Shown here piece by piece: positions 1 to 64,000 of a DNA stretch of 64,000 nt. The translations under genes and the position numbers were made by a program. Position 1 is the stretch's first letter; each line of letters starts with the position of its first letter. The notes beneath the pieces are model-generated. The model made no database searches. It saw only the letters and a list, made by a program, of their open reading frames with translations, and was not told the origin of the DNA. Where the stretch lies: the NCBI GenBank assembly GCA_022571365.1, contig JACZXZ010000008.1, forward strand, positions 2,262 through 66,261, in the 5' to 3' direction. The DNA comes from Pseudomonadota bacterium (lineage in GTDB: Bacteria > Pseudomonadota > Alphaproteobacteria > G022571365).

Positions 1-392
1 CGCCACAGGAGGATGCCCGGCGGGGCTGAATCGAGCCCGCTGATCACCGTCGAGCCGGTGGTGGTGATGCCCGACATGGCCTCGAAGAAGGCGTCGGTGA
101 AGCTCAGGCCCAGGTCGGAAAAGGCGAAGGGCAGGGAGGCGAAGGCCGCCAACACCACCCAGCTCGCGGTGGTCAGCACGAAGGCCTGGCGGATCGTCAG
201 CCTGATCCCGCGGGTGCGGTTGGTCAGCACCAGGGCGCCGCCGACGAACAGGGTCAGCGCGGCCGAGAGCGCGAACACCTGCCAGTCGGGATGGCCGACG
301 GCGGCGTCCGCCAGGGCGGGAATGCCCATGGCCACTGCCAGGGTCGCGAGCAGAATGCCAACGATGAAGAAGACCGGGCGAAGATCGATCAA
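1..392 (-). CDS. trkH: TrkH/KtrB-family potassium uptake protein, N-terminal part (gene continues beyond the window start)
   Basis: Minus-strand translation gives IDLRPVFFIVGILLATLAVAMGIPALADAAV...FFEAMSGITTTGSTVISGLDSAPPGILLWR, matching the first TM segments and the selectivity-loop motif of TrkH. No ATG is present; the start is probably the TTG near 392. The reading frame runs off the window edge. Confidence 0.65.
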   Translation of the reverse strand, partial: MIDLRPVFFIVGILLATLAVAMGIPALADAAVGHPDWQVFALSAALTLFVGGALVLTNRTRGIRLTIRQAFVLTTASWVVLAAFASLPFAFSDLGLSFTDAFFEAMSGITTTGSTVISGLDSAPPGILLW

Positions 393-520
393 GCTAGGCC
401 CACGATTTGCCGGTGCCAATCGTTCGGCAAGACCCGAGCGCTGTCCAGATCGCCGCGTCGGCCCAACCCCGCGGCCGGACGCCACGCCTTGGCGCCTGGG
501 GCCGGTCCGCCGCCGCTCGG

Positions 521-1321
521 CTACACGTTGGACAGCCGTTCGGTTGTCGGATTACCGATCATGGCGAGGAATTCCCGCCGCGTCGAGGGGTCAGTGCGGA
601 ACTCGCCCAGCATGTGGCTCGTGACCATGACCGCGCCGGGCTTGTGGACGCCGCGCGTGGTCATGCACTGGTGGGCAGCTTCGATCACCACCGCCACACC
701 CTTGGGCTCGAGGACCTGTTGGATGGTACTGGCGATCTGCACGGTCATCTTCTCCTGGATTTGCAGCCGTTTGGCGTAGACCTGGACGAGCCGCGCCAGC
801 TTGCTGATGCCGATGACGCGCCGCTTCGGCAGATAGGCCACGTGGGCCTTGCCGATGATCGGTGCGATGTGGTGCTCGCAGTGGGATTCGAAGCGGATGT
901 CGCGCAACATCACCATTTCGTCATAGCCGTCAACTTCCTCGATCGTCCGTTCCAACAGCGCCACCGGATCGATCTCATAGCCCGAGAAGAACTCTTCGAA
1001 GGCGCGCACGAAACGTTCCGGCGTCTCGGTGAGGCCCTTGCGGTCCGGGTCGTCGCCGGCCCAACGGATGAGGACACGCACCGCCGCCACCGCCTCCTCG
1101 CGGCCCGGCTTCAAGCGCGCAGGATCAGCCGGCCGGGGGGATTCTGGGACGGCGTCGAGCTTGGATGTCTTGGATACTGCCACAGCTTCCTCCCTTCTTA
1201 TCTCCGTCTCACCCTTACCGTCCCCCTTGCCGGCGCCGGCCGTGGGCCGCGGCCGAGTCAAGCCTCGGGGATTTACCGTCCATGGCTGGAAAGTCAAGGG
1301 GGCGACGCTGCCGGCGGACAC
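521..1321 (-). CDS. folE: GTP cyclohydrolase I
   Basis: Translation contains [23 protein letters not shown], the HCEHH zinc motif and the QERLT-like C-terminus typical of FolE. The true start is probably downstream of the first Met, because the N-terminal ~60 aa are low complexity. Confidence 0.85.
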
Positions 1322-1411
1322 AACCGTCCCCCCAGGCGCGGGCCGCGCGCCACCGCGGCCAGGGGCTCAGAGACGCTCGGTCCATCCGCTCCTTATCCAT
1401 CCCGTCAGGGC

Positions 1412-1837
1412 CTAATGAATCCGCGCCGACTCGTGCGGGCTGTCGAGCGAGAAGGCGGGGATATCGACTTTGAACTTCTGCCCGGACGCGGTTGTCATCT
1501 CATAGGTCCCCACCATGATGCCTGAAGGCGTCGGCAGCGGTGTGCCGCTCGTGTATTCGAAGGCCTCCCCAGGCTGTAGAATCGGCTGCTCACCGACCAC
1601 GCCGGCGCCGCGAACCTCCTGGACGCGGCCTTGCGCATCGGTGATCTTCCAGTGACGGTTAAGCAGCTGCACGGTCTCCGCGCCCTGGTTTTCGATGCGC
1701 ACTTGATAGGCCCACATATAATGATCCTCGTCCGGCGTGGACTGTTCATCCAGATAGAACGGCTTGACCTTCACCGTGATCGAATGAGTAGTTTTCACGT
1801 ACATGTTATAAAACCCCAGGTTGTTGCCGGAGTCCAC
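1412..1837 (-). CDS. apaG: ApaG (DUF525) protein
   Basis: 141 aa with TTHSITVKVKPFYLDEQSTPDEDHYMWAYQVRIENQG..., characteristic of the ApaG family. Confidence 0.8.
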   Translation of the reverse strand: MDSGNNLGFYNMYVKTTHSITVKVKPFYLDEQSTPDEDHYMWAYQVRIENQGAETVQLLNRHWKITDAQGRVQEVRGAGVVGEQPILQPGEAFEYTSGTPLPTPSGIMVGTYEMTTASGQKFKVDIPAFSLDSPHESARIH

Positions 1838-1953
1838 TGAAGAAAGTCTGCCGACGGCTCATTTTAAGGCAAGAGTTTGCTTTGTCTAGGCCGCTTTCAG
1901 GGTTGCCGGCACCGTTCCCGCCGCGCCGACGGCGCCCCGGCGCACCCCGAAGG

Positions 1954-2787
1954 CTAGCGAAACAGGATTTCAGTCCGCCGATTCCGCGGCTCGCGTACCT
2001 CATCCGGGGTCGGCACCTGGGGGCGGGACTCGCCGAGTCCTATGGCGGTCAGGCGGACCGCCGGAAGGCCGGCCCGGATCAGCGCCTGGCGGACCTCGTC
2101 GGCGCGCTTGAGCGACAGGGTCATGTTGTAGCCTTCCGGCCCGGCCCGGTCGGTGTGGCCGATGATGGTGATGGCCGGGGCCGCGAGCTCCGAGGCCTTG
2201 GTCGCGGCCGCCACGACCGCGGCCGCGCCGGCGGCGCCGATCTCGGCGCTGTCAAAGTTGAAATATATCCGGTAGCCGTCGGGCGGTGCGGCGGGCGCCA
2301 TCGCCTGTTCAACCCTGGCGAGCGCCGTGTTAAACCCGTTGCGGCACCGGGCGATGTGGTCCCATTGGAAGTTTTCCTCCTGCTGTTCCACCCAGCAGTC
2401 GAACCTGGCCTGGGCGAGGGCGGCCTGCTCGGGCGCGGCTGTCCGTCCTCCGGCCTCAAGCGCGGCGACCAGCCGCCGCCGGGCGCCGTCCAGCTCGGCG
2501 CGCTTGTCCGGCGGAAGTTTCCAGTCGGCCGGATCTTCCGGCGGCATCACCTCCCCGCGGCTCGCGCGATAGCCTTTGACCGCGAAGTGCTCCGCGTCGA
2601 CGAAGTCCTGCATCTGGTCGCGCTCGAATTTGGCGAAGTCGATGTACTCGCGGGCCAGCGTCTGGGTAAAGCCGGAGCCCTTGGCCGGCGCCTGGCTGAG
2701 CGCCTCCAGGTTCCAGCTGGCACAGCCTGACGCCAGCGCGCCGATGGCAATGGCTAAAAACGGTTTGAGAGTTCCTGTCACGCGCAT
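1954..2787 (-). CDS. OmpA-family lipoprotein (peptidoglycan-associated)
   Basis: Signal peptide with lipobox (ALASGCAS). C-terminal OmpA-like domain: GHTDRAGPEGYNMTLSLKRADEVRQALIRAG...NRRTEILF. Confidence 0.8.
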   Translation of the reverse strand: MRVTGTLKPFLAIAIGALASGCASWNLEALSQAPAKGSGFTQTLAREYIDFAKFERDQMQDFVDAEHFAVKGYRASRGEVMPPEDPADWKLPPDKRAELDGARRRLVAALEAGGRTAAPEQAALAQARFDCWVEQQEENFQWDHIARCRNGFNTALARVEQAMAPAAPPDGYRIYFNFDSAEIGAAGAAAVVAAATKASELAAPAITIIGHTDRAGPEGYNMTLSLKRADEVRQALIRAGLPAVRLTAIGLGESRPQVPTPDEVREPRNRRTEILFR

Positions 2788-2959
2788 TTTGCCTTCCTTT
2801 CGGTGTGTGCGGTGTATGCCGTGGTTGGCGCGCGAGTCACCGGGCCCACAGGCTCCGCGCGCGCTTACCCTGGGTCAGCGCTAGCACACTCGTTGGGCGA
2901 AGGCGTGGCCGATTGTGTCGAAAGCTGGGCGATGCCGGGGTTTTGTTGCGGCAGCGTGG

Positions 2960-4198
2960 TCAGGCGGCGGCCAGGGCCTGGGCCAGGTCCTCCTTGATGT
3001 CCTCGACGTCCTCGAGGCCGACCGAAAGCCGCACCAGGGCGCCGGTGATGCCGAGATGCGCGCGTTCTTCCTCGCTCAGCCGCTGGTGCGTGGTCGTTGC
3101 CGGATGGGTGATCAAGCTCTTGGCGTCGCCCAGATTGTTCGAGATGTCGATGAGCTTGAGCGCGTTCAAGAAGCGGAAGGCACGCTTCTTGCCGCCGTCG
3201 ACCTCGAAGGACACGATGCTGCCGGCGTCCTTCATCTGCGCCTTGGCGAGGGCGTGCTGCGGGTGGTTCGGAAGGCCGGAGTAGATCACCCGGCGGATGC
3301 CCCGCTCGCCGCTCAGGAACGCGGCAATTTCGCCCGCCCCGGCGCAGTGGCGCGCGACCCTGAGCTCCAGCGTCTCCAAGCCTTTGAGCAGCAGCCAGGC
3401 GTTGAACGGGCTCAAGGCCGGGCCGGTGTGACGCAGGAAGGGCTGCAGCTCCTCCTCGATGAAGGTGGCGTCGGCCAGGATGGCGCCGCCCAGCGACCGG
3501 CCCTGGCCGTCGATGTGCTTGGTCGCCGAGTAGACGACGATGTCGGCGCCGTACTCCATCGGCAGCTGCAGCATCGGCGTGGCGAGCACGTTGTCGACCA
3601 CGAGCCGGGCGCCGGCGGCGTGGGCCAGCTCGGCGACGGCGGCGAGGTCGATGATCTCGAGCGTCGGGTTGGAGGGGCTCTCCAGGAAGACACAGGTGGT
3701 TTTCTCGCTGAGCGCTTCCCGCCACTGGTCCAGATCGGTGCCGTCGACCATGACCGACTCGATGCCGTAGCGGGGCAACAGCTCCGCGACAATGTACTGG
3801 CACGAGCCGAACAGCGCGCGGGACGAGACGATCCGGTCGCCGGCCTTGAGCTGGCACATCAGCGAGGCGAACACCGCGGCCATGCCGCTGGCGGTGGCGC
3901 GCGCGGCCTCGGCCCCCTCGATCAGGCACATGCGTTCCTCGAACATGGCCACGGTAGGGTTCGAGAAGCGGGAGTAGATGAAGCGTTCCGTCTCGCCCTT
4001 GAAGGCCGCCTCGGCTTGCTCCGCCGCCTCGTAGACGAAGCCCGAGGTGAGGAACAGGCCCTCGCATGTCTCCCGGAAGCTGGACCGCTTGAGGCCGCCG
4101 CGAACGAGCCGTGTGCGCAGGCGCCACGCCTGCGCCTCGCCGCCTTTGGCCGACTTTTCCCCGTCGGCCTTCCCGTCAGTTGAAGGGGTGTCTGCCAT
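2960..4198 (-). CDS. metZ: O-succinylhomoserine sulfhydrylase (Cys/Met-metabolism PLP enzyme)
   Basis: The ATG at 4198 is preceded by AGGAGG. Translation has the PLP-fold signatures (SATKHIDGQGRSLGG, FNAWLLLKGLETLELR, NLGDAKSLITHPATTTH). Confidence 0.85.
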   Translation of the reverse strand: MADTPSTDGKADGEKSAKGGEAQAWRLRTRLVRGGLKRSSFRETCEGLFLTSGFVYEAAEQAEAAFKGETERFIYSRFSNPTVAMFEERMCLIEGAEAARATASGMAAVFASLMCQLKAGDRIVSSRALFGSCQYIVAELLPRYGIESVMVDGTDLDQWREALSEKTTCVFLESPSNPTLEIIDLAAVAELAHAAGARLVVDNVLATPMLQLPMEYGADIVVYSATKHIDGQGRSLGGAILADATFIEEELQPFLRHTGPALSPFNAWLLLKGLETLELRVARHCAGAGEIAAFLSGERGIRRVIYSGLPNHPQHALAKAQMKDAGSIVSFEVDGGKKRAFRFLNALKLIDISNNLGDAKSLITHPATTTHQRLSEEERAHLGITGALVRLSVGLEDVEDIKEDLAQALAAA

Positions 4199-4254
4199 CC
4201 TCGCCTCCTGGTGCGCCGCGGCCCCGAGCCGCACTGCCGCCGCCGCCACAAAAA

Positions 4255-4278
4255 AAAGCCCCGGCCGGATCGGTCAGG
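4255..4278 (-). terminator. Intrinsic terminator-like hairpin plus U-tract in the metZ leader, between the riboswitch and the metZ start
   Basis: Minus-strand GAUCCGGCCGGGGCUUUUUUUUG: the CCGGCCGG palindrome is followed by a U8 run. It is preceded by a 3-codon uORF (AUGGAGCCCUGA). Confidence 0.45.
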
Positions 4279-4300
4279 GCTCCATCGCGCTCCGACCTTT

Positions 4301-4353
4301 TAGCAGGTTGTTTTACGTGGCCGCAAGCCGGTCGGGGCAAATCGCCACGTAGG
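4301..4353 (-). ncRNA. Candidate SAM-II (metA-type) riboswitch in the metZ leader
   Basis: Minus-strand RNA GUGGCGAUUUGCCCCGACCGGCUUGCGGCCACGUAAAACAACCUGCUAAAAGG. It has a GUGGC/GCCAC stem, the GAUUUGC and GCUUGC elements and a 3' GCUAAAAGG tail that sequesters an SD-like AAAGG, all typical of the alphaproteobacterial SAM-II aptamer. It lies about 100 nt upstream of metZ. Confidence 0.5.
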
Positions 4354-4420
4354 CCCAGGGTGTAGTCGCTCGGGCCCGCCCTGTCAAGGAGCCGGGAGGG
4401 CCGCCTTCATGGGTCGGGCG

Positions 4421-5386
4421 TCATTTCGCCAGGGTGCTGCACGAGCCGCCGCCGAGCACGCAGAATCGGGCGCAATGGGGGTGGTTGAGCTTCACCTCCC
4501 GGTCCGCCTCGGCAAGAGTGTGCCCGAGTTCGAACTGGAGGTCATAGGGCAGCAGGGTGCAGGGCAACACCGTGGGATGATCCGCGCCCTTGCGTTTGAC
4601 CACCATGCGCGAGGTCGCGCACATCACCGAGTCCGGGTCGACGCCCAGGATTTCCCAGCAGGCCTCCGTGATCTCCGGCACGTCGAGCCGTTCGTCCATC
4701 TCGGGGAAGAGGATGAGCGCGACGGGGTCGCTCGCGTCGAGCCGGATGCCGGAGGCGGCGAACAACCGCGCATAGCCCCGGCGCAGGGCGGCCTCCGGCT
4801 CGTCCCAGCAGGTGCGTCCGGCGAGACGCATGGCGAACCCGTTGTCGGACAGCCAGCGGAGGCCGTCGAGGGTCCTGGCCCAGGAGTTGGCGCCGCGCAG
4901 GCGCTCGTGCAGCGCCTGGGTGTAGTGGTCCAGGGAGACGCGAATCACGAGCCGGTCGCCGAATCGCTGGTGAAGGTCGATCAGCCGGGCCGCGCATTTC
5001 ATCATCGGTCGCATGGCGTTGGTCAGCACCAGCGTCTGGTAGCCTCGCCCCAGCGCGGCCTCCAGCATGGCGATGATCTCCGGGTTCATGAACGGCTCGC
5101 CGCCGGTGAAGCCGATCTCTTGCGTGTCCCCGCCCTCGCGCCCGATTTCGTCCAGATAAGCCACGACCTCATCGGCCGTGATGTAGACCAGCCGGTCGTT
5201 GGTCGGGCTCGACTCGATGTAGCAGTTCACGCAGGTGAGGTTGCACAGCGTGCCGGTGTTGAACCACAGCGTCTCGAGCGCGTTGAGGCGGACCGATGCG
5301 CGCTTGGCGCCGGTCGCGGTTCGGTCGGGGTCGCGGAACTTGGCGGGCTCGAGATGCGGCGACGGCTGGGCGGCGAGGCTGGTCAT
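4421..5386 (-). CDS. Radical SAM domain protein
   Basis: CNLTCVNCY (CxxxCxxC) near the N-terminus, followed by glycine-rich SAM-binding motifs (GFTGGEPF). The ATG at 5386 is preceded by GAAGGAG. The upstream 29 codons of the reported ORF are likely not translated. Confidence 0.75.
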   Translation of the reverse strand: MTSLAAQPSPHLEPAKFRDPDRTATGAKRASVRLNALETLWFNTGTLCNLTCVNCYIESSPTNDRLVYITADEVVAYLDEIGREGGDTQEIGFTGGEPFMNPEIIAMLEAALGRGYQTLVLTNAMRPMMKCAARLIDLHQRFGDRLVIRVSLDHYTQALHERLRGANSWARTLDGLRWLSDNGFAMRLAGRTCWDEPEAALRRGYARLFAASGIRLDASDPVALILFPEMDERLDVPEITEACWEILGVDPDSVMCATSRMVVKRKGADHPTVLPCTLLPYDLQFELGHTLAEADREVKLNHPHCARFCVLGGGSCSTLAK

Positions 5387-5581
5387 GACACTCCTTCGAA
5401 GAGCCGGTATCGGGTGGCTTGCCCGGGGAAGTAACGGCCGTTTTTTGTCCGGATTCGCCCCCCATTTAGCCAAGGGCTTCGCTCTAGTGCAACCATATTT
5501 GAATCATAACTTCGTGGTCGGCAAGAACGGAGGCTTCGGACCGTCGGCTGCGATAGCGGGCCGGGCGGCTCCCCCTTGCGC

Positions 5582-5609
5582 TTGCGGCGTGACCGGCGCG
5601 CACTATAAT
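5582..5609 (+). promoter_or_regulatory. Sigma70-type promoter for tRNA-Gly
   Basis: TTGCGG (-35), a 16-nt spacer, then TATAAT (-10), about 55 nt upstream of the tRNA. Confidence 0.45.
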
Positions 5610-5664
5610 AACGCCGTCTGCCGTGGTCGGGCCAACGCCCGGCCGGCGGCGGCCGCTCATCCGG

Positions 5665-5738
5665 GCGGGTGTAGCTCAGTGGCAGAGTAGGAGCTTCCCA
5701 AGCTCAAGACGGGGGTTCGATTCCCCTCACCCGCTCCA
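5665..5738 (+). tRNA. tRNA-Gly (anticodon CCC)
   Basis: Cloverleaf: acceptor GCGGGTG/CACCCGC, D-arm GCTC-AGTGGCA-GAGT, anticodon stem-loop GGAGC-TTCCCAA-GCTCA (U33, anticodon CCC, A37), T-arm GGGGG-TTCGATT-CCCCT, encoded CCA. Confidence 0.85.
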
Positions 5739-5873
5739 ACCCCTCTTCGTCTTATCCCGTGGAAGGTAGCATTGGGCGAGGCCGCCGAGGTGCAGCCGGG
5801 CTTTGCCGTGTGGGCGTGAAAGGGCCTGGGCGAGCAGGGGGGGACTTCGGCCTGGACCCGACCTAGAAGGCCG

Positions 5874-6821
5874 CTACCCGCCCAGGCAGTCGCGGAACGA
5901 GGCGGCGAGGTCGGCCATGAGGGCGAAATAGGCCTCGGGTCCGGGTGCCAGTCCGGCGCCCAGGGGGTCGAGAACGCCGGTCCTCGCGCCCGTCCCTTCG
6001 ATCACGGTCCTGACCAGGGCCGGTTCGAACTGCGGTTCGGTGAAGACACAGCGCACCCCGAGAGCCTCGATTTTGCGGCGGACCTCGCTGAGCCGTCTCG
6101 CCCCCGGCTTGCGCCCCGGATCCGGGGCGAGGGCGGCCACATGGAAGAGGCCGTAGCGCCGCTCGAAATAGCCATAGGCGTCATGGAGAACCACATAGGG
6201 CACCTCCCTGACCGGCGCCAGGGTGCGCCGGAGCTCCGCGTCCAGGGCCTCGATCCGGGCCAAAAGCCGCTCGCCGTTCGCGGCGTAGCCTGTCCCGTTC
6301 GCCGGATCGACCCGGATGAGCGCCGCCACGGCCGCTTGCACGATCGCCCGCGCGTTGTCGGGGTCGAGCCAGATGTGGGGATCGGTCCCGCCAGGCCGAT
6401 GGGCGCGTGGGTCCCCCTCCGGACCCGGTTCGCCGCCGCGTCCCTCTCCCGCCGCATCCTCGCCCGGCAGCCGGGTGATGCCCTGGGCTTCGCCGAGTTC
6501 GACGATGAGGGCGTCCGCGCTCAACGCCTTGAGCGGCTTCTCGAGGAAGGTCTCCAGAGCCCCGCCGATCCAGAACACCAGCCGGGCCCGGCTCAGGCTC
6601 CCTGCCTCGGACGGTCGAAGGGAATAGCTGTGGGGCGAGGCGCCGCCCTTGACGATCAGCTTCGGCATTCCGATACCCGCCATGACCCCGGCCACCAGGG
6701 AATGGACCGGCTGGATGCTGACCACGACCGCGGGCTCGGCCGCGCCCGAGCCGGCGGTGGCCGCCGCCAGGGCGAGAGCGGCCAGGCCCGGGGACAGGAG
6801 GGTGCGGGCCAGGCGCCGCAT
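5874..6821 (-). CDS. znuA: Zinc ABC transporter substrate-binding protein
   Basis: Signal peptide, then the cluster-9 SBP fold with the His/Asp/Glu-rich loop (GEDAAGEGRGGEPGPEGDPRAHRPGGTDPHIW) typical of ZnuA. It is divergent from zur-znuCB. The reported ORF has a 68-aa repeat-derived extension upstream of the likely start. Confidence 0.85.
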   Translation of the reverse strand: MRRLARTLLSPGLAALALAAATAGSGAAEPAVVVSIQPVHSLVAGVMAGIGMPKLIVKGGASPHSYSLRPSEAGSLSRARLVFWIGGALETFLEKPLKALSADALIVELGEAQGITRLPGEDAAGEGRGGEPGPEGDPRAHRPGGTDPHIWLDPDNARAIVQAAVAALIRVDPANGTGYAANGERLLARIEALDAELRRTLAPVREVPYVVLHDAYGYFERRYGLFHVAALAPDPGRKPGARRLSEVRRKIEALGVRCVFTEPQFEPALVRTVIEGTGARTGVLDPLGAGLAPGPEAYFALMADLAASFRDCLGG

Positions 6822-7132
6822 AAGAAGTCCTCGCCGTGCCCCGAGGGCCGGGTCGCGGGCCTTCGGGCCGTACGCCGGGTCTAGGGCCTTCGGGCCGTAC
6901 CGCGTCACGGACCGTTCCATTGGTCGTCCAAGTGGTTCCATCGGTCGTTCACAGGGCCTCGCCTTCGGTGCGCGGGGATGGATGCCGGCCGGTTGCGGGG
7001 CCGTTGCCGACTCTTCCAGACGCATCCGCGACGCATCCGCGCCCCTCGCTCGGGGTTCCTCGGGTCGATGTTCGGCGGCGCGTCTTCTCGTCCTCTCGAG
7101 CCATTTGCGCCCTTAGCGCGAGGGGAGCCACG

Positions 7133-7199
7133 GTGTTTCGAATAAGAAGCCGCAGTGTTGCGAATAAGGAGCCGCGGTGTTGCGAATAAAAGGAATCGC
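7133..7199. repeat. Three tandem ~22-bp repeats (GTGTTKCGAATAAGRAGCCGCR) in the znuA/zur divergent promoter region
   Basis: Read directly: gtgtttcgaataagaagccgca / gtgttgcgaataaggagccgcg / gtgttgcgaataaaaggaatcgc. Confidence 0.7.
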
Positions 7200-7214
7200 T
7201 ATTCTTCATAAATT

Positions 7215-7232
7215 GATATGATATATCATATC
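7215..7232. promoter_or_regulatory. Zur box: perfect 18-bp palindrome GATATGATA-TATCATATC
   Basis: AT-rich perfect inverted repeat in the intergenic region between the divergent znuA and zur-znuC-znuB genes. It matches the Fur-family/Zur operator architecture. Confidence 0.7.
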
Positions 7233-7346
7233 ATGAGTTGGCGACACAGTTCCTCCATGGTTGGCCTCGGCGTGGGGGCTGTGGGCCCTGCGATCCAGCC
7301 GGATTGGCCGGAGACGGACGAGGCACCGGTTTCATGAAGGGCGCTT

Positions 7347-7895
7347 TTGACTTCCGGCACGATTGAGGCGGGGATGACGCGTAAACCACCGGCCAGCCAA
7401 CAGCCTTTCGCAGCCGCGGATCACGACCATCAGGGCTGCGTCGACGCGGCGGTCGCGGCGGCGGTGGAGATATGCGCCGGGCGGGGTGCGCGGCTCACCA
7501 AGCTGCGCCGCCGCGTCCTCGAGCTGGTGTGGGGCAGCCACGGTCCGGTCGGCGCCTATGCCATCCTCGAGCGGCTCGGACGGGATGGCCGCAGGGCGGC
7601 GCCGCCGACCGTCTATCGGGCGCTGGGGTTTCTGGTCGACCAGGGGCTGGTTCACCGCATCGAGTCCCGGAACGCCTATGTCGGATGTCCCGACCCGGGC
7701 GAGTCCCATGTCGGGCAGTTTCTGATCTGCCGCGTCTGCGGCGCCGCGGCCGAGCTGGACGACGGGCGCATTCATGCGGCCGTCGTCCGCGGCGCCAGGG
7801 ATGTGGGCTTCCGGGTCCAGCATCAAACCATCGAGGTCATGGGCCTGTGCCCCTATTGCCAGGCGCGCCGGACGGACGCCCCCGATGACGGCTGA
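7347..7895 (+). CDS. zur: Zinc uptake regulator (Fur family)
   Basis: Fur-family DNA-binding helix ([20 protein letters not shown]) and metal-binding motifs (HQGC, CxxC...CPYC). An alternative start lies at 7374. The stop overlaps the znuC start. Confidence 0.85.
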
Positions 7896-8688
7896 CTCGC
7901 ATCAGGCCGCGATCCTGGCGGAGGCGAGCGGCGTCGACGTCGCCTTCGGCGGGCGCCAGGTTCTCGCCGGCGTCGACCTGGCTGTCCATGAAGGCGAGAT
8001 CGTCACCCTGATCGGTCCCAACGGTGCCGGCAAATCCACCCTGGTCAGGGTCGTCCTCGGCCTCCTACGCCCGCTGCGGGGCAGCGTCTTCCTCCGCGCC
8101 GGCACGCGTATCGGGTATGCGCCCCAGCATGTGGCGATCGACCGCACCCTGCCGCTCACCGTGCGCCGCTTCGTCAGCCTCTCGGGCGCGCCGGCGCGCG
8201 CGACCATTCTGGCCGCGCTCGACGAGGTCGGCGCCGCCCGCGTCATCGACAGCCCGGTCCAGGACATTTCCGGCGGTGAGTTCCGGCGCGTGCTGCTCGC
8301 CCGCGCCCTGCTGCGCGAGCCCGACCTCCTGGTCCTCGACGAGCCGGTCCAGGGCGTCGATATGACCGGTCAGGCCGAGCTGTTCGAGCTTATCTCCGAG
8401 ATCCGGCGCCGGCGCGGCTGCGGCGTGCTCATGGTGTCCCACGATCTCCACCTGGTCATGGCGGCGACCGACCAGGTTGTCTGCCTGAACAGCCACGTCT
8501 GCTGCACCGGCCACCCCGAGGCGGTCAGCCGGCACCCGGCCTATCTCGCCCTGTTCGGGCCGCGGGTGGCCGCCGAGCTTGCGCTTTACGCCCATCGTCA
8601 CGACCACCGCCACGATGCGGCCGGCAAGGTGGTCCCGATCGGGTCGGGCGACACCGGGTCGGAGGACGGGGGCCGCGCCCGTGGATGA
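7885..8688 (+). CDS. znuC: Zinc ABC transporter ATP-binding protein
   Basis: Walker [13 protein letters not shown] signature [15 protein letters not shown], Walker B LLVLDEP. His-rich C-terminal tail (HRHDHRHD). Confidence 0.9.
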
Positions 8689-9484
8689 CTTCCTCGTGCG
8701 GGCGCTTCTGGGCGGCCTTGGCGTGGCGGCGGTGGCCGGGGCGCTCGGCTGCTTCGTGGTGTGGCGGCGGATGGCCTATTTCGGCGACGCGCTCGCCCAC
8801 TCGGCCTTGCTGGGCGTCGCCCTCGGGATTCTCCTGAACGTCGAGCTGAGCGCCGGGGTCATCGTGGTCTGCGTTCTGCTGGCGTTGATCCTGGTGGCGT
8901 TGCAACGGCTGAGATTGCTCGCGAGCGACACGCTCTTGGGCATCCTGGCCCACAGCGCGCTCGCCCTTGGACTGGTGGCCGCCGCCTTCATAGCGCCCAT
9001 GAGGTTCGATCTGTTGTCCTACCTGTTCGGAGATATCCTGGCCGTCACCGTCACCGATCTTTACTGGATCTATGGCGGCGGCATGGTGGTGCTGGCGGTG
9101 CTGGCGGCGATCTGGCGGCCGCTGCTGGCGATCACCGTGGACGAAGAGCTGGCCCAGGTCGACGGGGTTCCGGTGGTCGCCGTGCGCCTCGCCTTCATGT
9201 TGCTGATCGCCGTCGTCATCGCCATCGCGCTGAAGATCGTGGGCGTTCTCTTAATCACCTCGCTCATGATCATTCCGGCGGCGACGGCCCGGCGCCTGGC
9301 CCGCACGCCCGAGCAGATGGCGGTTTATGCCGGCCTCATCGGCTGCCTGGCCGTGGCCGGCGGGCTCGCCGGCTCGCTCGCCTGGGACACGCCTTCGGGG
9401 CCATCGGTGGTGGTCGCCGCCGCGCTGATCTTTACCTTGAGCGCCCTCGCGCCCCGGCGCCGCGGCCGCGCGCCGTTGCCGTAG
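8685..9484 (+). CDS. znuB: Zinc ABC transporter permease
   Basis: The start overlaps the znuC stop (ATGA). Polytopic membrane protein with ZnuB-like segments ([17 protein letters not shown]). Confidence 0.85.
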
Positions 9485-9610
9485 GCCTCTCTTTGCCCGG
9501 GGGTCACGCGCAGCGCGACGTGCAGCCTGGGACTCGCCGACGGCCGCAGGTCCGCCGACCGCCGGCCCGCCGGCTCGCAGACCTGCCGACCTCAGGTTCT
9601 CCCGCAGCCC

Positions 9611-9660
9611 AGTATCAGGTCGATTCAGTATCAGGTCGCTTCAGTATCAGGTCGATTCCG
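9611..9660. repeat. Three tandem 16-bp repeats (CAGTATCAGGTCGNTT) immediately 3' of the small secreted-protein gene
   Basis: cagtatcaggtcgattcagtatcaggtcgcttcagtatcaggtcgatt. Each unit contains TGA on the minus strand. Confidence 0.7.
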
Positions 9661-9940
9661 TGTCGGGGGACGGCACGGACCCCGGCGGCTCGGGCGGCTC
9701 GGGCGGCTTGCGCTTGCGCCGGATGATGATGTCGCCGTCTTCCGTGATCTCGGGCGCCTCGTATTGCGGGATGGACTGGAGCAGCGCCTCGAGGGCGCGC
9801 AACAACTGCTCGAATCCCTCGCGCGCCAGCTCCTCCGCGCGCTCCCGATCGCCTGTGCCGGGGTCCGCCGCCTGGGCCGGGACCGGCCCGGCGACGGCCA
9901 GGGCGGCTATCAGGATCCAGATGGCGAGACCGTGCCGCAT
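9647..9940 (-). CDS. Small secreted hypothetical protein
   Basis: The ATG at 9940 is preceded by AGGAAG. Signal peptide MRHGLAIWILIAALAVAGPVPAQA, a charged helical region, then a proline-rich C-terminus. No recognisable family. Confidence 0.5.
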   Translation of the reverse strand: MRHGLAIWILIAALAVAGPVPAQAADPGTGDRERAEELAREGFEQLLRALEALLQSIPQYEAPEITEDGDIIIRRKRKPPEPPEPPGSVPSPDTEST

Positions 9941-10082
9941 GTCTCTTCCTTCGCGTGCCGGTGCCGGGGCCATGTGGCCCCCGTCGGTCAACGCGGGCTG
10001 GTAAACATCTATATAGCAAGCCGAGCCATGGAAGGGCCCGGGTTGCGCGCCGCGGCATCGGGCGGCACGCTTTGCGCGGGTC

Positions 10083-11156
10083 TCACCGCTTGACTGCGGG
10101 CGTGCGGGCGGCCCCGAGCTCGTGGGTGACCCACAGCGCGGCCGTGAACAGGATCAACGCGCCGGCCTGATGGGCGGCGGCCAGCGGCACCGGCACGATC
10201 AGCAGCAGCGTCCAGATGCCGAGCGAGAGTTGTACGGCCGTGGCCGCAAGCAATGCGTGGACGGCGAATCGGGCCCTGGGCGCCAGCGCGGCGCTACGGG
10301 CCCGCACCCAGAACGCGACCACCGCCAGCGCGGCGGCGAGCGCCAGCACACGGTGGTCGAACTGGACCGTGGCGATGTTTTCGAAAAAGTTCCGGGGCTC
10401 CAGCTCGAGCACGTCCGCCGGGATCAGCCGCCCGTCCATCAGGGGAAAGGTGTTGTAGGCGAGGCCGGCGTCGAGCCCGGCGACGAATCCGCCCGAGAGC
10501 ACGGTGATGAACACCAGTCCCGTGAACCCCGCGGCGAAGCGCCGCAAGGGGCGATGGGCCGCGCTCACCCCGCCTTCTCGCGCCGGAAAAATGAGCCCCA
10601 GTGCGACCCACAGGGTGTAGCCGTAGATCAGGAACGCGGCGCCCAGATGGCCGGTCAGCCGGTACGGGCTGACATCGGGGTCATCGGCGAGGCCGCTCTC
10701 GACCAGGTACCAGCCCAACAGGCCCTGGAGCCCGCCCAGGACAAAGATGACGATGAGCTTCGCCTTCAGCGTCCCGGCCAGCCGGCCGCGGATCAGGAAG
10801 TAGACGAAGGGGACGAGAAAGGTGAGCGCGATGGCGCGGCCCCACATGCGGTGGGCGTATTCCATCCAGAAGATCGATTTGAATTCCATGAGCGTCATGG
10901 CGTCGTTGAGCTGTTGATACTCGGGATGCTGTTGGTATTTGGCGAAGACCGTCTGCCACTGGGTCTCACTCAAGGGTGGAAGCACGCCCATCAGCGGCCG
11001 CCATTCGACCATCGAAAGCCCGGCGTGGGTGAGCCGTGTGACGCCGCCCAATACCACCATGGCGAAGATCATGGCGCAGCACAGCAAGAGCCAGGCGGCG
11101 ATCGGCCAGTCCCGGGCCGGCGGGCTCGTCTCCGAGATGGCGAGGGGTTGAACCAT
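10083..11156 (-). CDS. ctaA: Heme A synthase (COX15/CtaA)
   Basis: Multiple TM segments with conserved His pairs (GGVTRLTHAGLSMVEWRP, HRMWGR). The start is uncertain: 11156 or 11195. Confidence 0.8.
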   Translation of the reverse strand: MVQPLAISETSPPARDWPIAAWLLLCCAMIFAMVVLGGVTRLTHAGLSMVEWRPLMGVLPPLSETQWQTVFAKYQQHPEYQQLNDAMTLMEFKSIFWMEYAHRMWGRAIALTFLVPFVYFLIRGRLAGTLKAKLIVIFVLGGLQGLLGWYLVESGLADDPDVSPYRLTGHLGAAFLIYGYTLWVALGLIFPAREGGVSAAHRPLRRFAAGFTGLVFITVLSGGFVAGLDAGLAYNTFPLMDGRLIPADVLELEPRNFFENIATVQFDHRVLALAAALAVVAFWVRARSAALAPRARFAVHALLAATAVQLSLGIWTLLLIVPVPLAAAHQAGALILFTAALWVTHELGAARTPAVKR

Positions 11157-11483
11157 GGCTTCCCCGGCGGCGTCTTGGCTTAAAGAAGCGAGCATAGAAG
11201 TGACGCCTCTCGCGCCAACAGGCAAGAGCCAATGGGCAAAGCCCAAGACGCTTGACCCCCCTGGTTCCGAGGCGGCCCGAGCCCCGCCGGATGGTTGTCC
11301 GGCTGCCTCACATCCCCTGAGCGGCGGAAGGTCTCGGATCACGGCGCCGTTCGTATAAAACACAGGATTTTTTTGTTATAAGTGACAATTTACATTTTTA
11401 ATCTTGATCTTTTCAAAAAATACACGACAATTACGCGATAAGGCGAATTCTACACGTTTAAAAGGTGCTTTAGCGGGCGCGCC

Positions 11484-13196
11484 ATGCCGGACACCCAGAA
11501 GCTCTCCAAGGTCGAAGCCATAAAGGAAGGCAGCCGTTATCTCCGCGGCACGATCGTCGCGGATATGGCCAACGAGTCCACCCCCTTTCCGGAGGCGGAT
11601 TACCAGGTTCTGAAATTCCACGGCACCTACCAGCAATACGACCGGGACACGGCGACGGAGCGCAAGCAGCGCGGGCTCCAGAAAGAGTATCAGTGCATGG
11701 TCCGCGTGAAGATTCCCGGAGGACGGCTGACCGCCGACCAGTACCTGGCCGTGGATGCGCTGGTCGGCCGATACGCCAATGGCAGCCTGAGGATCACCAC
11801 CCGGCAGGGCTTCCAGCTTTACGGTGTCATCAAGGCCGACCTCAAGGCCACCATCGCCGACATCAACGCCACGCTGCTTACCACTCTGGGCGCCTGCGGC
11901 GATGTGGTCCGCAATTTGACCACCAACCCGGCTCCGATTCGCGATGCCGTTCACACGCGGCTGGAAGAGGACGCCCGCATGCTGGCCAGGGAACTCGCGC
12001 CCCGCACGCGGGCCTACCATGAGATCTGGATCGATGGCGAGAAGGTGGACACCGGCGAGGAGGACCATGAGCCCCTGTACGGCAGCACCTATCTTCCCCG
12101 CAAGTTCAAGATCGGCCTGTCGACGCCGGACGACAACGCGATCGACGTTTTGACCCACGATATCGGCATCATCGCGCTGTTCGAGGGCGAGCGGCTCACC
12201 GGCTACAACCTCGCTTTGGGCGGCGGATTCGGCATGACTCACAACAAGCCGAAGACCTATCCCCGGCTCGCCACGCCCATTGTGTTCGTCGAGCCCGATG
12301 ACCTGCTCCGAGCGGTGAAGGCCGTTATTGAATTACAGCGCGACCACGGTGACCGTTCCGACCGCAGGCACGCGCGACTCAAATATCTGGTCGACGACAA
12401 GGGGGTCGCCTGGATCAAGACGACGTTGGAGGACTATTTCGGGGCGCCGCTCGCGGATCCGCGTCCCATGGGCGAATTCAAGGTCGTGGATCACATGGGA
12501 TGGCACGCCCAGGGTGACGGCTTGTGGTATCTGGGTGTTCCGGTCTCCAGCGGCCGCATCGTCGACCGCAACGGCAGCAAGTTGCGCACCGCCCTGCGCA
12601 AGGTGTTCGAATCGCACCGGACCGATCCCATCCTGACCCCCAACCAGGACATCATTCTGAGCGACATTGCGCCGGATGACCGAGCTCCGATTGAGGCCCT
12701 TTTGCGCGACCACGGTGTTCCGTTCGCCGAGGACTGGTCGCCGGTCAAGCGGTGGGCCCTCGCCTGTCCGGCCCTGCCGACCTGCGGCCTGGCGTTGACC
12801 GAGGCCGAACGGGTCAAAGACTCGCTGATATCGGATATCGAACAGGCCCTTGCCCGCCACGGGCTGGCCGACGAACTCCTGAGCGTCCGGATCACCGGCT
12901 GCCCGAACGGCTGCGCCCGTCCTCATAACGGGGACATCGGCCTGGTCGGCCGCATGCCTGGCTACTACGTCCTTTATGTCGGCGGCGACTTCGCCGGCAC
13001 CCGGCTCAATACCAAGCTGTTGGACAAGGTCGCGCTCAAAGACATCGTCCCGACGCTGGAGCCCCTGTTCGCCTTCTTCGCCCGGGAGCGAAAGCCGGGA
13101 GAGGCCTTTGGCGACTTCTGCCACCGGCATGACCCGGAGGTGCTGCGCCAAGAGATCGAGCGGGCCGCGGCCCCCTCTGTGGCCGAGGTGGTGTGA
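11484..13196 (+). CDS. cysI: Assimilatory sulfite reductase hemoprotein (siroheme/Fe-S)
   Basis: 570 aa with the nitrite/sulfite reductase ferredoxin-like half-domains and Cys cluster (ACPALPTCGLA...TGCPNGCARP). An AT-rich promoter-like region lies upstream. No cysJ is adjacent. Confidence 0.85.
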   Translation: MPDTQKLSKVEAIKEGSRYLRGTIVADMANESTPFPEADYQVLKFHGTYQQYDRDTATERKQRGLQKEYQCMVRVKIPGGRLTADQYLAVDALVGRYANGSLRITTRQGFQLYGVIKADLKATIADINATLLTTLGACGDVVRNLTTNPAPIRDAVHTRLEEDARMLARELAPRTRAYHEIWIDGEKVDTGEEDHEPLYGSTYLPRKFKIGLSTPDDNAIDVLTHDIGIIALFEGERLTGYNLALGGGFGMTHNKPKTYPRLATPIVFVEPDDLLRAVKAVIELQRDHGDRSDRRHARLKYLVDDKGVAWIKTTLEDYFGAPLADPRPMGEFKVVDHMGWHAQGDGLWYLGVPVSSGRIVDRNGSKLRTALRKVFESHRTDPILTPNQDIILSDIAPDDRAPIEALLRDHGVPFAEDWSPVKRWALACPALPTCGLALTEAERVKDSLISDIEQALARHGLADELLSVRITGCPNGCARPHNGDIGLVGRMPGYYVLYVGGDFAGTRLNTKLLDKVALKDIVPTLEPLFAFFARERKPGEAFGDFCHRHDPEVLRQEIERAAAPSVAEVV

Positions 13197-13756
13197 TGTA
13201 TCCGATCACGCTCGACATCACTCGGCTGAAGATTGTGCTTGCCGGCGACGGCAGCGCCGCCGTCCGGCGTCTCGCCGGGTTGGATGCGGCCGGCGCGGGC
13301 GATGTCGTGGTGTTTGCGGAGCGGCTGGACGCCGCGCTGGTCGAGGCCGCGGGTTCCCGCCTGGTCCGGCGTCTGCCCACCGGCCAGGATTTTGTCGGGG
13401 TAAGCCTGCTCCTGGTCGCCGGGCTCGAGGAAGCCGCCGCCGCGCCGCTCGTTGCCATGGCCCGCGCCTTGGGCGTCCTGGTCAATGTGGAGGACCGCAA
13501 GCCGTGGTGTGACTTCCACGTGCCTTCGATCGTACGCCGCGGCGACTTGCAGATCGCGATCTCGACCTCGGGCCGCAGTCCCGGCCTGGCGCGTCGGCTT
13601 CGGCGTTTCCTCGAGTCCCTGTTCGTGCCCGGATGGGCGTCGCACCTCGACGAGCTCGCGGCCCGGCGGGAGCAATGGCGCGCGGAAGGCGCGGATCCCG
13701 CGGCCGTCAGCCGCCTGACCGACGATCTGATCGACCGGCGGGGCTGGCTCCGATGA
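13193..13756 (+). CDS. Siroheme synthase N-terminal-type protein (precorrin-2 dehydrogenase / sirohydrochlorin ferrochelatase)
   Basis: 187 aa. KIVLAGDGSAAVRRL is an NAD-binding motif and VNVEDRKPWCDFHVPSIVRRGDLQIAISTSGRSPGLARRLR resembles the CysG N-terminal domain. It lacks the methyltransferase domain. It overlaps both cysI and cysH. Confidence 0.7.
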   Translation: MMYPITLDITRLKIVLAGDGSAAVRRLAGLDAAGAGDVVVFAERLDAALVEAAGSRLVRRLPTGQDFVGVSLLLVAGLEEAAAAPLVAMARALGVLVNVEDRKPWCDFHVPSIVRRGDLQIAISTSGRSPGLARRLRRFLESLFVPGWASHLDELAARREQWRAEGADPAAVSRLTDDLIDRRGWLR

Positions 13757-14484
13757 CCGGGGGTGACAACCGTTCGGTCCGGGCCCGGGCCCGGGCCCGG
13801 CACCGGGCGCTTAGCCGCGCCTACGGTCACCTCGACGGCCTCGAGCTGTTGCGGGTCATGATCGAGGATGAATTTCCGGGGCGCATTGCGCTGGTTTCTT
13901 CCTTCGGGGCGGAGGCGGCGGTCCTGCTCGACCTGGTCGCCCAGGTGAATCCGGCGACGCCGGTCGTTTTCCTTGACACCGGCAAGCTGTTTCCCGAAAC
14001 CCTCGCCTACCGGCGCCGGTTGACAGCGCATCTCGGCCTTACCAACTTGCATACCATCCAGCCCGATGTTCAGGAGCTTGCGGGGCGAGACTCGGACGGC
14101 AGCCTATGGCGGCGGAACCCCAATTCCTGCTGTTACCTGCGCAAGGTCCTGCCGCTGGAGCGCGCGCTCGCCGGCTTCGAGGCGTGGATCAGCGGCCGCA
14201 AGCGTTTCCACGGCGCCAACCGCTCCGGGATCGAGACCATCGAGGCCGTCGACGGACGGATCAAGGTCGACCCGTTGGCCCAGTGGTCGAGGGAGGATGT
14301 GGAGATGGCTTTCGTGACCCGCAACCTGCCGCGCCATCCGTTGGTGGATGAGGGATACCTGTCGATCGGATGCCAGCCCTGCACCACCCGGATTGGGTCC
14401 GAGGCGGACCTGCGCGCCGGGCGCTGGGAGGGTAGCGAGAAGACCGAGTGCGGCATTCACAAGGCGGGATGGTCCGGGGCATGA
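13753..14484 (+). CDS. cysH: Phosphoadenosine phosphosulfate (PAPS/APS) reductase
   Basis: PAPS reductase fold with the C-terminal CQPCT/ECGIH motifs. The start overlaps the previous stop (ATGA). Confidence 0.85.
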
Positions 14485-15281
14485 GTGACCTCGGCGCGCT
14501 GGAAAGCCAGAGCATCTACATTCTGCGCGAGGCCTACAACAAGATCGACAAGCTGGGCATGCTGTGGTCGGTCGGCAAGGACTCGAACGCGTTGTTGTGG
14601 CTGGTGCGCAAGGCGTTCTTCGGCCGCGTGCCGTTTCCGGTCATCCACATCGACACCTCCTACAAGATGCCTGAGATGATCGCCTTCCGCGACCGGTTCG
14701 CCAAGGAGTGGGGCCTCGACCTTATCGTCGGCCAGAACACCGAGGCGCTCGGCCAAGGCATGAACCACACACGGGGACGGGTGGTCTGTTGCACGGCGCT
14801 CAAGACCGACGGACTCAAGGCCATCGTCGAAGAGCACGGCTTTACCGGCATCATCGCCGGCATCCGCCGCGACGAGGAGGGCACCCGCGCCAAGGAACGG
14901 GTGTTCAGCCCCCGGGGCGAGAACGCGGAGTGGGATTTCCGGGATCAGCCGCCGGAGCTGTGGGATCAGTTCAAGACCGAGTTCCCGCCGGGCACCCATG
15001 TGCGCATCCATCCGCTCCTGCATTGGACCGAGATCGATGTCTGGCGCTACATCCGGTGTGAGAACATCCCGGTCGTGGACCTCTATTTCGCGCGCAACGG
15101 CAAACGCTACCGGTCCCTGGGTTGCGCGCCCTGCACCTTCCCGATCGAGAGCTCGGCCTCGACCGTGGACGAGATCATCGCCGAGCTCGAGAACAGCCGG
15201 GTTCCGGAGCGCTCGGGCCGCGCCCAGGACCACGAGGCCGAGGACGCCTTCGAACGCCTGCGCGTCGACGGTTACATGTAA
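14481..15281 (+). CDS. cysD: Sulfate adenylyltransferase subunit 2
   Basis: The PP-loop SVGKDS and strong CysD similarity throughout. Overlaps the cysH stop. No cysN follows it. Confidence 0.9.
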
Positions 15282-15842
15282 GGGTTCTCAAGGGTTTTAA
15301 GGGCGCGCCCGCCGATCGCCAAGGGCGAAGGCCGGGGTATGCCGCGTTTTATACGCGCTGGCCACACATCCTGTTTGCGCGAGTGGGCAAAGCCGCTTCC
15401 AAGCTCGGCGGGCCGGGTCAAACGGCGCGCTCGACTCGGCCGATCCTGCCTGTGTTTTCCAGCCGGACGGTCAGACGCCGGAGCGCTTCTTCACCCTGGC
15501 CATGTAGGCGGCTGCGGCCGCAAGCGCCAGCCGGCGCGGCATGATCCGGCCAATCCAAGTCGTGAAGCGGGCCGTGGGCCCGACCACATGGACGTGCCGG
15601 CGTCCCAGGGCGGCCAGCGCTTCGTCGTCGGCGCCCGGAGCGGTTGCCGTGTCCGCTTGGTGGTTGGAGACGCGGCGTTTCTCGGGCCCGGGTTGTTTGA
15701 CAGGCGGGCGGGCGAGACGGGCTGTTGATAAAACCGCACCGCTGTGATTGGTTCTCGCGGCACACTCGCGTTAAGGAAGGGTGGCGGACGCCGCCGCCTG
15801 TTCTTATGCCAGCTTTCTTTGCCAAGGCCGGACGTGCCCGCC

Positions 15843-17045
15843 ATGGTCAACTTTCGAACCCTTGACGATCTTGATGTTGCGGGCCGGCGCGTGCTGGTGC
15901 GCGGCGATCTCAACCTGCCGATGAAGGATGGCAGGGTGGCCGACACCACGCGTATCGACCGGCACGCGCCGACGCTCGTGGAGCTCGCGGACAGGGGTGC
16001 CCGCGTCATCGTGCTGTCCCATTTCGGACGGCCCAAGGGCAGGGTCGTCCCGGCGCTGTCGCTGCGTCCCGTGGTGGCGCCCTTGAGCGCGGCGCTCGGA
16101 GGCCGCCCGGTCGCCTTCGCCGAGGACTGCGTCGGGCCCGCCGCGGAGCGGATCGCGGCCGGCCTCGGACAAGGCCACATCGCCCTCTTGGAGAACCTCC
16201 GCTTCCACCCCGGCGAGGAGGCCAATGACCCGGACTTCGCCGGGAAGCTCGCAAGCCTTGGCGAGATCTACGTGGACGACGCGTTTTCCTGCGCCCACCG
16301 CGCCCACGCCTCGGTCGAGGCCATCGCCCGTCTGTTGCCCGCCGCGGCGGGCCGTCTCATGCAGGCGGAGATCGAGGCCCTTGAGCGGGCGCTCGAGACA
16401 CCCGAGCGGCCGGTCGCGGCGCTCGTCGGTGGGGCCAAGGTGTCGACCAAGCTCGGCCTCTTGGGCGCCCTGGTCGAGAAGGTCGAGCTGCTGGTGATCG
16501 GCGGCGCCATGGCGAACACTTTTCTTCATGCCCTGGGCACGGAGGTCGGGCGGTCGCTGTGCGAGCGGGGCATGGCGGAAAAGGCGCGCGGCATCGTCGC
16601 CCGCGCCGAGGCCTCGGGCTGCACTCTCATGCTGCCTGGCGATGCCGTCGTCGCTTCCGAGCTCAAGGCCGGGGCGGCGAGCCGGACGGTGCCGCTGACC
16701 GCGGTACCCGCCGACGCCATGATCCTCGATATCGGCCCCAAGACCGCCGCCGAGGTGGCGGCGCGGCTCGAGGACTGCCGCACCCTGGTGTGGAACGGCC
16801 CCCTCGGCGCCTTCGAGACATCGCCGTTCGATGCCGGCACGACGGCGGTCGCCAAGGCCGTGGCCCGGCGGACCAAGGCCGGACGGCTGCTGTCCGTCGC
16901 CGGCGGCGGCGACACCGTGGCGGCGCTCGTCCATGCCGGGGTGGCCGACGACTTCAGCTATGTCTCGACCGCCGGCGGCGCCTTCCTCGCGTGGCTCGAA
17001 GGCAGGGAGCTGCCCGGCGTCGCGGCGCTGAGGGCGGCGCGGTGA
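15843..17045 (+). CDS. pgk: Phosphoglycerate kinase
   Basis: N-terminal [12 protein letters not shown], plus HFGRPKG and the hinge motifs, typical of Pgk. Confidence 0.9.
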
Positions 17046-17156
17046 ACGGATTTCCGGGGACCGGCCGGAGGCCGCCGCCAGGACCGCCGCATGGTAGCCG
17101 CCGCTCTGGACGGATTGCCACACAGCCCTGCGGGAGGAAACCTACCCCGCGCGGGT

Positions 17157-17903
17157 CTAGATGCGCTGGCCGCCCGGCAACGTCGTGAACCGCACCGGCA
17201 GAATACGCGTTTTCTTCACCCGTCCATCCGCCAGTTTCTCCACGAGGGTGAGTTGCTGCACGGCCAAGGGCGGACCGACGGGAATGACCAGCCTGCCGCC
17301 GGGCTTGAGCTGGTTGATGAGCGGTGGTGGTATGTGGTCCACCGCTTGGCGCATGATGACGGCGTCGAAGGGACCGCGGGCCTGCCAGCCAAAATAGCCA
17401 TCACCGACCCGCGTCTCGATGTTGTCATAGTCGAGACGAACGAGCCTTTCCATCGCCGTCTCCGCGACCGGTTCGATAAGTTCCACGATGTAGACGGTGT
17501 GCGCCAGCTCCGCCAGGACCGCCGCATGGTAGCCGCCGCCGATGCCGATCTCCAGGACCTTGTCGTCCGGGCCGATCCGGGCAAGATCGGTCATCAAGGC
17601 GACGATGTAGGGTTGGGAGACGGTCTGGCCGTGGCCGATGGGGAGCGGCTGGTTTAGGTAGGCGAGCGGTTCCAGCTTCTCGGGCACGAAGGCATGGCGG
17701 GGCACCTTGCCCATCACCTCCATGACCCGTGCGTCCAGGGTCTCCTTGCCGGTCACTGAGCTGGTGAGGCGCGCGTCGGCCTCGATTTCGGCCACCATAT
17801 ACTGGCGCAGGGCGGCGAAGTCGGCTTCGCTGCCGGACTCAGCCGGTCCGGCGAGCAGAACCAACATCACCGTCAAAAGGCAGGATCGTGTGGCGGTTGC
17901 CAT
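17157..17903 (-). CDS. pcm: Protein-L-isoaspartate O-methyltransferase (with signal peptide)
   Basis: 248 aa with the SAM-binding motifs VLEIGIGGGYHAAVLAE and GGRLVIPVG. The rest of the 949-aa reported ORF is antisense to the downstream plus-strand gene. Confidence 0.85.
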   Translation of the reverse strand: MATATRSCLLTVMLVLLAGPAESGSEADFAALRQYMVAEIEADARLTSSVTGKETLDARVMEVMGKVPRHAFVPEKLEPLAYLNQPLPIGHGQTVSQPYIVALMTDLARIGPDDKVLEIGIGGGYHAAVLAELAHTVYIVELIEPVAETAMERLVRLDYDNIETRVGDGYFGWQARGPFDAVIMRQAVDHIPPPLINQLKPGGRLVIPVGPPLAVQQLTLVEKLADGRVKKTRILPVRFTTLPGGQRI

Positions 17904-18104
17904 CGTCGTCACCTTCTCGATCCACGGTTTACGTCGAGTTCGGCCCTGAACGCAAGGACTCGCTCCAGAGGCGCTCCCGGCGGCGCCCCGCGGGACCGGC
18001 TCCGCCACGGCTGCGTCCCTCCCGTACCGCCCGGAATTTGGCGCGTCGGGGGCTTGGTGGTATCTATCCACTCGGCTCGCGCAGTTTTCCGTGGCGGGAA
18101 AGGG

Positions 18105-19331
18105 ATGACAAGAGGGCTCGCTTGGACCTTGGCCGCGCTGGCGGCGGTGCTCGTCGCTGCGGCGGCCGGCGTCGATCGGGCATCGGGTCAGCGCTTCGAA
18201 GTCGGCGCCGCCGACATGCCGCCGCCCTATGCCACGCCGAGCGCAACCAACCCGCCGCGACGGGTGTCGCGCCCGGCGGATGCGACGCTGATCTTGCCGG
18301 CGGGATTCACGGCCAACGTCTACGCCGAGGGGCTCAGCCACGCGCGCTGGATGGCGGTGGCCCCGAACGGCGACGTGTTCCTCGCCGAGCCGCGGGCCGG
18401 CGAGGTGACGCTTTTGCGCGACGCGGACGGCGACGGCCGCGCCGACTTCAAGACCACCTTCGCCAAGGGATTCAGTCAGCCCCACGGGCTCGCATTCCAC
18501 GGCGGCTATCTCTACGTCGCCGACACCAGGCGGGTCTGGCGCCTGCCCTACCGTCCCGGCCAGACCACCGCTGGGGGTCGGCCCGAGCCGGTGACCGCGG
18601 CCGGGGCCTTGGGCGCGGGGTCGGGCCACTGGACCCGCAACATCGCGATCAGCCCGGACGGCCGGCGCCTCTACGTCGCCATCGGCTCGAGCGGCAATAT
18701 CGGCGAGGAGCCTGAGCCGCGCGCCACGGTGCAGGTGTTTGATCTCGAGGGCGGGGGGCAGGAAACTTTCGCCGCGGGCTTGCGCAATCCCGTGGGAATC
18801 GCGTTCTATCCCGGCACCGACGACCTCTACGTGGCGGTCAACGAGCGGGATGGCCTCGGCGACGATCTGGTGCCCGACTACCTGACCCGTCTCGAGCCCG
18901 GCGGGTTCTACGGCTGGCCCTATGCCTACATCGGCCCCAACCCTCAGCCGGGCTACGCCGACCGGCGGCCGGACCTGGTGGCCCGAACCATCGTGCCCGA
19001 CGTGCTTTTCCAGGCCCATTCCGCGCCGCTGGGCTTGGTCTTTTACGACGCCGACCAATTTCCGGCCGAATACCTGGGCGACGCCTTCGTCGCCTTCCGT
19101 GGCTCCTGGAACTCGGCCAGGCCCACCGGCTACAAGGTGGTCCGCGTGCCCTTCGAGGACGGCCGGCCGGTCGGCTATTACGAGGATTTCGCCACCGGCT
19201 TCTGGATCGCGGGCGCCGCCACGGCCGAGGTTTGGGGGCGGCCGGTCGGCCTCGCCATCGCCGCCGACGGCAGCCTGCTTGTCGCCGACGACGTCGGCCA
19301 GACGATCTGGCGCATCAGCTACCGCCGCTAG
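18105..19331 (+). CDS. PQQ-dependent soluble sugar (glucose/sorbosone) dehydrogenase family protein
   Basis: Signal peptide, then beta-propeller motifs (GLSHARWMAVAPNGDVFLAE, HGLAFHGGYLYVAD, YGWPY, GRPVGLAIAADGSLLVADD) typical of the YliI/Asd family. Confidence 0.75.
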   Translation: MTRGLAWTLAALAAVLVAAAAGVDRASGQRFEVGAADMPPPYATPSATNPPRRVSRPADATLILPAGFTANVYAEGLSHARWMAVAPNGDVFLAEPRAGEVTLLRDADGDGRADFKTTFAKGFSQPHGLAFHGGYLYVADTRRVWRLPYRPGQTTAGGRPEPVTAAGALGAGSGHWTRNIAISPDGRRLYVAIGSSGNIGEEPEPRATVQVFDLEGGGQETFAAGLRNPVGIAFYPGTDDLYVAVNERDGLGDDLVPDYLTRLEPGGFYGWPYAYIGPNPQPGYADRRPDLVARTIVPDVLFQAHSAPLGLVFYDADQFPAEYLGDAFVAFRGSWNSARPTGYKVVRVPFEDGRPVGYYEDFATGFWIAGAATAEVWGRPVGLAIAADGSLLVADDVGQTIWRISYRR

Positions 19332-19481
19332 CCGGCCGGCGGCTTGCACGCCGCCGCGCCGCGGCTGTTTGAACCTCCGATGGCGGGCGAAGGGCGGCGC
19401 CGGCCTCGGGCGATCCCGCGTGAACGGCGGGGTGATCGTTGCTTGCTTGTATTGCGGCCCGAGACAGGCCAGATTGGAGCC

Positions 19482-20024
19482 ATGAGCGCCAAGCCCGCAG
19501 CCGGCCCCTCCGTCCGCAAGATTCCCGAAGGCGACACCCATGAACGGCTGGTGTGCCCGGATTGCGGCTATATCCAATACGATAACCCGAAGGTCGTGGT
19601 CGGTGCCGTCTGCACCTGGGAGGACCGATTCCTCCTGTGCCGCCGGGACATCTATCCGCGCCGCGGCTTCTGGACCCTGCCGGCCGGTTATCTGGAGCTC
19701 AACGAGTCGCCCGCCGACGGCGCGGTGCGCGAGACTTGGGAGGAAGCCTGCGCCCGCATCGACATCGACGCGCTGCTCGCGATCTACCACATCCCGCGGA
19801 TCAGCCAGGTGCAGTTGATCTACCGGGCGCGCCTGGCGTCGGCGGATATCGCCTCCGGTCCGGAAACCCGGGAGGTCGGGCTGTTCGAGTGGGAACAGAT
19901 TCCCTGGGACGAGATCGCGTTTCCCACGGTTCGCTGGGCGCTCCGCCATCACCGCGAGGTCGGCAATGGAGCCGACTTCGCGGTTCGCTCGAACCCGCCG
20001 GGCCAAAGCTCCGATTACTCCTAG
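19482..20024 (+). CDS. NUDIX hydrolase with N-terminal zinc ribbon
   Basis: The CPDCGYIQYDNPKVV zinc ribbon is followed by a Nudix box (GFWTLPAGYLELNESPADGAVRETWEEA). Confidence 0.75.
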   Translation: MSAKPAAGPSVRKIPEGDTHERLVCPDCGYIQYDNPKVVVGAVCTWEDRFLLCRRDIYPRRGFWTLPAGYLELNESPADGAVRETWEEACARIDIDALLAIYHIPRISQVQLIYRARLASADIASGPETREVGLFEWEQIPWDEIAFPTVRWALRHHREVGNGADFAVRSNPPGQSSDYS

Positions 20025-20084
20025 TTATTTACTCCTAGTTATTCCTAGGCGCGGTCTCTGGCCGGCCCCGGCCTTTCGCTCGTC

Positions 20085-21070
<986 letters not shown>

Positions 21071-21074
<4 letters not shown>

Positions 21075-22268
21075 GCGCTGAGGCGGCCCAAGAGCCCCCC
21101 GTCCGCGGCGCCGATGATGCGGGCGCGGACTACGGTGCCGGGCTCGGCGCTCCGATCCAGGCGGACCGGCGCGAAATGTTCGCTGCGCCCCAGCTCCCCT
21201 TTCTCGACCAGGACCTGGGCTTGGGTTCCGACCCGGCTTTCGAGGAAGCGGCCGAGTGCGGCCTCGCCGGCCGCGCGCAGCCGGGCCGCGCGTGCCTTGC
21301 GCACCGGGACCGGCACTTGCGGCATCCGCGCCGCGGGCGTGCCGGGCCGCTCGGAATAGGGAAAGACATGGAGCCAGGTGAGTCCGCAGTCCTCGATGAG
21401 TGATAGCGTGTTCTGGAAAGCCGCCTCGGTTTCGGTGGGAAAGCCGGCGATCAGGTCGGCGCCGAACACCACGTCGGGGCGCAGTCGCCGAATCCGCGCG
21501 CAGAGGTGGACCGCGTCGGCGCGGCTGTGGCGCCGCTTCATGCGCTTGAGGATCATGTCGTCGCCCGCCTGCAGGCTCAGGTGCAGGTGCGGCATCAGGC
21601 GCGGCTCCTCGGCGATCAGGCGGATGAGCTCGCGGTCCATCTCGACCGGATCGAGGGAGCCCAAGCGCAGCCGCCCGAGCTCCGGGGAGGTCGAGGCCGT
21701 AGGCCGTGAGATCGACACCGGTCAACACCACCTCGCGATAGCCGTTCGCCAGCAGCGTGCGGACCTGGGCGACGACCCGTCCCACGGGCACGCTGCGGCT
21801 CGGCCCGCGGCCGTAGGGAATGATGCAGAAGGTGCAGCGGTGGTCGCACCCCTGTTGCACCTGGACGAAGGCGCGGGCCCGGCCCTCGAAGCCCTGGATC
21901 AGGTGCCCGGCGGTCTCCTTGACCGCCATGATGTCGCTGACCAGGACCGGTTCATCGAGGTCCGCGCAAAAGCTCTCGATCCTGAGCTTGTCCTCGTTGC
22001 CCAGGACCCGATCGACCTCGGGCATGGCGGCGAAGGCGCGGGGGTTGATCTGCGCCGCGCAGCCGGTGACGATGATCTTAGCCTCGGGCCGCGCCCGCCG
22101 TGCCCGGCGGATGGCCTGGCGCGCCTGCCGCTCGGCCTCGGCGGTGACCGCGCAGGTGTTGACGATGACCGCGTCGGCAAGGCCCGCCCGCCGGGCCAGG
22201 CCGCGGATGACCTCGGACTCGTAGGCGTTCAACCGGCAGCCGAAGGTGATGATCTCGGGCCCGTTCAT
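21071..22268 (-). pseudogene. mtaB: tRNA threonylcarbamoyladenosine methylthiotransferase (MiaB-like), apparently interrupted by a frameshift near 21,68x
   Basis: The N-terminal part (MNGPEIITFGC...QQGCDHRCTFCIIPYGRGPSRS...VVLTGVDLTAYGLDLPG) is in one frame. The C-terminal part (ELGRLRLGSLDPVEMDRELIRLIAEEPRLMPHLHLSLQAGDD...) is in the -1 frame, which begins right after a TGA. The switch maps to a CCCC run in ...gacctccccggagctc... Confidence 0.6.
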
Positions 22269-23098
22269 GGCAACATGGAGTCCTCGATCTGGCCGGTGAA
22301 GCTGACCGCCACCGGCCCGGTCATGACCACGTGACCGTTCTCGAGCCACTCGGCCCGAAGCACCCCGCCGTCGAGCGCGACCTCGGCCTTCCGTCCCGTC
22401 AGGCCCCGGCGGCTTGCGGCCACCACCGCGGCGCAGGCGCCCGAGCCACAGGCCTGGGTGAGCCCGGCGCCGCGCTCCCACACCCGGAGCCGGATCTTCT
22501 CCCGCGACGGCACGCTGGCGACCCCGATGTTGGCCCCCTCGGGGAACATCTCGTGGCGCTCCAGCGCCGGCCCGTAGTCCGCGAGCGCCACCGCCTCGGC
22601 GTCGTCGACGAAGAACACGGCATGGGGGTTGCCCATGTTGACCGCGACCGCGTCGGACAGGGGGCCGAGGCTGATATCCAGGTGCGCGGTATCGGCCGGT
22701 TCGGCAAGAGGGATGTCGCGCCAGTCGAGCCGGGCGGCGCCCATGTCGACGGCGACCTCTCCGTCGGCGGCGCGCGCGGCGTCGAGGAGGCCCGCCGCCG
22801 TCTCGATGGTCACATGGTCGGCGCCCTTCTCCGCCATGAGCAAGGCGGCGACGCAGCGGGTGCCGTTGCCGCAGGCTTCGGCCTCGCTGCCGTCGGCGTT
22901 CAGGATGCGAAGATAGGCCTCGGCCCGCGCGTTGCGTGGCGGCTCGACCGCGATCACCTGGTCGCAGCCCACGCCGGTCCTGCGGTCGGCGATGGCGCGC
23001 GCTTGCGCTTCGCCTAGGGCGAGGCTCGCGTCCCGCAGGTCGATCACCACGAAGTCGTTGCCGATCCCGTGCATCTTGGTGAAGGCGAGCGCGCTCAT
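22265..23098 (-). CDS. dapF: Diaminopimelate epimerase
   Basis: MHGIGNDFVVID and two active-site Cys motifs (NADGSEAEACGNGTRC, CGSGACA). Confidence 0.9.
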   Translation of the reverse strand: MSALAFTKMHGIGNDFVVIDLRDASLALGEAQARAIADRRTGVGCDQVIAVEPPRNARAEAYLRILNADGSEAEACGNGTRCVAALLMAEKGADHVTIETAAGLLDAARAADGEVAVDMGAARLDWRDIPLAEPADTAHLDISLGPLSDAVAVNMGNPHAVFFVDDAEAVALADYGPALERHEMFPEGANIGVASVPSREKIRLRVWERGAGLTQACGSGACAAVVAASRRGLTGRKAEVALDGGVLRAEWLENGHVVMTGPVAVSFTGQIEDSMLP

Positions 23099-23355
23099 GG
23101 TCCGCCTTATATGGCGCGCCGGCCCCGGGAGTCCACCGGATTCGGGCGGGCCGGCAGTCTTCCCGAAGGCGTTGCCGACGCCCGGGTGACATCGGGGCGC
23201 CGGTCGTACCGCCCGGTCGCTTGACTTCGCTCCGGCGCGACCCTAATCTCCGCCGCGCTCAAGGAAATTGAGTGATTTCGAGCCCCCTCGGGGGCCCGCC
23301 GGTCCGCGAGTTTCGCGCACTGGCGCGTTTTGTGTTTGGAGTGGTTCTACAACAG

Positions 23356-24705
<1,350 letters not shown>

Positions 24706-24839
24706 ACGGGCCAGGCAGTCCATGGCATGATCCGGGCGGGATGATTTGACGATGAGTCCTTGGAGTCTGAGTCCTTGGAGTCCTTGTGCTGGGAACCCTT
24801 TGATACGGGAACCCTTAACAGCTTTGATAGGGAGGAAAA

Positions 24840-25545
24840 CGAAATGGGGTTGAGAATCCGTCTTGCTCGAGGCGGTACCAAGAAGCGTCCCTTCTACCGC
24901 ATCGTCGTCGCCGATGCCCGCAGCCCGCGCGACGGCCGTTTCATCGAGAGGCTCGGCTTCTACAACCCGATGGTGCCCAAGGACCATCCGGAACGGATCA
25001 CCCTCAACTCCGAGCGGATCAAGCACTGGCTCTCGGTCGGAGCAAGGCCGACCGACCGGGTTGCGCGCTTTCTCGGCCAGGCCGAGATCATGCCCATGCC
25101 GGCGATCCCGGAGCAGACCAAGAAGAATCAGCCGAGGGTCAAGACGCGGGAGCGCCTGAAGGCGGCCGAAGCCGCAGCGGCGGCGGAGGTTGCCGCCGAG
25201 GAGAAGCCCGCGGCCGAAGCCCCCGCGGCGGAGGCTGCCGCCGAGGAGAAGCCTGCGGCCGAGGCCCCAGCGGCGGAGCCCGCCGCCGAGGAGAAGCCCG
25301 CGGCCGAAGCCCCCGCGGAAGAGCCCGCCGCCGAGGAGAAGCCTGCGGCCAAGGCCCCTGCGAAGAAGGCCGCCGCCAAGAAGAAATCCAAGGCCAAGGC
25401 CCCTGCGAAGAAGGCCGCCGCCAAGAAGAAATCCAAGGCCAAGGCTCCTGCCAAGAAGGCCGCCGCCAAGAAGAAGTCCAAGGCCAAGGCCCCTGCGAAG
25501 AAAGGCGCCGCCAAGGAGAAGTCCAAGGCGGAGGAAAAGGCCTAG
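24840..25545 (+). CDS. rpsP: 30S ribosomal protein S16 with a long acidic/basic low-complexity C-terminal extension
   Basis: N-terminal [42 protein letters not shown] is canonical S16 (~85 aa). It is followed by four [12 protein letters not shown] repeats and four [15 protein letters not shown] repeats. Confidence 0.85.
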
Positions 25546-25565
25546 CTGGCCTGGACGCCGCGAAG

Positions 25566-26216
25566 ATGGAGAAGGAGTCGGTGATGAAGCAGCAGTCCGC
25601 GTCTTGCGAGACGGACCGGGTGTGCGTCGGCGTCATCACCGGCAGCCACGGCGTCAAGGGCGCGGTCCGGGTGAAGAGCTTCACCGCCGATCCACAGGGG
25701 GTGGCCGCCTACGGGCCCGTCTCGGACGAGCAGGGCGGCCGACACTTCACCCTGCGGCTCACCGGGTCTACCCGCGGCCAAGTGATCGTCCGCATCGACG
25801 GTATCGAGGACCGCGACGCGGCCAAGGCGCTCAAGGGTTTGCGTCTCTATGTGCCGCGCGCGGCATTGCCGGAGCCGGGCGAGGACGAGTACTACCACGC
25901 CGACCTTTTGGGTTTGCATGTCGAGCTCGCCGACGGCCGGTTGCTGGGCACGGCGCGCGCGCTCTATGATTTCGGCGCCGGCGACTTGCTCGAGGTGGAA
26001 CGCGCGGACGAGCCTCCGCTGTTGGTGCCGTTCACTCGCGCCGCCGTGCCGGTGGTCGACCTCGAGGCCGGCCGGATCGTGGTCGACCTGGCGCCGGGCC
26101 TGCTCGAACAGGACGACAGAGGCTCGGACGAAGGTGGATCGCGGGGATCGCGAAAGGCGCGGCGGCACCGGATTGCGTCGACAGCCAAGGTGCGCCGGCG
26201 CAACATGAGCCAATGA
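25566..26216 (+). CDS. rimM: Ribosome maturation factor
   Basis: RimM N-terminal (GVITGSHGVKGAVRV) and PRC-barrel motifs. Charged C-terminal extension. Confidence 0.8.
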   Translation: MEKESVMKQQSASCETDRVCVGVITGSHGVKGAVRVKSFTADPQGVAAYGPVSDEQGGRHFTLRLTGSTRGQVIVRIDGIEDRDAAKALKGLRLYVPRAALPEPGEDEYYHADLLGLHVELADGRLLGTARALYDFGAGDLLEVERADEPPLLVPFTRAAVPVVDLEAGRIVVDLAPGLLEQDDRGSDEGGSRGSRKARRHRIASTAKVRRRNMSQ

Positions 26217-26341
26217 GGAGTCCGGGTGGTTCACCGAGGGCCAAGTCTGTTGGCGGCGGGTCGCCAGGACCGTGCCGGGCTTAGTGTAAGCCGCGGGCGC
26301 GGTCGGTCCGTGGGCCTATAGGCTCTCCAGCGGTTGATTCG

Positions 26342-27085
26342 ATGAAAAAACGGAGTGGCAAGGCGGTGACGAAGCCAATCTGGACCGCCAAGGTGGTGAC
26401 CTTATTTCCGGAGATGTTCCCAGGACCGCTCGGCCATTCGCTCGCCGGCAGGGCGCTTACAGCCGGCATCTGGGCGTTGGAAACAGTGGACATTCGCGCC
26501 TTTGCACGCGATATATACGGCACCGTCGACGACGCTCCCTTCGGCGGCGGGCCGGGCATGGTGATGCGTCCCGACGTGGTCGACGCGGCCCTGGAGGCGG
26601 CCGTCGGCCCGAGCGGGTCCGAGCGGGCGGGGCCGGTAATTTACCTCACCCCGCGCGGTCGTCTGCTCGATCAGGCGCGGGTCAGCGAGCTGGCTCGGTT
26701 GCCGGGGGCGACCTTGCTTTGCGGCCGCTTCGAGGGAGTGGATGAGCGCGTTCTCGAAGCGTGGAAGGTGGAGGAATTAAGCCTCGGCGACTTCGTGCTT
26801 TCCGGCGGCGAGCCGGCGGCGATCGCCCTCGTCGATGCCTGTGTCAGGCTGTTGCCGGGCGTCGTCGGTGACGCCGCGGCGTTGAGGGAAGAGAGCTTTG
26901 AACAGGGATTGTTGGAATACCCCCACTACACCCGGCCTCAGCTCTGGCGGGGTCGGGCGGCGCCCGAGGTCTTGCTATCCGGGCACCATGAGAGGATTCG
27001 CGCCTGGCGACGCGACCGGGCCGAGGAGGCGACGCGCGCGCGGCGTCCGGACCTGTGGGCCCGCTACGTCGCGAACCAAAAGTAG
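26342..27085 (+). CDS. trmD: tRNA (guanine37-N1)-methyltransferase
   Basis: SPOUT-fold TrmD motifs ([39 protein letters not shown]). Confidence 0.9.
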
Positions 27086-27101
27086 CTGAGGATTTTTCTC
27101 C

Positions 27102-27647
27102 GTGAACGTCATCGAGCGGCTCGAGAAGGCGCAAATCGCGAAGCTGGCGGCGGCACGCCCGGTGCCGGATTTCGGCCCTGGGGATACCTTGCGCGTCAAA
27201 CTCAAGGTGGTCGAAGGCTCGAGCGAACGCATCCAGGTCTTCGAGGGCGTGTGCATCGCTCGCAAAAACGCCGGGCTCGGCTCCGCCTTCACTCTGCGCA
27301 AGATCTCCTATGGCGAGGGGGTGGAGCGGATTTTCCCGCTTTACTCGCCGCGCATCTCTGACATCGAGGTGGTGCGCCGTGGTCGCGTGCGCCGCGCCAA
27401 GCTCTATTACCTGAGGCAGCTTACCGGCAAGCGCGCCCGCATCACCGAGCGGGCCACCGGCGCCAGGGCGGCGGTGAGGCCGGACGAAGCCGAGGCGCCC
27501 GAGGAAGAGGCGGCGGAAGCGACGACCGAGGCCGCGGCGCCCGAATCGGCGAAGGCCGAGGCAAGCGCGCCCGAGGCCAAGGCGAAAACGGCGGGGAAAA
27601 AGAAGGCAGGGAAGAAGGAAAAAGCAGGCACGGAAGAAAAAGAATAA
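27102..27647 (+). CDS. rplS: 50S ribosomal protein L19 with an Ala/Glu/Lys-rich C-terminal extension
   Basis: Canonical L19 core ([35 protein letters not shown]...RRAKLYYLR) plus a ~60-aa tail ending [23 protein letters not shown]. Confidence 0.85.
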
Positions 27648-27739
27648 AAAACAAAGCCAAAAAGAAGCCGGACATCCTTTGCCTGGAGCCCGGTTCCGAG
27701 ATCGGGTCGCGGCCGGGAATTGGGGCTTCAACGAGGAAC

Positions 27740-29146
27740 ATGAGCATGGCGAGGACCCTGTTCGACAAGATCTGGGACAGCCATCTGGTCGACGTCCAGG
27801 ACGACGGCACCTCTCTCCTCTATATCGACCGCCATCTGGTCCACGAAGTGACCAGCCCCCAGGCCTTCGAGGGGCTCAAGGCGGCCGGGCGCGGGGTGCG
27901 GCGGCCCGAGGCCACCCTGGCGGTCTGCGACCACAACGTGCCGACCACCGACCGTTCGGGCGGCATCGACGACGCGGAATCGCGCATTCAGATCGAGACC
28001 CTGGAGCGGAACTGCGCCGAGTTCGGCATCCCTTACTTCTCCATGTCGGACGTCCGCCAGGGCATCGTTCACATCATCGGCCCGGAACAGGGCATGACCC
28101 AGCCCGGCATGACCATCGTCTGCGGCGACAGCCACACCTCGACCCATGGCGCCTTCGGGGCGCTGGCCTTCGGTATCGGCACCTCGGAGGTCGAGCACGT
28201 GCTGACGACCCAGACCCTGGTCCAGAGGCCGGCCAAGAACATGCGCATTGCGGTCGAGGGCGATCCGTCCTTTGGGATCACCGCCAAGGACATGATCCTG
28301 GCCATGATCGGCAAGATCGGGGTCGCCGGCGGCACCGGCTACGTCATCGAGTACGCGGGCAAGGCGATCCGCGATCTTTCCATGGCCGGCCGTATGACGG
28401 TGTGCAACATGTCGATCGAGGCCGGCGCCCGGGCCGGGCTGATCGCGCCTGATGAGACCACCTTCGCGTATATCGAGGGCCGGCCCATGGCGCCCAAGGG
28501 CGGCCAATGGGAGCAGGCGGTGGCCTACTGGCGCACCCTGCCCTCGGACGAGGGCGCCGCCTACGACGAGGAGGTCACGCTGGATGCCGCCGACATCGCT
28601 CCCCAGGTGACCTGGGGCACCAACCCTGGGCAGGTCCTGCCGATCACGGGCGTGGTGCCGGACCCGGCCCAGGAGGCGAACGGGGGCCGGCGCCGCGCCA
28701 TGGAGCGTGCGCTCGAATATATGGGGCTCGAACCCGGCACGCCGCTTACAGACATCAAGATCGACCAGGTCTTCATCGGCTCCTGCACCAACGCCCGCAT
28801 CGAGGACCTGCGCGCTGTCGCCCGGGTGGTGGAGGGCCGCAAGCTGGCCGACGGCGTTGGTGCCATGGTTGTGCCCGGCTCGGGCCTGGTCAAGGAGCAG
28901 GCCGAGGCCGAAGGGCTCGACCGGATATTCATCGCGGCCGGTTTCGAGTGGCGCGAGGCGGGCTGCTCCATGTGCCTGGCCATGAACGCCGACAGGCTCA
29001 AGCCGGGCGAGCGCTGCGCCTCGACCTCCAACCGCAACTTCGAGGGCCGCCAGGGCAAGGGCGGCCGCACCCACCTCATGAGCCCGGTGATGGCCGCGGC
29101 GGCGGCGCTCGCCGGCCACATCGCCGACGTGCGGGAGCTGGTGTAG
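27740..29146 (+). CDS. leuC: 3-isopropylmalate dehydratase large subunit
   Basis: Aconitase-family motifs ([35 protein letters not shown]). Confidence 0.9.
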
Positions 29147-29378
29147 GAGACCGGACGTGGTTCACAAGGGCTGCACGGGAACCGATTGAGGGCGCGCCAA
29201 TTGCTGGATTTGCGAGGAGACGGCCCGAGCGGTGCTGGCAAACGAAACCCTGTCGCGTGACTTGCGAAGTGGATTCTGCGGGGGTGAGCATGACAATTTT
29301 TCACCGGGATTCAGGCACTGCGTCATCTGGGGAGTCCGAAAGCAAGGGCGCCGGTGAACGCCCGGGACCTGGGCAGGT

Positions 29379-30029
29379 TTGAAGATGGAAAAGTTCACCA
29401 AACTGACCGGGGTCGCGGCGCCCTTGGAGATGATCAACGTCGACACCGACCAGATCATCCCCAAGCAGTTCCTCAAGACCATCAAGCGCACGGGCCTGGG
29501 CCGCTCCCTGTTCTTTGACCTGCGCTACAACGACGACGGCACGGAGAAGCCCGAGTTTGTGTTGAACCGGCCGGCTTGGCGCCAGGCCAAGATCCTGGTT
29601 ACGGGCGAGAACTTCGGCTGCGGCTCGAGCCGCGAGCATGCGCCGTGGGCGCTTCTCGACTTCGGCATCCGGTGCGTCATCGCGCCCAGCTTCGCCGACA
29701 TCTTCTACAACAACTGCTTCAAGAACGGCATCTTGCCGATTGCGCTGCCGCAGGGCCAGGTGGATGCGCTCATGGCGGTCGCCCGCCGGGGTGCGGATGG
29801 GACGCTCACCGTCGATCTGGAAAAGCAGGAGGTCCGCGGCCCCGACGGCGCCACCCTATCCTTCGAGCTCGATCCGTTTCGCAAGCACTGCTTTTTAGAG
29901 GGCCTCGACGACATCAGCCTCACCTTCGAGAAGGCGGAGGCCATCGACCGCTTCGAGGCCGAACAACGCCGCGCCCAGCCCTGGCTCTGGGCCCGAGCCG
30001 TTCCGTGCCGGCCAGAAAGAAGCTCCTGA
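29379..30029 (+). CDS. leuD: 3-isopropylmalate dehydratase small subunit
   Basis: Aconitase swivel domain ([31 protein letters not shown]). The 3' end overlaps the leuB start. Confidence 0.85.
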
Positions 30030-31117
30030 TCCTGGCCGGCGACGGCATCGGACCTGAGGTGATGGCCCAGGTCCGCCGCGTCATCGCGTGGTTCGACCGA
30101 TTCCGCGTCGTCTCCTTCGGCGTGGTCGAAGGGCTGGTGGGCGGCGCCTCCTTCGACGCCCATGGCACGCCCTTGACCGAGGAAACCCTGGCCGATGCCA
30201 AGGCCGCCGACGCGGTGCTGCTGGGCGCGGTCGGCGGGCCGAAATGGGACGGCCTCCCGTTCGAGAGCAAGCCCGAGCGCGGGCTCTTGCGCCTGCGCAA
30301 GGAAATGGCGCTGTTCGCCAATCTGCGTCCGGCGATCGTGTTCGAGTCGATGGCCGAGGCCGCGGCGCTCAGGCCGGAACTGGTACGCGGGCTCGACATC
30401 ATGATCGTACGCGAGCTTATCGGCGGTATCTATTTTGGCGAGCCGCGCGGCATCGAGGAGCTGCCGGACGGCAGCCGCCGCGGCGTCAACACCCAGGTTT
30501 ACACCACGGAGGAGATTCGGCGCGTCGCCCGCGTCGCCTTCGAGATCGCCGGGAAGCGCACGGGCAAGGTGTGCTCGGTCGACAAGGCGAACGTCATGGA
30601 AAGCGGGGTGCTGTGGCGTGAGGAGGTGCAGAGCCTGAGGGACGAGGAGTTCCCCGACATCGCGCTCACGCATATGTACGCCGACAACTGCGCCATGCAG
30701 CTCGTGCGCGAGCCCAAGCAGTTCGACGTCATTGTCACCGACAATATGTTCGGTGACATACTGTCCGACGAGGCCGCCATGCTGACCGGCTCGTTGGGCA
30801 TGCTGCCTTCGGCCTCCCTCGGCGCGGCCAGCGGGAAGGGCTACCGTCCGGCGCTTTACGAGCCGGTGCACGGCAGCGCCCCCGACATCGTCGGCAAGAA
30901 CCTTGCCAACCCGCTCGCCGCGTTTTTGAGCTTCGCCATGATGCTGCGCCATTCCTTCGCGCTCGGCGATGAGGCGGAGCTGGTCGAGACGGCGGTCGGA
31001 AACGTGCTGGCGGGCGGCATGCGCACCGCCGACATCCTGCAACCGGGCACGGCCAAAGTTTCGACCCTCGTCATGGGCGACGCGGTTTTGCGCGAGCTCG
31101 GCAAGCTCACGGCGTGA
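30005..31117 (+). CDS. leuB: 3-isopropylmalate dehydrogenase
   Basis: Probable GTG start. N-terminal [16 protein letters not shown] and the isocitrate/isopropylmalate DH signature ([27 protein letters not shown]). Confidence 0.85.
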
Positions 31118-31287
31118 GCGGGTCGGCGGCAAGGAGCTCCGGGGCGGTTCTTTTGGGGCTTTCCTTACCGCCGCCCGCCGCGCCTGCCGCTTCGCCTTGG
31201 CGCTTGTGGGGCTGACCCTTGAAAAATGCTCTCAGCGGGCGTAAGTGAGCCACTCGTTGCGCGCAAACCTGCATCGGGACACGGACT

Positions 31288-32313
31288 ATGGGCTATAAGG
31301 TCGCGGTCGTGGGCGCCACCGGCAATGTCGGGCGCGAGATACTGACAACCCTTGCCGAGCGCGAGTTTCCCGCCGACGAGGTGGTGGCGCTGGCGTCGGT
31401 GGACTCGGTCGGCAAGGAGGTGTCTTTCGGCGATGACCGGACGCTTGAGGTCGGAGCGCTCGACGGCTTCGACTTTGAGGGCTTCGACATCGCGCTCTTT
31501 TCGCCCGGGGCCAAGGTTTCGGCCGTGCACGCTCCGCGCGCCGCCGCGGCCGGCTGCGTCGTCGTCGACAACACCTCCCATTTCCGCATGGAGCCCGACG
31601 TGCCGCTGGTGGTGCCCGAGGTCAACCCGGAGGCCATCGGCGGCTACGCCAAGCGCAACATCATCGCCAACCCGAACTGCTCGACGATCCAGATGGTCGT
31701 GGTGCTGAAGCCCCTCCACGATCTCGCGCGCATCAAGCGCGTGGTGGTCGCGACCTATCAGTCGGTCTCCGGCGCCGGCAGGGAGGCGATGGACGAGCTG
31801 TTCAACCAGACCCGGGCCATCTACGTCAATGATCCGATCAAGCGGGAGCAATTCACCAAACAGATGGCCTTCAACGTCATTCCCCATATCGATGATTTCC
31901 TGGGCGACGGTTCGACCCGGGAGGAATGGAAGATGGCGGTAGAGACCCAGAAAATCCTCGACCCCTCGATAAAGGTCGCGGCGACCTGCGTTCGTGTGCC
32001 GGTGTTCATCGGCCACGCCGAGGCGATCAATCTGGCGTTCGAGCGGCCGATCACGGCCGCGGCAGCGAGGGCGGCGCTCAAACAAGCGCCCGGGATCTCG
32101 GTCATCGACTACCGGGTCGACGAAGGCTATGTGACGCCGGTGGAGTGCGTGGGCGAGGATTCGGTCTATGTGGGCCGCATCCGCGTGGATAAGACCGTCA
32201 AGAACGGCCTTAGCCTGTGGGTGGTGGCCGACAACCTGCGCAAGGGCGCGGCCTTGAACGCCGTCCAGATCGCCGAGGAACTGATTCGCTCCTACATGAA
32301 AAAGGCCGCCTGA
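31288..32313 (+). CDS. asd: Aspartate-semialdehyde dehydrogenase
   Basis: MGYKVAVVGATGNVGRE and the active-site region IANPNCSTIQ. Confidence 0.9.
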   Translation: MGYKVAVVGATGNVGREILTTLAEREFPADEVVALASVDSVGKEVSFGDDRTLEVGALDGFDFEGFDIALFSPGAKVSAVHAPRAAAAGCVVVDNTSHFRMEPDVPLVVPEVNPEAIGGYAKRNIIANPNCSTIQMVVVLKPLHDLARIKRVVVATYQSVSGAGREAMDELFNQTRAIYVNDPIKREQFTKQMAFNVIPHIDDFLGDGSTREEWKMAVETQKILDPSIKVAATCVRVPVFIGHAEAINLAFERPITAAAARAALKQAPGISVIDYRVDEGYVTPVECVGEDSVYVGRIRVDKTVKNGLSLWVVADNLRKGAALNAVQIAEELIRSYMKKAA

Positions 32314-32360
32314 GCGGGCGGCCATCAAAAAAGGCCGCCTGAGCGGGTGCCATCATCGAG
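32305..32360. repeat. Tandem ~27-bp duplication spanning the asd stop codon; GC hairpin terminator-like
   Basis: aaaaaggccgcctgagcgggcggccatc / aaaaaaggccgcctgagcgggtgccatc. Each copy contains the GGCCGCC...GGCGGCC inverted repeat. Confidence 0.6.
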
Positions 32361-32452
32361 AAGGCTGACGCCTTCTTGACCCTCTGGCAAGCCGCGTTGT
32401 CCGGCTCGGGCCCCCGAGCGGCGGGCATCGCGGCGGCCTCGCGAAATGGGCT

Positions 32453-33091
32453 CTAGGGCAGAAGATCCCCGTCCAGGACCGCCACGCTCGCCAGTACGAT
32501 CGCGCCGAAGGCGATGATGATGATCCCGGAAATCCGGTTGATCCAGCGCATGCCGTGGGTGCCGATCCAGCCGCGGAACAGGCTGGCCCCGCCGCTCAGG
32601 ATCAGCCACCACAGGGCCGAGCCGAAGAAGACGCCCAGGACTAACGTCCAAAGCGCGGCCAGGTCCTGGCTCCCGCTCACCACTCCCAGCGCGGCGAAGA
32701 TCGCGGCGAAAGCGAGAATCGTGATCGGGTTGGTGAGGGTCAGCCCGAAGGTCGAGAAGAAGTTCGTGAGCAGGCTGTTTCCTGAAACGGGCGCGGCCTG
32801 TTTCCTGGGCCGGCTCAAAAAGGTCTTGAGACCGAGCGCGAACAGAATCGCTCCCCCGATGATGCGCAACCACATCTGGTGGCTGATAAGAAATCCTGAG
32901 ATCACGGTCACGCCGAAGGCGGCGATGAAGCCATAGATCGTGTCGGCGGTCGCGGCGCCCAGGCCGGAGACGAGGCCCGAGATGCGCCCTTCGGCCAGGG
33001 TCCGCTGGACGCAGAGCGCGCCGATGGGGCCCACGGGTGCCGCGATGGCAAGGCCGATGACGATCCCTTTGAAGAACAAAACGCCGATCAT
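32453..33091 (-). CDS. LysE/RhtB-family amino acid exporter
   Basis: Six-TM protein with the LysE-type N-terminus (MIGVLFFKGIVIGLAIAAPVGPIGALCVQRTL). Confidence 0.8.
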   Translation of the reverse strand: MIGVLFFKGIVIGLAIAAPVGPIGALCVQRTLAEGRISGLVSGLGAATADTIYGFIAAFGVTVISGFLISHQMWLRIIGGAILFALGLKTFLSRPRKQAAPVSGNSLLTNFFSTFGLTLTNPITILAFAAIFAALGVVSGSQDLAALWTLVLGVFFGSALWWLILSGGASLFRGWIGTHGMRWINRISGIIIIAFGAIVLASVAVLDGDLLP

Positions 33092-33319
33092 CGCCGGTTC
33101 ATCGGTGGGTATCGGAAACCCGGACGGGCGCCGAGCAACACATTTCCGATTCCCCCTGTCTCCTCTGCCACAGCTGCTATCGGGCCGCATCGCCACCACT
33201 GGCCCGGCCGCCCGGTTTGCCCGGGCCAGCGCCGCCTCGGCGGCGGCCCGCTGCTCTCCACGGGGAGACCATAGCGGCCGGCCCCCGTGACTCCTTCCTG
33301 TCTACCGCAACCGCCCTGT

Positions 33320-34174
33320 CTACCGCAACCGCTCGGCTTTGAACAGTTCATTGGGTCTCACGATCTGATCCTGGGCGGCGACGATCTGAAGCTCGCTCAC
33401 GCCCGCCTCGCGGGTTGCCGCCATGATCGCATAGATGGCCGAGACCGACCGGGAAAGGGCCTCGGCGGTCTCTCGGGAGACGAGGAAATGGGCCAGGAAC
33501 AAGGCGGAGAAAGCGTCCCCGGCACCGTTCGAGGGGGCCTCCAGATAGGGCGTTTCGACGGCCCAGGCCTCTCCCTCGCCGACCGCGAGGGCGGCGATGG
33601 TCTCCTCCTTGTCGGCGGCGGCCCTGCGCAGCCCGGTGACGACGACCCAGCTCGGGCCCATCCCGCGCACCATATCGGCGGCGGCCAGCGCGTCCTCGAG
33701 CGTGGCCGCCGGGCGCCCGGAGAGGTATTCGAGCTCGAAGGCGTTGGGGATGACGATATCCGCTTTCGGCACGGCGCGCTCGCGGAAGAACTCGGGGATG
33801 CCGGGGCGGACGAAGAAGCCGCGGTCGATACTACCCATCACGGGATCGCAGCAATAGATCGCGCGCCGATTGGCGGCCCGCACCTCGGCGACCGCGTCCA
33901 GGACCACCTCGCCGAGGGCCGCGTCGCCCAGATAGCCGCTCAACACCGCGTCGCACCGGGCGAGCACGCCGCGTTCGGCGACGCCCCGAATGATCTCGGC
34001 GAGCTCGGTCGTATCCGAGACGCGGCCGCGCCAATCGCCATAGGCCGGATGATTCGAGAACTGGACGGTATTGACTGGCCAGACCTCGTGACCGAGCCGT
34101 TGCAGAGGAAACACCGCGGCCGAGTTGCCCACATGGCCATAGGCGACGGTCGACTGAATCGAGAGGATGTTCAT
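33320..34174 (-). CDS. pdxY: Pyridoxal/pyridoxine kinase
   Basis: Ribokinase-like PdxY motifs (ILSIQSTVAYGHVGN, the DAVLSGYLG, DPVMG). Confidence 0.85.
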   Translation of the reverse strand: MNILSIQSTVAYGHVGNSAAVFPLQRLGHEVWPVNTVQFSNHPAYGDWRGRVSDTTELAEIIRGVAERGVLARCDAVLSGYLGDAALGEVVLDAVAEVRAANRRAIYCCDPVMGSIDRGFFVRPGIPEFFRERAVPKADIVIPNAFELEYLSGRPAATLEDALAAADMVRGMGPSWVVVTGLRRAAADKEETIAALAVGEGEAWAVETPYLEAPSNGAGDAFSALFLAHFLVSRETAEALSRSVSAIYAIMAATREAGVSELQIVAAQDQIVRPNELFKAERLR

Positions 34175-34411
34175 GGCGCGCCAGGGGTCAGGGTTGCTCC
34201 CGGGCACTTGGTTTGGTCAATCCGCATACCACCCCACCGAGATCCTCTGCCCTCGAGGAGAAGGGCGATCCGATTGAGATCGTTTGCGAATTTCCCTCCT
34301 CCTTGGTGGCAAGCGGATGCCGCCGCCATCGATGGGGGAGGGGGTGAGGACCGACTCATGCTGCTCTCGTAACCACGCGCGAGGCGCTCCAGCTTGCCAC
34401 GTCCGACCGTT

Positions 34412-34547
34412 ACTTTATAGTCTCGATAATCCTACTTTATAGTCTCGATAATCCTGGGCGCCTTGCGTGGAGACAGGTAGGAGACGAGTGATAGTTTCGA
34501 TAATCTCGGCCGCCTTGCGTGGCGTACAGGTAGGAGACGAGTGAGTG
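34412..34547. repeat. Compound tandem repeats overlapping the RBS and start of the CitE-like gene
   Basis: A 22-bp ACTTTATAGTCTCGATAATCCT occurs twice. A ~33-bp CGCCTTGCGTGGMGWACAGGTAGGAGACGAGTGA then occurs twice. The second copy supplies the AGGAGA Shine-Dalgarno of the gene; the first is a duplicate upstream. Confidence 0.7.
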
Positions 34548-34549
34548 TC

Positions 34550-35437
34550 ATGGCGGAGACCGTGCGCCCGCGCCGCAGTGTTCTCTATATGCCGGGATCG
34601 AACACCCGCGCCCTCGAGAAGGGCAAGACGCTTCCCGCCGACGCGCTGATCCTCGACCTCGAGGATGCGGTCACGCCCGACGCTAAGGCCGAGGCGCGCC
34701 GCCAGGTTTGCGCGGCGGTCAAGGCGGGCGGCTATGGCCGGCGAGAGGTCGTCGTCCGCGTCAACGGTCTCCATACCCCTTGGGGCCACGACGACTTGGT
34801 CCAGGTCTCAGAGGCGGGCCCGGATGCGGTCCTACTGCCCAAGCTCGTGAGTGTGGGCATGGTGCGCGAGGCCGGACGGTTGATGGAGCAGCACGGCGCG
34901 CCCGAGAATATGGCCCTCTGGTGCATGATGGAAACCCCGCTCGATGTCCTCCACGCCGAGGAAATCGCCTCCTCCAGCCCGCGTGTCGCCTGCCTGGTCG
35001 TGGGCACCTCGGACCTCACCAAGGATCTCCATGCCAGCCACACGGCCGAGCGCCTGCCGCTGTTGACCAGCATGGGGCTGTGCCTGCTGGCCGCCCGCGC
35101 CTACGGGCTCGCCATCCTCGACGGCGTCCATCTCGACCTCGCGGATGACGAAGGCTTCGCGCGCGCCTGCCGGCAAGGCGCCGAGCTCGGCTTCGACGGC
35201 AAGACGCTGATCCACCCCAAGACCATCGCGGTCGCCAACGAAGCCTTTGCGCCGTCGGTGGAAGACGTCGCTTGGTCACGCAGGATCATCGCCGCCCACG
35301 CCGAGGCTGCCGCCGAAGGCAAGGGCGTGGTCGTCGTCGACGGCAAGCTGGTCGAGGCCCTCCACGTCGAGGGTGCACGCCGCCTGGTCGCGCTCGCGGA
35401 AGCCATCGAAGAGCTGGAACAGGCGGCGTCCTCATGA
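34550..35437 (+). CDS. HpcH/HpaI-CitE family acyl-CoA lyase/thioesterase (malyl-CoA or citramalyl-CoA lyase / Mcl2-like)
   Basis: ~295 aa CitE-like. N-terminal RRSVLYMPGSN, LILDLEDAV and the DxxxxxxD metal motif region (MMETPL). It pairs with the downstream MaoC hydratase gene. Confidence 0.7.
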   Translation: MAETVRPRRSVLYMPGSNTRALEKGKTLPADALILDLEDAVTPDAKAEARRQVCAAVKAGGYGRREVVVRVNGLHTPWGHDDLVQVSEAGPDAVLLPKLVSVGMVREAGRLMEQHGAPENMALWCMMETPLDVLHAEEIASSSPRVACLVVGTSDLTKDLHASHTAERLPLLTSMGLCLLAARAYGLAILDGVHLDLADDEGFARACRQGAELGFDGKTLIHPKTIAVANEAFAPSVEDVAWSRRIIAAHAEAAAEGKGVVVVDGKLVEALHVEGARRLVALAEAIEELEQAASS

Positions 35438-35567
35438 CGGCTTTCTCCCGCGGCTTGATAAGGCGTCCCACGGCGGCCCGCCCGCCGGGAGGCGCCGGGC
35501 TGGGGATCGGGCGCGCGAACGGGGGAGTTGCCGCCGGGACGGCGCTTCATTTTTCCATGGCGACGGA

Positions 35568-36638
35568 ATGACCAAGGCCGGAATGACCAAGGCCGGTTCG
35601 GGAAACTTCTTCGAGGATTTCAGGCTCGGCCAGGAAATCCGCCACGCCACCCCGCGCACGGTAACCCGCGGCGACGTCGCCCTGTACACGGGGCTCTATG
35701 GCCCGCGCTTCGCGATCCAGTCCTCCGACGCCTTCGCCCGCGCCGTCGGCCTGCCCGCGGCGCCGGTCGACGACCTTCTGGTGTTCCATATCGTCTTCGG
35801 CAAGACGGTGCCGGACATTTCCCTGAACTCCGTCGCCAACCTGGGCTACGCGGGCTGCCGCTTCGGCGCTCGGGTCTTCCCGGGCGACACGTTGAGCGCC
35901 ACCTCGCGGGTGATCGGCCTCAAGGAGAACGCCAATCGCAAGACCGGCATCGTCCATGTCCGTTCGACCGGCCTCAACCAGGACGGTGCGACGGTGGTGG
36001 ACTACATCCGCTGGGTCATGGTGCGCAAACGCGACCCGGAGGCGCCGGCGCCGGAGGCGGTGGCGCCCGAACTCGAGGAAGCGGTCGCGGCCGAGGACCT
36101 CCAGGTGCCCGAGGGCTTGGATCTTTCGGCTTACGATACCGGCCTGGCTGGCGCGCCCCATCTGTGGGACGACTACCAGGCCGGCGAGACCATCGACCAC
36201 GTCGACGGCATCACCATCGAAGAAGCCGAGCACATGATGGCGACCAGGCTGTACCAGAACACCGCCCGGGTCCATTTCAACCAGCATGCGGCGAAGGAGG
36301 GCCGCTTCGGTCGGCGCATCGTCTATGGCGGCCATATCATGAGCCTCGCCCGAACGCTCAGCTTCAACGGCCTGGCCAACGCCTGCTTCATTGCCGCGAT
36401 CAACGGCGGACGCCACCTCGCCCCCACCTTCGCCGGCGATACGATCTACGCCTGGACTGAAGTGTTGGACAAGATCGCGCTTGCCGGCCGCGGCGACATC
36501 GGGGCCCTCAGGTTGCGCACCGTCGCCACCAAGGACCACCCCTGCCCCGACTTCCCGCTCAAGGGCGAGGACGGCAAGGACCACCCGCAGGTGGTGCTCG
36601 CGCTCGACTACACGGTGCTCATGAAGCGGCGCGGGTGA
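35568..36638 (+). CDS. MaoC-family double hot-dog enoyl-CoA hydratase (mesaconyl-CoA / itaconyl-CoA hydratase-like)
   Basis: ~356 aa with two hot-dog halves. The start region contains a 15-bp tandem duplication that yields MTKAGMTKAG. The upstream 107 codons of the reported ORF are junk. Confidence 0.7.
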   Translation: MTKAGMTKAGSGNFFEDFRLGQEIRHATPRTVTRGDVALYTGLYGPRFAIQSSDAFARAVGLPAAPVDDLLVFHIVFGKTVPDISLNSVANLGYAGCRFGARVFPGDTLSATSRVIGLKENANRKTGIVHVRSTGLNQDGATVVDYIRWVMVRKRDPEAPAPEAVAPELEEAVAAEDLQVPEGLDLSAYDTGLAGAPHLWDDYQAGETIDHVDGITIEEAEHMMATRLYQNTARVHFNQHAAKEGRFGRRIVYGGHIMSLARTLSFNGLANACFIAAINGGRHLAPTFAGDTIYAWTEVLDKIALAGRGDIGALRLRTVATKDHPCPDFPLKGEDGKDHPQVVLALDYTVLMKRRG

Positions 36639-36989
36639 CTTATATGGGCGCAGAGCAAAGCGTACCACAAAGTCTGGTGGCGCCGCCGGCGGCCAGATGG
36701 TAAAAAAAGGGCGTCAGGACGCTGGCTTGGAAAGCCCGCGTTAGGTGTCCGGGCGGGACACCCCCTGACGCCCCTGGAGCCGGCCCGGCCCCTGGCACCG
36801 AAAGCGTGCCGGGCATTGGACCGCTTGAGCAAGACGACGTCCCTGGCGAGCCGGTGCCTTGCCGGCGGGCGGCCCCACGCCCTTTGCAGGGCGCTGCCTT
36901 TCCGGACGACCGGTCCCTGGCGCCGACCCGGGCCTTCGGCTCGCGCGCCCCGCCTCCGAGGAAGCCTGGGCGCCGGGTCCAGGCAGCGC

Positions 36990-37235
36990 CACCCGCGAAC
37001 GGATTTTGCTGCCTCGCCGGGAAGACGGTTTCCCCGAAGGAAAATCCGTCGGCCCTTTGGCGCGGACCCCGAGCCTCTGGCCGGGTGCCGGTGCTTCCGA
37101 GGAAGTACCGACCGCCAAGCCCGGGCAGCACCTCCCGCGAACGGGAGTTTCTGCTTTTGCGGGGCCGATGCTTTTCCCGAAGGAGAAGCCGTCGGCCCTG
37201 CGGCCAAGCCCGGCGCGTGCCTGAGACGCGGCCTT
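36990..37235. repeat. Two degenerate tandem ~120-bp repeat units, each containing a REP-like hairpin motif (GCTTTTCC-CGAA-GGARAAGC-CGTCGGCC), in a 760-bp non-coding GC-rich region
   Basis: Unit A ...gacggtttccccgaaggaaaatccgtcggccc... Unit B ...gatgcttttcccgaaggagaagccgtcggccc... A third copy of the motif lies inside sucA at 48891-48921. Confidence 0.65.
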
Positions 37236-37888
37236 CCGTCCAGCGGCCCGTCGGTCTCGCGACCAACGGATCGCCGGTGGCGAACATCGCGGTCTCCGCG
37301 GAAACCGCTCTGTCCCGGAGCTTTGCTTCCTTCGCCTGACGCCCCGAACCTCGAAAGGCCCGCAGCATCCTGCTCGGGAGCGCATCGCTCCGACGCTCTC
37401 GCATGCCGGGTATTATCCTAAACCGTTCAAGACAAGATGCAATAAAAAATGGAATAGAAATTCATTTTTCTGTGTATAACTTCATTAATATTACACATAT
37501 ACCTCACAGTTTATTCATAGATTTATACACAATATGTGACTTCAAAAGTAAAACCCGGGGGTCGACTCAGTATGTAGTAGGGTCGAGCGGCGGCACATAC
37601 ATGTGCGCTTTCGCGATCCCGATCGCAGCGATCACCGTCCGATTCCTGGGACGCGACCCGACATCCCGGGGCGCGGAAAGGGCCTCGCATTGTCATGTCC
37701 GCCGACGCGCGTCTCCAGGCCTGGACAGGCCCTTGGCCGGCGCCAGGCGTCATGAAGTTGACACCCATAGGTCGCCGGTCTACACCAATCGAGCGGGGCA
37801 AGATCGCTCGATCGATTCCGGGGCTTTGCGCGGGGCTTTGCACGGGAGATTTACACGGGAGACAGGCTTTGCGCGAGAGACATTGGTC

Positions 37889-38281
37889 ATGACGGCGGAG
37901 AACCGCCCGCTTTCGCCCCACCTCCAGATCTACCGGCCGCAGCTCACCTCGGTGCTTTCGATTCTGCACCGCCTCACCGGCATCGCGCTGGCGGCCGGCA
38001 CGCTGCTTCTGGTGTGGTGGCTGGTCGCCGTGGCCGCCGGCCCGGCGGCCTTCGAGACGGTGCAGGGATTCATAGGCTCATGGTTCGGCCGCGCTCTCCT
38101 CTTGGGCTGGTCCTACGCCTTGTTCTATCACCTGGCGAACGGCATTCGGCACCTGGCCTGGGACGCCGGCTGGGGCTTTGAGCTCAAGACGGTCTACCTC
38201 ACGGGCTGGATGGTGATCTGGGCCTCGGTCGCCCTCACCCTGCTGGCCTGGATCTTGGGCTACAGCATGAGGGGAGGGTGA
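37889..38281 (+). CDS. sdhC: Succinate dehydrogenase cytochrome b556 subunit
   Basis: 130 aa. The N-terminal RPLSPHLQIYRPQLTSVLSILHRLTG matches the conserved SdhC heme-ligand region. Confidence 0.85.
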   Translation: MTAENRPLSPHLQIYRPQLTSVLSILHRLTGIALAAGTLLLVWWLVAVAAGPAAFETVQGFIGSWFGRALLLGWSYALFYHLANGIRHLAWDAGWGFELKTVYLTGWMVIWASVALTLLAWILGYSMRGG

Positions 38282-38284
38282 GGG

Positions 38285-38680
38285 ATGGGTCAGCCCCGGC
38301 GAAGCCTGCGCGCATTCCCGGGCTGGGTCCGGGGCCTCGGCTCCGCCGGGGAGGGGACGGCCCACTGGTGGGCCCAGCGGCTCACCGCCATCGCGCTCGT
38401 GCCCTTGACGGTTTGGTTCGTCGCCTCGCTCGCGGCGCTCGCCGGAGCCGACCATGACGCCGTGACCCAGTGGCTGGCCTCGCCGCTGGTCGCGGTCCTC
38501 ATGGTGGTTCTGCTCGTCGCCACCTTTCACCATGCCCAGCTCGGTCTCCAGGTGGTGATCGAGGACTACGTCCACCATGAAGGCCTCAAAACCGTTGGCA
38601 TTGTTGTGGTCAAGTTCGCCGCGCTGGGGCTCGGGCTGGTGAGCGTGTTCGCGGCGCTCAAGGTCACGCTTGGAGGTTAG
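38285..38680 (+). CDS. sdhD: Succinate dehydrogenase hydrophobic membrane anchor subunit
   Basis: 131 aa, three TM helices, and HHAQLGLQVVIEDY is typical of SdhD. Confidence 0.85.
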   Translation: MGQPRRSLRAFPGWVRGLGSAGEGTAHWWAQRLTAIALVPLTVWFVASLAALAGADHDAVTQWLASPLVAVLMVVLLVATFHHAQLGLQVVIEDYVHHEGLKTVGIVVVKFAALGLGLVSVFAALKVTLGG

Positions 38681-38686
38681 CCAGCG

Positions 38687-40477
38687 ATGACCAATGCCTA
38701 TGACATCGTCGATCATAGCCATGACGTGATCGTCGTCGGCGCCGGCGGTGCCGGACTGCGCGCGGCCTTCGGCATGGCCCACAAGGGTCTCAAAACGGCC
38801 TGTCTGTCCAAGGTATTTCCGACCCGCAGCCACACCGTCGCCGCCCAGGGCGGCATCTCGGCCCCCCTCGGCAATATGGGCGAGGACGACTGGCGCTGGC
38901 ACATGTACGACACGGTCAAAGGCTCGGACTGGCTGGGCGACCAGGACGCCATCGAATTCATGGTGCGCGAGGCCAACGCCGTGATCATCGAGCTCGAGCA
39001 TTTCGGCGTCCCGTTCTCGCGCACGCCCGAGGGCAAGATCTACCAGCGTCCGTTCGGCGGCATGACCACCCATTTCGGCGAAGGCAAGGCAGAGCGCACC
39101 TGCGCGGCCGCCGACCGCACCGGCCACGCCATCCTGCACGCGCTGTATCAGCAGTCCTTGAAGCATGGCGTGGAGTTCTTCATCGAGTATTTCGCCATCG
39201 ACCTGCTTATGGACGCCGACGGCGGCTGCGGCGGCGTGCTCGCCTGGTGCCTCGACGACGGCACCATCCACCGCTTCCGCGCCCCCATGACGGTGCTCGC
39301 CACCGGCGGCTATGGCCGGACCTATTTCTCCTGCACCTCGGCCCATACCTGCACCGGCGACGGCAACGCCATGGTGCTGCGCGCCGGGCTGCCGCTCCAG
39401 GATATGGAGTTCATCCAGTTTCACCCGACCGGCATATACGGCGCCGGCTGTCTCATCAGCGAGGGCTCGCGCGGCGAGGGCGGCTACCTCACCAACGCGC
39501 AAGGCGAGCGCTTCATGGAGCGCTACGCGCCCGCGGCCAAGGACCTCGCCTCGCGCGATGTGGTCAGCCGGGCCATGACCGTCGAGATCCGCGAGGGTCG
39601 GGGCGTGGGGCCCGACCGGGACCACATCCATCTGCACCTGGAACATCTGGACCCGAAGATGGTGGCCGAGCGCCTGCCCGGCATTTCGGAGACCGCCCGG
39701 ATCTTCGCCGGGATCGACCTCACCAAGGAGCCGATCCCGGTGCTGCCGACGTGCCATTACAACATGGGGGGGATTCCGACCAAGCATCGCGGCGAGGCCG
39801 TGACCTTGAGGGACGGCGACCCGGAGGCCGTGGTGCCGGGCCTCATGGCTATCGGCGAGGCTGCCTGCGTGTCGGTTCACGGCGCCAATCGCCTGGGCTC
39901 CAACTCGCTGTTGGACCTGATGGCGTTCGGCCGGGCTGCCGCCGAGCGCTGCGCCGGGATCGTCAAGGCGGGCGCGCCCGTGAGGCCGCTGGCCGAGGAC
40001 GCGAGCGATCGAGCGCTGGCCCGCTTCGATCGCCTCCGCCACGCCGACGGCGGCACCCCGACCGCGGCGCTCCGGCTCGAGATGCAGAAGACCATGCAGA
40101 GCAACTGCGCGGTGTTCCGCACGGCCGAGGTGCTCGAGGAGGGCGCCAGGCTCTTGGCCCTGGCCTGGGAGAAGCGCGGCGATTTGAAGGTCTCCGACCG
40201 GTCGATGATCTGGAACTCGGACCTGGTCGAGACCCTCGAGCTGGACAACCTCCTCTACCAGGCGGTGGTGTCGGTTCATTCGGCCGCGAACCGGACCGAA
40301 AGTCGCGGGGCGCACGCCCGCGAGGACTACCCCGAGCGCGACGACGAAAACTGGCTCAAACACACGCTGGTGTGGTGCGGCGACGACGGCAAGCCCAGGA
40401 TCGACTACCGGCCGGTCCACCTGCAGCCGCTCTCGAATGAGATCCAGTCGTTCCCGCCCAAGGCCAGGGTGTATTAG
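38687..40477 (+). CDS. sdhA: Succinate dehydrogenase flavoprotein subunit
   Basis: FAD-binding [14 protein letters not shown], the covalent FAD His region ([10 protein letters not shown]) and active-site HPTG/CHYNMGG. Confidence 0.95.
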
Positions 40478-40557
40478 GGTGATGCCGTGCGCGCCGGCCG
40501 GGTGCGTTTCGATGATGGCTTTTAAAGGTTCTCCTTTGCGACCCAAGGATCGAGTCA

Positions 40558-41334
40558 ATGGTTGAGTTCGCGCTGCCCCGAAACTCCAGGGTCCGGCCGG
40601 GCCGGACCCACGAGGCGCCGCCGGGGGCGAAAAAGCCGCGGGCCTTCAAGGTCTATCGCTGGGACCCGGAGAGGGGCGAGAACCCGCGGCTGGACACCTA
40701 CGGGATCGATCTCGCCGATTGCGGGCCGATGGTCCTCGACGCGCTCATCAAGATCAAGGACGAGGTCGACGCGACCCTGACCTTCCGGCGTTCCTGCCGC
40801 GAGGGCATATGCGGCAGCTGCGCCATGAACATCGACGGCACCAACACGCTCGCCTGCACCAAGCCCATCTCCGATGTGAAGGGCGCGGTGAGAGTCTATC
40901 CCCTGCCCCACATGCCGGTGGTCAAGGATCTGGTGCCCGACCTCTCCGTGGCCTACGCCCAATACGCCTCGATCGAGCCGTGGCTCAAGGCCGAAAGCCC
41001 GGCGCCGGAGCGCGAGCGCCTCCAGAAGCCGGAGGATCGGGCCAGGCTTGACGGGCTGTGGGAATGCATCCTGTGCTTCTGCTGCACCACCAGCTGTCCG
41101 AGCTACTGGTGGACCGGCGACCGCTATCTGGGGCCCGCCGTCCTGTTGCAGGCCTATCGCTGGATCGCCGACAGCCGCGACGCGCGTACCGACGAGCGCC
41201 TCGACCAGCTCGAGGACCCGTTCCGGCTCTATCGCTGCCACACCATCATGAACTGCACCAAGACCTGTCCCAAGGACCTCAATCCGGCCAAGGCCATCGC
41301 CGAGATCAAGAAGCTCATGGTCGCCCGGCGCTAG
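40558..41334 (+). CDS. sdhB: Succinate dehydrogenase iron-sulfur subunit
   Basis: 2Fe-2S ([11 protein letters not shown]), 4Fe-4S ([12 protein letters not shown]) and 3Fe-4S ([12 protein letters not shown]) cysteine clusters. Confidence 0.95.
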
Positions 41335-41547
41335 GCCGCGGCGAGGCCCCGAGGATTGCCCCAGGCCGCCGGGGCCGCCCTGGGGGCGCATTTGACCGTG
41401 GCAGGAATCAACTGGGCCGGGGCACGATGGCGGCCGGGCTGTGCGCGGCGGGCGGGTCGGTTAGGCCTGGAGGTGGCGCGGACGGCGGGAGCGCGGCAAG
41501 GCTCCCGCCCAGCTCCGCCCGCCTCGGAAGAGCGGGAAGTCCCCTAT

Positions 41548-41754
41548 CTACGACAAGGCGATATCGCCGTCGATCTCGTAGCGGAGGTCGACGCTGTCGA
41601 TGGTCAGGGCCATCCGCGCCTTTAGGGTCTCGTTACCCGATATCCTGCCGGCTCTTATTGCCTCGCGCACCGCCTTTTCGATCTCGCGCTGGGAGCTCAC
41701 GCCGACCTTTTTCAAGTACTTGCGAATTTCCATGTTGAAGAGGTCTTCGTCCAT
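41548..41754 (-). CDS. Small conserved hypothetical protein (~68 aa)
   Basis: The ATG at 41754 is preceded by GGAGG. Translation MDEDLFNMEIRKYLKKVGVSSQREIEKAVREAIRAGRISGNETLKARMALTIDSVDLRYEIDGDIALS is compositionally protein-like. The reported 118-aa ORF has an implausible N-terminal extension. Confidence 0.5.
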   Translation of the reverse strand: MDEDLFNMEIRKYLKKVGVSSQREIEKAVREAIRAGRISGNETLKARMALTIDSVDLRYEIDGDIALS

Positions 41755-41913
41755 TGGTTCCTCCACCCTCAAGGGACGTTTCCGGTGCCGCGGCCACAAT
41801 AGCCGTTCGCCGGGGCCGGTGCCAGCCGGGCATCGGGGCCGTCTGCTGCGCTTGGCCGATCGGTTGTCGCCCGTCGGCTTCCAGGGCTCGGCCCCGATAA
41901 ACAACCCTCATAG

Positions 41914-43287
<1,374 letters not shown>

Positions 43288-43515
43288 GCGCTCTCGCGAA
43301 AGTCGGCGCCGCCTGATCAGGCCTCAGGGAGGCGGGCCGGGGCGAAGGCGTCCCTGGCCCGTCTTGACTCCGGAGTGCGCGGCTTGGCATGTTGCGCGCT
43401 CTGAGAAGGCTCATGCCATCACCGAAAAGGGGGTTTTCGGGAACGACGGGATTGGCCGCTCCCCAGGCGAGTGGTCAGGGAGATAGCTCCCCAAGCGAGT
43501 GGTCAGGGAGAGTAG

Positions 43516-44685
43516 ATGGACATCCACGAGTACCAGGCGAAGCAGATTCTTGCCAAATACGGCATCAACGTGCCCGTCGGCGACATCGCGTATCAAACCC
43601 ATGAAGCCGAACGCGTGGCGAAGTGGCTTGACGAAGACGTCATGGTCGTCAAGGCGCAGATCCACGCCGGCGACCGCGGCAAGGCCGGCGGCGTGAAGAT
43701 CGTCCGCTCGGTCCAGGAAGCGGTCGAGGCGGCCGATGACATGTTCGGCATGAGACTCGTCACGCCCCAGACCGGTCCCCAAGGCGAAAAGGTCCACCGG
43801 GTCTACATCGAGGCCGGGTGCGATATCGCTGACGAGCTTTATTTCTGCGTGCTCAACGGCCGCGATGCCAACGGCATCACCGTGATCGCCTCGACCGAAG
43901 GCGGCATGGAGATCGAAGAAGTCGCGGAGAAGACGCCGGAGAAGATCCTCAGGATCAACCTGGCGCCGGGGGTCGAGCTGCAGCCCCATCACGCCCGCAA
44001 GCTCTCCTACGACCTCGGGCTCAAGGGGAAGACGGCGCGGGCCGCAAGGAAGCTCATGATGAACGTGTTCCGGGCTTTCTATGACCTGGATGCCACCCTG
44101 ATCGAGATCAACCCACTGGCTCTGACCAATGCCGGCGACATCGTCGCCATCGACTGCAAGATGAGCTTCGACGACGACGCCCTCTACCGCCACAAGGACA
44201 TTGAAGAGCTCAGGGACGATGCCGAGATCGACCCCTTGGAGCTGGAGGCCGCGCGGCACGACCTCAACTACGTCAAGCTCACCGGCAATATCGGCCTCAT
44301 GGTCAACGGCGCCGGGCTGTCCATGGCGACCATGGACATCATCAAGCAATTTGGCGGCAAGCCGGCCAATTTCCTCGACGTGAGCGGCGCGGCCACGCCC
44401 GAGCGCGTGGCCGCGGCCTTCAAGCTCATTTATTCGGATCCCGACGTGAAGGGTATTCTAGTCAACATCTTCGGCGGCATGATGCGTTGCGATTCCATCG
44501 CCGAAGGTCTGGTAAGCGCGGCCCGCGAGGTGGGCTTGGGCAAGCCTCTGGTGGTGCGCCTGGAAGGCACCAATGTGAAATTGGGCCGGAAAATCCTTGA
44601 AGGGTCTGGCTTGCCGATCGAGTCTGTCAAGGGCATGGCGGAGGCTGCCGAGAAGATCGTCAATGCGGTGAAGAAAGCGGCGTAG
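43516..44685 (+). CDS. SucC-like NDP-forming acyl-CoA synthetase beta subunit, divergent paralog (malate thiokinase-like or other dicarboxylate-CoA ligase)
   Basis: ATP-grasp beta subunit with deviations from canonical SucC at conserved positions: [11 protein letters not shown] rather than [18 protein letters not shown] rather than [20 protein letters not shown] rather than DVGGGA. About two-thirds identity to the downstream copy. Confidence 0.75.
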
Positions 44686-45561
44686 ATGGCGGTTCTGATC
44701 ACGCCTGAGACCAAGGTCATATGTCAGGGTTTGACGGGTTCCCAGGGCACCTTCCATTCCGAGCAGGCGATCAAGTACGGCACCAACATGGTCGGCGGGG
44801 TGACGCCGGAAAAGGGTGCCACCAGCCATCTCGATCTCCCCGTTTTCGACACCGTGGCCGAGGCCGTGGCCAAGACGGGGGCCAACGCCTCGGGCGTCTT
44901 CGTACCCCCGGAGTTTGCGGCCGACGCCATCCTCGAAGCCGTGGAGGCGGGTCTGGATCTCGTGGTGTGCATCACCGACGGCATTCCCGTGCGCGACATG
45001 CAGCGGGTCAAGCGCGAAATGCACGGCCGCAAGACCCGGCTTGTCGGCCCCAACTGCTCCGGCGTCATCACCCCCGGGGTGGGCAAGATTGGAATCATGC
45101 CCGGCTATGTCCATTCGCCGGGCAAGATAGGAGTCATCTCGCGCTCGGGAACGCTCAGCTACGAGACCGCTATGCAGACCTCGAACTTGGGTCTCGGCCA
45201 ATCCACCGTCATCGGCATCGGCGGCGACCTCGTGAGCGGCACCAACTTCGTGGACGCCCTGGAGCTTTTCCTCGACGATCCCGATACCGCGGGCATCATC
45301 ATGATCGGTGAGATCGGCGGCACCATCGAGATCGAGGCCGCCGAGTTCGTCAAGTCCTGGAATAGGAAGAAGCCGGTCGCCGCCTTCATCGCGGGCGCGG
45401 CAGCGCCACCGGGACGCCGCCTGGGCCATGCCGGCGCCATCGTCTCCAGCGGCATGGAGACTGCCGAGGCGAAAAAGGAGGCGCTGCGGAGCGCGGGCGT
45501 CCGCGTCGCCGAGTCGATCGTCGAGATCGGGGAGAGCATGCGCGACGCCCTGAAAGGCTGA
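44686..45561 (+). CDS. SucD-like acyl-CoA synthetase alpha subunit, divergent paralog
   Basis: CoA-binding domain and catalytic His loop ([13 protein letters not shown]) retained, but many substitutions against the canonical SucD ([36 protein letters not shown]). Confidence 0.75.
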
Positions 45562-45781
45562 AGGCAAGCGTCCCGGTCGCCGCGTCGTGATCCTTTCACG
45601 GGGAGGCGAGGGGGCGGCAGCCTTCATTCGTTTGAAAGGCCGCTTTGGGGAGCAATTGAGGATAGCCGAAATGCGCGTCAAGGAGCGGCGGGACCGGCGG
45701 TGATCAGGACAGGCGCTCGCTTCGCGGCGGGTCTCGCGGCGGTCGTAGGGATCGGGGTTTGAACGACAGGAAACGGAATCG

Positions 45782-46306
45782 ATGGCCACCAACACGCTGA
45801 TTTCCTTCATCGGCCCCGATCGTCCCGGTTTGATCTCGGAGGTCAGTGGCTTCCTGTTCGAAAAAGGCGGGAATCTCGGCGATGTCACCTTCGCGGTGCT
45901 CGGCGAAGGCGCTGAGCTCACGATGATCTACGAAGTACCGAAGGACCTCACCGTCGAGGGTCTCGAGAAGGAGTTGAAGCAGCTTCCCAGGCTCCAGGAC
46001 GGCGAGGTCAAGGTCACCCTGTTCAGGCTCAAATCGGAACACGGCCCGTCCGGTCGCATCACCCACCGCATCATCCTATCGGGCGGCGATCGGCCCGGTC
46101 TGGTCGCGAAAATCACCAAAGTTCTCGACCAGCACGGCGCCAACATCGTGCGCATGAACGCGGAGAAACTGACCGGCACCGCCGGCGACCAATATATCTG
46201 CCGCTTCGCCGTCTCGATGCGCGAGCGGAGGGCTCCTGCCTGTCTTGCCGCGATCGTCAACATCGCCGGTGAGCTCAAGCTCACCTTCCGTTACGAGACG
46301 GCCTGA
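45782..46306 (+). CDS. Tandem ACT-domain regulatory protein (GcvR-like)
   Basis: 174 aa with two ACT-type folds: ISFIGPDRPGLISEVSGFLFEKGGNL... and IILSGGDRPGLVAKITKVLDQHGANI... It sits between the two sucCD-type operons. Confidence 0.7.
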   Translation: MATNTLISFIGPDRPGLISEVSGFLFEKGGNLGDVTFAVLGEGAELTMIYEVPKDLTVEGLEKELKQLPRLQDGEVKVTLFRLKSEHGPSGRITHRIILSGGDRPGLVAKITKVLDQHGANIVRMNAEKLTGTAGDQYICRFAVSMRERRAPACLAAIVNIAGELKLTFRYETA

Positions 46307-46519
46307 GGACACGGGGGCCTTCCGCCACCCCGGCTTCCCGGCCCACCCCTGGCGCGGGGCGCCAGGGGCCGCGGATACGCGTTCCGCCTCCCTTCATCCC
46401 TTCGTGACGGGAGTTTCCCCCATGTGATATTAACCTGACGACTTTTTTGGGGATTGGGTTGGGGGCGCGAGGCGTCCGATTCGCTGAGCCGGTCCCTATG
46501 ACAGCCGGGACGAGGCCGG

Positions 46520-47689
46520 ATGAACGTTCACGAGTATCAGGCCAAACAGCTTCTCGCCAAGTACGGAGTCACCGTCCCGCGCGGCGGCGTCGCCTATACG
46601 CCGGCGGAGGCCGAGAAAGTGGCGCGCGATCTGGGCGGCCCGGGATGGGTCGTCAAGGCTCAGATTCACGCGGGCGGGCGCGGCAAGGCCGGGGGCATCA
46701 AGGTCGCGGGCAGTCTGGAGGAGGTGCGCGAATGCGCCCGCGGCATGCTCGGCATGACCCTCGTCACCCACCAGACCGGCCCGGCGGGCAAGGAGGTCAA
46801 GCGCGTCTATATCGAGAAGGGCTTGGACATTGAGCGCGAGCTCTATCTCGCCATTGTGGTTGACTGCGCCGCGCGCCGCGTCGCCGTCATGGCCATGAGC
46901 GAGGGCGGCGTGGAGATCGAGGAGGTCGCGGCGGGCAACCCCGAGAAAATCCTTAAAGCGACCATCGATCCCGCCATCGGCTTGGAGCCGTTTTATGCCC
47001 GCAAGCTCGCCTTCGGCCTTGGCCTCGAAGGCGGGCAGGTCAACGCCGCGGTCGGGTTCGTGGGCGCCATGTATGAGGCTTTCGTCGGCCTGGATGCCAG
47101 CCTCATCGAGATCAACCCGCTGGCGGTCACCGGAGCCGGCGAGCTGGTCGCGCTCGACGCCAAGATGAGCTTCGACGACGCCGCGCTCTTCCGCCACAAG
47201 GACATCGAGGAGCTCAGGGACGAGGACGAGGAGGACCGGACCGAGCTCGAGGCGACCCGCCACGACCTCAACTACGTCAAGCTCACCGGCAATATCGGCT
47301 GCATGGTAAACGGCGCCGGCCTGGCTATGGCGACCATGGACATCATCAAGCTCCATGGGGGCGAGCCGGCCAACTTCCTCGACGTTGGCGGCGGCGCCAC
47401 CAAGGAGCGGGTCACCATCGCGTTCAAGCTGATTCTCTCCGATTCCAATGTCGAGGGCATCCTGGTCAATATCTTCGGCGGCATCATGCGCTGCGACGTC
47501 ATCGCCGAGGGCATTGTCGGCGCGGCCCGCGAGGTGGGCTTGAGCAAGCCGCTGGTGGTCCGCCTGGAAGGCACCAATGTCGAGCTGGGCGAGAAAATCC
47601 TTAAAGAGTCCGGCCTGCCGATCACCTCGGCCGGGGATCTGGCGGACGCCGCCGAGAAGGTGGTGAGCGCCGTCCGGGAGGCGGCGTAG
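46520..47689 (+). CDS. sucC: Succinyl-CoA synthetase beta subunit (canonical copy)
   Basis: Canonical motifs [48 protein letters not shown]. Confidence 0.9.
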
Positions 47690-48565
47690 GTGGCCATTTT
47701 CGTCAGCGCTGAGACGCGGGTGCTCTGCCAGGGCTTCACCGGCGCCCAGGGCACCTTTCACTCCGAACAGACGATCGCCTACGGCACCAAGATGGTCGGC
47801 GGCGTCACCCCTGGCAAAGGCGGCGCCACCCACCTCGGCCTGCCGGTGTTCAACACCATGGCCGAGGCGGTCGCCGTCACCGGCGCGAACGCCACCGCGA
47901 TCTACGTGCCGCCGCCCTCGGCGGCAGACGCCATCTTGGAGGCGATCGACGCTGGGATCGAGCTTGCCGTCTGCATCACCGAGGGCATCCCCGTGCTCGA
48001 CATGGTGCGGGTCCGGCGCGCGCTCCAAGGCTCCGGCACACGGCTCATCGGGCCCAACTGTCCCGGGGTCATCACGCCGGAGGAGTGCAAGATCGGCATC
48101 ATGCCGGGCCATATCCATACCCGCGGCCGGATCGGCATCGTCTCGCGCTCCGGCACGCTCACCTATGAGGCGGTGGCCCAGACCACCGCCGCCGGGCTCG
48201 GCCAGTCGACCTGCGTGGGGATCGGCGGCGACCCGGTGGGCGGCACCGACTTCATCGACTGCCTGGAGGCGTTCCTGGCCGACGACGAGACCGAAGGCAT
48301 CATCATGATCGGCGAGATCGGCGGAAGCGCCGAGGAGGAGGCCGCCGAGTTCATCAAGCGGGCCAAGACCAGGAAGCCGGTGGTCGGTTTTATCGCCGGG
48401 GTGACCGCACCGCCGGGTCGTCGCATGGGCCATGCCGGCGCCATCATCTCGGGCGGCAAGGGCGGCGCCGGGGACAAGATCGAGGCTTTGCGGAGCGCCG
48501 GAGTCGTCGTCACCGAGTCGCCGGCGCGCCTCGGCGGCACCATGTTAGAAGTATTGAAGGACTGA
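47690..48565 (+). CDS. sucD: Succinyl-CoA synthetase alpha subunit (canonical copy)
   Basis: Canonical [66 protein letters not shown]. Confidence 0.9.
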
Positions 48566-48669
48566 GCCAGAGTTACTATCAATAGAGTACTGTCAATAAA
48601 GAACGGGCGCGGCCCTAAACCGCGCCGGAGGAAAGAACGGGCGCGGCCCTAAACCGCGCCGGAGGAGTC

Positions 48670-51546
<2,877 letters not shown>

Positions 51547-51624
51547 GCAGGGAACGCGCGCGGCATCGACTCGTCTCGCGCCGCGGCCGGTCTCCGACGG
51601 ACCCGGAGACGCCGCGCAAATGAG

Positions 51625-52962
51625 ATGGTCATGACGGCTGAGATCACGGTGCCCGCCCTCGGCGAGTCGATCACGGAGGCGACGGTGGGCCGATGGCTCA
51701 AGTCGGTCGGCGACGCCGTCGATGTCGACGAGCCGGTGGTCGAGCTCGAAACCGACAAGGTGACCGTGGAGGTCAATGCGCCGCTGGCCGGCACGCTCGG
51801 CGAAATCCTTGTGGGAGAGGGCGCCAATGTCGAGATCGGGGCCGTGCTCGGCGTTATCGCCGGCGGCGGCGCGGCCGCGGCCAAGGAAAAGCGGCGCAAG
51901 CCTGCGGCGCCCGGGCCGGAGGCGATGGCCGTGCAGGCCGCCCGGCCCTCCGCGCCGGAAGCCGCCCGGCCCTCCGCGCCGGAAGCTCCCCGGCCCCCCG
52001 CGCCGCAAGCCGCCCGGCCTGCGGTGTCCAGGTCTGAGGCGCCGCTGTCGTCGGCGGTCAGGAAGCTGGTCGAGGAAAACCGGCTGGACCCGGTCGCCAT
52101 TCCCGCCACCGGCAAGGGCGGGCGGCTCACCAAGGGCGACGTGCTTTCCTTTCTCGAGCGTAGCGGCGCCCGGATTCAAGCCGTTCCGCCCGAGCCCGAG
52201 CCCGCCCTCGAGCTCCCGGCGCCCGAGCCCGCCCTCGAGCCCCCGGCGCCCGAGCCCGCCGTCCGGAGGGAGGAGCGGGTGCGCATGACGCGCTTGCGAA
52301 AACGCATCGCCGAGCGGCTCAAGGAAGCCCAGAACACGGCGGTCATGCTCACCACCTTCAACGAGGTGGACATGAGCAAGGTGATGGCGGTCCGCGCCCG
52401 GTGTCGGGAGGAGTTTGAGAAGAAGCACGGGGTCCGGCTCGGCTTCATGTCGTTTTTCCTCAAGGCGTCGATCGTCGCGCTCAAGGAAATCCCGGCGGTC
52501 AACGCCCAGATCGACGGCGACGACATCGTGTTCAAGAACTATTACGACATCGGCGTCGCCGTGGGCACGCCCCATGGTTTGGTGGTGCCGGTGGTGCGGG
52601 ACGCCGACAGGCTCAGCTTCGCCGAGATCGAGGTCAAGATCACCGAGCTCGGCCGCAAGGCGCGCGACGGCAAGCTTTCCATGGAGGATCTCACCGGCGG
52701 CACTTTCACCATCTCCAACGGCGGCGTCTATGGCTCGCTCCTGTCGACGCCGATTCTGAATCCGCCGCAATCGGGCATCCTGGGCATGCACAAGATTCAG
52801 CCGCGCCCGGCGGCGGTCGACGACAAGATCGAGATCCGGCCGATGATGTACCTGGCGCTCAGCTACGATCACCGCATCGTCGACGGGCGCGAGGCGGTGA
52901 CGTTCTTGGTGCGGCTCAAGGCGTGCATCGAAGACCCGGAGCGCATCCTCCTGGACATGTAG
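51625..52962 (+). CDS. sucB: Dihydrolipoamide succinyltransferase E2 component
   Basis: Lipoyl domain (ETDKVTVEV), Pro/Ala-rich linkers with PSAPEA repeats, and the catalytic domain ending [11 protein letters not shown]. Confidence 0.9.
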
Positions 52963-53165
52963 CTGTGCTCGGCCGCTCCAGGCCCGAGCCACGGGCCGGC
53001 GCGGCTTGAGAGCCTATTTGAGGGATCCGGCCCGGTCGCGCGCCCGCACCGGGAGGCGCCCGCCCGCTGTTCTTAAAACCAACCTGTAAGATGGTGGCGG
53101 CCGTCCCGTCCCTATGACAGGGGGGAAGACCCGACGACTACCCAGAGCCAGAGCCCTTTGTCTTT

Positions 53166-53194
53166 GATTCTATTCTTGGCACGGCCTCCGCCTC
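53166..53194. repeat. Downstream copy of the 29-bp direct repeat flanking the AT-rich Hint-domain cassette (partner at 53713-53741)
   Basis: gattctattcttggcacggcctccgcctc versus gattctattcttggcacggcgtccggctc (27/29 identical). On the minus strand both encode AVPRIES. Confidence 0.8.
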
Positions 53195-53248
53195 GCTGGA
53201 CTTCGTCGCCCCGGGCGAGCCGCTGTTTTCAACCTCCTCCGCCCTTAA

Positions 53249-53290
53249 TTATGCACCAAAAACACTTCCTTCTCATCCTTATCAGAAGAT
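53249..53290 (-). repeat. Truncated duplicate of the last 13 codons plus stop of the Hint-domain gene (SDKDEKEVFLVHN*)
   Basis: Minus-strand tctgataaggatgagaaggaagtgtttttggtgcataattaa duplicates 53296-53337, which encodes SDEDEKEVFLVHN then KIQ*. Confidence 0.8.
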
Positions 53291-53291
53291 C

Positions 53292-54500
53292 TTATTGTAT
53301 CTTATTGTGCACCAAAAACACTTCCTTCTCATCCTCATCAGAAACAAAATAATTATGTGTTCCGTTGACTGTTAGGTTGAAGACTTGTACTGCTTTCTCT
53401 ACTTTCTTTATACTTTTGATTTTGATGTGTGAGTTTCCAAGTACTTTGTCTCCAACTTTTAGCTCCGCTGCTTCTTTCCAAACATCATTACCAACAGCAA
53501 ATGGATGCGTACCAGTAACTTTAAGATTATCGTTAAGCAGCAAATATGAAGCTACTTCTATAGTAAATAATCTTGTTACTTTGCTGTTAACTTTTTTATT
53601 TGTATTAAAATCAAAGCTTTGTACTTCTTCTCCTTCTTCAATTTCTGCAATAGGCTTGAAGGTGTTGTCTGCCATTAAGACTTTGGTGTCAGCAGTAAAG
53701 CAACCTGGTGCCGATTCTATTCTTGGCACGGCGTCCGGCTCCTCCACCACCGGAGGCTCCTTGATGAGATCCGTGATCGGCGGGAAGAACGCACCAGTCA
53801 CGCCAGACTCATCATAGAATTTCCCCCAAGTACGCTGTTCCCACAGCGTAGTCGGGAGGGGAATGGTTGTTGGATAGAGCCCTTCATAAATCTCCCGCGC
53901 GATGTCGGGCGGCGCCGACGCCGCCGGCGTCGGCGCCGCGTCGGGCGCGGCCACGGTGGAGGCAAGCCCCGGGGTGTCGATGTTCACCGTCACGCCCTCG
54001 AGGTTGGAGATTGCGAGCGCGCCCGCGCGCAGGATCACGGTCGTCGCCCCGTCCGGCGCCACGAACAAGTCGAAGATCGTGCCGCGGACGCCGATGATGG
54101 CGACCGGCGTCCTGATCTCGTAGGACGCCGACGCCAGCGAGCCCGAGACGAACCGGAAGACGCCGACGGTCGCCGACATCACGACCTTGCTCACATTGGG
54201 ATCGGGATCGAACACGAAGGTATCGAGGACCAGCCGCGATTCCGGGCCGATCGACATCGTCGTCTCGTCCAGGAACAGGAGCTGGGTCGAGCTCTCCACT
54301 TCGGTCTCGATGGCTTCGTTGTGGAACAGCCGGTCGCCGATCACCAGCGTTCTCTCCTGCTCGGCCAGCGTGCCATGGACCAGGTTCACCACGGCCGCGG
54401 TGACGCCGATGCTCTCCTGCGCGGCGGCGCTCGCCGTCCAACCCGCGAGTATGAGGCCCGCGGCAAGCGCATATCGGACGGTCATGATCAGAACTCCCAT
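53292..54500 (-). CDS. Secreted FecR-like domain protein with a C-terminal Hint / bacterial-intein-like (BIL) domain
   Basis: Signal peptide (MTVRYALAAGLILAGWTASAAAQE), a FecR-type beta region (VAIIGVRGTIFDLF), a Pro/Ala/Thr linker, then a 133-aa Hint domain. The Hint domain begins at Cys (CFTADTKVLMADN), has block B TGTHPF (TxxH) and ends VFLVHN, then KIQ-stop. Its coding segment (~53249-53700) is AT-rich and Lys/Asn/Ile-rich, unlike the rest of the gene. Confidence 0.8.
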   Translation of the reverse strand: MGVLIMTVRYALAAGLILAGWTASAAAQESIGVTAAVVNLVHGTLAEQERTLVIGDRLFHNEAIETEVESSTQLLFLDETTMSIGPESRLVLDTFVFDPDPNVSKVVMSATVGVFRFVSGSLASASYEIRTPVAIIGVRGTIFDLFVAPDGATTVILRAGALAISNLEGVTVNIDTPGLASTVAAPDAAPTPAASAPPDIAREIYEGLYPTTIPLPTTLWEQRTWGKFYDESGVTGAFFPPITDLIKEPPVVEEPDAVPRIESAPGCFTADTKVLMADNTFKPIAEIEEGEEVQSFDFNTNKKVNSKVTRLFTIEVASYLLLNDNLKVTGTHPFAVGNDVWKEAAELKVGDKVLGNSHIKIKSIKKVEKAVQVFNLTVNGTHNYFVSDEDEKEVFLVHNKIQ

Positions 54501-55604
54501 GCGACGCTCACCCCGAAGGAGTGGTTCTTATATCTCTTTTGGGGATCGTTTGAGTAGTTGTTCTCGAAGAAATAGCGCAAGACCAGGGTCACCTCCGGCC
54601 GCAGAAACTCCGAAACCACGACTTTGGCGCCCGGGGCGTACCGCCTGTCCTCTCGGTCCTCCACCTCATCCGGGTCGTGACCTATGTAGTCCCGGTACCA
54701 TAGAACTAACTCGGGACCAGCCAGGACATTGTCGTAAACCGGGTAAAGGTACTCGGCCTGGGCGCTGATCTGGTGATAGCGATTGCGATACTTACCGGTA
54801 TCCCCACCACCCCTGGCGCCATTGAAGATGTAACGGGGCATTGTTATGGACAGCACATCTTGGGTGGCGGCGGCGGCCAGGTTGGTCCATTGGAACCTCG
54901 GGGCCACCTCGAATACCACCGCGTCGCGTCCGGTTCTCTCGGTGTTGTAGTCCTCGAGGGCAAGCCGGAGGTCGAGCGTCCGGAGAATGCCGGGGCCGAG
55001 CTTCTCGAAGTTGACGACGACGCCGGCCGAATAGAACAGGAACTCGCGGTCAAGCGCCGCGTAGGTCAGGGCGACAGCGGGGCGGACCTGCCACCGATCG
55101 GGCAGCAGGAGAAGCGGTCCCGATTGCGCGCTGACCAGGTACAGATCGGCCGCCTGGAAAGCTACATGGGCGTCCCCGTACAGCTGCGCGGTGGTCCGGA
55201 TCCGCCGGTCGCCGAGCACGCGCTCGTCCCGCACGATTATCGCCGCCGACCCGGAGTGATCGCCAAAGGTGCCGACTTCCTCCTCGCGGTGCGGCGCGTT
55301 GGTATCGTACCGGTAGCCGAGGATGGCCACATACGCCGTCCGGCTGGGCTCCAACAGCCTGCGAATGCGCGCCGCCTCGGCCAAGGCCGTCGCGTTCTCC
55401 GGGTCCTGCAGCAAAAGCCGCTCGTAGGTGGCGAGCGCCTTCTCCAGCTCGCCGCGCTCCTCGGCAAGCCGGGCGTAAAGCAGATTGAGCTCCACGTCGC
55501 TCGGGTTTTGCAGGAGCCGCTGGAAGACGGATTCGATGTCCTCTGCGCCCTGGGCCGAGCCGATCAGCAAGCCAAATGCCAGAAAGACGGCGGCTGCGCG
55601 CATC
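54488..55604 (-). CDS. TPR-containing beta-barrel outer membrane protein (DUF560/Slam-like architecture), operonic with the FecR-Hint gene
   Basis: Signal peptide MRAAAVFLAFGLLIGSAQG, ~70 aa of TPR-like helices (LYARLAEERGELEKALATYERLLLQDPENATALAEAA), then ~280 aa of alternating amphipathic strands ending in the OMP signature ...FGVSVAWEF. The stop overlaps the downstream gene start. Confidence 0.6.
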
Positions 55605-55854
55605 AAAATCAAAGGCCTTCCCCCCTGTTGACTGTTTGACTGTCGCGCTCGCCCGGAGGCGCGAGCCTGTCCGACCTTTGCCCGCGGACGCACGAAACCC
55701 AGACGATATCGTCTGGGATGGGTCCGGCGCAAGAAAATCATTCCGCAAGAAAATTTATGGCGCGTAAACGATTGACGGCGCGTAAGCCCAAGGTCAAGGG
55801 CTACCGGCGCCATTAATCGGAATTAATACAATTAATACAATAACATAATACAAA

Positions 55855-57777
55855 TTAGGAAGCCTGTAGGGCGTGTGGATCGCGCCGCTCAGCCGCCCGG
55901 CGGCGGGTGCGGCGGCGGATGCGGCGGCGGGGTGGCAAACGCGGCTCTTGGTCGAACAGCTCGGCAAGCTTCTCCATCAGGGTGCCGCCGAGCTGGTCGG
56001 CGTCGACGATGGTCACCGCCCGTTGATAATAGCGGGTGACATCGTGGCCGATGCCGATGGCGACGAGCTCGATTGGCGAGTACGTCTCGATCCACGCGAT
56101 GACCTCGCGCAGATGGCGCTCCAGGTAGTTGCCGGGATTGACTGACAGGGTCGAGTCGTCGACCGGCGCGCCGTCCGAGATCACCATGAGGATGCGCCGC
56201 TCCTCGGGCCGTTCCAACAGGCGCTGGTGCGCCCACAGGAGCGCTTCGCCGTCGATGTTCTCCTTGAGGATTCCATCGCGCAGCATGAGACCCATGCGCT
56301 TGCGCGCGCGCCGCCACGGCGCGTCGGCGGCCTTGTAGACGATATGACGCAGGTCGTTGAGGCGTCCTGGATTCGGTGGCTTGCCCGCGGCCAGCCAGCG
56401 CTCGCGCGACTGGCCACCCTTCCAGGTGCGGGTGGTGAAGCCCAGAATCTCCACCTTGACGCCGCAGCGCTCCAGCGTGCGGGCGAGGATGTCGGCGCTC
56501 ATCGCCGCCACCGTGATCGGCCGGCCGCGCATCGAGCCGGAGTTGTCGATCAACAGCGTAACCACCGTGTCGCGGAACTCGATTTCCTTTTCGCGCTTGT
56601 AGGACAGCGGATAGACCGGGTTGACCACGACCCGGGCGAGCCGGCCGCTGTCTAGCAGCCCCTCCTCCAGATTGAACTCCCAGGCCCGCGACTGTTTGGC
56701 CAACAGACGCCGCTGCAGGCGGTTGGCGAGCCGGCCGATCACGCCCTGCAGGTGGGCGAGCTGCTGGTCGAGCTGGTGGCGCAGGCGGGACAGCTCCTGG
56801 GGGTCGCACAGTTCGTCGGCGTCGATGATCTCGTCGAACTCGGTGGTGAAAGCGTGATGGAACAGCTGGTTGGGCTCTGCCCCAAGGCTGGCCTCGGGTC
56901 TCAAGGGGCGGCCCGGCTGGGTCAGGGTGTCGTCGGCCGCGTCGGGCGCCAGCTGGGTCTCCAAATCCTCGCCGTCGCCGCCGTCCTCGCCGGTCGCCTC
57001 CAACGCCTCGGCGGTCGGCATGGCCTCGGCGTCCTCGTCCTCGCCGTCGCCGTCTTCGTCGAGGTCTTCGCCACCCGTTTGGCCCTCGCCGGGGCTTTCC
57101 ACATCATCCCGGTCGGTCTTCGCCGAGTCCTCGTCGCCGAGCTCGAGATCGTGGATCAACCGCCGCACCGCCCGGGCATAGGCGTCCTGGTCGTCGATGT
57201 GTTTTTTCAGGTCGGCTAGGTCCTTGCCGGCGCGGGATTCGAGAATCGGGCGCCAGAGATTCACCATCCGACGCGCGCTCTCGGGCGGCGATATGCCGAC
57301 GAGGCATTCGCGGGTCAGGAGGCCGATCACCTCGGCCAGCGGCGCGTCCTCGCGCTCCGTGATTTGGGCGTAGTCCCGGTTGCGGCAGCGCTCGTCGACC
57401 GCGGCCGCGAGATTCAAGGCGACGCCGGCCATGCGCCGGGCGCCCAGAGCCTCGCACCGGACCTGTTCGACCGCATGGAAGATCGCCCGGGCCGTGGCGC
57501 CAGCCGGCAGGCCTTTGGTGTGCAGCTCGGCGTCGTGATGGCGCAGCTTAAGCGCCATGGAATCGGCTTCCCCGCGGAGCTGGGAGACCTCGCCCACAGT
57601 CGGATCCCTGGACGGCGGCGGCAGGCGCGCCTCGGTGCCGACGAGCCCCGCTGGATCGGGCGTGAACGCGACGGTCACGTCGTCGCGCCCGGCGATCGCC
57701 CGCATCGCCGCTGCGGTAACGCGCCGGAAGCGCTCGACCGGGCTCTCGGCCTCGGCCGCGATCTGTCCGTTAAACAA
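55855..57777 (-). CDS. cobT: Cobaltochelatase CobT subunit-like protein (vWA domain)
   Basis: ~640 aa with an acidic central region and a C-terminal vWA/MIDAS motif ([11 protein letters not shown]...[10 protein letters not shown]), typical of aerobic CobT. Confidence 0.8.
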
Positions 57778-58774
57778 GGTTCATCTGGACGCTGGTTTCC
57801 GGGAGCTCGGTGCCGAAGCAGCGCTGGTAGTACTCGGCGACGGTGGGGCGCTCCGCCTCGTCGCACTTATTGAGGAAAGTGGCCCGGAAAGAGAAGGCCA
57901 CGTCGCCGAAGATCTCGACGTTTTCGGCCCAGGTGATGGTGGTCCGCGGCGACATGACGGTCGAGATGTCGCCGGCGATGAAACCGGCACGGGTCAAATC
58001 GGCGAGCGCGACCATGGCGCGGATCAGCTCGCGTCCCTCCTCGGTGTCATGGCTCGGCACCTTCGCGAGCACGATCGCCATCTCCTCACCGTGGGGCAGG
58101 TAATTGAGCGTGGCCACGATGTTCCAGCGGTCCATCTGCCCCTGGTTGATCTGTTGCGTGCCGTGGTAAAGCCCGGTGGTGTCGCCCAGGCCGATGGTGT
58201 TGGTCGTCGCGAACAGGCGAAAGGCCGGGTGTGACCGGATCACGCGGTTCTGATCCAGCAGGGTCATCTTGCCATCGGCCTCGAGCACGCGCTGGATCAC
58301 GAACATGACGTCCGGCCGCCCCGCGTCATACTCGTCGAAGCAAAGCGCTATGGCGTGCTGGGCCGCCCAAGGCAACAGGCCCTCGCGGAACTCCGTCACC
58401 TGCTTGCCGTCGCGCAGCACGATGGCGTCCCTGCCCACCAGGTCGATGCGGCTGATGTGGCTGTCCAGATTGATCCGGATGCAGCCCCAGTTGAGCCGCG
58501 CCGCCACCTGCTCGACATGGGTCGACTTGCCGGTGCCGTGGTAGCCCTGGATCAGAACCCGCCGGTTGTGGGCAAAGCCGGCCAGGATGGCCAATGTGGT
58601 GTCGTGATTGAAGCGGTAGGCGTCGTCGATCTCGGGCACATGCTCGTTGGGCTGGCTGTAGGCCGGCACCTTCATGTCACAGTCAAGGCCGAAGGTCTGA
58701 CGCACCGAGATGGTGATGTCGGGAGTGCCGAGGGGCTCGGCGAAGTCATCTCCGGAGGAGTTCTCAACGGTCAT
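57770..58774 (-). CDS. cobS: Cobaltochelatase CobS subunit-like AAA+ ATPase (MoxR family)
   Basis: 334 aa with Walker [10 protein letters not shown] and Walker B ALCFDEYD. Overlaps the cobT start. Confidence 0.85.
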
Positions 58775-58828
58775 GACGGCGGATTTTGGATTGCGATTGT
58801 TTTCGGTTGCCGGGGAGGACTTGCGCCG

Positions 58829-59554
58829 TCAACACAGGAAAGCGTTTTTAAGGGTGGTGTAAGCTTGGTTGATGCGTTTGAGCCGATCTTCCCCTGTCTT
58901 GTCACCGCCATTGGCGTCGGGGTGGTGGCGTTTGGCCAGCTCCTTGTAGCGGGCCTTGATCCGTCCCCGGGTTACCGAGGAATCGAGATTCAGGATCGCA
59001 AGCGCTTCTTCCTCGGGCGTTTGCGGTCGCCAGGGGCGCCGTTCGGACGCGCCCTCGGGGCCCCGCCCGTTCCCGGCGCTCGCGAACAGTCCGAACACGT
59101 CATCGGGGCGCCCGTAGGCGGCGCGCCAGCCGTGCAGCACGCGGCCACCTATCGGCCAAGTCGGCCGCCGCCAGACGGTATCCGCTCTGATATGGGCCTC
59201 GATCTCGGTCTCGCTCATGCCGGTGTAATAGTTCCACGCGGCGTTATAGGCGCGCACATGGCCGAGACAGAACCAGTAGTAGTTGGTGAGCTTTTTCCTG
59301 GACCTGGGCGCAGGATACACGCCTTCCCCCTGGCAGTCCGGGTGGTCGCACCACCGGGGCCCCTCCGCAGGCTCGTCCAGCGCCGGATTGAACGGTTCCT
59401 GTCTCGTGTTGTACACGCCGAGAGTATGGCGGGGTCCAATCCGGCTGGCAAGCTCTAGTGCTCGGCCAGGAGAGGAGGGATGAGGCGGGTCCTCGCTGTT
59501 GACACGGGGGGCGCGCGGCATCAGTTTTCCGGGACCTGCTGCCAAGCGATTCAC
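58829..59554 (-). CDS. J-domain (DnaJ-like) protein
   Basis: C-terminal J domain with HPD (RYKELAKRHHPDANGGDKTGEDRLKRINQAYTTLK). N-terminal CxxC-containing region. A likely start lies at 59521. Confidence 0.7.
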   Translation of the reverse strand: MNRLAAGPGKLMPRAPRVNSEDPPHPSSPGRALELASRIGPRHTLGVYNTRQEPFNPALDEPAEGPRWCDHPDCQGEGVYPAPRSRKKLTNYYWFCLGHVRAYNAAWNYYTGMSETEIEAHIRADTVWRRPTWPIGGRVLHGWRAAYGRPDDVFGLFASAGNGRGPEGASERRPWRPQTPEEEALAILNLDSSVTRGRIKARYKELAKRHHPDANGGDKTGEDRLKRINQAYTTLKNAFLC

Positions 59555-59568
59555 CCGGGGCTCCGACC

Positions 59569-59844
59569 ATGCGCGTGGCCGACCAGATCCGCCGGAAGCT
59601 GACCGCGGGCCTCGCTCCCGCGCGGCTTGAGGTCATTGACGAGTCCCATTTGCACGCCGGCCATGTCGGCGCGCGGCCGGAAGGCGAAAGTCATTTTCGC
59701 GTCGAGATCGTCTCCCGGGCCTTCCAGGGGAAGTCGCGGATCGACCGCCAGCGGCTGGTCTACCGGATCCTCGCGGAGGAGCTGGCCGGCGGGGTCCATG
59801 CGCTGGTGGTCAAGGCCCTGACGCCCCGGGAAGAGGGCGGCTGA
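59569..59844 (+). CDS. bolA: BolA-family protein
   Basis: 91 aa. The HLHAGH...SHFRVEIVSRAFQGKSRIDRQRLVY is the BolA signature. Confidence 0.8.
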   Translation: MRVADQIRRKLTAGLAPARLEVIDESHLHAGHVGARPEGESHFRVEIVSRAFQGKSRIDRQRLVYRILAEELAGGVHALVVKALTPREEGG

Positions 59845-59876
59845 CCGCGTCCGTCCACCGCATCCGTCCGCCGCGA

Positions 59877-60046
59877 CCCCCGCCGGCCTTGAACGCCCCG
59901 CGATAGAGCTCCGACTGAGCTGCGCTCTGGTTCCGGGGCCTGCTTCGAGAGTCCGCCGCGGCCCCCGCCGGCCTTGAACGCCCCGCGATAGAGCTCCGAC
60001 TGAGCGGCGCTCTGGTTCCGGGGCCTGCTTCGAGAGTCCGGCGCGG
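59877..60046. repeat. Two tandem ~85-bp repeats in the convergent intergenic region between bolA and the tlyC/corB-family gene
   Basis: cccccgccggccttgaacgccccgcgatagagctccgactgagc[t/g]gcgctctggttccggggcctgcttcgagagtccg[c/g]cgcgg occurs twice, nearly identical. Confidence 0.8.
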
Positions 60047-60096
60047 CCGTGTCAGGGCCCTCAAACAGGCTCTAGGTCAAGAGGAGTCTCGTCGCT

Positions 60097-61386
60097 TTAG
60101 GAGCTCTCCGCCCGGGCGCCCCCGTCCGGCGGGGTGATCCGGATCGAGGTGATCTGGTTGCGCTTGCGCCGGAGGATTTCGAACCGGAAGCCGTAGAACT
60201 GGAACACTTGGCCGGCCTCGGGAATCCGGCGCGCCTCCTGCAGCACCAACCCCGCCGCCGTGGCGGCCGCCTCGTCTGGCAGGTCCCATTCGAACTGGCG
60301 GTTGAGGTCGCGGATGGTGACGGTGCCGTCCACCATATAGGAGCCGTCGGCCAGGGTGCGCACGCCGGCCACCGGCAGATCATGTTCATCGGCTATGTCG
60401 CCGACGATCTCCTCGAGGATGTCCTCGAGCGTCACGATGCCCATCAACGCGCCGTATTCGTCCACCACCAAGGCGAAATGCTCGCGGCGCCGGCGGAACG
60501 CCTGCAGCTGCTCCAGCAGGCTGGTCGATTCCAGAATAAACCAGGGTTTCGCCGCCACCGTATCGATGTCGAGTCTGTCGAGTCTGCCCTCGTGGGTGCG
60601 CACTTCCTTCAAGAGCGCCTTGGCATGGAGCACGCCGACGATGTTGTCGGGCTCATGGCGCCACAGCGGGATTCGGGTGTAGGGGCTGGCGACCGCCTCG
60701 TCGATGATGGCGGCCGGTGGTGTCTCGGCGTCGATCATGGTGACGTTCTTGCGGTGGGTCATGATCTCCCCGACATCGACGTCGGCGAGGTCGAGGATGC
60801 TGCGCAGCATGGCGCGTTCCTGCCCGATCTCGGGCGCGCTTCCCTTGTGGAGCTCGATCGCGCCGCGCAGCTCCTCTTCGCGCGCCGACAGGCTGAGCTG
60901 GGCGCCGAGCTCGCTCCCGAACAGCTTGAGCGTGCCCCGCACGACGATCTGTATGGCATGGGTGACGGGGGCGAGCACGAAGACGATCACGCGCAGCACG
61001 GGCGCGACCGCCAGCGCCAGCCGGTCGGCGTGGTTGATGGCGTAGCTCTTGGGCAGCACCTCCGCGAAAATCAAGATGAGCAGCGTCATGACGACGGTGG
61101 CGTAGGCCAGCCCGACTTTGCCGAAAAGGCCGAGCAACACGCTGGTTGCCAGCACCGAGGCAAGGATGTTGACCAAATTGTTGCCAAGCAGGATGGCGCC
61201 GATCAGCTGCTCCCTGTGCTCGCGCAGGCGGTTGACCAGGCCGGCGCGTCGGTTGCCAAGCTGCTCCAGCCGATGCATACGCGGCCGGGAAGCCGCGGTG
61301 AGCGCCGTTTCCGAACCGGAGAAAAAGGCGGAAAGAACCAGAAGAACGGCAATCGCGCCGATTAAAACCAGGAGGCCCGTGTCCAT
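60097..61386 (-). CDS. CNNM/TlyC-family hemolysin-like membrane protein (DUF21-CBS-CorC_HlyC)
   Basis: An N-terminal DUF21 TM domain (FFSGSETALTAAS), a CBS pair and the C-terminal transporter-associated domain. Confidence 0.85.
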   Translation of the reverse strand: MDTGLLVLIGAIAVLLVLSAFFSGSETALTAASRPRMHRLEQLGNRRAGLVNRLREHREQLIGAILLGNNLVNILASVLATSVLLGLFGKVGLAYATVVMTLLILIFAEVLPKSYAINHADRLALAVAPVLRVIVFVLAPVTHAIQIVVRGTLKLFGSELGAQLSLSAREEELRGAIELHKGSAPEIGQERAMLRSILDLADVDVGEIMTHRKNVTMIDAETPPAAIIDEAVASPYTRIPLWRHEPDNIVGVLHAKALLKEVRTHEGRLDRLDIDTVAAKPWFILESTSLLEQLQAFRRRREHFALVVDEYGALMGIVTLEDILEEIVGDIADEHDLPVAGVRTLADGSYMVDGTVTIRDLNRQFEWDLPDEAAATAAGLVLQEARRIPEAGQVFQFYGFRFEILRRKRNQITSIRITPPDGGARAESS

Positions 61387-61556
61387 GGCTTGGCCGGTTT
61401 CCCTTCAGCTACTCGTCGATCGCGGCGCCATTCCGGGTTCCGGTGCGGCGCGGGCGGCTGGGGCGGCTGGACCGGCTGGGGCGGCTGGACCGATAGGCTC
61501 GTGCCGGGTTCAATCTCAGGCCGCCTGCCCCCCGCCATCCGACCGCGCCGGTCGCA

Positions 61557-62672
61557 TCACGCGGCGCTCGCCTGTTCGAGCAGCGCTTCGACCTCGGCCG
61601 GCGGCACCTCGCGGGTGAGGAACGCCTTGCCGATGCCGCGCGCCAGCACGAAGGTGATCGTGCCGTCCCTGACCTTCTTGTCCTGGCGCATGCGGTCGAG
61701 GAGCGCGCCGGCATCCCAGCTCCGTCGCCCGATTCTCTCGATCCCGGTGGGCAGGCCGGCGGCGGCGAGATGGCGGCGCACCCGCTCCGCGTCCTCGGCC
61801 GGACACAGCCCCAACCGCACCGAGAGGTCGAAGGCCATGACGAGGCCCACGGCCACCGCCTCGCCGTGCAACAACTCCGGGCCGTAGCCGGTTTCGGCCT
61901 CGAGCGCGTGGGCGAAGGTGTGGCCGAGGTTCAAGATCGCACGCGGGCCGGCTTCGCGCTCGTCCGCGGCGACAATCCGGGCCTTGGCGGCCGCGCTCGT
62001 AACCACGGCGTGGCGGCGCGCCGCCTCGTCGCCCTCGAGAAGGCGCTCGCCGTTGGCCTCGAGCCAGGCGAAGAACTCGGGATCGTCGATCAGGCCGTAC
62101 TTCACCACCTCGGTGTAACCGGCCCTGAGCTCGCGGTGCGGCAGGGTGGCGAGCGTGCCGATGTCGGCGAGCACCAGGCGCGGCTGGTGGAAACTGCCGG
62201 CCAGATTCTTGCCGTGGCGGGTGTTGATGCCGGTCTTGCCGCCGACCGAGCTGTCCACCTGGGCCAAGAGCGTGGTCGGCATCTGCACCAGGTCGATGCC
62301 CCTGAGCACGATGCTGGCGGCGAATCCCGCGAGATCCCCGATGACGCCACCGCCCAGGGCGATCAGGGTCGTCGTCCGTTCCACCCGGGCCTCGATCAGG
62401 TCTTCGATCAGTCGTTCCAAATGGCCGAAATCCTTGGTCTGTTCGCCGGCCGGGAGCACGATGCGGTCGTGGGCAATGGCGGCGTCCTCCAGCGCCGCCT
62501 CGAGGCACTCCAGATGAAGGGCGGCGACCGTGGCGTCGGTGACGATGATGACCCTCCGCTGCCTCAACAGCGGCGCAAGATGGCGGCCCGCCGCGGCCAG
62601 CAAGCCGGTGCCAATGCGGATGTCATAGCTGCGCGGGCCGAGCTCGACCCGCAGCTGGGCGTCCTCGGTCAT
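61557..62672 (-). CDS. aroB: 3-dehydroquinate synthase
   Basis: GGGVIGDLAGFAAS is an NAD-binding motif. There are metal-ligand His residues (NLGHTFAHALE, LLHGEAVAVG). Confidence 0.9.
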   Translation of the reverse strand: MTEDAQLRVELGPRSYDIRIGTGLLAAAGRHLAPLLRQRRVIIVTDATVAALHLECLEAALEDAAIAHDRIVLPAGEQTKDFGHLERLIEDLIEARVERTTTLIALGGGVIGDLAGFAASIVLRGIDLVQMPTTLLAQVDSSVGGKTGINTRHGKNLAGSFHQPRLVLADIGTLATLPHRELRAGYTEVVKYGLIDDPEFFAWLEANGERLLEGDEAARRHAVVTSAAAKARIVAADEREAGPRAILNLGHTFAHALEAETGYGPELLHGEAVAVGLVMAFDLSVRLGLCPAEDAERVRRHLAAAGLPTGIERIGRRSWDAGALLDRMRQDKKVRDGTITFVLARGIGKAFLTREVPPAEVEALLEQASAA

Positions 62673-62676
62673 GGGA

Positions 62677-63258
62677 TCACCGGTCACCACCGGATGCTGC
62701 TTTTACCCGACCATCGGCGGTTTGCAGGTAGCGCTCGATCGCTCGGCAGACCCGGTTGGCCGTGACATCGGGCGGCCCGTCGACGCTGTCGACGACAATA
62801 TCTGCCTTGGCGTAGCTCGGGTAGCGTTCCTCCATCAGCCGCTCAAGGGTCGCACGCCGGTCACCGCTCTTCAACAGCGGCCGGTTGTTGCGCCGTGCCG
62901 TGCGGCGAAGCAGGAGGTCCAGATCGGCCCTCAGCCATAGCGAAATGCCGCGCTCGCGAATCTTGGTCCGGATCGCGGGGTCCATGAAGGCGCCGCCGCC
63001 AACGGCCAGCACATGCAGCGGATTGTCCAGCAAGCGGAGGATCACGCGCCGTTCGCCCGCGCGGAAGGCTTTTTCGCCGTGGACCGCGAAGATGTCCTCG
63101 ATGGGGCAGCCGGCCGCCGCCTCGATCTCCCGGTCGGCGTCCACGAAGGGCAGGTCGAGCCGCGCCGCGAGACACCGGCCGATGCGGGTCTTACCCGCGC
63201 CCATCAGCCCGATGAGCACGATGGTCTTGGGCACCGACAGGGCCTTGAAACCGATCAT
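62677..63258 (-). CDS. aroK: Shikimate kinase
   Basis: P-loop GLMGAGKTRIGR and the shikimate kinase fold. Typical aroK-aroB overlap. Confidence 0.85.
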   Translation of the reverse strand: MIGFKALSVPKTIVLIGLMGAGKTRIGRCLAARLDLPFVDADREIEAAAGCPIEDIFAVHGEKAFRAGERRVILRLLDNPLHVLAVGGGAFMDPAIRTKIRERGISLWLRADLDLLLRRTARRNNRPLLKSGDRRATLERLMEERYPSYAKADIVVDSVDGPPDVTANRVCRAIERYLQTADGRVKAASGGDR

Positions 63259-63566
63259 GGCGGCGCAAGCATCCGGTCGATGGGACCCGCGCGTTGTCGA
63301 AAGGCGGTTGTGCAGCCGTGAGAGTGCCGTAAAATCGCCACAGTCGAAGTCTAGCACAAAATCGCGCTTCATGTCGTGACGGTGCGGATTTCCGGGAACG
63401 CTTACGACCGGCCGACGGTCCAGGATTGTCTGAGCAGGGCTCATCCATGATTAGGTTCTCGCGCATCGTTATTGTGGTGGTGATTGGGGCCATCGTGGGC
63501 GGCGCCGTGTTTCTTGCCAACTGGGACATGCCGCCGCCTTCTTCCATGGTCGAGAAAGTCATCCCG

Positions 63567-64000
63567 AATGACCGTTTCCCCCGCTAGGCGTCTTGCCGCC
63601 GCGGCCGCTTGTCTCGCCCTCGTGACGGCGGCGGGGGCGGCGACGGGCGCTCGGGCGGCGCCCACCCCTCTCCTCGCTCAGGTCGAGGCTCCTGTCCCGC
63701 TCGGGCCGCCCCAGCCGCTCGTGCCCGAGCCGCGCGAGATGTTCGAGCCCGTCGAGTCGGAGCCGTCTCCGCCGCCGGTGACGGAGGAGATTCCTCCGCC
63801 CGTCCAGGTCGGCCCGTTGCAGGCTGTCGATCCCGACTCGATCGGGCTCATCGACGAAGCCCGGGGCGGTTTTGGAATCGACATGTGGCGGGGAACCAGC
63901 CGCCGGGTGGTTGAATCGCTGCTGCCGGCCCTGCCGGCGGCGACGCGCTCGCGGGTGATGCGCGATCTCATGCGCCGCCTGCTTCTCTCGGCGGCGACGG
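63567..64000 (+). CDS. Secreted hypothetical protein, N-terminal part (continues beyond the window end)
   Basis: The open frame starts at ATG 63567 and is not closed within the window. It has a signal peptide (MTVSPARRLAAAAACLALVTAAGAATGARA) followed by a Pro-rich region. Confidence 0.4.

Follow-up and report, generated by a model that had tools for sequence, protein, structure and literature searches.

A hairpin-dense non-coding spacer preceding sdhC shares a 40-nt stem-loop with the coding sequence of sucA

During the analysis of a 64-kb stretch of DNA from an uncultured alphaproteobacterium (hereafter designated the window), we found that a gene-free stretch of 1.25 kb, which separates two central-metabolism operons, contains a non-coding, hairpin-dense spacer (36640–37400), and that one complete stem-loop of this spacer recurs in frame within sucA. 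The spacer carries one old tandem duplication only, the patch shared with sucA is bordered by the base of the hairpin, and the sequence searched holds no further copies. The sharing is real, and it has the appearance of one local event of copying. Collectively, a non-coding hairpin spacer with a passive role, one local copying of 40 nt into sucA, and an ordinary AT-rich island next to the spacer make up the reading that we tentatively prefer, although as a whole it falls a little short of an even chance.

The long interval without genes runs from the stop codon of a MaoC-type mesaconyl-CoA hydratase gene (35583–36638, plus strand; 351/356-aa, PF19315 and PF01575, in all population contigs) to the ATG of sdhC (37889–38281, plus strand), whose exact 130-aa product is the SDH cytochrome b556 subunit (MCH7540102.1). 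The sdh genes do not adjoin the suc cluster in the closest relatives, whose SucA is about 70% identical. The GC content at 36650–37400 is 0.61–0.80 in 100-nt steps. An earlier note on this DNA had seen no credible ORF here, in agreement with the codon-phase GC, which is flat in six frames of six (0.68–0.72 at positions 1/2/3), as compared with 0.66/0.46/0.89 in the neighbouring genes including the MaoC gene. Moreover, the maximum periodicity amplitude in 150-nt windows of the spacer is 0.18, so that no window reaches the lowest coding amplitude (genes, at least 0.22; mean, 0.44). Among 14 population variants of 95–99% identity, the spacer differs by indels of 1, 2, 8, 9, 14, 18, and 36 bp, some of them frameshifting. 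A 254-aa minus-strand ORF, predicted by gene callers in every assembly, was ruled out as a protein-coding gene by the flat codon-position GC, by frameshifts (+1, +1, −1, +2, and −1 nt between strains), by a search of 5.8 billion proteins whose matches were all frameshift variants of this locus from the same species, and by Pfam, which returned nothing at E up to 1 for six long ORF translations, one per frame. The SNPs in this ORF fall on codon positions 1/2/3 in the numbers 36/19/32, and the consistent annotation of a spurious 254-aa protein by gene callers stands as a warning. Rfam 15 covariance models (E up to 1, 36000–38500) gave nothing, a tRNA/tmRNA scan of the spacer found none, and the spacer showed no similarity to plasmid and phage collections. 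Nucleotide diversity is 0.0245 in the spacer versus 0.0145 at four-fold degenerate sites, and the spacer appears to evolve at an about neutral rate.

The spacer is built from many densely packed GC-rich stem-loops, with folding z scores against shuffled sequence of −5.5 on the plus strand and −7.05 on the minus strand, compared with −0.96 and −2.21, respectively, for an sdhA coding control. At 36702–36772 on the minus strand (−47.3 kcal/mol; z, −6.98), a branched GC stem (36710–36772), composed of a 9-bp closing stem and two inner hairpins, is followed by T7 (36708–36702); a GC-rich stem leading immediately into a U-run is the arrangement by which an intrinsic (Rho-independent) terminator is predicted. 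Runs of at least six A or T number 12 in the whole 64 kb, and the one at 36702–36708 directly adjoins the stem; a T-run is retained there in all strains, while the adjacent 36689–36701 is replaced or expanded. This element, branched and with a loop of more than 8 nt, was not returned by a simple consensus terminator scan. It is clear by sequence as a minus-strand terminator, with a putative function, and it would halt minus-strand transcription that proceeds from the AT-rich island in the direction of mch. On the plus strand, the consensus scan found two terminator-like sites (1.5 expected), no commoner than in shuffled sequence; one of those flagged, a weak candidate in the second repeat unit, consists of the hairpin CTCCCG-CGAA-CGGGAG with a T-rich tail (37132–37160). 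The role of the spacer is most likely passive, in that it would set the mcl-mch operon apart from the control region of sdhCDAB, its hairpins possibly serving in termination and RNA-end protection; a terminator or insulator function is what we infer from the sequence. A similar GC hairpin with A-runs on either side is found in another spacer (32313–32453), which lies between a plus-strand ORF and a minus-strand ORF.

The duplication within the spacer consists of an older, degenerate unit 1 (36952–37057, plus strand) and a unit 2 (37093–37200, plus strand), detected both by repeat families (D1, D2, and D11, spaced 141–143 nt) and by local alignment (score 74 over 106–108 nt). The two degenerate tandem units perceived earlier are thus present, but not at the size of about 120 bp then given, since the period is 142–143 nt and the repeated part about 107 nt, with about 75% identity. 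Each unit terminates in a long stem-loop, and local alignment revealed no further degenerate units in the spacer, its flanks, or the sdhC leader. Useless DNA is usually deleted by bacteria; an internal duplication that is 25% diverged indicates long persistence of this 760-bp spacer and hints at some function.

The stem-loop of unit 2 (37159–37200, plus strand; stem of 17–18 bp, −30.2 kcal/mol; z, −5.5) is the closest partner of the copy in sucA (48881–48919, plus strand), with 37 of 39 positions identical, and in strains L013, L015, and L018 the 31-nt core of unit 2 is identical to that of sucA. The stem-loop of unit 1 (37016–37057, plus strand; −18.3 kcal/mol; z, −1.96; 65.4 bits with covariance model R1) is degenerate, being 82% identical to the sucA copy and differing at 4 of the 31 positions of the motif. 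The sucA copy folds with −22 kcal/mol and lies in frame in the N-terminal linker (codons 71–84, GGVDAFPEGKAVGR), where the patch codes for GVDAFPEGKAVG within a hypervariable linker of ordinary length; it is also found in strain L012 (97% nucleotide identity), and SucA is 958 aa long in all strains. Translation and the SucA alignment bear out the earlier proposal of an in-frame copy coding for DAFPEGKAVG in the variable linker, with its position corrected from 48891–48921 to 48889–48919 and the full patch extending over 48881–48919. In size the shared element exceeds the earlier description: it is a stem-loop that spans about 40 nt, has 17–18 pairs, and coincides at its base with the patch borders. 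A hairpin does occur in all three copies, but the perfect 8-bp stem GCTTTTCC-CGAA-GGAAAAGC, previously ascribed to each unit, is confined within the window to sucA; the stem of unit 2 carries GGAGAAGC, a G·T pair, and is perfect in L013, L015, and L018. With up to 3 mismatches, the 31-mer has 2 matches in the window versus 0 expected, and an 18-nt degenerate core has 3 versus 0.33 expected. Pairing in the stem is kept across the copies in 86% of cells, two pairs being changed on both sides, and the hairpin patch is conserved no more highly than the rest of the spacer (3 of 40 sites variable). The similarity stops at 39–40 nt, and the flanks are unrelated (53% identity, the chance level). The possibility that the sucA/spacer pair represents the repeats of a diversity-generating retroelement was rejected, the differences being C/T and G/A instead of adenine-specific and no RT being found among the neighbouring genes.

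The absence of the FPEGK segment from all SucA relatives compared, the linkers of which are Ala/Pro/Gly-rich, together with the two diverged copies at homologous positions in the spacer, suggests that the copying proceeded from the spacer to sucA. Unit 2 is 95–100% identical to sucA and thus closer to it than unit 1 is to unit 2 (about 75–80%), indicating that the copying was probably later than the duplication. Presumably, one complete unit-2 stem-loop was copied once, locally, over 11.7 kb into the length-tolerant linker at the N-terminus of the 2-oxoglutarate dehydrogenase E1 gene, whereby 13 codons of sucA would have been added or replaced in frame. The likely mechanism is short-patch ectopic copying, through either templated repair or gene conversion; ectopic conversion of short patches and templated insertion in the course of repair are of general occurrence as mechanisms. 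A second case in the window is an exact, non-palindromic patch of 30 nt in a methyltransferase gene (17510–17539), identical to 17075–17104 in the downstream spacer of the same gene, which points to generic short-patch copying in this genome. As in short-patch conversion, both cases (37159/48881 and 17075/17510) are sharp-bordered patches of 30–40 nt that a gene has in common with a spacer close by, equally oriented and with unrelated flanks. Unlike the product of a generic process of this kind, however, the sucA patch comprises a whole hairpin, and no junction microhomology stands out; borders at the base of a 17–18-bp hairpin are not expected of a random templated patch, so that a hairpin-dependent step may be involved.

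The principal alternative, which was also the proposal of the earlier note (a REP-like hairpin family able to invade coding sequence), is that the 40-nt stem-loop belongs to a REP/MITE-like mobile palindromic family that transposes in hairpin form and is able to insert in frame into coding sequence, as Rickettsia palindromic elements (RPEs) do. We regard this as unlikely, and a REP-like family is not supported by the sequence searched, the idea being unproven rather than refuted. In its favour, the patch comprises precisely one imperfect palindrome in its entirety, the copies occupy two independent loci within 12 kb of each other, of which that in sucA is in frame and in a permissive linker, the retained and doubly changed stem pairs noted above would suit such a family, and a documented precedent for small palindromic elements inserted in frame is provided by RPEs (PMC10969869). 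The borders at the hairpin base keep a hairpin-dependent mechanism alive, and two loci within 12 kb would also be compatible with a dense genome-wide family. On the other hand, a pattern search allowing up to 7 mismatches in 31 and the covariance model R1, applied to the 64-kb window, about 14 kb of further sequence of the species, strain variants, and two relatives (the searched part being about 2% of a typical genome), gave three copies at two loci, two of the three forming one tandem pair, and the next best match to the model scored 17.7 bits versus 65–68 for true copies. A motif scan of JGI metagenome contigs found none, although it also missed L014, a JGI-sample contig with a matching motif, and a scan of 185,579 GTDB species genomes gave a single, unrelated match; the source species is represented in neither collection. 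A six-frame peptide query of the motif against a protein collection, which missed SucA itself, gave no candidate. A look-alike at 26578–26609 was dismissed as ordinary TrmD coding sequence (z, −1.6). In REPs and REPINs, RAYT transposases mobilise repetitive extragenic palindromes (PMC3337134, PMC3116915), and no transposase, including the RAYT/Y1 type, was seen among the Pfam-annotated genes near the locus. The non-palindromic 30-nt patch, moreover, argues that short copying occurs in this genome without a hairpin.

In several respects the element does resemble known palindromes. Like REP/REPIN sequences, it is an imperfect palindrome, GC-rich and about 40 nt long, which lies in intergenic DNA downstream of a gene and within a hairpin-rich cluster, and with its 17–18-bp stem (−30.2 kcal/mol) it agrees with the short, stem-loop-forming palindromes (about 20–40 nt) that REPs are. 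REPs are, however, dispersed in tens to hundreds, as against the three copies in the searched sequence, and are extragenic, whereas one of the three copies here lies in frame inside sucA. A REPIN is formed by two REPs in inverted orientation with a short spacer between them (PMC3337134), whereas the intergenic pair here is direct, 143 nt apart, part of a tandem duplication, and devoid of the GTAG head. Neither a target-site duplication at the borders nor terminal inverted repeats past the stem were found, the similarity ending at 39–40 nt. As with RPEs and intragenic MITEs (PMC10969869), the palindrome occurs in non-coding DNA and, in addition, in frame at a permissive site of a housekeeping gene, namely the 39-nt patch in codons 71–84 of the hypervariable sucA linker; RPEs, by contrast, are about 100–150 bp in length and form multi-copy families with many in-frame insertions per genome (PMC10969869), as opposed to the single patch of 39–40 nt here. 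The spacer as a whole may be compared with the BIME clusters of intergenic DNA, being a long run of GC-rich stem-loops at the 3′-end of an operon, for which termination or mRNA 3′-end protection is plausible. The BIMEs of E. coli, located between operons, combine a few REP types, alternately oriented, into mosaics; here, in contrast, nearly each hairpin differs in sequence and one 107-nt segment is repeated. Should the 40-nt hairpin prove to exist in many copies, it would represent a very small palindromic element able to become protein sequence in this lineage; it would be a free-living counterpart of RPEs and would illustrate how a linker can evolve out of non-coding hairpins. As a unique occurrence, which we consider likelier, it would demonstrate, together with the 30-nt patch, that short patches are copied between genes and the spacers close to them in this genome, which matters less than a family; neither outcome touches a long-standing open question.

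A different view of the spacer, that the GC-rich stretch is a structured non-coding RNA gene of about 700 nt on the minus strand, running from the AT-rich island to the terminator at 36702–36772 and possibly coupling sdh and suc expression as a trans-antisense regulator, appears quite improbable to us. It is consistent with the terminator-like stem followed by T7 on the minus strand, with the AT-rich island at the opposite end (elsewhere in the window such islands adjoin gene starts), with the minus-strand fold (z, −7.05), with the CGAA loops, which become UUCG tetraloops on that strand, and with the complementarity of the unit-2 hairpin to sucA mRNA (37–39 of 40 positions). The RNAalifold energy also differs between the strands (−441.8 minus versus −377.9 plus), but the sdhA coding control shows the same asymmetry (−389.6 versus −355.6), and strand assignment by folding energy was discarded. 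Similarly, a hand count from RNAalifold pair tables gave kept-to-broken ratios of about 34:10 on the minus strand versus about 20:21 on the plus strand; in an unbiased count over helices common to both strand folds, the asymmetry vanished (pair-preserving SNPs, 9 minus-only versus 5 plus-only, not significant; G·U counts, 7 versus 4; in the union of helices, 38 minus-only versus 26 plus-only), and this criterion too was abandoned. Furthermore, the diversity of the spacer is not under the synonymous-site level, the hairpin patch is no better conserved than the rest, a consensus promoter scan of both strands found none, and no Rfam family matched. Near-perfect complementarity over 40 nt is unlike that of known trans-acting sRNAs, and recent copying is the simpler explanation. 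That a minus-strand RNA of about 700 nt would pair with sucA mRNA at codons 71–84 and couple succinate dehydrogenase with 2-oxoglutarate dehydrogenase, the 40-mer being kept by selection and not by accident, is a highly improbable extension. The least probable reading of all is that the spacer represents a decayed protein gene once located between mch and sdhC, with the AT-rich island as its old promoter and the element at 36.7 kb as its old terminator. The 254-aa ORF is indeed called in all assemblies, and its ATG at 37404 adjoins the island, with the minus-strand terminator-like element at the far end; this ORF, however, reads through that element, leftover codon periodicity is lacking even per 150 nt (0.18 versus at least 0.22), the six-frame ORF translations have no Pfam match at E up to 1, the search of 5.8 billion proteins with the minus-strand ORF gave this locus alone, and the spacer GC of 70–80% exceeds the coding average. 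As for the island itself (37400–37560; GC, 0.23–0.31), a sharply AT-rich stretch of about 150 bp had been noticed after the repeat block, and GC does fall to 0.25–0.31 at 37400–37550. We consider it hardly probable that this island (37406–37558) arose by insertion of a small foreign or MITE-like element, or that it serves as a dedicated target of an H-NS/MucR-type silencer. The very sharp GC borders, a 10-nt inverted repeat exactly at both edges (37406–37415/37549–37558), a 20-nt inverted repeat inside (37471–37490/37512–37531), and the distance of 330 nt from the sdhC start, by which the island is not simply a core promoter, would fit such a view, but an inverted repeat that matches at 9/10 positions within 221 nt is near chance (about 0.7 expected by our own estimate), there is no target-site duplication, the window contains no second copy, plasmid and phage collections gave no match, and a 24-mer is absent from JGI metagenomes. 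The island is present in 14 of 14 strains, and these variants show a diversity in it no lower than at synonymous sites. Since sharp AT-rich islands, which share no common motif, recur elsewhere in the window, in several intergenic regions, two of these islands adjoining start codons of divergent genes, the favoured view is that the island is a candidate ordinary promoter or regulatory island.

Between the island and sdhC, the leader is palindrome-rich, as the earlier note had also described. The best candidate for the sdhC promoter, recognized by eye and weak, is TTGACA-N17-TACACC at 37758–37786 (plus strand), which the consensus promoter scan did not return. It is followed on the same strand by a stem-loop read from the sequence, ATCGAGCG-N9-CGCTCGAT (37788–37812), and by tandem GGGGCTTTGC repeats of 12–13 nt found by repeat search (37819–37880). 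The copy number of these repeats is polymorphic between strains, with deletions of 13 nt in L014 and 26 nt in L013.

The interval between the mesaconyl-CoA hydratase gene (mch, MaoC-type; stop at 36638) and sdhC (ATG at 37889) belongs to an uncultured alphaproteobacterial MAG, whose SdhC is deposited as NCBI MCH7540102.1 under the label "Pseudomonadota bacterium", and lies in the gene order malyl-CoA-lyase-like gene, mch, interval, sdhCDAB, mdh, two sucCD pairs, and sucAB. The sdhC-region locus was also found in 14 independent metagenome assemblies with 95–99% nucleotide identity, and the next closest SucA proteins, from Rhodospirillales-like MAGs, are only ~70% identical; therefore, the comparative evidence is population-level only. 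GC content per 100 nt is 0.61–0.80 over 36650–37400 and then falls to 0.25–0.31 at 37400–37550, in agreement with the earlier note, which described a GC-rich block followed by a sharp AT island.

The interval 36640–37400 is non-coding, as that note had also judged from the lack of a credible ORF. GC at codon positions 1/2/3 is flat in all frames (0.68–0.72, vs ~0.66/0.46/0.89 in the neighbouring genes), and the 14 variants differ in 36640–37404 by indels of +1, +1, −1, +2, −1, −18, +8/9/14, and +36 nt, including frameshifting ones. Gene callers report a 254-aa minus-strand ORF in every assembly, and public assemblies annotate 36640–37404 (minus strand) as a hypothetical protein of 221–270 aa, the length of which differs through frameshifts. 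This ORF has no Pfam domain, matches among 5.8 billion proteins only same-locus frameshift variants of itself, and carries 36/19/32 SNPs over its three codon positions; the annotation is spurious, the underlying DNA being GC-rich and non-coding. A recently frameshifted pseudogene is disfavoured by the codon-phase amplitude in 150-nt windows, which reaches at most 0.18 in the spacer, vs at least 0.22 (mean 0.44) in coding DNA. Neither Rfam (E up to 1) nor ARAGORN gave a match in the interval.

The spacer folds at −413.5 kcal/mol on the plus strand (z −5.5 against dinucleotide shuffles) and at −455.9 kcal/mol on the minus strand (z −7.05), whereas a 771-nt sdhA control reached z values of only −0.96 and −2.21, indicating that the spacer is truly made up of densely packed local stem-loops. 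The control, too, folds better on the minus strand, by 34 kcal/mol, and the strand asymmetry of the spacer is therefore compositional and gives no evidence for a one-strand RNA. RNAalifold on the population alignment apparently favoured the minus strand. Among helices predicted on both reference strands, pairing was kept only on the minus strand in 9 variants and only on the plus strand in 5; the union of helices gave 38 minus-only vs 26 plus-only pair-preserving variants, and G·U pairs numbered 7 vs 4, none of these differences being significant. A structured antisense RNA from the spacer is possible but unsupported. Nucleotide diversity (π) is 0.0245 in the spacer, not lower than the 0.0145 measured at four-fold degenerate positions in the genes on either side, and we conclude that the spacer is hairpin-rich but evolves roughly neutrally.

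The clearest transcription signal is on the minus strand, where a branched GC-rich stem (36710–36772; −47.3 kcal/mol, z −6.98) is followed directly by T7 (36708–36702); A-runs or T-runs of at least six are rare, with only 12 in 64 kb. A similar GC hairpin with flanking A-runs lies in the spacer 32313–32453, which separates a plus-strand ORF from one on the minus strand. Given this terminator-like signal, transcription presumably runs, or once ran, from the right in the direction of mch, stopping at the predicted terminator at 36.7 kb. A T-run is kept in all strains, and in several of them the 12 nt immediately past it have been exchanged or lengthened, as expected for a dead zone separating two convergent 3′ ends. 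The two terminator-like sites on the plus strand (37132–37147 and 37307–37321) represent no excess over the 1.5 expected in shuffles. A consensus scan found no sigma-70 promoter on either strand; the best candidate for sdhC, picked by eye, would be TTGACA-N17-TACACC at 37758–37786.

The AT island is present in all strains, with conservation no higher than that of synonymous sites. It contains a 20-nt inverted repeat and has at its edges a 10-nt inverted repeat, which we estimate to be about chance level; it matched nothing in the plasmid, phage, and JGI collections. Other sharp AT islands occur at 7133–7275, 11317–11487 (filling a divergent intergenic region up to both start codons), and 55764–55896, and a weaker one at 48539–48621 just before sucA, with no motif common to those in the window. 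From these features, we infer that the sdh AT island is an ordinary AT-rich regulatory island. Possibly, it fires in both directions, and the 36.7-kb minus-strand terminator would shield mch from antisense transcription.

Within the GC-rich part, the spacer carries an old tandem duplication (36952–37057 and 37093–37200) with ~75% identity; no third degenerate unit was detectable in the flanks or the sdhC leader. The earlier note was right about the two units, the length of which it gave as ~120 bp; the period is 142–143 nt, of which ~107 nt is repeated. A 31-nt hairpin core occurs three times (0 expected by chance), at 37024–37054 in unit 1 (4 mismatches), at 37167–37197 in unit 2 (1 mismatch), and at 48889–48919 in sucA (0 mismatches). 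The perfect 8-bp stem ascribed to each unit is confined in the window to the sucA copy, and three other strains (L013, L015, and L018) also have it in unit 2. The original observation was largely real and carefully described; what needed correction was the length of the units, which stems are perfect, and the position of the sucA copy, by 2 nt.

Sensitive self-comparison limited the similarity between spacer and sucA to 37159–37197 and 48881–48919 (37/39), with flanks at chance level, and folding showed the shared patch to be exactly one long stem-loop of 17–18 pairs (−30.2 kcal/mol, z −5.5, in unit 2; −22 kcal/mol in sucA). When the three copies are compared together with their strain variants, pairing is kept in 86% of cells and two pairs are altered on both sides, which is weak evidence for structural selection, there being only three independent copies. 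Unit 2 and the sucA copy are 95–100% identical vs ~75–80% between the tandem units; therefore, the link between sucA and unit 2 is much younger than the duplication, or gene conversion keeps it. The sucA-type bases in unit 2, T at 37165 in one strain (L014) and A at 37185 in L013, L015, and L018, are compatible with gene conversion. At the protein level, the patch reads GVDAFPEGKAVG and falls in the SucA linker that joins the N-terminal domain to the catalytic core. Comparison with 43 relatives, as the note had proposed, showed this linker to be hypervariable in length and Ala/Pro/Gly-rich, the one here being of ordinary length; FPEGK was found in none of the 43. The most parsimonious reading of these sequences would be a single copying event, by which one spacer stem-loop entered the sucA linker in frame, replacing or adding 13 codons.

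The earlier note had proposed instead a REP-like family able to invade coding sequence, which is possible but unsupported. A search by pattern and covariance model over the window, further loci of the species, and two relatives, narrower than the genome-wide one that the note suggested, returned the three copies only, with no fourth at up to 7 mismatches in 31. Covariance model R1, built from the copies, scored them at 65–68 bits; next came 24.9 bits for the reverse strand of these copies, and all further hits had ≤17.7 bits. A degenerate 23-nt pattern gave one unrelated match in the 185,579 species genomes of GTDB and no match in metagenome contigs from JGI, both collections lacking the source species. 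A perfect 13–14-bp palindrome at 53909–53939, GCGGCGCCGACGC...GCGTCGGCGCCGC, resembles the 40-nt hairpin in its stem-base letters (17 bits with R1, E ~0.09), probably by chance. Among the features defining REPs and REPINs, namely palindrome, inverted-pair arrangement, extragenic location, copy number, and association with RAYT (PMC3337134, PMC3116915), the shared hairpin has the palindrome, but its copies do not form inverted pairs and one lies inside sucA. In-frame insertion is common to it and the Rickettsia palindromic elements (PMC10969869), whereas their size and multi-copy family are not matched. Moreover, self-comparison revealed an exact 30-nt direct repeat, CCGCCAGGACCGCCGCATGGTAGCCGCCGC, with sharp borders and no hairpin, one copy (17510–17539) lying inside a minus-strand methyltransferase-like gene, where it encodes the conserved-looking GGGYHAAVLA, and the other (17075–17104) in the spacer just downstream. 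Thus, short-patch copying between a gene and a nearby spacer takes place in this genome in the absence of a palindrome, which makes a mobile element less necessary as an explanation; such copying leaves unexplained why the sucA patch is a whole hairpin.

Intergenic tandem duplications of 54 nt (34439–34544), 30 nt (43458–43515), 35 nt (48598–48666), and 98 nt (59866–60048) were also observed, three of the four directly upstream of the start codons of sucA, sucC, and mcl. The 35-nt unit before sucA comprises a hairpin and the ribosome-binding region and is single-copy in L012, a strain with 97% nucleotide identity. In the sdhC leader (37819–37880), 12–13-nt repeats differ in copy number among strains, with deletions of 13 and 26 nt, and thereby form a small VNTR located after the putative promoter and before the start codon. 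The two tandem sucC-sucD-like pairs (43516–45561 and 46520–48565; 75.7% nucleotide identity), with an ACT-domain gene between them, recur in L016, a relative with ~70% SucA identity, and one pair may encode a malate or other acyl-CoA thiokinase. Between DUF6494 and mdh, some strains carry a BglII-type restriction-modification pair (N6_N4 methyltransferase and Endonuc-BglII; L012 1856–3330, L018 9374–10848, and L004 10410–11255), which is absent from the corresponding site of the window strain (~41924–42076). Finally, a 500-bp AT-rich segment at 53166–53741 (GC down to 0.23), bounded by 29-nt direct repeats (53166–53194 and 53713–53741) and holding an internal 44-nt repeat, looks like an insertion or variable island; the adjoining 53.9–55.8 kb is 91% identical to L012, vs 97% elsewhere.

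Follow-up and report, generated by a model that had tools for sequence, protein, structure and literature searches.

The locus analysed here raises the question of why one genome should carry two complete sets of genes for succinyl-CoA synthetase (SCS) in tandem, and to which of them an intervening gene for a tandem-ACT protein belongs. In the window (the whole stretch of 64,000 nucleotides that was analysed) the genes lie in the order mdh, sucC', sucD', the tandem-ACT gene, sucC, sucD, sucA and sucB (Table 1). As the preliminary description had reported, both beta/alpha pairs are complete, with the ACT gene between them, and its estimate that the upstream pair is about two-thirds identical to the downstream one corresponds to 64% in each subunit (250/389 residues in beta and 186/290 in alpha) with zero gaps. 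The motifs that it quoted were all recovered, namely an 11-residue stretch of the upstream beta subunit (residues 49-59, hence G53D), a further 27 residues and GHAGA, and the downstream pair is canonical as described, its SucC having GGRGK, C261, A269, GGG and GIM. The tandem arrangement is indeed unusual, since neither a second beta gene nor an ACT homologue was found at any of 80 species-representative genome loci around canonical sucC. The mdh product has a basic Lys/Ala-rich C-terminal extension of ~40 amino acids, and orthologues of sucA occupy the same position in three related loci (L082, L086 and L144) with the domains E1_dh, Transket_pyr and OxoGdeHyase_C.

Table 1. Positions in the window of the genes discussed in the text, with the model or domain support for each.
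Feature	Position	Strand	Support or context
CitE/HpcH gene	34541-35437		upstream of sdhCDAB
MaoC/mesaconyl-CoA-hydratase-type gene	end at 36638		upstream of sdhCDAB
mdh (malate dehydrogenase)	42208..43287	+	NF004863 447.5 bits (cut-off 283); TIGR01763 399 bits
sucC' (SucC*, beta, 389 aa)	43516..44685	+	NF001913 535.8 bits (cut-off 370)
sucD' (SucD*, alpha, 291 aa)	44686..45561	+	NF004230 424.1 bits (cut-off 336)
tandem-ACT protein (174 aa)	45782..46306	+	Pfam ACT_6, ACT, ACT_4
canonical sucC (beta, 389 aa; first gene of sucCD-sucAB unit)	46520..47689	+	NF001913 576.1 bits
canonical sucD (alpha, 291 aa)	47690..48565	+	NF004230 457.8 bits
sucA (2-oxoglutarate dehydrogenase E1, 958 aa; same unit as canonical sucCD)	48670..51546	+	ORF
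sucB (E2 dihydrolipoamide succinyltransferase)	51625..52962	+	Pfam 2-oxoacid_dh, Biotin_lipoyl, E3_binding

The upstream pair belongs to a separate SucCD clade, here called SucC*D*, with bootstrap values of 89-99 for the beta subunit and 100 for the alpha subunit (85 when L018 is included). Its beta subunit matches E. coli SucC in the PDB with E = 1e-118 over residues 1-386. Against SucC of the 80 reference loci, canonical sucC is 59-75% identical and sucC' 53-64%; the corresponding ranges for SucD are 60-83% and 55-69%. The clade is marked by E40, G120, C214, L261, S269, S290-G-A292, M322 and K343 in beta, where an A/S-G-A loop replaces GGG and GMM replaces GIV/GIM, and by G70, D98, G133, S158, A162, A233, S255, E258 and I278 in alpha. 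These signature columns are common to 120 sequences, including those of marine Tara/TMED MAGs. Altogether there are ~20 clade-wide substitutions in beta and 11 in alpha, concentrated near catalytic site I (beta 261, 269, 290, 292, 322 and 326; alpha 158, 162 and 254). The sucD' product retains the GHAGA phosphohistidine loop, GEIGG, the Cys of NC(P/S)G and the succinate-binding Tyr, the succinate contacts being taken from pig SCS (5CAE; PMC11489063). Thus the differences that had been noted at normally invariant positions are present, but most of them (C261L, A269S, GGG to A/S-G-A, Ser to Thr in GEIGGT, and T158S in alpha) are clade signatures, and G53D alone is private. Grouping within orthodox SucCD with conserved substrate-binding residues, which would have told against the proposed change of specificity, was borne out by half: the pair lies outside the canonical clade, yet the SucCD clade to which it belongs is coherent and retains the direct contacts with succinate. 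Nor is it a recent segmental duplication, having diverged anciently as a separate clade.

The same clade defines a conserved gene neighbourhood. The order mdh-sucC*-sucD*-ACT was present at 36 of the 39 metagenomic loci with enough upstream DNA, as well as in each MAG contig that was examined; mdh lies directly 5' of sucC* in all relatives with enough sequence, and the ACT gene directly 3' of sucD* in every MAG contig that reaches past sucD*. The module is kept in L082, L083, L084, L085, L086, L093, L094, L143 and L144, and the synteny of sucC*D* with ACT holds across lineages whose GC content ranges from 0.28 to 0.69, which ties the ACT gene to the upstream unit. The hosts include GC-rich MAGs of soil and sediment at one end and, at the other, AT-rich alphaproteobacteria that are abundant in the sea and have genomes of 1.1-1.6 Mb. 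The gap between sucD* and ACT is 220 bp in the window and -4 to ~75 bp elsewhere. In L144 the boundary between the units is marked by an NYN gene, which separates ACT from canonical sucC. Many of the metagenomic module loci have no canonical sucCD-sucAB adjoining, and in many streamlined marine genomes the SucC*D* module provides the sole sucCD at the mdh locus. Such loci resemble the two-unit locus without its sucCD-sucAB-lpd part, and the gene that follows is the same xerC-like one in each case; where only this module is seen locally, the pair presumably serves as the housekeeping SCS. The clade, its signature residues and its module are real. SucC*D* is a large, old clade and the mdh-linked SCS of many marine alphaproteobacteria, a subfamily that is widespread, common among ocean bacteria and unstudied. 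The window itself combines two SCS operon units that differ in ancestry and follow one another in the same orientation: a four-gene module of the old SucC*D* subfamily (mdh-sucC'-sucD'-ACT), and an ordinary alphaproteobacterial sucCD-sucAB unit coupled to 2-oxoglutarate dehydrogenase (OGDH).

The preliminary description had proposed that SucC'D' is an acid-CoA ligase of altered specificity, for example malate-thiokinase-like or for itaconate or another C5 dicarboxylate. Extended to the whole of SucC*D*, this reading supposes that the acyl substrate is shifted or broadened, to L-malate, itaconate, mesaconate, methylsuccinate or another C4/C5 dicarboxylate. Since the signature changes cluster around catalytic site I, such a shift is possible. 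In beta they include A269S in the first turn of the "power-helix" motif, the A/S-G-A loop and GIV to GMM, whereas in alpha they flank the succinate-binding Tyr (T158S, V162A) and follow the His loop (G254S, G257E). Seven of the 11 alpha-subunit deviations fall on sites where MtkB deviates too (p ~1e-3), four of them to the same residue, although this statistic is inflated by site-rate heterogeneity. Related enzymes can change substrate through few residues, as in HpfYZ with GIV to GIN and Tyr to His (PMC11489063), and a mesaconyl-CoA-hydratase-type gene lies upstream of sdhC in the window, L082, L093 and L144. On the other hand, SucC*D* retains the middle loop Gly as well as the Tyr to which the distal carboxylate binds, and the context is that of the TCA cycle (sdhCDAB, mdh) rather than the serine cycle or itaconate degradation; its standing alone at the mdh locus of many streamlined marine genomes also speaks against such a shift. 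The malate-thiokinase version failed every test: against the MtkA model (cut-off 604) sucC' scores 508, farther off than canonical sucC at 563.6, and the pair matches 1 of 18 MtkA-specific and 3 of 26 MtkB-specific residues and lacks A320/N323 and the 3-residue Mtk insertion. The MtkA reference sequences, for their part, have canonical residues at the signature positions of the clade. We therefore rule out that SucC'D' is MtkAB. The CitE-family and MaoC genes upstream of the sdh operon are present as described; they had been cited in favour of a C5 ligase, but both fail the itaconate-pathway models (RipC, RipB), and the CitE gene is absent from that position in L082 and L144. The variant residues, being mostly signatures of an old SucCD clade, do not point to newly altered specificity. 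The upstream pair does not give the impression of a novel enzyme with a different substrate; a weak residual hint of a reshaped pocket persists, and we regard a shifted or broadened specificity as unlikely.

In genomes with both pairs, the SucC*D* subunits are 70-78% (beta) and 80-81% (alpha) identical, and the canonical subunits 67-70% and 76-77%; both pairs are equally constrained. That two full isoenzymes are kept in one genome under equal constraint would also fit a difference in nucleotide preference or physiological direction on the same acyl substrate, for example one isoenzyme that accepts GTP and forms succinyl-CoA next to a catabolic one that is linked to ATP, on the model of animal G-SCS and A-SCS. 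A link between GTP specificity and the formation of succinyl-CoA has been drawn in the literature (PMC2440562). An acidic E40, where canonical alphaproteobacterial SucC has Gly, is conserved in the clade (as a D39-E40-D41 cluster in the window) and adjoins position 42, the first "gatekeeper" position of Hamblin et al. (PMC2440562); in the ATP-grasp domain a conserved Arg is replaced by G120. However, position 20 is Pro and position 42 uncharged in both paralogs, and the gatekeeper rule failed in Plasmodium SCS (PMC7931218). We consider this explanation, which is compatible with the one we favour below, decidedly unlikely.

It is also conceivable that in this species the upstream pair is a redundant copy, crippled or decaying, with G53D as the inactivating change. 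At least 97% of 211 aligned SucC/MtkA sequences have Gly at position 53, and Asp occurs in the window species alone. Five private changes at near-invariant positions (G53D, N221D, G45A, I142V and P182L) were counted in the window pair as against 0-1 in L082 and L083, and the long spacer before the ACT gene would be in keeping with decay. Nevertheless, position 53 tolerates Ala, as in a Methylobacterium MtkA, P0026 and P0028, and four private changes were counted in the canonical SucC of this genome as well. The frames of sucC', sucD' and ACT are intact with normal GC3, and all three genes are also intact in a second strain (L001; 99.55% DNA identity), which has the same GAC codon, 0 non-synonymous changes in sucC' and no changes at all in ACT; between the two, coding sites differ ~4x less than spacers. 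Loss of function is accordingly improbable.

The ACT protein of the window is of the sucD*-linked subtype, whose nearly invariant C-terminal tail, FRYET(A/S), is specific to that subtype (LTFRYETA in the window). Its AF2 model is a confident tandem-ACT fold (pLDDT 92.8), with 2NYI, the SerB2 ACT tandem and 1U8S as the best fold matches (Foldseek TM 0.65-0.74 to 2NYI and 1U8S); the regulatory subunits of AHAS and aspartokinase match more weakly. The GcvR equivalog model gave 24 bits against a cut-off of 267. In cultured Rhodospirillales, homologues with 46-51% identity are encoded on their own and not near sucCD, and therefore the family is not intrinsically an SCS subunit. In the literature searched, no ACT partner has been described for SCS. 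The protein is a putative small-molecule-sensing partner of SucC*D*.

Overall, we favour, with about an even chance of being right, the reading that the upstream pair is a genuine second SCS isoenzyme with an ACT-domain partner, beside an OGDH-coupled canonical copy. SucC'D' would be a working NDP-forming succinate-CoA ligase that acts on succinate/succinyl-CoA by the normal phosphohistidine mechanism, because it keeps the His loop and the loops that donate backbone contacts, together with both catalytic Glu, the Lys and Asp of the ATP-grasp domain, the Cys of the CoA site and the Tyr in contact with succinate. Both pairs appear catalytically competent. The ACT protein would bind a ligand, probably an amino acid, and modulate SucC'D' by protein-protein contact, possibly through its invariant tail. 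In this lineage the two isoenzymes would divide the work: the canonical pair may drain the succinyl-CoA made by OGDH, while the ACT-linked pair may carry out a regulated, OGDH-independent interconversion of succinate and succinyl-CoA.

This arrangement can be set against several known systems. SucC'D' shares with E. coli-type SucCD (PDB 1SCU, 2SCU, 1CQI) its two-subunit architecture, with equal lengths and no indels, and with bacterial SucCD in general it passes both NCBIfam equivalog models, has an mdh/sdh context and keeps GHAGA, Glu208-alpha, Glu197-beta, Lys46-beta, Asp213-beta, Cys123-alpha and the succinate-contacting Tyr. It differs in forming a separate clade, with only 50% identity in beta and 58% in alpha to E. 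coli SucCD and 53-69% to canonical alphaproteobacterial SucCD, and in a module that ends in an ACT gene, not sucAB. Like MtkAB, it is a SucCD homologue that coexists with canonical SucCD in alphaproteobacteria, and its alpha subunit deviates at several of the same sites as MtkB (D98, M112, A162, A232); unlike MtkAB, it lacks A320/N323 (FAGIN) in beta, G158 and the RY(R/P) insertion in alpha, and, compared with the Mtk references L087 and L091, the serine-cycle neighbours sga, hpr, glyA, ppc and mcl. Animal A-SCS and G-SCS (SUCLA2 and SUCLG2 sharing SUCLG1) likewise provide two isoforms per cell, presumably with different physiological roles, whereas in the window the duplication takes in both subunits, as tandem gene pairs. 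The GGG and GIV motifs of mitochondrial beta subunits are canonical, as read from the pig sequence, and no ACT partner is known for the animal enzymes. In the SucCD-type SauCD sulfoacetate-CoA ligase and HpfYZ 3-sulfopropionate-CoA ligase a small number of replacements, at the Tyr and in the GIV motif, has changed the substrate (PMC10413351, PMC11489063); in contrast to their Tyr to His or polar motif residue (GIN) and sulfonate metabolism, SucC*D* keeps the Tyr, a hydrophobic GMM and a TCA context. Finally, modulation by the ACT protein would parallel the regulation of acetohydroxyacid synthase or aspartokinase by stand-alone ACT subunits: like IlvN/IlvH, the aspartokinase beta subunit and GcvR-like proteins, it is small, with two ACT domains only and no DNA-binding domain, and like the genes of stand-alone regulatory subunits its gene directly follows those of the catalytic subunits.

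Two beta/alpha gene pairs lie in tandem in the window: an upstream divergent pair, sucC' and sucD', and, beyond a tandem-ACT gene, the canonical sucC and sucD. The gene positions claimed in the preliminary description proved exact, and the motifs quoted there are all present in the translations. It had also put the two pairs at about two-thirds identical, which the alignments bear out: 250/389 residues are shared in beta and 186/290 in alpha, 64% for each subunit, with no gaps. The window is GC-rich (0.66) alphaproteobacterial metagenomic sequence, and the assembly of a second strain of the species (L001) matches it at 99.55% DNA identity across the mdh–ACT stretch. Promoter/terminator and Rfam scans across the cluster returned nothing informative.

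Gene order from mdh to sucB in the window
Feature	Position	Length (aa)
mdh	42208-43287	359
sucC'	43516-44685	389
sucD'	44686-45561	291
tandem-ACT gene	45782-46306	174
sucC (canonical)	46520-47689	389
sucD (canonical)	47690-48565	291
sucA	48670-51546	958
sucB	51625-52962	445

Several features of the surrounding DNA were recorded. The sucD–sucA spacer holds two identical 21-nt GC-rich hairpins (48606-48626 and 48640-48660, 34 bp apart; GGCGCGGTTTAGGGCCGCGCC, minus strand), which resemble a small palindromic repeat element. The 3' end of mdh (43160-43287) encodes a Lys/Ala/Arg/Pro-rich C-terminal extension of about 40 residues past the Ldh_1_C domain; mdh is also long (334-344 aa) in the related loci L082, L143 and L144. 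After sucB (52963-55813) lpd is absent, and is found at this place in L082, L083, L086 and L144; the window has there a lower-GC stretch (0.59) encoding a FecR plus pretoxin-HINT protein (53292-54500, minus strand) and a TPR protein (54488-55813, minus strand), followed by cobT and cobS. Elsewhere, an alphaproteobacterial SAM riboswitch (RF00521, 66 bits; 4280-4358, minus strand) lies directly upstream of a gene for a Cys/Met-metabolism PLP enzyme (2960-4249, minus strand), and a tRNA-Gly(CCC) gene (5665-5738, plus strand) is the sole tRNA gene within the window.

Succinyl-CoA synthetase (SCS) is a textbook TCA enzyme, commonly handled as one uniform orthologue, and the roles of its catalytic residues are known in part from E. 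coli structures. PGAP and JGI annotation treats every such protein found here as a plain succinate-CoA ligase. SucC' passes the SucC equivalog NF001913 (535.8 against a cut-off of 370) and SucD' the SucD equivalog NF004230 (424.1 against 336), both as whole-protein matches. Translations and alignments show a set of catalytic residues whose roles have been described (PMC10342173): His246-alpha in the GHAGA loop, whose retention in the upstream alpha subunit was noted earlier, Glu208-alpha in GEIGG and Glu197-beta in (I/L)EINPL. Cys123-alpha is also present, as are two residues of the ATP-grasp site, Lys46-beta and Asp213-beta. In pig SCS (5CAE), succinate is contacted by an alpha Tyr (Y167), by the backbone amides of a beta GIV motif and by a Gly conserved in the loop before that motif (PMC11489063). 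All three direct contacts are retained: SucD' has the Tyr (SGTLSYE), the G-M-M motif of SucC' keeps the backbone donors and is altered in its side chains alone, and S-G-A still has its middle Gly. At position 20, one of the gatekeeper positions for nucleotide choice (PMC2440562, PMC7931218), both window beta paralogues have Pro, which does not separate them. This identity speaks against the suggestion that SucC'D' is an isoenzyme set apart by its nucleotide use or direction; the gatekeepers are not decisive, and we regard such a difference as rather unlikely.

A genome scan with SucC' as query was used as a baseline. Among the matches listed, 80 species-representative loci were all canonical-type, with at most 64% identity to SucC'. 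Compared with these 80 listed loci, the window canonical pair (C 59-75%, D 60-83% identical) resembles ordinary SucCD consistently more than SucC'D' does (C' 53-64%, D' 55-69%). In a bootstrapped neighbour-joining tree of 211 beta sequences, SucC' falls within a 120-member clade (bootstrap 89, or 99 once the sequences L018 and P0081 join), hereafter the star clade, which is distinct from the canonical alphaproteobacterial clade holding the window's own SucC. The alpha sequences give the same picture (bootstrap 100, or 85 with L018). The upstream pair thus sits in a SucCD clade of its own, with beta support of 89-99. The star signatures recur in some 80 sequences at a greater distance (61-66% identical), whose sources are AT-rich marine MAGs and Tara contigs, some labelled "Pelagibacteraceae bacterium TMED124" or "Rickettsiales bacterium", with contigs of 1.1-1.6 Mb. 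Related clusters also carry the label "Alphaproteobacteria bacterium". A homologue search with the marine star SucC of L093 brought up near-identical sequences only. In genomes holding both pairs, the star pair is conserved at least as well (beta 70-78%, alpha 80-81% identical between genomes) as the canonical pair (C 67-70%, D 76-77%). It follows that both pairs are old, have been passed on together by vertical descent and are under purifying selection. A recent segmental duplication of sucCD is ruled out by the 64% identity of both subunits, their separate clades and their co-divergence across genomes.

The upstream pair had been described as differing at normally invariant positions. The variant residues are present, but a column-by-column comparison revealed that most of them are signatures of the whole clade. 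In the star beta subunit these are E40, G120, C214, L261, S269, A/S290-G-A292 (for GGG), M322 (GMM where others have GIV or GIM), N326 and K343, and in alpha G70, D98, G133, S158, A162, A233, S255, E258 and I278. Such changes should not be taken for lineage-specific neofunctionalisation. Among the differences flagged earlier, only G53D in the glycine-rich nucleotide-phosphate loop of SucC' (GGRGK to GDRGK, where clade relatives have GGRGK or GARGK) is private to the window species; beyond these, the pair has a few more private changes, N221D and, in alpha, G45A, I142V and P182L. The second strain keeps the Asp codon GAC at residue 53. We consider inactivation of SucC'D' by G53D in this species very unlikely. 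The reading frames in the window are unbroken, sucC' of the second strain shows no non-synonymous changes and its ACT gene no changes at all, and spacers diverge about fourfold faster than coding sites; with 19 substitutions the dN/dS comparison is indicative at most. Position 221 of SucC is Asn in at least 97% of the 211 sequences and both window paralogues depart from it, with N221D in SucC' (44176-44178) and N221A in canonical SucC (47180-47182). The second His of the alpha PGYVH motif is kept in SucD', and is replaced by Cys in other star members and by Tyr in MtkB. We take this residue to be His142-alpha, allowing for a one-residue numbering offset against the literature; Luo and Nishimura termed His142-alpha "facilitative".

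The star pair travels with its neighbours. The module mdh–sucC–sucD–ACT, with star-type sucC and sucD, was present in every retrieved contig with a star beta gene (L082, L083, L084, L085, L086, L093, L094, L143 and L144). Among complete or near-complete sequences, it is found in ENA ERZ28548084 mantis_2__contig_7525_pilon (1.54 Mb), ERZ22157276 ctg13770c (2.10 Mb), ERZ26858995 ctg127075_18x_c (1.63 Mb) and GCA_014332745.1. When metagenomes were scanned with the ACT protein alone, 39 loci extended far enough upstream to be judged; in 36 of these the ACT gene directly follows star-type sucC and sucD, with mdh ahead of them. The sucD–ACT gap is 8-75 bp in the linked metagenomic loci, and in two MAG contigs it narrows to 2 bp (L093) or becomes a 4-bp overlap (L085). 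Canonical sucCD, with sucA, follows ACT in GC-rich loci only (GC 0.59-0.68). It was not found within 5-10 kb in about 28 AT-rich marine loci (GC 0.28-0.36), and loci of GC 0.51-0.58 that reach past ACT (including L084, L085 and L094) likewise have no adjacent copy. In L093 a xerC-like gene follows ACT, and in L082 and L083 a phage-integrase-family gene follows lpd in the same orientation, the L082 copy being 43% identical to that of L093. Given this matching downstream gene, star-only loci look like the combined two-unit locus minus sucCD–sucAB–lpd. In L144 a gene for an NYN-domain protein (putative RNase; 12881-13504) separates ACT from canonical sucC, indicating that ACT belongs with the upstream unit. 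The tandem arrangement had been called unusual, and indeed none of the 80 canonical loci among the matches listed has a second beta gene or an ACT homologue.

Some contigs showed irregularities. In L103 (456-1492) the ORF ahead of an ACT gene whose product ends in FRYETA is squalene/phytoene-synthase-like and not star-type sucD, the one linkage exception among ACT genes with the linked-type tail; as the contig is only 1.5 kb long, rearrangement or chimeric assembly is possible. Star-type sucD is split into 187 and 86 aa in L086 (11170-12045), and several genes are split in L083 (6054-13704). These being long-read contigs, we take the split genes as assembly frameshifts and not pseudogenes.

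The ACT protein is modelled (AF2, pLDDT 92.8) as two ACT domains, each a beta-alpha-beta-beta-alpha-beta unit, and Pfam ACT, ACT_6 and ACT_4 all match it. Its ligand loop is of the Gly-x-Asp-x-x-Gly type, with G101, D103 and G106 invariant over 25-34 homologues. Its best fold matches are 2NYI, the SerB2 ACT tandem, which binds serine, and 1U8S, a putative GcvR. The protein had been called GcvR-like, which holds for the tandem-ACT fold, the one feature in common (1U8S, TM 0.65), but not for family membership, the GcvR equivalog NF008612 giving only 24.1 bits (cut-off 267). The family is small: a search of 1.84 billion representatives gave 35 clusters at E <= 1e-30. Stand-alone homologues, 46-51% identical, occur in Terasakiella and Magnetospirillum and do not lie beside sucCD; these, and the lack of the gene in the 80 canonical loci among the matches listed, rule out ACT as a general SCS subunit. 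A 463-aa "fusion" match (P0419) and other long matches among the representatives were found to be chimeric or mis-called, with no SCS domain. The sucD-linked subtype has a near-invariant C-terminus, ...L(T/S)(F/L)RYET(A/S), replaced by ...FRYEAT in one lineage of GC 0.56-0.58 (L109, L110, L113). Over a GC range of 0.28-0.69, every linked ACT gene of known context that was read to its 3' end has the linked-type tail, and in two further linked loci the sequence stops short of that end; unlinked homologues have different ends. A literature search found no link between an ACT protein and SCS and nothing relevant on SCS paralogues in Alphaproteobacteria.

The star clade, its signatures, the module and the equal constraint on both pairs are shown by the data. 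The best reading of them, to which we give about even weight, is that SucC'D' is a genuine SCS, a second isoenzyme partnered by an ACT protein. SucC'D' would be a working NDP-forming succinate-CoA ligase of a distinct subfamily using standard phosphohistidine chemistry, with the canonical sucCD–sucAB unit presumably serving OGDH-coupled flux (OGDH, 2-oxoglutarate dehydrogenase). The ACT protein, encoded with mdh and sucC'D', would be a ligand sensor that probably modulates SucC'D' by protein contact. More tentatively, it may be a dedicated third, allosteric subunit docking by its FRYET(A/S) tail; this would be the first ligand-gated SCS, the sole SCS in abundant streamlined marine alphaproteobacteria and, in the window lineage, a partner to an unregulated OGDH-coupled copy. 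Its ligand could be glycine or serine, tying succinyl-CoA supply to ALA/haem synthesis or amino-acid status.

The data show a coherent and old subfamily in which the surroundings of the catalytic site are remodelled and an ACT companion is conserved. Its members occur both in ocean alphaproteobacteria of very high abundance and in the window's GC-rich lineage. The TCA cycle draws on the succinate/succinyl-CoA node, as do haem synthesis, lysine/methionine synthesis and the output of the ethylmalonyl-CoA and propionate pathways. If ACT regulates the star enzyme, this node would be under direct metabolite control in these organisms. The lineage in which the two isoenzymes stand in tandem lends itself naturally to finding the role of the second SCS.

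A shifted or broadened acyl substrate is an unlikely alternative, but the residue patterns keep a reshaped pocket in view. The beta signatures cluster around catalytic site I, and 7 of 11 alpha deviations specific to the star clade fall at sites where MtkB also deviates (hypergeometric p ~1e-3); beta has no such enrichment (3/21, p = 0.55). Against this stand the retained substrate contacts and the failure of the MtkA, RipC and RipB models. Support for an itaconate or C5-dicarboxylate ligase had been drawn from CitE- and MaoC-family genes about 8 kb from the upstream pair, past sdhCDAB. That support falls away: the CitE-like protein scores 162.9 bits against the RipC/Ccl model (cut-off 375) and its position is not conserved in L082 or L144, and the MaoC-like protein, with the double-hotdog mesaconyl-CoA hydratase architecture (PF19315), scores 108.5 against RipB/Ich (cut-off 340). 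Both look like ethylmalonyl-CoA-type enzymes. The PF19315 gene lies immediately upstream of sdhC in L093 (1-848), and some 0.8-1 kb separate the two in the window (35247-36638), L082 (229-1347) and L144 (256-1443), a neighbourhood kept across star-module lineages of GC 0.31-0.69. This suggests a conserved link between an ethylmalonyl-CoA-type pathway and the TCA gene cluster.

The proposed likeness to malate thiokinase (Mtk) does not hold either. SucC' scores 508 bits against the MtkA equivalog NF010647 (cut-off 604), less than canonical SucC (563.6). Compared with four annotated MtkAB references in serine-cycle clusters (L087, L088, L091 and L092), the star pair has 1 of 18 MtkA-specific and 3 of 26 MtkB-specific residues. 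Mtk features include A320 and N323 in beta (FAGIN), which the star pair lacks, G158 and Y143 in alpha, and a 3-aa RY(R/P) insertion that is absent from the star alpha subunit. Judged on these features, SucC'D' is shown not to be MtkAB. The Mtk references have serine-cycle neighbours (sga, hpr, glyA, ppc and malyl-CoA lyase), whereas in the window, as at every star locus, the genes upstream are sdhCDAB/nadAC/mdh and the one downstream is ACT.

Follow-up and report, generated by a model that had tools for sequence, protein, structure and literature searches.

A compositionally foreign, BIL-type Hint domain at the 3' end of a FecR-domain gene, present in some strains of an alphaproteobacterial genus and absent from others

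The 64-kb stretch of DNA analysed here, referred to below as the window, comes from an uncultured, GC-rich alphaproteobacterium and carries on its minus strand a gene whose homologues begin at the ATG at 54485. In the AlphaFold model of its 402-residue product, two domains are predicted with confidence and the linker that joins them is disordered (Table 1). The first domain is FecR, with the C-terminal domain of PupR (6OVK) as a fold match, and the second is a Hint domain. The linker between them has a pLDDT of about 40 and a GC3 of 0.61, and it is unalignable between sister alleles that are 93–99% identical elsewhere. The product of the upstream partner gene combines a signal peptide and a short TPR region with a 14-strand outer-membrane β-barrel. 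Its likeness to Slam is one of architecture only; membership of Slam/DUF560 was considered and rejected, the TPR_Slam match being insignificant (E 0.3) and a DUF560/Slam barrel being absent among the Pfam matches. An exact look-up of the window protein returned no record, and a scan with the full protein over one genome per species gave distant FecR relatives only (38–53%), with no same-genus genome and no close Hint domain.

Table 1. Positions of the features at the FecR-Hint locus, in window coordinates.
Feature	Coordinates	Strand	Basis or remark
Whole gene: signal peptide, FecR, disordered hypervariable linker, C-terminal Hint; 402 aa	53292..54500	-	ORF list, Pfam, AlphaFold
FecR domain PF04773, aa 63-161	54018..54314	-	Pfam match, native composition
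Linker aa 201-266, hypervariable, predicted disordered, ends in conserved AVPRIES	53703..53900	-	pLDDT, allele comparison
Repeat copy 1: AVPRIES-coding segment of expressed gene	53713..53741	-	cassette 5' junction just after ...GAATC
A-type BIL / PT-HINT domain, Cys267 to Asn399, 133 aa, foreign	53304..53702	-	HMM, solved structures, alignment, GC3, model, fold
Present gene end Lys-Ile-Gln-stop	53292..53303	-	from 56-nt tandem duplication of cassette 3' end
Second copy of cassette's last 13 codons plus TAA, SDKDEKEVFLVHN-stop	53245-53286	-	repeat comparison, translation
Remnant of cassette's own Gly-rich tail plus stop	53229..53244	-	frame 1 reads IKGGGG-stop
Displaced (orphan) host 3' end, out of frame, AEEVENSGSPGATKSSEAEAVPRIESKTKGSGSG-stop (...AEAVPRIESKTKGSGSG-stop)	53138-53242	-	translation, Hint-less alleles
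Repeat copy 2: AVPRIES-coding segment of displaced 3' end	53166..53194	-	
Upstream partner gene, overlaps FecR gene start; context, outside cassette	54488..55603	-	

The C-terminal cassette is an A-type BIL (bacterial-intein-like) domain, a known kind of domain. Its sequence matches the PT-HINT profile PF07591 from position 6 to 136 of 137 (E 5e-12; 46.7 bits, with a cutoff of 27.7), lies above the Pfam cutoffs for Intein_splicing and Vint as well, and finds two solved structures, the BIL domain 2LWY (E 3e-8) and 8W20. The model of the domain (pLDDT about 95) has as its top fold matches Tetrahymena BIL2 (6Y75/6TMM) and the C. thermocellum BIL (2LWY), with a TM-score of 0.86, BIL2 being the best of them (E 1e-10, 25% identity). 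All 23 positions that are invariant in the subfamily alignment are kept, including C1, TxxH and HN: the nucleophile is Cys267, block B reads TGTHPF, and residues 394–399 (VFLVHN) form the intein-type His-Asn end. The profile search and the structures thus bear out the sequence-only reading, which had claimed a complete 133-residue Hint fold of the BIL type. The domain contains no endonuclease, and the residue at +1 is Lys, that is, without the Cys, Ser or Thr nucleophile; the same residue occupies +1 in 166 of the 230 subfamily domains. By definition, A-type BIL domains end in His-Asn as inteins do (PMC4031507), and BIL domains are found in hypervariable regions of non-conserved, usually secreted proteins (PMC7765530); here a signal peptide is present and the Hint domain adjoins the unalignable linker. 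A-type BIL domains also cut themselves autocatalytically at the N-terminal end, the C-terminal end or both, and for the cassette such cleavage is a prediction.

Comparison with other Hint-containing systems sets the cassette apart from two of them. Mini-inteins such as Ssp DnaB and Npu DnaB have the same fold and catalytic blocks; however, the present domain has no +1 nucleophile (Lys) and no endonuclease, and it lies outside any conserved host protein site, in a variable C-terminal tail. It also has its own stop codon, so that it replaces the end of the host gene instead of interrupting it as mini-inteins do, and it is not a canonical splicing or homing intein. The Hedgehog/Hog proteins resemble it in having a secreted N-terminal domain, a C-terminal Hint domain, a Gly/Cys-Phe junction and a predicted thioester-mediated release of the N-terminal part, but the cassette has no sterol-recognition region, is followed by only three residues and carries the intein-type His-Asn end. 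The PF01079 score (27.7) is below the cutoff (29.7) and covers the first 45 residues only, and the Hedgehog structures 1AT0 and 6TYY are much weaker fold matches than the BIL domains: the cassette is therefore not of the Hedgehog/Hog type. A-type BIL domains themselves, reportedly described by Amitai et al. in 2003 and Dassa et al. in 2004 and known from the C. thermocellum structure 2LWY, share with it a Hint fold of about 135 residues free of endonuclease, Cys1, the TxxH of block B, the His-Asn end, the lack of Cys, Ser or Thr at +1 and a place in the hypervariable region of a non-conserved secreted protein. In contrast to these, the window domain sits at the extreme C-terminus with three residues after it, leaving no downstream polypeptide to release or ligate, and its gain has been caught at the level of the population, with its codon composition still distinct from that of the host gene.

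The cassette lies in frame and encodes a complete structure, and its composition is foreign. Its G+C content is 0.31–0.37 across 53225–53675, as compared with about 0.65–0.70 in the flanks, and averages 0.35 over the Hint domain; the 400-nt bin 53201–53600 (0.375) is the lowest of the 160 bins in the window, the next lowest being 0.537. In the Hint part the GC3 is 0.29, as compared with 0.91 in the FecR part (residues 1–200) and 0.77–0.90 in the neighbouring genes, and the anomaly therefore lies in codon choice, beyond amino-acid content. The nearest sampled relative is found on a contig with 42% G+C and a GC3 of 0.30–0.37. The AT-rich segment in a GC-rich gene, and its acquisition by horizontal transfer from a low-GC donor, had been proposed in the sequence-only reading; sliding G+C, GC3 and the relative agree with both. 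The nearest relatives, 65–73% identical in amino acids and at best 71% in nucleotides, are found at the C-termini of unrelated proteins; one of the contigs sampled is low in G+C, and no donor was found among these relatives. Total G+C suggested that Hint domains are always lower in G+C than their hosts, a notion that we rejected, as GC3 shows this to be an effect of amino-acid composition; among the sampled Hint carriers, a true codon-level contrast is limited to this genus. For the view of the family we have used an exhaustive HMMER search, since a word-indexed protein search with the Hint domain alone gave a poor one (9 matches). In the viral collections the relatives are at most 39% identical, as would be expected of ordinary phage inteins; these collections do not contain the cassette DNA, and they yielded no phage vector.

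Metagenomes of the same genus contain four alleles with the cassette (the window, L001, L002 and L003) and at least eight without it (L004–L007, L124–126, L129, P0005, P0006 and P0009). Both kinds share the synteny cobS-cobT-OMP-FecR-sucB and 93–99% nucleotide identity. The Hint-less alleles end in AVPRIES plus a tail of 8–9 residues, which is the remnant displaced downstream of the window cassette, and the empty sites read ...CCAAGAATAGAATC-AAAGACAAAGGG...TAG-TCGTCGGGTCTTCC, as does the window orphan; the P0009 allele, a more distant orthologue, ends GVPQLERDVKKEGSPP. The orphan tail and the DNA downstream of it are identical in L005, L006, L007 and L124. Within one genus, some strains thus have the cassette and others lack it, and the native 8-residue tail survives as a downstream orphan: what had been guessed to be a displaced ancestral 3' end is exactly the end of the sister alleles, followed by the same intergenic DNA. 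Since sister strains keep the original gene end, a known kind of domain appears to have been caught here soon after transfer. The opposite polarity of events, with the Hint-less alleles as deletion derivatives, could also be considered.

The window derives from a metagenome-assembled genome and related assemblies break within the gene, so one may ask whether the AT-rich DNA came about by chimeric assembly or contamination. This is almost certainly not the case, as identical in-frame junctions recur in four assemblies, three of which are other sample records (L001, L002 and L003), and the cassette differs between assemblies by 0–9 substitutions. Its pN/pS, from 6–9 substitutions only, is 0.26–0.9, a range that fits selection and neutrality alike. 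The cassette is more conserved than its flanks, but by small differences and on low counts, too little to demonstrate a recent sweep. Between the window and L003 the cassettes are 100% identical over 399 nt and the FecR parts 97.4%, while the linkers are unalignable, which speaks for recombination.

The 3' end of the window cassette is itself rearranged. The 40-nt repeats 53248–53287 and 53304–53343 are identical at 38 of 40 positions, and the downstream copy of the last 13 codons, which had earlier been placed at 53249–53290, is indeed there, four nucleotides away from that position (Table 1). It is probably the original cassette end. It is one base short of reading ...HN-KGGGG-stop, a typical subfamily ending; relatives end in KGGGG, KGGDG, KAGGD or KTGDN, each followed by a stop, and the L001 allele in HNKTGDN-stop. 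To judge from these endings, the cassette brought its own stop codon; the 56-nt duplication could be a sign of incipient decay. Upstream of AVPRIES the orphan has a host-like GC3 of 0.86, in that frame only, and its linker NSGSPGATKSS, searched for among the sampled alleles, is confined to the window-type loci with the cassette. In every allele the codons of PRIES and of the tail end in A or T (8/12, P about 1e-5), so that the 'native' end may be an older foreign piece.

The cassette and the 63 nt that separate its stop from repeat copy 2 are bracketed by the 29-nt direct repeats noticed before, which are identical at 27 of 29 positions, and L002 and L003 show the same arrangement. Such a bracket would be expected of a site-specific mini-element, with attL/attR sites or a target-site duplication and a recombinase encoded elsewhere. 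We consider this very improbable: the repeat belongs to the coding sequence of the host itself, as a motif found once in every Hint-less allele, and L001 carries the cassette with a single AVPRIES copy and a different 3' junction. Furthermore, the two copies differ consistently at 1–2 positions, the downstream one always reading GAGGCGGAG and the upstream and empty-site ones GAGCCGGA(G/C), which points to two alleles and not to a fresh duplication. The ORF list shows no recombinase gene adjoining the cassette. The 20-nt core, with two occurrences in the window where shuffles give an expectation of none, is absent from the rest of the window and, outside this locus, from the 133 fetched loci; a single match in IMG/VR, within an unrelated ORF, was dismissed as chance. 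Judging from the alleles, the repeats are two allelic copies of the host's AVPRIES-coding segment, neither att sites nor target-site duplications. Of the mechanisms put forward in the sequence-only reading, C-terminal module swapping or displacement fits best, whereas site-specific insertion between att-like repeats does not agree with a host motif and with the single copy in L001.

Displacement of this kind is a signature of the polymorphic toxin loci CdiA-CT, Rhs and MafB, where, as here, a new low-GC C-terminal module is joined at a short conserved motif and the old C-terminus persists downstream as an orphan that retains a short stretch of homology (Zhang et al. 2012, PMC3482391). The cassette also belongs by its best Pfam match to the pretoxin Hint family, and its best sequence match of solved structure, 8W20, deposited as "Intein C-terminal splicing domain-containing protein", has its Hint domain at residues 1080–1220 of 1368. 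One could thus imagine a degenerate module of PT-HINT, toxin and immunity gene that has lost its toxin, at a locus that is or was a system of interbacterial competition. Contrary to this, all close relatives of the Hint domain (at least 60% identical in amino acids) stop 4–5 residues after His-Asn, both junction types carry a stop 3–5 codons past HN, and the locus has no toxin domain and, as far as sucB, no toxin or immunity ORF. The carrier is a small protein with a FecR domain in its N-terminal part, unlike the Rhs, filamentous-haemagglutinin-type and MafB-N carriers; what came in is a processing domain alone, and a toxin origin appears very improbable.

We favour, as the probable explanation, that a 3'-terminal piece from a foreign low-GC gene, comprising a complete A-type BIL domain, a Gly-rich tail and a stop, took the place of the 3' end of the FecR gene, and that the domain removes itself. 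Entry and spread would have relied on recombination through the conserved 5' portion of the gene as far as the AVPRIES-coding motif, and the 3' side would have been joined illegitimately, that is, by homology-facilitated illegitimate recombination (HFIR). This join would have left the duplication in the window-type alleles, which keep the orphan, and a host deletion of about 950 bp in L001, where the cassette plus 110 nt stand in place of the tail, the intergenic region and two thirds of a 343-aa membrane-protein gene present in L004. Later movement of the cassette between alleles would be ordinary homologous recombination, and recombination between the two AVPRIES copies could remove it again. 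A Hint-less allele with ...NSGSPGATKSSEAEAVPRIES, if one exists, would be the recipient of the one-sided illegitimate join. At the protein level, the carrier would be a Sec-exported FecR-domain protein whose Hint domain folds after export; Cys267 would attack the carbonyl of Gly266 (N-S acyl shift), Gly266/Cys267 being the predicted cleavage site, and the thioester would be resolved by hydrolysis or by an amine, although Cys-dependent chemistry in the oxidising periplasm is uncertain. The FecR-plus-linker part set free in this way would lack nothing but its native tail of 8 residues; the domain that was added would therefore largely remove itself, making the insertion tolerable, as with inteins.

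A related possibility, which we regard as unlikely, is that the domain has been recruited for a function. Its thioester would then serve to ligate the FecR-linker part to an amine, either of the cell envelope or of some other protein, in parallel to Hedgehog cholesteroylation or to the Lys conjugation that a BIL brings about in Tetrahymena. Among the structural matches the best is BIL2 from the BUBL locus of Tetrahymena, where a lysine amine resolves the thioester and Lys isopeptide conjugates are formed (PMC8616854); this BIL is, however, eukaryotic and flanked by ubiquitin-like domains, and nothing comparable stands beside the window Hint. The G/CF junction and the terminal position are Hedgehog-like, Lys at +1 is conserved in the subfamily, and the partner of the gene encodes an outer-membrane barrel, so that the FecR protein may be carried to the surface. 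Fusions of FecR to Hint elsewhere in the Alphaproteobacteria (L015, L018, L019 and L021), with Hint domains only 46–48% identical and of native GC3, are an independent recurrence in another lineage, which also counts in favour of the explanation preferred above. Against recruitment, the cassette occurs in some strains only and no compensating change was seen; amelioration is lacking, the 3' end bears a duplication or frameshift, and no acceptor is identifiable from sequence.

To our knowledge, the movement of endonuclease-free BIL/Hint domains is poorly documented. Returning to replacement of the gene end by a self-removing BIL piece, the locus is an unusually clean natural experiment: an un-ameliorated cassette, empty and occupied alleles, a preserved original end and two 3' junctions allow the route of a domain transfer to be reconstructed, and the matched alleles with and without Hint are material for examining the effect of a terminal BIL on its carrier protein. 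As regards the subfamily, its members have Gly at -1 and Lys at +1 and end in a Gly-rich tail; they often stand in head-to-tail arrays and often in terminal position. We put forward, tentatively and as a doubtful proposal, that it is an endonuclease-free, self-erasing selfish domain that captures the 3' ends of genes for secreted proteins, or else that its thioester couples carriers to envelope amines. If the selfish reading is true, such domains would pass from one lineage to another far removed from it, in this case out of a low-GC donor and into a 67% G+C alphaproteobacterium, and would be tolerated because they cleave themselves off after export.

The FecR-Hint protein carries a Sec signal peptide, lacks a lipobox, and in its homologues starts at the second ATG (MTVRY...). 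The match of its C-terminal segment to the Pfam PT-HINT profile is full-length (46.7 bits against a cutoff of 27.7) and the Intein_splicing and Vint profiles also exceed their cutoffs, so that the HMM search bears out the complete Hint fold proposed by the sequence-only reading, which opens with Cys267 (CFTADTKV), has TGTHPF as block B and closes with VFLVHN399, only Lys-Ile-Gln remaining before the stop codon. In the AlphaFold model (44 sequences as input) FecR is a confident beta-sandwich (pLDDT >90), the Hint domain is modelled confidently (about 95) and the linker is disordered (about 40). In a Foldseek search of the PDB the Hint domain comes closest to BIL2 from the BUBL locus of Tetrahymena (6Y75/6TMM, E 1e-10) and to 2LWY, the bacterial intein-like (BIL) domain of Clostridium thermocellum (TM-score 0.86); mini-inteins rank next, and Hedgehog structures (1AT0, 6TYY) match much less well. 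Among solved structures, sequence comparison puts 8W20 (E 3e-9) and 2LWY (E 3e-8) nearest.

Coordinates of the FecR-Hint gene and its associated features in the window
Feature	Position	Strand	Details
FecR-Hint ORF	53292-54500	-	402 aa
Second ATG	54485	-
FecR domain	aa 63-161	-	Pfam, E 3.7e-9
Disordered linker	residues ~205-258 of the model	-
Hint domain	Cys267-Asn399	-	133 residues; PT-HINT, E 5e-12, profile positions 6-136 of 137
Inverted repeat	53909-53939		15 nt, perfect, 1-nt spacer; GCGGCGCCGACGCCG / CGGCGTCGGCGCCGC
Direct repeats, 29 nt	53166-53194 / 53713-53741		27/29 matching
Direct repeats, 40 nt	53248-53287 / 53304-53343		38/40 matching
Second copy of last 13 Hint codons and TAA	53245-53286	-
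Orphan (displaced host 3' end)	53138-53242	-	AEEVENSGSPGATKSSEAEAVPRIESKTKGSGSG, then stop
PRIES and tail codons	53141-53179	-	CCA AGA ATA GAA TCA AAG ACA AAG GGC TCT GGC TCT GGG; same in L004-L007, L124 (Hint-less loci)
Low-G+C segment	53225-53675		G+C 0.31-0.37
Lowest 400-nt bin of 64 kb	53201-53600		G+C 0.375

Recomputation confirms the break in composition and traces it to codon choice. The low-G+C segment is flanked on either side by DNA of about 0.65-0.70, and the second lowest bin has a G+C of 0.537. GC3 amounts to 0.29 in the Hint, 0.61 in the linker and 0.91 in the FecR part, with 0.77-0.90 in sucA, sucB, the outer-membrane protein gene, cobT and cobS, in agreement with the AT-rich insert in a GC-rich gene first noticed from the sequence alone. 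In ten other loci with related Hints the GC3 of the Hint is close to that of the same gene's N-terminal part, so the contrast is specific to the window lineage and the amino acid composition of the Hint is ruled out as its source. The codons of PRIES and of the native 8-residue tail are mostly A/T-ending in every allele, Hint-less ones included (8/12; P about 1e-5 at GC3 0.88), against a genomic GC3 of about 0.9. This end of the gene may itself be an older foreign acquisition, or the Hint-less alleles may be deletion derivatives of Hint-bearing ones.

A protein search returned P0001-P0003, close relatives that possess the Hint (83-87% identical overall), and P0004-P0010, relatives that lack it (76-95% across the part in common). 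Their contigs share with the window, which comes from a 67,287-bp NCBI MAG contig, the order cobS-cobT-outer-membrane protein-FecR gene-sucB-sucA, and the flanking coding DNA is 93-99% identical: all belong, as strains or species, to a single uncultured genus of Alphaproteobacteria, and alleles with and without the cassette occur in the same synteny. Every Hint-less allele ends ...GCCGTGCCAAGAATAGAATC, then A(A/G)AGACAAAGGG...TAG, then TCGTCGGGTCTTCC..., which is exactly the window orphan and its downstream DNA, so that the displaced ancestral 3' end that had been suspected is confirmed. Upstream of AVPRIES the orphan has a GC3 of 0.86 in the frame of AEEVENSGSPGATKSSEAEAVPRIESKTKGSGSG, a third one, against 0.57 in the other two, and is therefore former host coding sequence. 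The linkers that separate the FecR domain from AVPRIES are unrelated from allele to allele and are put together from a few recurring modules; this region recombines freely in the population. In two assemblies of related strains (L127 12372-12806, L128 12259-12447) the contig stops within the FecR gene, directly ahead of the hypervariable linker, which fits a break caused by strain heterogeneity. The inverted repeat falls in the Ala/Pro-rich stretch of the gene that follows directly on the FecR domain and in which the alleles start to diverge.

The 29-nt direct repeats exist, but site-specific insertion, one of the mechanisms offered as plausible, is not supported. Their 20-nt core, GCCGTGCCAAGAATAGAATC, is found exactly twice in the window (0 expected), twice in the Hint-bearing sister loci L002 and L003, once in the third, L001, and once per Hint-less allele; no further copy was found in the window or the other fetched loci, and a lone IMG/VR match, inside an unrelated ORF, is due to chance. 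The downstream copy always reads GAGGCGGAG..., and the upstream and empty-site copies GAGCCGGA(G/C)...; such consistent variants identify the repeats as two allelic versions of the host AVPRIES-coding segment. As this is the host's own segment, single in Hint-less alleles, a target-site duplication or att sites are ruled out. The truncated duplicate of the cassette end is confirmed and lies past the stop codon of the gene. Shifting the frame by one base makes the bases after it read ...KGGGG-stop, and this is how the closest relatives typically end (KGGGG, KGGDG, KAGGD and KGGGI). The cassette therefore brought a tail and a stop codon of its own; the HN-KIQ end seen today is the product of a later 56-nt tandem duplication.

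L002 and L003 are arranged like the window, with cassette, 40-nt duplicate and orphan. The orphan linker, between the cassette stop and the downstream repeat copy, measures 63 nt. In L001 the 5' junction is unchanged (AVPRIES-Gly-Cys...), but the reading frame closes with HNKTGDN-stop; after it come 110 nt and then DNA that shares 97% identity with 5' sequence of a gene for a 343-aa membrane protein. L004 has this extra multi-pass protein gene between the FecR gene and sucB. Comparison of L001 (7087-7700, retaining only the 5' third of that gene) with L004 (2108-3556) indicates that in L001 the cassette took the place of the tail, of the intergenic region and of some two-thirds of the membrane-protein gene (roughly 950 bp). 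The intergenic region between the FecR gene and sucB is an indel hot spot. Homology-facilitated illegitimate recombination, established from natural-transformation studies, probably placed the cassette, as suggested by a constant junction on the homologous side and a variable one, duplication or deletion, on the other. Over their 399 nt the cassettes of the window and L003 do not differ, whereas their FecR parts differ at 15/570 positions and their linkers are unalignable, which implies that the cassette or the adjoining linker was recently exchanged by homologous recombination.

An exhaustive HMMER search with the Hint, over 1.84 billion cluster representatives, gave 8,813 relatives at E<=1e-3 and 63 at E<=1e-30. 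The closest outside the genus (P0134, P0011, P0121, P0013; 65-73% identical) are unrelated proteins with the Hint at the C-terminal end or close to it; most have no recognisable N-terminal domain, and one has Ig-like repeats. The P0011 contig has 42% G+C and GC3 of 0.30-0.37, and its Hint shares 71% nucleotide identity with the cassette; it is a plausible kind of donor, though not the donor itself. P0011 (L013 3328-5349), of all sampled proteins the one with the nearest Hint, is itself a mosaic of a complete Hint, a second, different Hint and a duplicate of the first's C-terminal half, so that here too the 3' end of a Hint has been partially duplicated. The viral collections searched yielded no carrier. 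Among the 230 full domains of the top 153 proteins, Cys is at the start in 228 (98 of these with Gly at -1), Lys follows His-Asn in 166, and 39 lie <=10 residues from the C-terminus; many of these proteins have head-to-tail arrays (HN-KGG(G)-CF). In this subfamily (P0130-P0273) arrays of 2-10 Hint domains with only Lys-Gly-Gly(-Gly) between them are frequent. In a second alphaproteobacterial FecR-Hint group (L015, L018, L019, L021) the Hint is only 46-48% identical and has native GC3, so that this fusion arose independently; at L015 (4888-6951) a DDE_3 transposase gene lies directly upstream of the FecR-Hint gene, and the outer-membrane protein partner is missing.

Judged by its sequence, the domain has every testable feature of the already known A-type BILs: Cys1, TxxH, terminal His-Asn, neither +1 nucleophile (Lys stands at +1) nor endonuclease, and a location in a hypervariable region of a secreted protein. 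It thus reads as a BIL-type module rather than a splicing intein, as had been proposed; a canonical intein and a Hog domain were rejected, as was a pretoxin Hint, since the domain matches PT-HINT but has neither a toxin nor an immunity gene, which the contextual definition demands. All catalytic positions are intact in the alignment. By analogy with A-type BILs (PMC4031507, PMC7765530), Cys267 would form a thioester with Gly266, and cyclisation of Asn399 could release Lys-Ile-Gln only, which makes release of the FecR-linker portion, minus only the native 8-residue tail, the probable main outcome. A constructive role, in which the thioester is resolved by aminolysis, seems rather unlikely, even with the best structural match, BIL2, making Lys isopeptide conjugates (PMC8616854). 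If self-releasing, as with inteins, acquisition of the Hint would be close to harmless, which fits the patchy distribution of the cassette and its damaged 3' end. What is new here is a FecR-domain protein as BIL host, a strictly terminal BIL position, and a population-level snapshot of gain, with empty site, displaced end and two junction types.

Follow-up and report, generated by a model that had tools for sequence, protein, structure and literature searches.

The 64-kb stretch of alphaproteobacterial DNA analyzed here (the window) carries, between sucB and cobT, an outer-membrane protein (OMP) gene and the gene of a secreted FecR-domain protein, which we read as an old envelope arm of CHASE2-type sensing to which a self-cleaving Hint domain of foreign origin was recently added, a reading that we hold at about even odds (probability roughly 0.5). 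The two genes are same-strand ORFs flanked by sucB (51625..52962, + strand) and cobT (55855..57777, - strand), and both this layout and the stop/start overlap announced by the original prediction are seen in the ORF list and in the sequence. The OMP gene (54488..55603, - strand) codes for 371 residues comprising a signal peptide, two TPRs, a 14-strand β-barrel and a C-terminal WEF, and its stop codon overlaps or abuts the start of the FecR-Hint gene at ATGGGAGTTCTGATCATG. The latter (53292..54500, - strand) specifies a protein of 402 residues from MGVLIM, or of 397 residues from MTVRY at 54485, with homologues (P0001-P0003) at 83-87% identity.

The start codon of the OMP is the ATG at 55603, which is preceded by the ribosome-binding site GGGGGAAGG. 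A longer ORF of 441 residues beginning at 55813 is excluded by 16-bp and 1-bp indels that break it upstream of 55603 in relatives, and by the MRAAAV start common to all OMP homologues. The architecture first proposed, with a signal peptide, TPRs and a barrel ending in WEF, agrees with the Pfam matches (TPR_19 and TPR_14) and with the AlphaFold2 model, in which four helices forming two TPRs are followed by 14 strands and the WEF end. The periplasmic TPR region corresponds to residues ~23-84 (55352..55537, - strand), where both the Pfam matches and the model helices lie, and the barrel region to residues 88-371 (54491..55342, - strand). In a word-indexed protein search, the OMP retrieved eight relatives as a single sequence and 13 as a profile, with no DUF560 protein in either set, and tblastn against a plasmid collection gave no match. 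The OMP is part of an unnamed family of TPR plus 14-strand-barrel proteins with ~570 representative clusters; its long members were scanned for informative fusions, and none was fused with FecR or CHASE2.

Functional coupling between the OMP and the FecR gene, as had been suggested from their likely co-transcription, is supported by the gene overlap and by recurrent adjacency. When a 9-sequence OMP alignment was used as the query of a locus search across genomes, a FecR gene was found next to the OMP homologue, either downstream or divergent, in 22 of 23 alphaproteobacterial GTDB species genomes, the number of such neighbors ranging from one to three. The module has a native GC content (0.64-0.66), and cobS-cobT-OMP-FecR synteny holds in related contigs down to 74% OMP identity; contrary to what had been suggested, the OMP-FecR pair is thus not an accessory element inserted where lpdA would lie, and a search for lpdA motifs over the whole 64-kb window and the sister contigs found none.

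The downstream protein was correctly described as a combination of signal peptide, FecR and Hint domains, as shown by its Pfam matches to FecR (PF04773, E = 3.7e-9, above cut-off) and PT-HINT (PF07591). Its signal peptide (..SAAA/QE) has no Cys lipobox, so the protein is predicted to be non-lipidated. The FecR β-rich domain (53952..54413, - strand), with high-confidence model strands at residues 25-178, retrieved the C-terminal cell-surface signaling domain of PupR (6ovk) and an anti-sigma factor (4m0h) in Foldseek. It is followed by a disordered hypervariable linker (residues 207-259, pLDDT ~30; 53709..53867, - strand) that ends with the conserved motif AVPRIES and varies among alleles that share 95-98% identity in their FecR domains.

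To our knowledge, CHASE2 is a widespread sensor domain for which no ligand is known, and its recurrent FecR and TPR neighbors are uncharacterized. Both FecR-domain and TPR proteins belong to the published gene neighborhoods of CHASE2 sensors (PMC9239204; PMC5192318; SMc02177, PMC5498481). Next to the pair, at least nine related genomes (loci L003-L005 and L013-L018) have a gene for a CHASE2 plus Guanylate_cyc protein of ~740 residues, and for this reason the pair is read as the outer-membrane and periplasmic arm of CHASE2-type sensing; judged from gene order, this recurrent cyclase partner points to signaling, not to secretion alone. In known CHASE2-sensor accessory clusters, namely S. meliloti cyaD1/SMc02177, the Campylobacterota cAMP cluster and the Burkholderia BiofilmReg operon, a COG4254-type FecR periplasmic protein and a TPR protein are encoded beside a CHASE2 cyclase or kinase. 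The locus in the window similarly encodes a secreted FecR-domain protein together with a TPR module, but here the TPRs are fused to a 14-strand barrel, the FecR partner is extended by a Hint domain, and a CHASE2 sensor gene is not adjacent. Indeed, neither the 64-kb window nor the sister contigs have a CHASE2 homologue, and approximately half of the related loci are devoid of a CHASE2 gene within 6 kb. In some other clusters, the position of the OMP is taken by a TPR protein that stands alone and has no barrel; one such protein, from an Ensifer cyclase/TPR/FecR cluster, is matched by the TPR part of the OMP profile (E = 2.8e-5).

A link between CHASE2 cyclases and the outer membrane has a precedent in S. 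meliloti, where these cyclases depend on NsrA, an outer-membrane barrel that acts upstream of them (PMC7529298). The OMP is likewise an outer-membrane barrel, but it has 371 residues whereas NsrA has ~1200, its barrel occupying the 600-1200 region, and the likeness is one of general description. We propose that the OMP, with its 14-strand barrel and short periplasmic TPR arm, and the FecR protein form a co-translated envelope pair, in which the FecR protein would bind to the TPR arm and relay a cue to the inner-membrane CHASE2 domain. Being almost always paired with FecR, the OMP family would represent a concrete outer-membrane candidate for the means by which CHASE2 pathways reach the cell surface.

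The original prediction tentatively placed the OMP in the Slam/DUF560 family. Slam proteins have a signal peptide, an N-terminal TPR domain, a 14-strand barrel and a dedicated partner gene alongside, and their known cargo, often a lipoprotein, is marked by a C-terminal 8-strand barrel, TbpBBD (PMC8406197). A Slam or type XI-like function, by which the TPR-barrel OMP would move the FecR(-Hint) protein through the outer membrane so that it is either displayed at the surface or released, would fit with the architecture of the OMP and with its strict pairing with between one and three neighboring FecR genes, which is reminiscent of translocator/cargo loci, and the low-complexity C-terminal tails of the FecR partners could thread through the barrel. 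It is also compatible with signaling, and both may hold. We nevertheless regard it as rather unlikely, and membership of the family itself is not borne out. The OMP of the window yields no match to PF04575 (SlipAM) at E<=0.1, and three of 71 members of its family match that profile, weakly and below cut-off (best E = 2.7e-4). The weak matches to PF04575 or PF24575 in a few members must be set against equally weak similarities to the BcsC, PgaA and PEP-CTERM OMP models, and TPR_Slam also matches generic TPR proteins. On the cargo side, the partner consists of the FecR domain, the disordered linker and the Hint domain, with no C-terminal 8-strand barrel in the model or by Pfam and no lipobox, and there is no TonB or TonB-dependent receptor gene among the neighboring genes. 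The replacement of the OMP by a barrel-less TPR protein in other clusters also argues against a translocator. The PDB holds no Slam structure for comparison.

The Hint domain (53301..53702, - strand), which runs from Cys1 to the His-Asn pair plus the +1 Lys, was delimited by its PT-HINT match (E = 5e-12, 46.7 bits for a cut-off of 27.7), fold matches and composition. Its GC content is 0.352 and its GC3 0.30, as compared with a GC3 of 0.86 for the FecR part. The Hint-coding 3' part of the gene has the lowest GC content (35%) of the 64-kb window; this drop, which had gone unmentioned in the original prediction, is the strongest compositional signal of the locus. Sequence matches in the PDB are 8w20 and 2lwy, and Foldseek returned BIL2 (6y75) and a BIL domain (2lwy) with TM scores of 0.77-0.85, the latter for 2lwy. 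The motif alignment shows Cys1, TxxH and the terminal His-Asn, with a Lys at +1 that is conserved across the subfamily, and thus no Cys, Ser or Thr at that position. Subfamily members end in HNKGGG or HNKY, with the stop soon after His-Asn, and here KIQ alone precedes the stop. The domain is therefore a type-A BIL-like autoprocessing domain that most likely cleaves itself off, the chemistry of BIL domains having been described (PMC4031507). It has Cys1, TxxH, His-Asn, the lack of a +1 Cys/Ser/Thr and a variable secreted host in common with the type-A BILs of C. thermocellum (2lwy) and Tetrahymena (BIL2, 6y75). It differs from them by its extreme C-terminal location with three residues after it, by its FecR periplasmic host, and by a presence/absence polymorphism with intact scars. 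After export, the Cys1 thioester would form and the Hint domain would self-cleave, leaving approximately the same FecR protein as that produced from Hint-less alleles; such a near-native product would account for the tolerance of the insertion.

The recent foreign insertion is the Hint domain, not the whole module. A repeat search revealed two 29-nt direct repeats with 93% identity and a spacing of 547. The upstream one (53713..53741) codes for EPDAVPRIES and borders the Hint cassette on its 5' side, and the downstream one (53166..53194) closes the inserted segment on its 3' side, as also seen in the alignment with the empty site of contig L002. Translation of the downstream region (53138..53185, - strand) yields AVPRIESKTKGSGSG and a stop, the ghost of the displaced native C-terminus, now separated from the gene; P0008 and P0010, two Hint-less alleles, terminate with this tail. 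L002 and the proteins P0004-P0010 represent empty sites, ending AVPRIES[EK]TKG.., and the Hint domain is missing from syntenic sister contigs, Hint-less alleles being common in the same population in otherwise near-identical genes. The 3' end of the Hint sequence is further marked by a 56-bp tandem duplication (53248..53343; 40-nt copies at 53248-53287 and 53304-53343, 95% identical), whose downstream copy reads ..FLVHN-stop and, minus one base, would read ..HNKGGGG-stop, the usual end of the subfamily.

We propose that an AT-rich cassette of ~0.5 kb was joined in frame right after AVPRIES, with duplication of the 29 nt, and that it severed the native 8-residue tail that is now the downstream ghost. 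Recombination between the 29-nt repeats would excise the cassette and restore that tail. Sister contig L001 has the same Hint cassette but lacks the ghost tail and differs in its 3' flank, so a single insertion-with-duplication event is not enough on its own to account for all the Hint-bearing alleles. No donor was found, the best DNA match elsewhere being at 70%; the Hint DNA had no match in phage genomes, and the Hint protein retrieved only relatives of 29-31% identity from JGI metagenome and viral contigs. With its foreign composition, intact junction repeats and ghost terminus, and with empty-site alleles co-existing in one population, the cassette is a clean natural case of domain gain caught in the act, and it lets the spread of intein-like domains without a homing endonuclease, and their tolerance, be tested.

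A FecR-Hint fusion with normal GC content is found in a second lineage (P0012, P0014, P0015), which indicates that such a fusion can persist and may reflect function rather than mere tolerance. The domain might in that case represent a functional gain: by analogy with Hedgehog or Tetrahymena BIL2, attack of the Cys1 thioester by an amine or some other nucleophile would tie the FecR C-terminus covalently to peptidoglycan, lipid or the OMP, so that a sensor that was soluble would become anchored. Consistent with this idea, all catalytic residues are intact, the +1 Lys is conserved in the subfamily, BIL2, which forms Lys isopeptide conjugates (PMC8616854), is among the closest solved structures, and one of the two lineages with fusions is compositionally ameliorated. 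However, the cassette of the window is unameliorated and has three residues only after His-Asn, no acceptor is known, and Hint-less alleles of near-identical genes abound in the population, all of which makes this proposal improbable. More doubtful still is the notion that the domain is a portable self-ligating tag moving between distant lineages, which would anchor the FecR sensor covalently through its C-terminus to the envelope or to the barrel partner, and whose excision through the 29-nt repeats would let a population switch between the anchored and the free protein.

A PT-HINT domain normally sits before a C-terminal toxin. As PT-HINT is the best Pfam match, and as a conserved AVPRIES island occurs amid hypervariable segments and again in the displaced 3' module, the gene could be viewed as a polymorphic toxin remnant, with the ghost tail as an orphan module for recombinational switching. 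This is very improbable, and a polymorphic toxin proper was rejected, given that there is no toxin domain, the stop lies three codons after His-Asn, no immunity-like ORF is found downstream, and a PADLOC scan gave no match. A canonical intein was similarly rejected, since the +1 residue is Lys and not a nucleophile, only KIQ follows His-Asn, and the displaced tail lies in another reading frame. Finally, the abrupt GC drop inside a single ORF might have betrayed misjoined foreign reads, but such an assembly chimera, to which we give almost no credence, is already contradicted by the reading frame maintained across the junction, by the identical junctions, 56-bp duplication and ghost tail in independent contigs from other samples (L032 and L033; ERZ650194, ERZ23499587), and by the other Hint-bearing contig with its distinct 3' flank.

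The DNA between cobT and the OMP gene (55604..55854, - strand) had been taken for an AT-rich promoter region bearing the marks of an accessory insertion. Alignment of five related contigs shows it to be conserved intergenic DNA of 52% GC, the AT-rich part of the locus being instead the Hint-coding 3' end. All four of the short tandem duplications quoted are present, and they are polymorphic, slippage-type indels. Rfam gave no family match in this region, and a promoter/terminator scan gave scores no better than those of shuffled sequences. The region also contains an imperfect 19+19-nt palindrome (55689-55726) with a perfect core of 10+10 nt.

Two minus-strand genes lie between sucB (51625..52962, plus strand) and cobT (55855..57777, minus strand), encoding an outer-membrane protein (OMP) with TPRs and a predicted 14-strand barrel, and the FecR-Hint protein (53292..54500). 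They are best read as a conserved envelope accessory pair of the CHASE2 type, the FecR gene of which recently gained a foreign, probably self-cleaving bacterial intein-like (BIL) domain. The upstream reading frame had been listed as 54488..55813. All eight close OMP homologues begin with MRAAAV, which equals the ATG at 55603 of the window, preceded by GGGGGAAGG, and the spacer between cobT and the OMP gene, aligned for five related contigs, has indels of 16, 8 and 1 bp upstream of that codon, which would break the longer frame. The homologue starts and the indels thus indicate that the listed frame is too long and that the OMP gene spans 54488..55603 (371 aa). Since ATGGGAGTTCTGATCATG contains both the OMP stop and the two candidate FecR-Hint starts, the genes are likely to be translationally coupled. 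An imperfect palindrome of 19+19 nt at 55689-55726, in the cobT-OMP spacer, has a perfect 10+10 core (cccagacgat/atcgtctggg) with a compensatory change in the related locus L038 (cccggacgat/atcgtccggg); it could be a cobT terminator or an operator.

The FecR-Hint protein has an AxA-type signal peptide without a lipobox; its FecR domain matches PF04773 at E 3.7e-9 and its Hint domain PT-HINT at E 5e-12. In its structure model, residues 25-178 form a confident β-rich domain and residues 207-259 a disordered linker, followed by a confidently modeled Hint domain. In Foldseek searches the first resembles the PupR cell-surface signaling domain and a FecR-like anti-sigma factor, and the last resembles BIL2 and a Clostridium thermocellum BIL domain.

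The Hint segment bears the marks of foreign DNA. The GC content over 53200-53700, 0.34-0.40, is the minimum of the window, and GC3 is 0.30 in the 402 nt that encode Hint versus 0.86 in the FecR part. A 29-nt direct repeat brackets the segment (53713-53741 and 53166-53194, 93% identical), and a 40-nt repeat (53304-53343 and 53248-53287) reflects duplication of 56 bp at the Hint 3' end. In translation, the 29-nt copy on the downstream side continues as AVPRIESKTKGSGSG and a stop, the displaced native C-terminus of the FecR gene. Hint is present in the homologs P0001-P0003; P0004-P0010, 76-95% identical over the FecR part, are without it and end in AVPRIES plus a short tail, e.g., ETKGNGGSG or KTKGSGGD. 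By DNA alignment, contig L002 is the exact empty site. An assembly chimera is ruled out because L032 and L033, which come from other samples, carry the same junctions, duplication and displaced tail. L001 has the Hint segment with a different 3' flank, and Hint-bearing contigs are 97.8-100% identical in Hint DNA and 95-98% in the FecR domain.

The linker and tail of FecR (53709-53870; 10580-10828 in L002) are hypervariable, differing between alleles with 95-98% identity in the FecR domain. The AVPRIES island is conserved and uses the rare codons AGA ATA, and even a Hint-less allele drops to a GC3 of 0.53. These features suggest that the 3' end of the gene has recombined repeatedly with foreign DNA.

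The original prediction was largely right in what it observed, but its proposal that the whole module is an accessory insertion at the lpdA position is unsupported. The GC contents of the OMP gene (0.635) and the FecR part (0.656) are near the window average (0.669), and the order cobS-cobT-OMP-FecR is the same in L001, L002 and L038, the last with an OMP only 74% identical to that of the window. The FecR gene converges on sucB in L001 and L002, as it does in the window. The lpdA signature C.N.GC.PSK is found neither in the window nor in L001, L002 or L038; lpdA is elsewhere in this lineage. The short tandem duplications are present; the alignment identifies them as small polymorphic indels in an otherwise conserved spacer. 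L002 also harbors, upstream of sucA (15367-20417), two sucC-sucD pairs with an ACT-domain gene between them.

The closest Hint domains elsewhere (54-71% identity) terminate unrelated secreted proteins, usually with a Gly-rich, often poly-Gly, linker before Cys1 and HNKGGG after, and sometimes in tandem. The search for a donor gave a best outside DNA match of only 70%. One tandem-Hint protein, P0013, is on a contig labeled Candidatus Woesearchaeota (L035; GCA_013330865.1 DUHP01000055.1); that label is doubtful because the contig's GC content is 55.7% and its genes are of bacterial type (heptosyltransferase, TctA), and it is probably misbinned. A second lineage (P0012, P0014, P0015) has a FecR-Hint fusion of normal GC, with Hint domains 46-48% identical to that of the window. 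The older, GC-normal P0014 fusion (L034, 4888-6951) directly follows a DDE_3 transposase gene, with no barrel OMP within 5 kb.

Motif alignment shows Cys1, VTGTHPF (block B), VFNLTV.G.HNY and FLVHN-K to be conserved. His-Asn is present and the +1 nucleophile is absent, the pattern of type-A BIL domains, in which cleavage prevails over splicing (PMC4031507). In the window protein only three residues come after His-Asn. The simplest outcome would be that Hint removes itself, leaving a near-native FecR protein. Covalent ligation would be the more novel alternative; for BIL2, transfer of the upstream domain to lysine has been described (PMC8616854).

The OMP family is real, if unnamed, since 574 relatives turned up when 1.84 billion representatives were searched with its profile. 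Its original assignment to Slam/DUF560 is not supported by a scan of 71 members against Pfam and NCBIfam. SlipAM/DUF560 was matched by three (best E 2.7e-4), BBP2_2 by six and OMP_b-brl by 11, and NCBIfam matches to BcsC, PgaA and PEP-CTERM OMP models were just as weak; TPR_Slam, matched by seven, is not discriminating because generic TPR proteins match it too. Although Slam has the same architecture (PMC8406197), profile matches do not demonstrate membership. That the barrel exports the FecR protein is a live rival to the accessory-pair reading.

The accessory-pair reading draws on gene neighborhoods in GTDB, counted with one genome per species. A FecR gene adjoins the OMP homolog in 22 of 23 alphaproteobacterial loci: in nine, one or two co-oriented copies directly follow it (with two further copies upstream in L004 and L005), and in 13 it is upstream and divergent. 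Two or three FecR paralogs surround a single OMP gene in L004, L005 and L007-L010. The third conserved neighbor, a ~740-aa protein that combines CHASE2 with Guanylate_cyc, occurs in L003-L005 and L013-L018; the 64-kb window has no CHASE2 gene. In Campylobacterota, a FecR-domain and a TPR protein cluster with CHASE2 cyclases (PMC9239204), and in Burkholderia and Pseudomonas aeruginosa COG4254 LysM-FecR proteins cluster with CHASE2 kinases (PMC5192318). In Sinorhizobium meliloti, the FecR-domain protein SMc02177 is a Clr target studied alongside cyclases (PMC5498481), the outer-membrane barrel NsrA is required for signal perception by CHASE2 cyclases (PMC7529298), and in one record a FecR-domain gene is convergent to a CHASE2 cyclase homolog. 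An Ensifer plasmid encodes, between its cyclase and FecR genes, a stand-alone TPR protein that matches the TPR portion of the OMP profile. In Ensifer sp. PDNC004 (plasmid NZ_CP070354.1, L037), genes for NHLP bacteriocin export and for a cyclic-nucleotide-binding protein come directly after a cluster of CHASE2 cyclase, a small TPR protein and FecR.

Elsewhere in the window, a SAM_alpha riboswitch (4280-4358, minus strand, 66 bits) fits an alphaproteobacterial origin, and a tRNA lies at 5665-5735 (plus strand). The 26-nt motif TTCCCCGAAGGAAAATCCGTCGGCCC occurs three times, with none expected by chance: at 37030-37055 and 37173-37198, inside an imperfect ~142-nt tandem repeat (36971-37204) in an AT-poorer spacer upstream of an sdhC-like reading frame (37403..38281), and at 48895-48920, within the 5' coding region of sucA.
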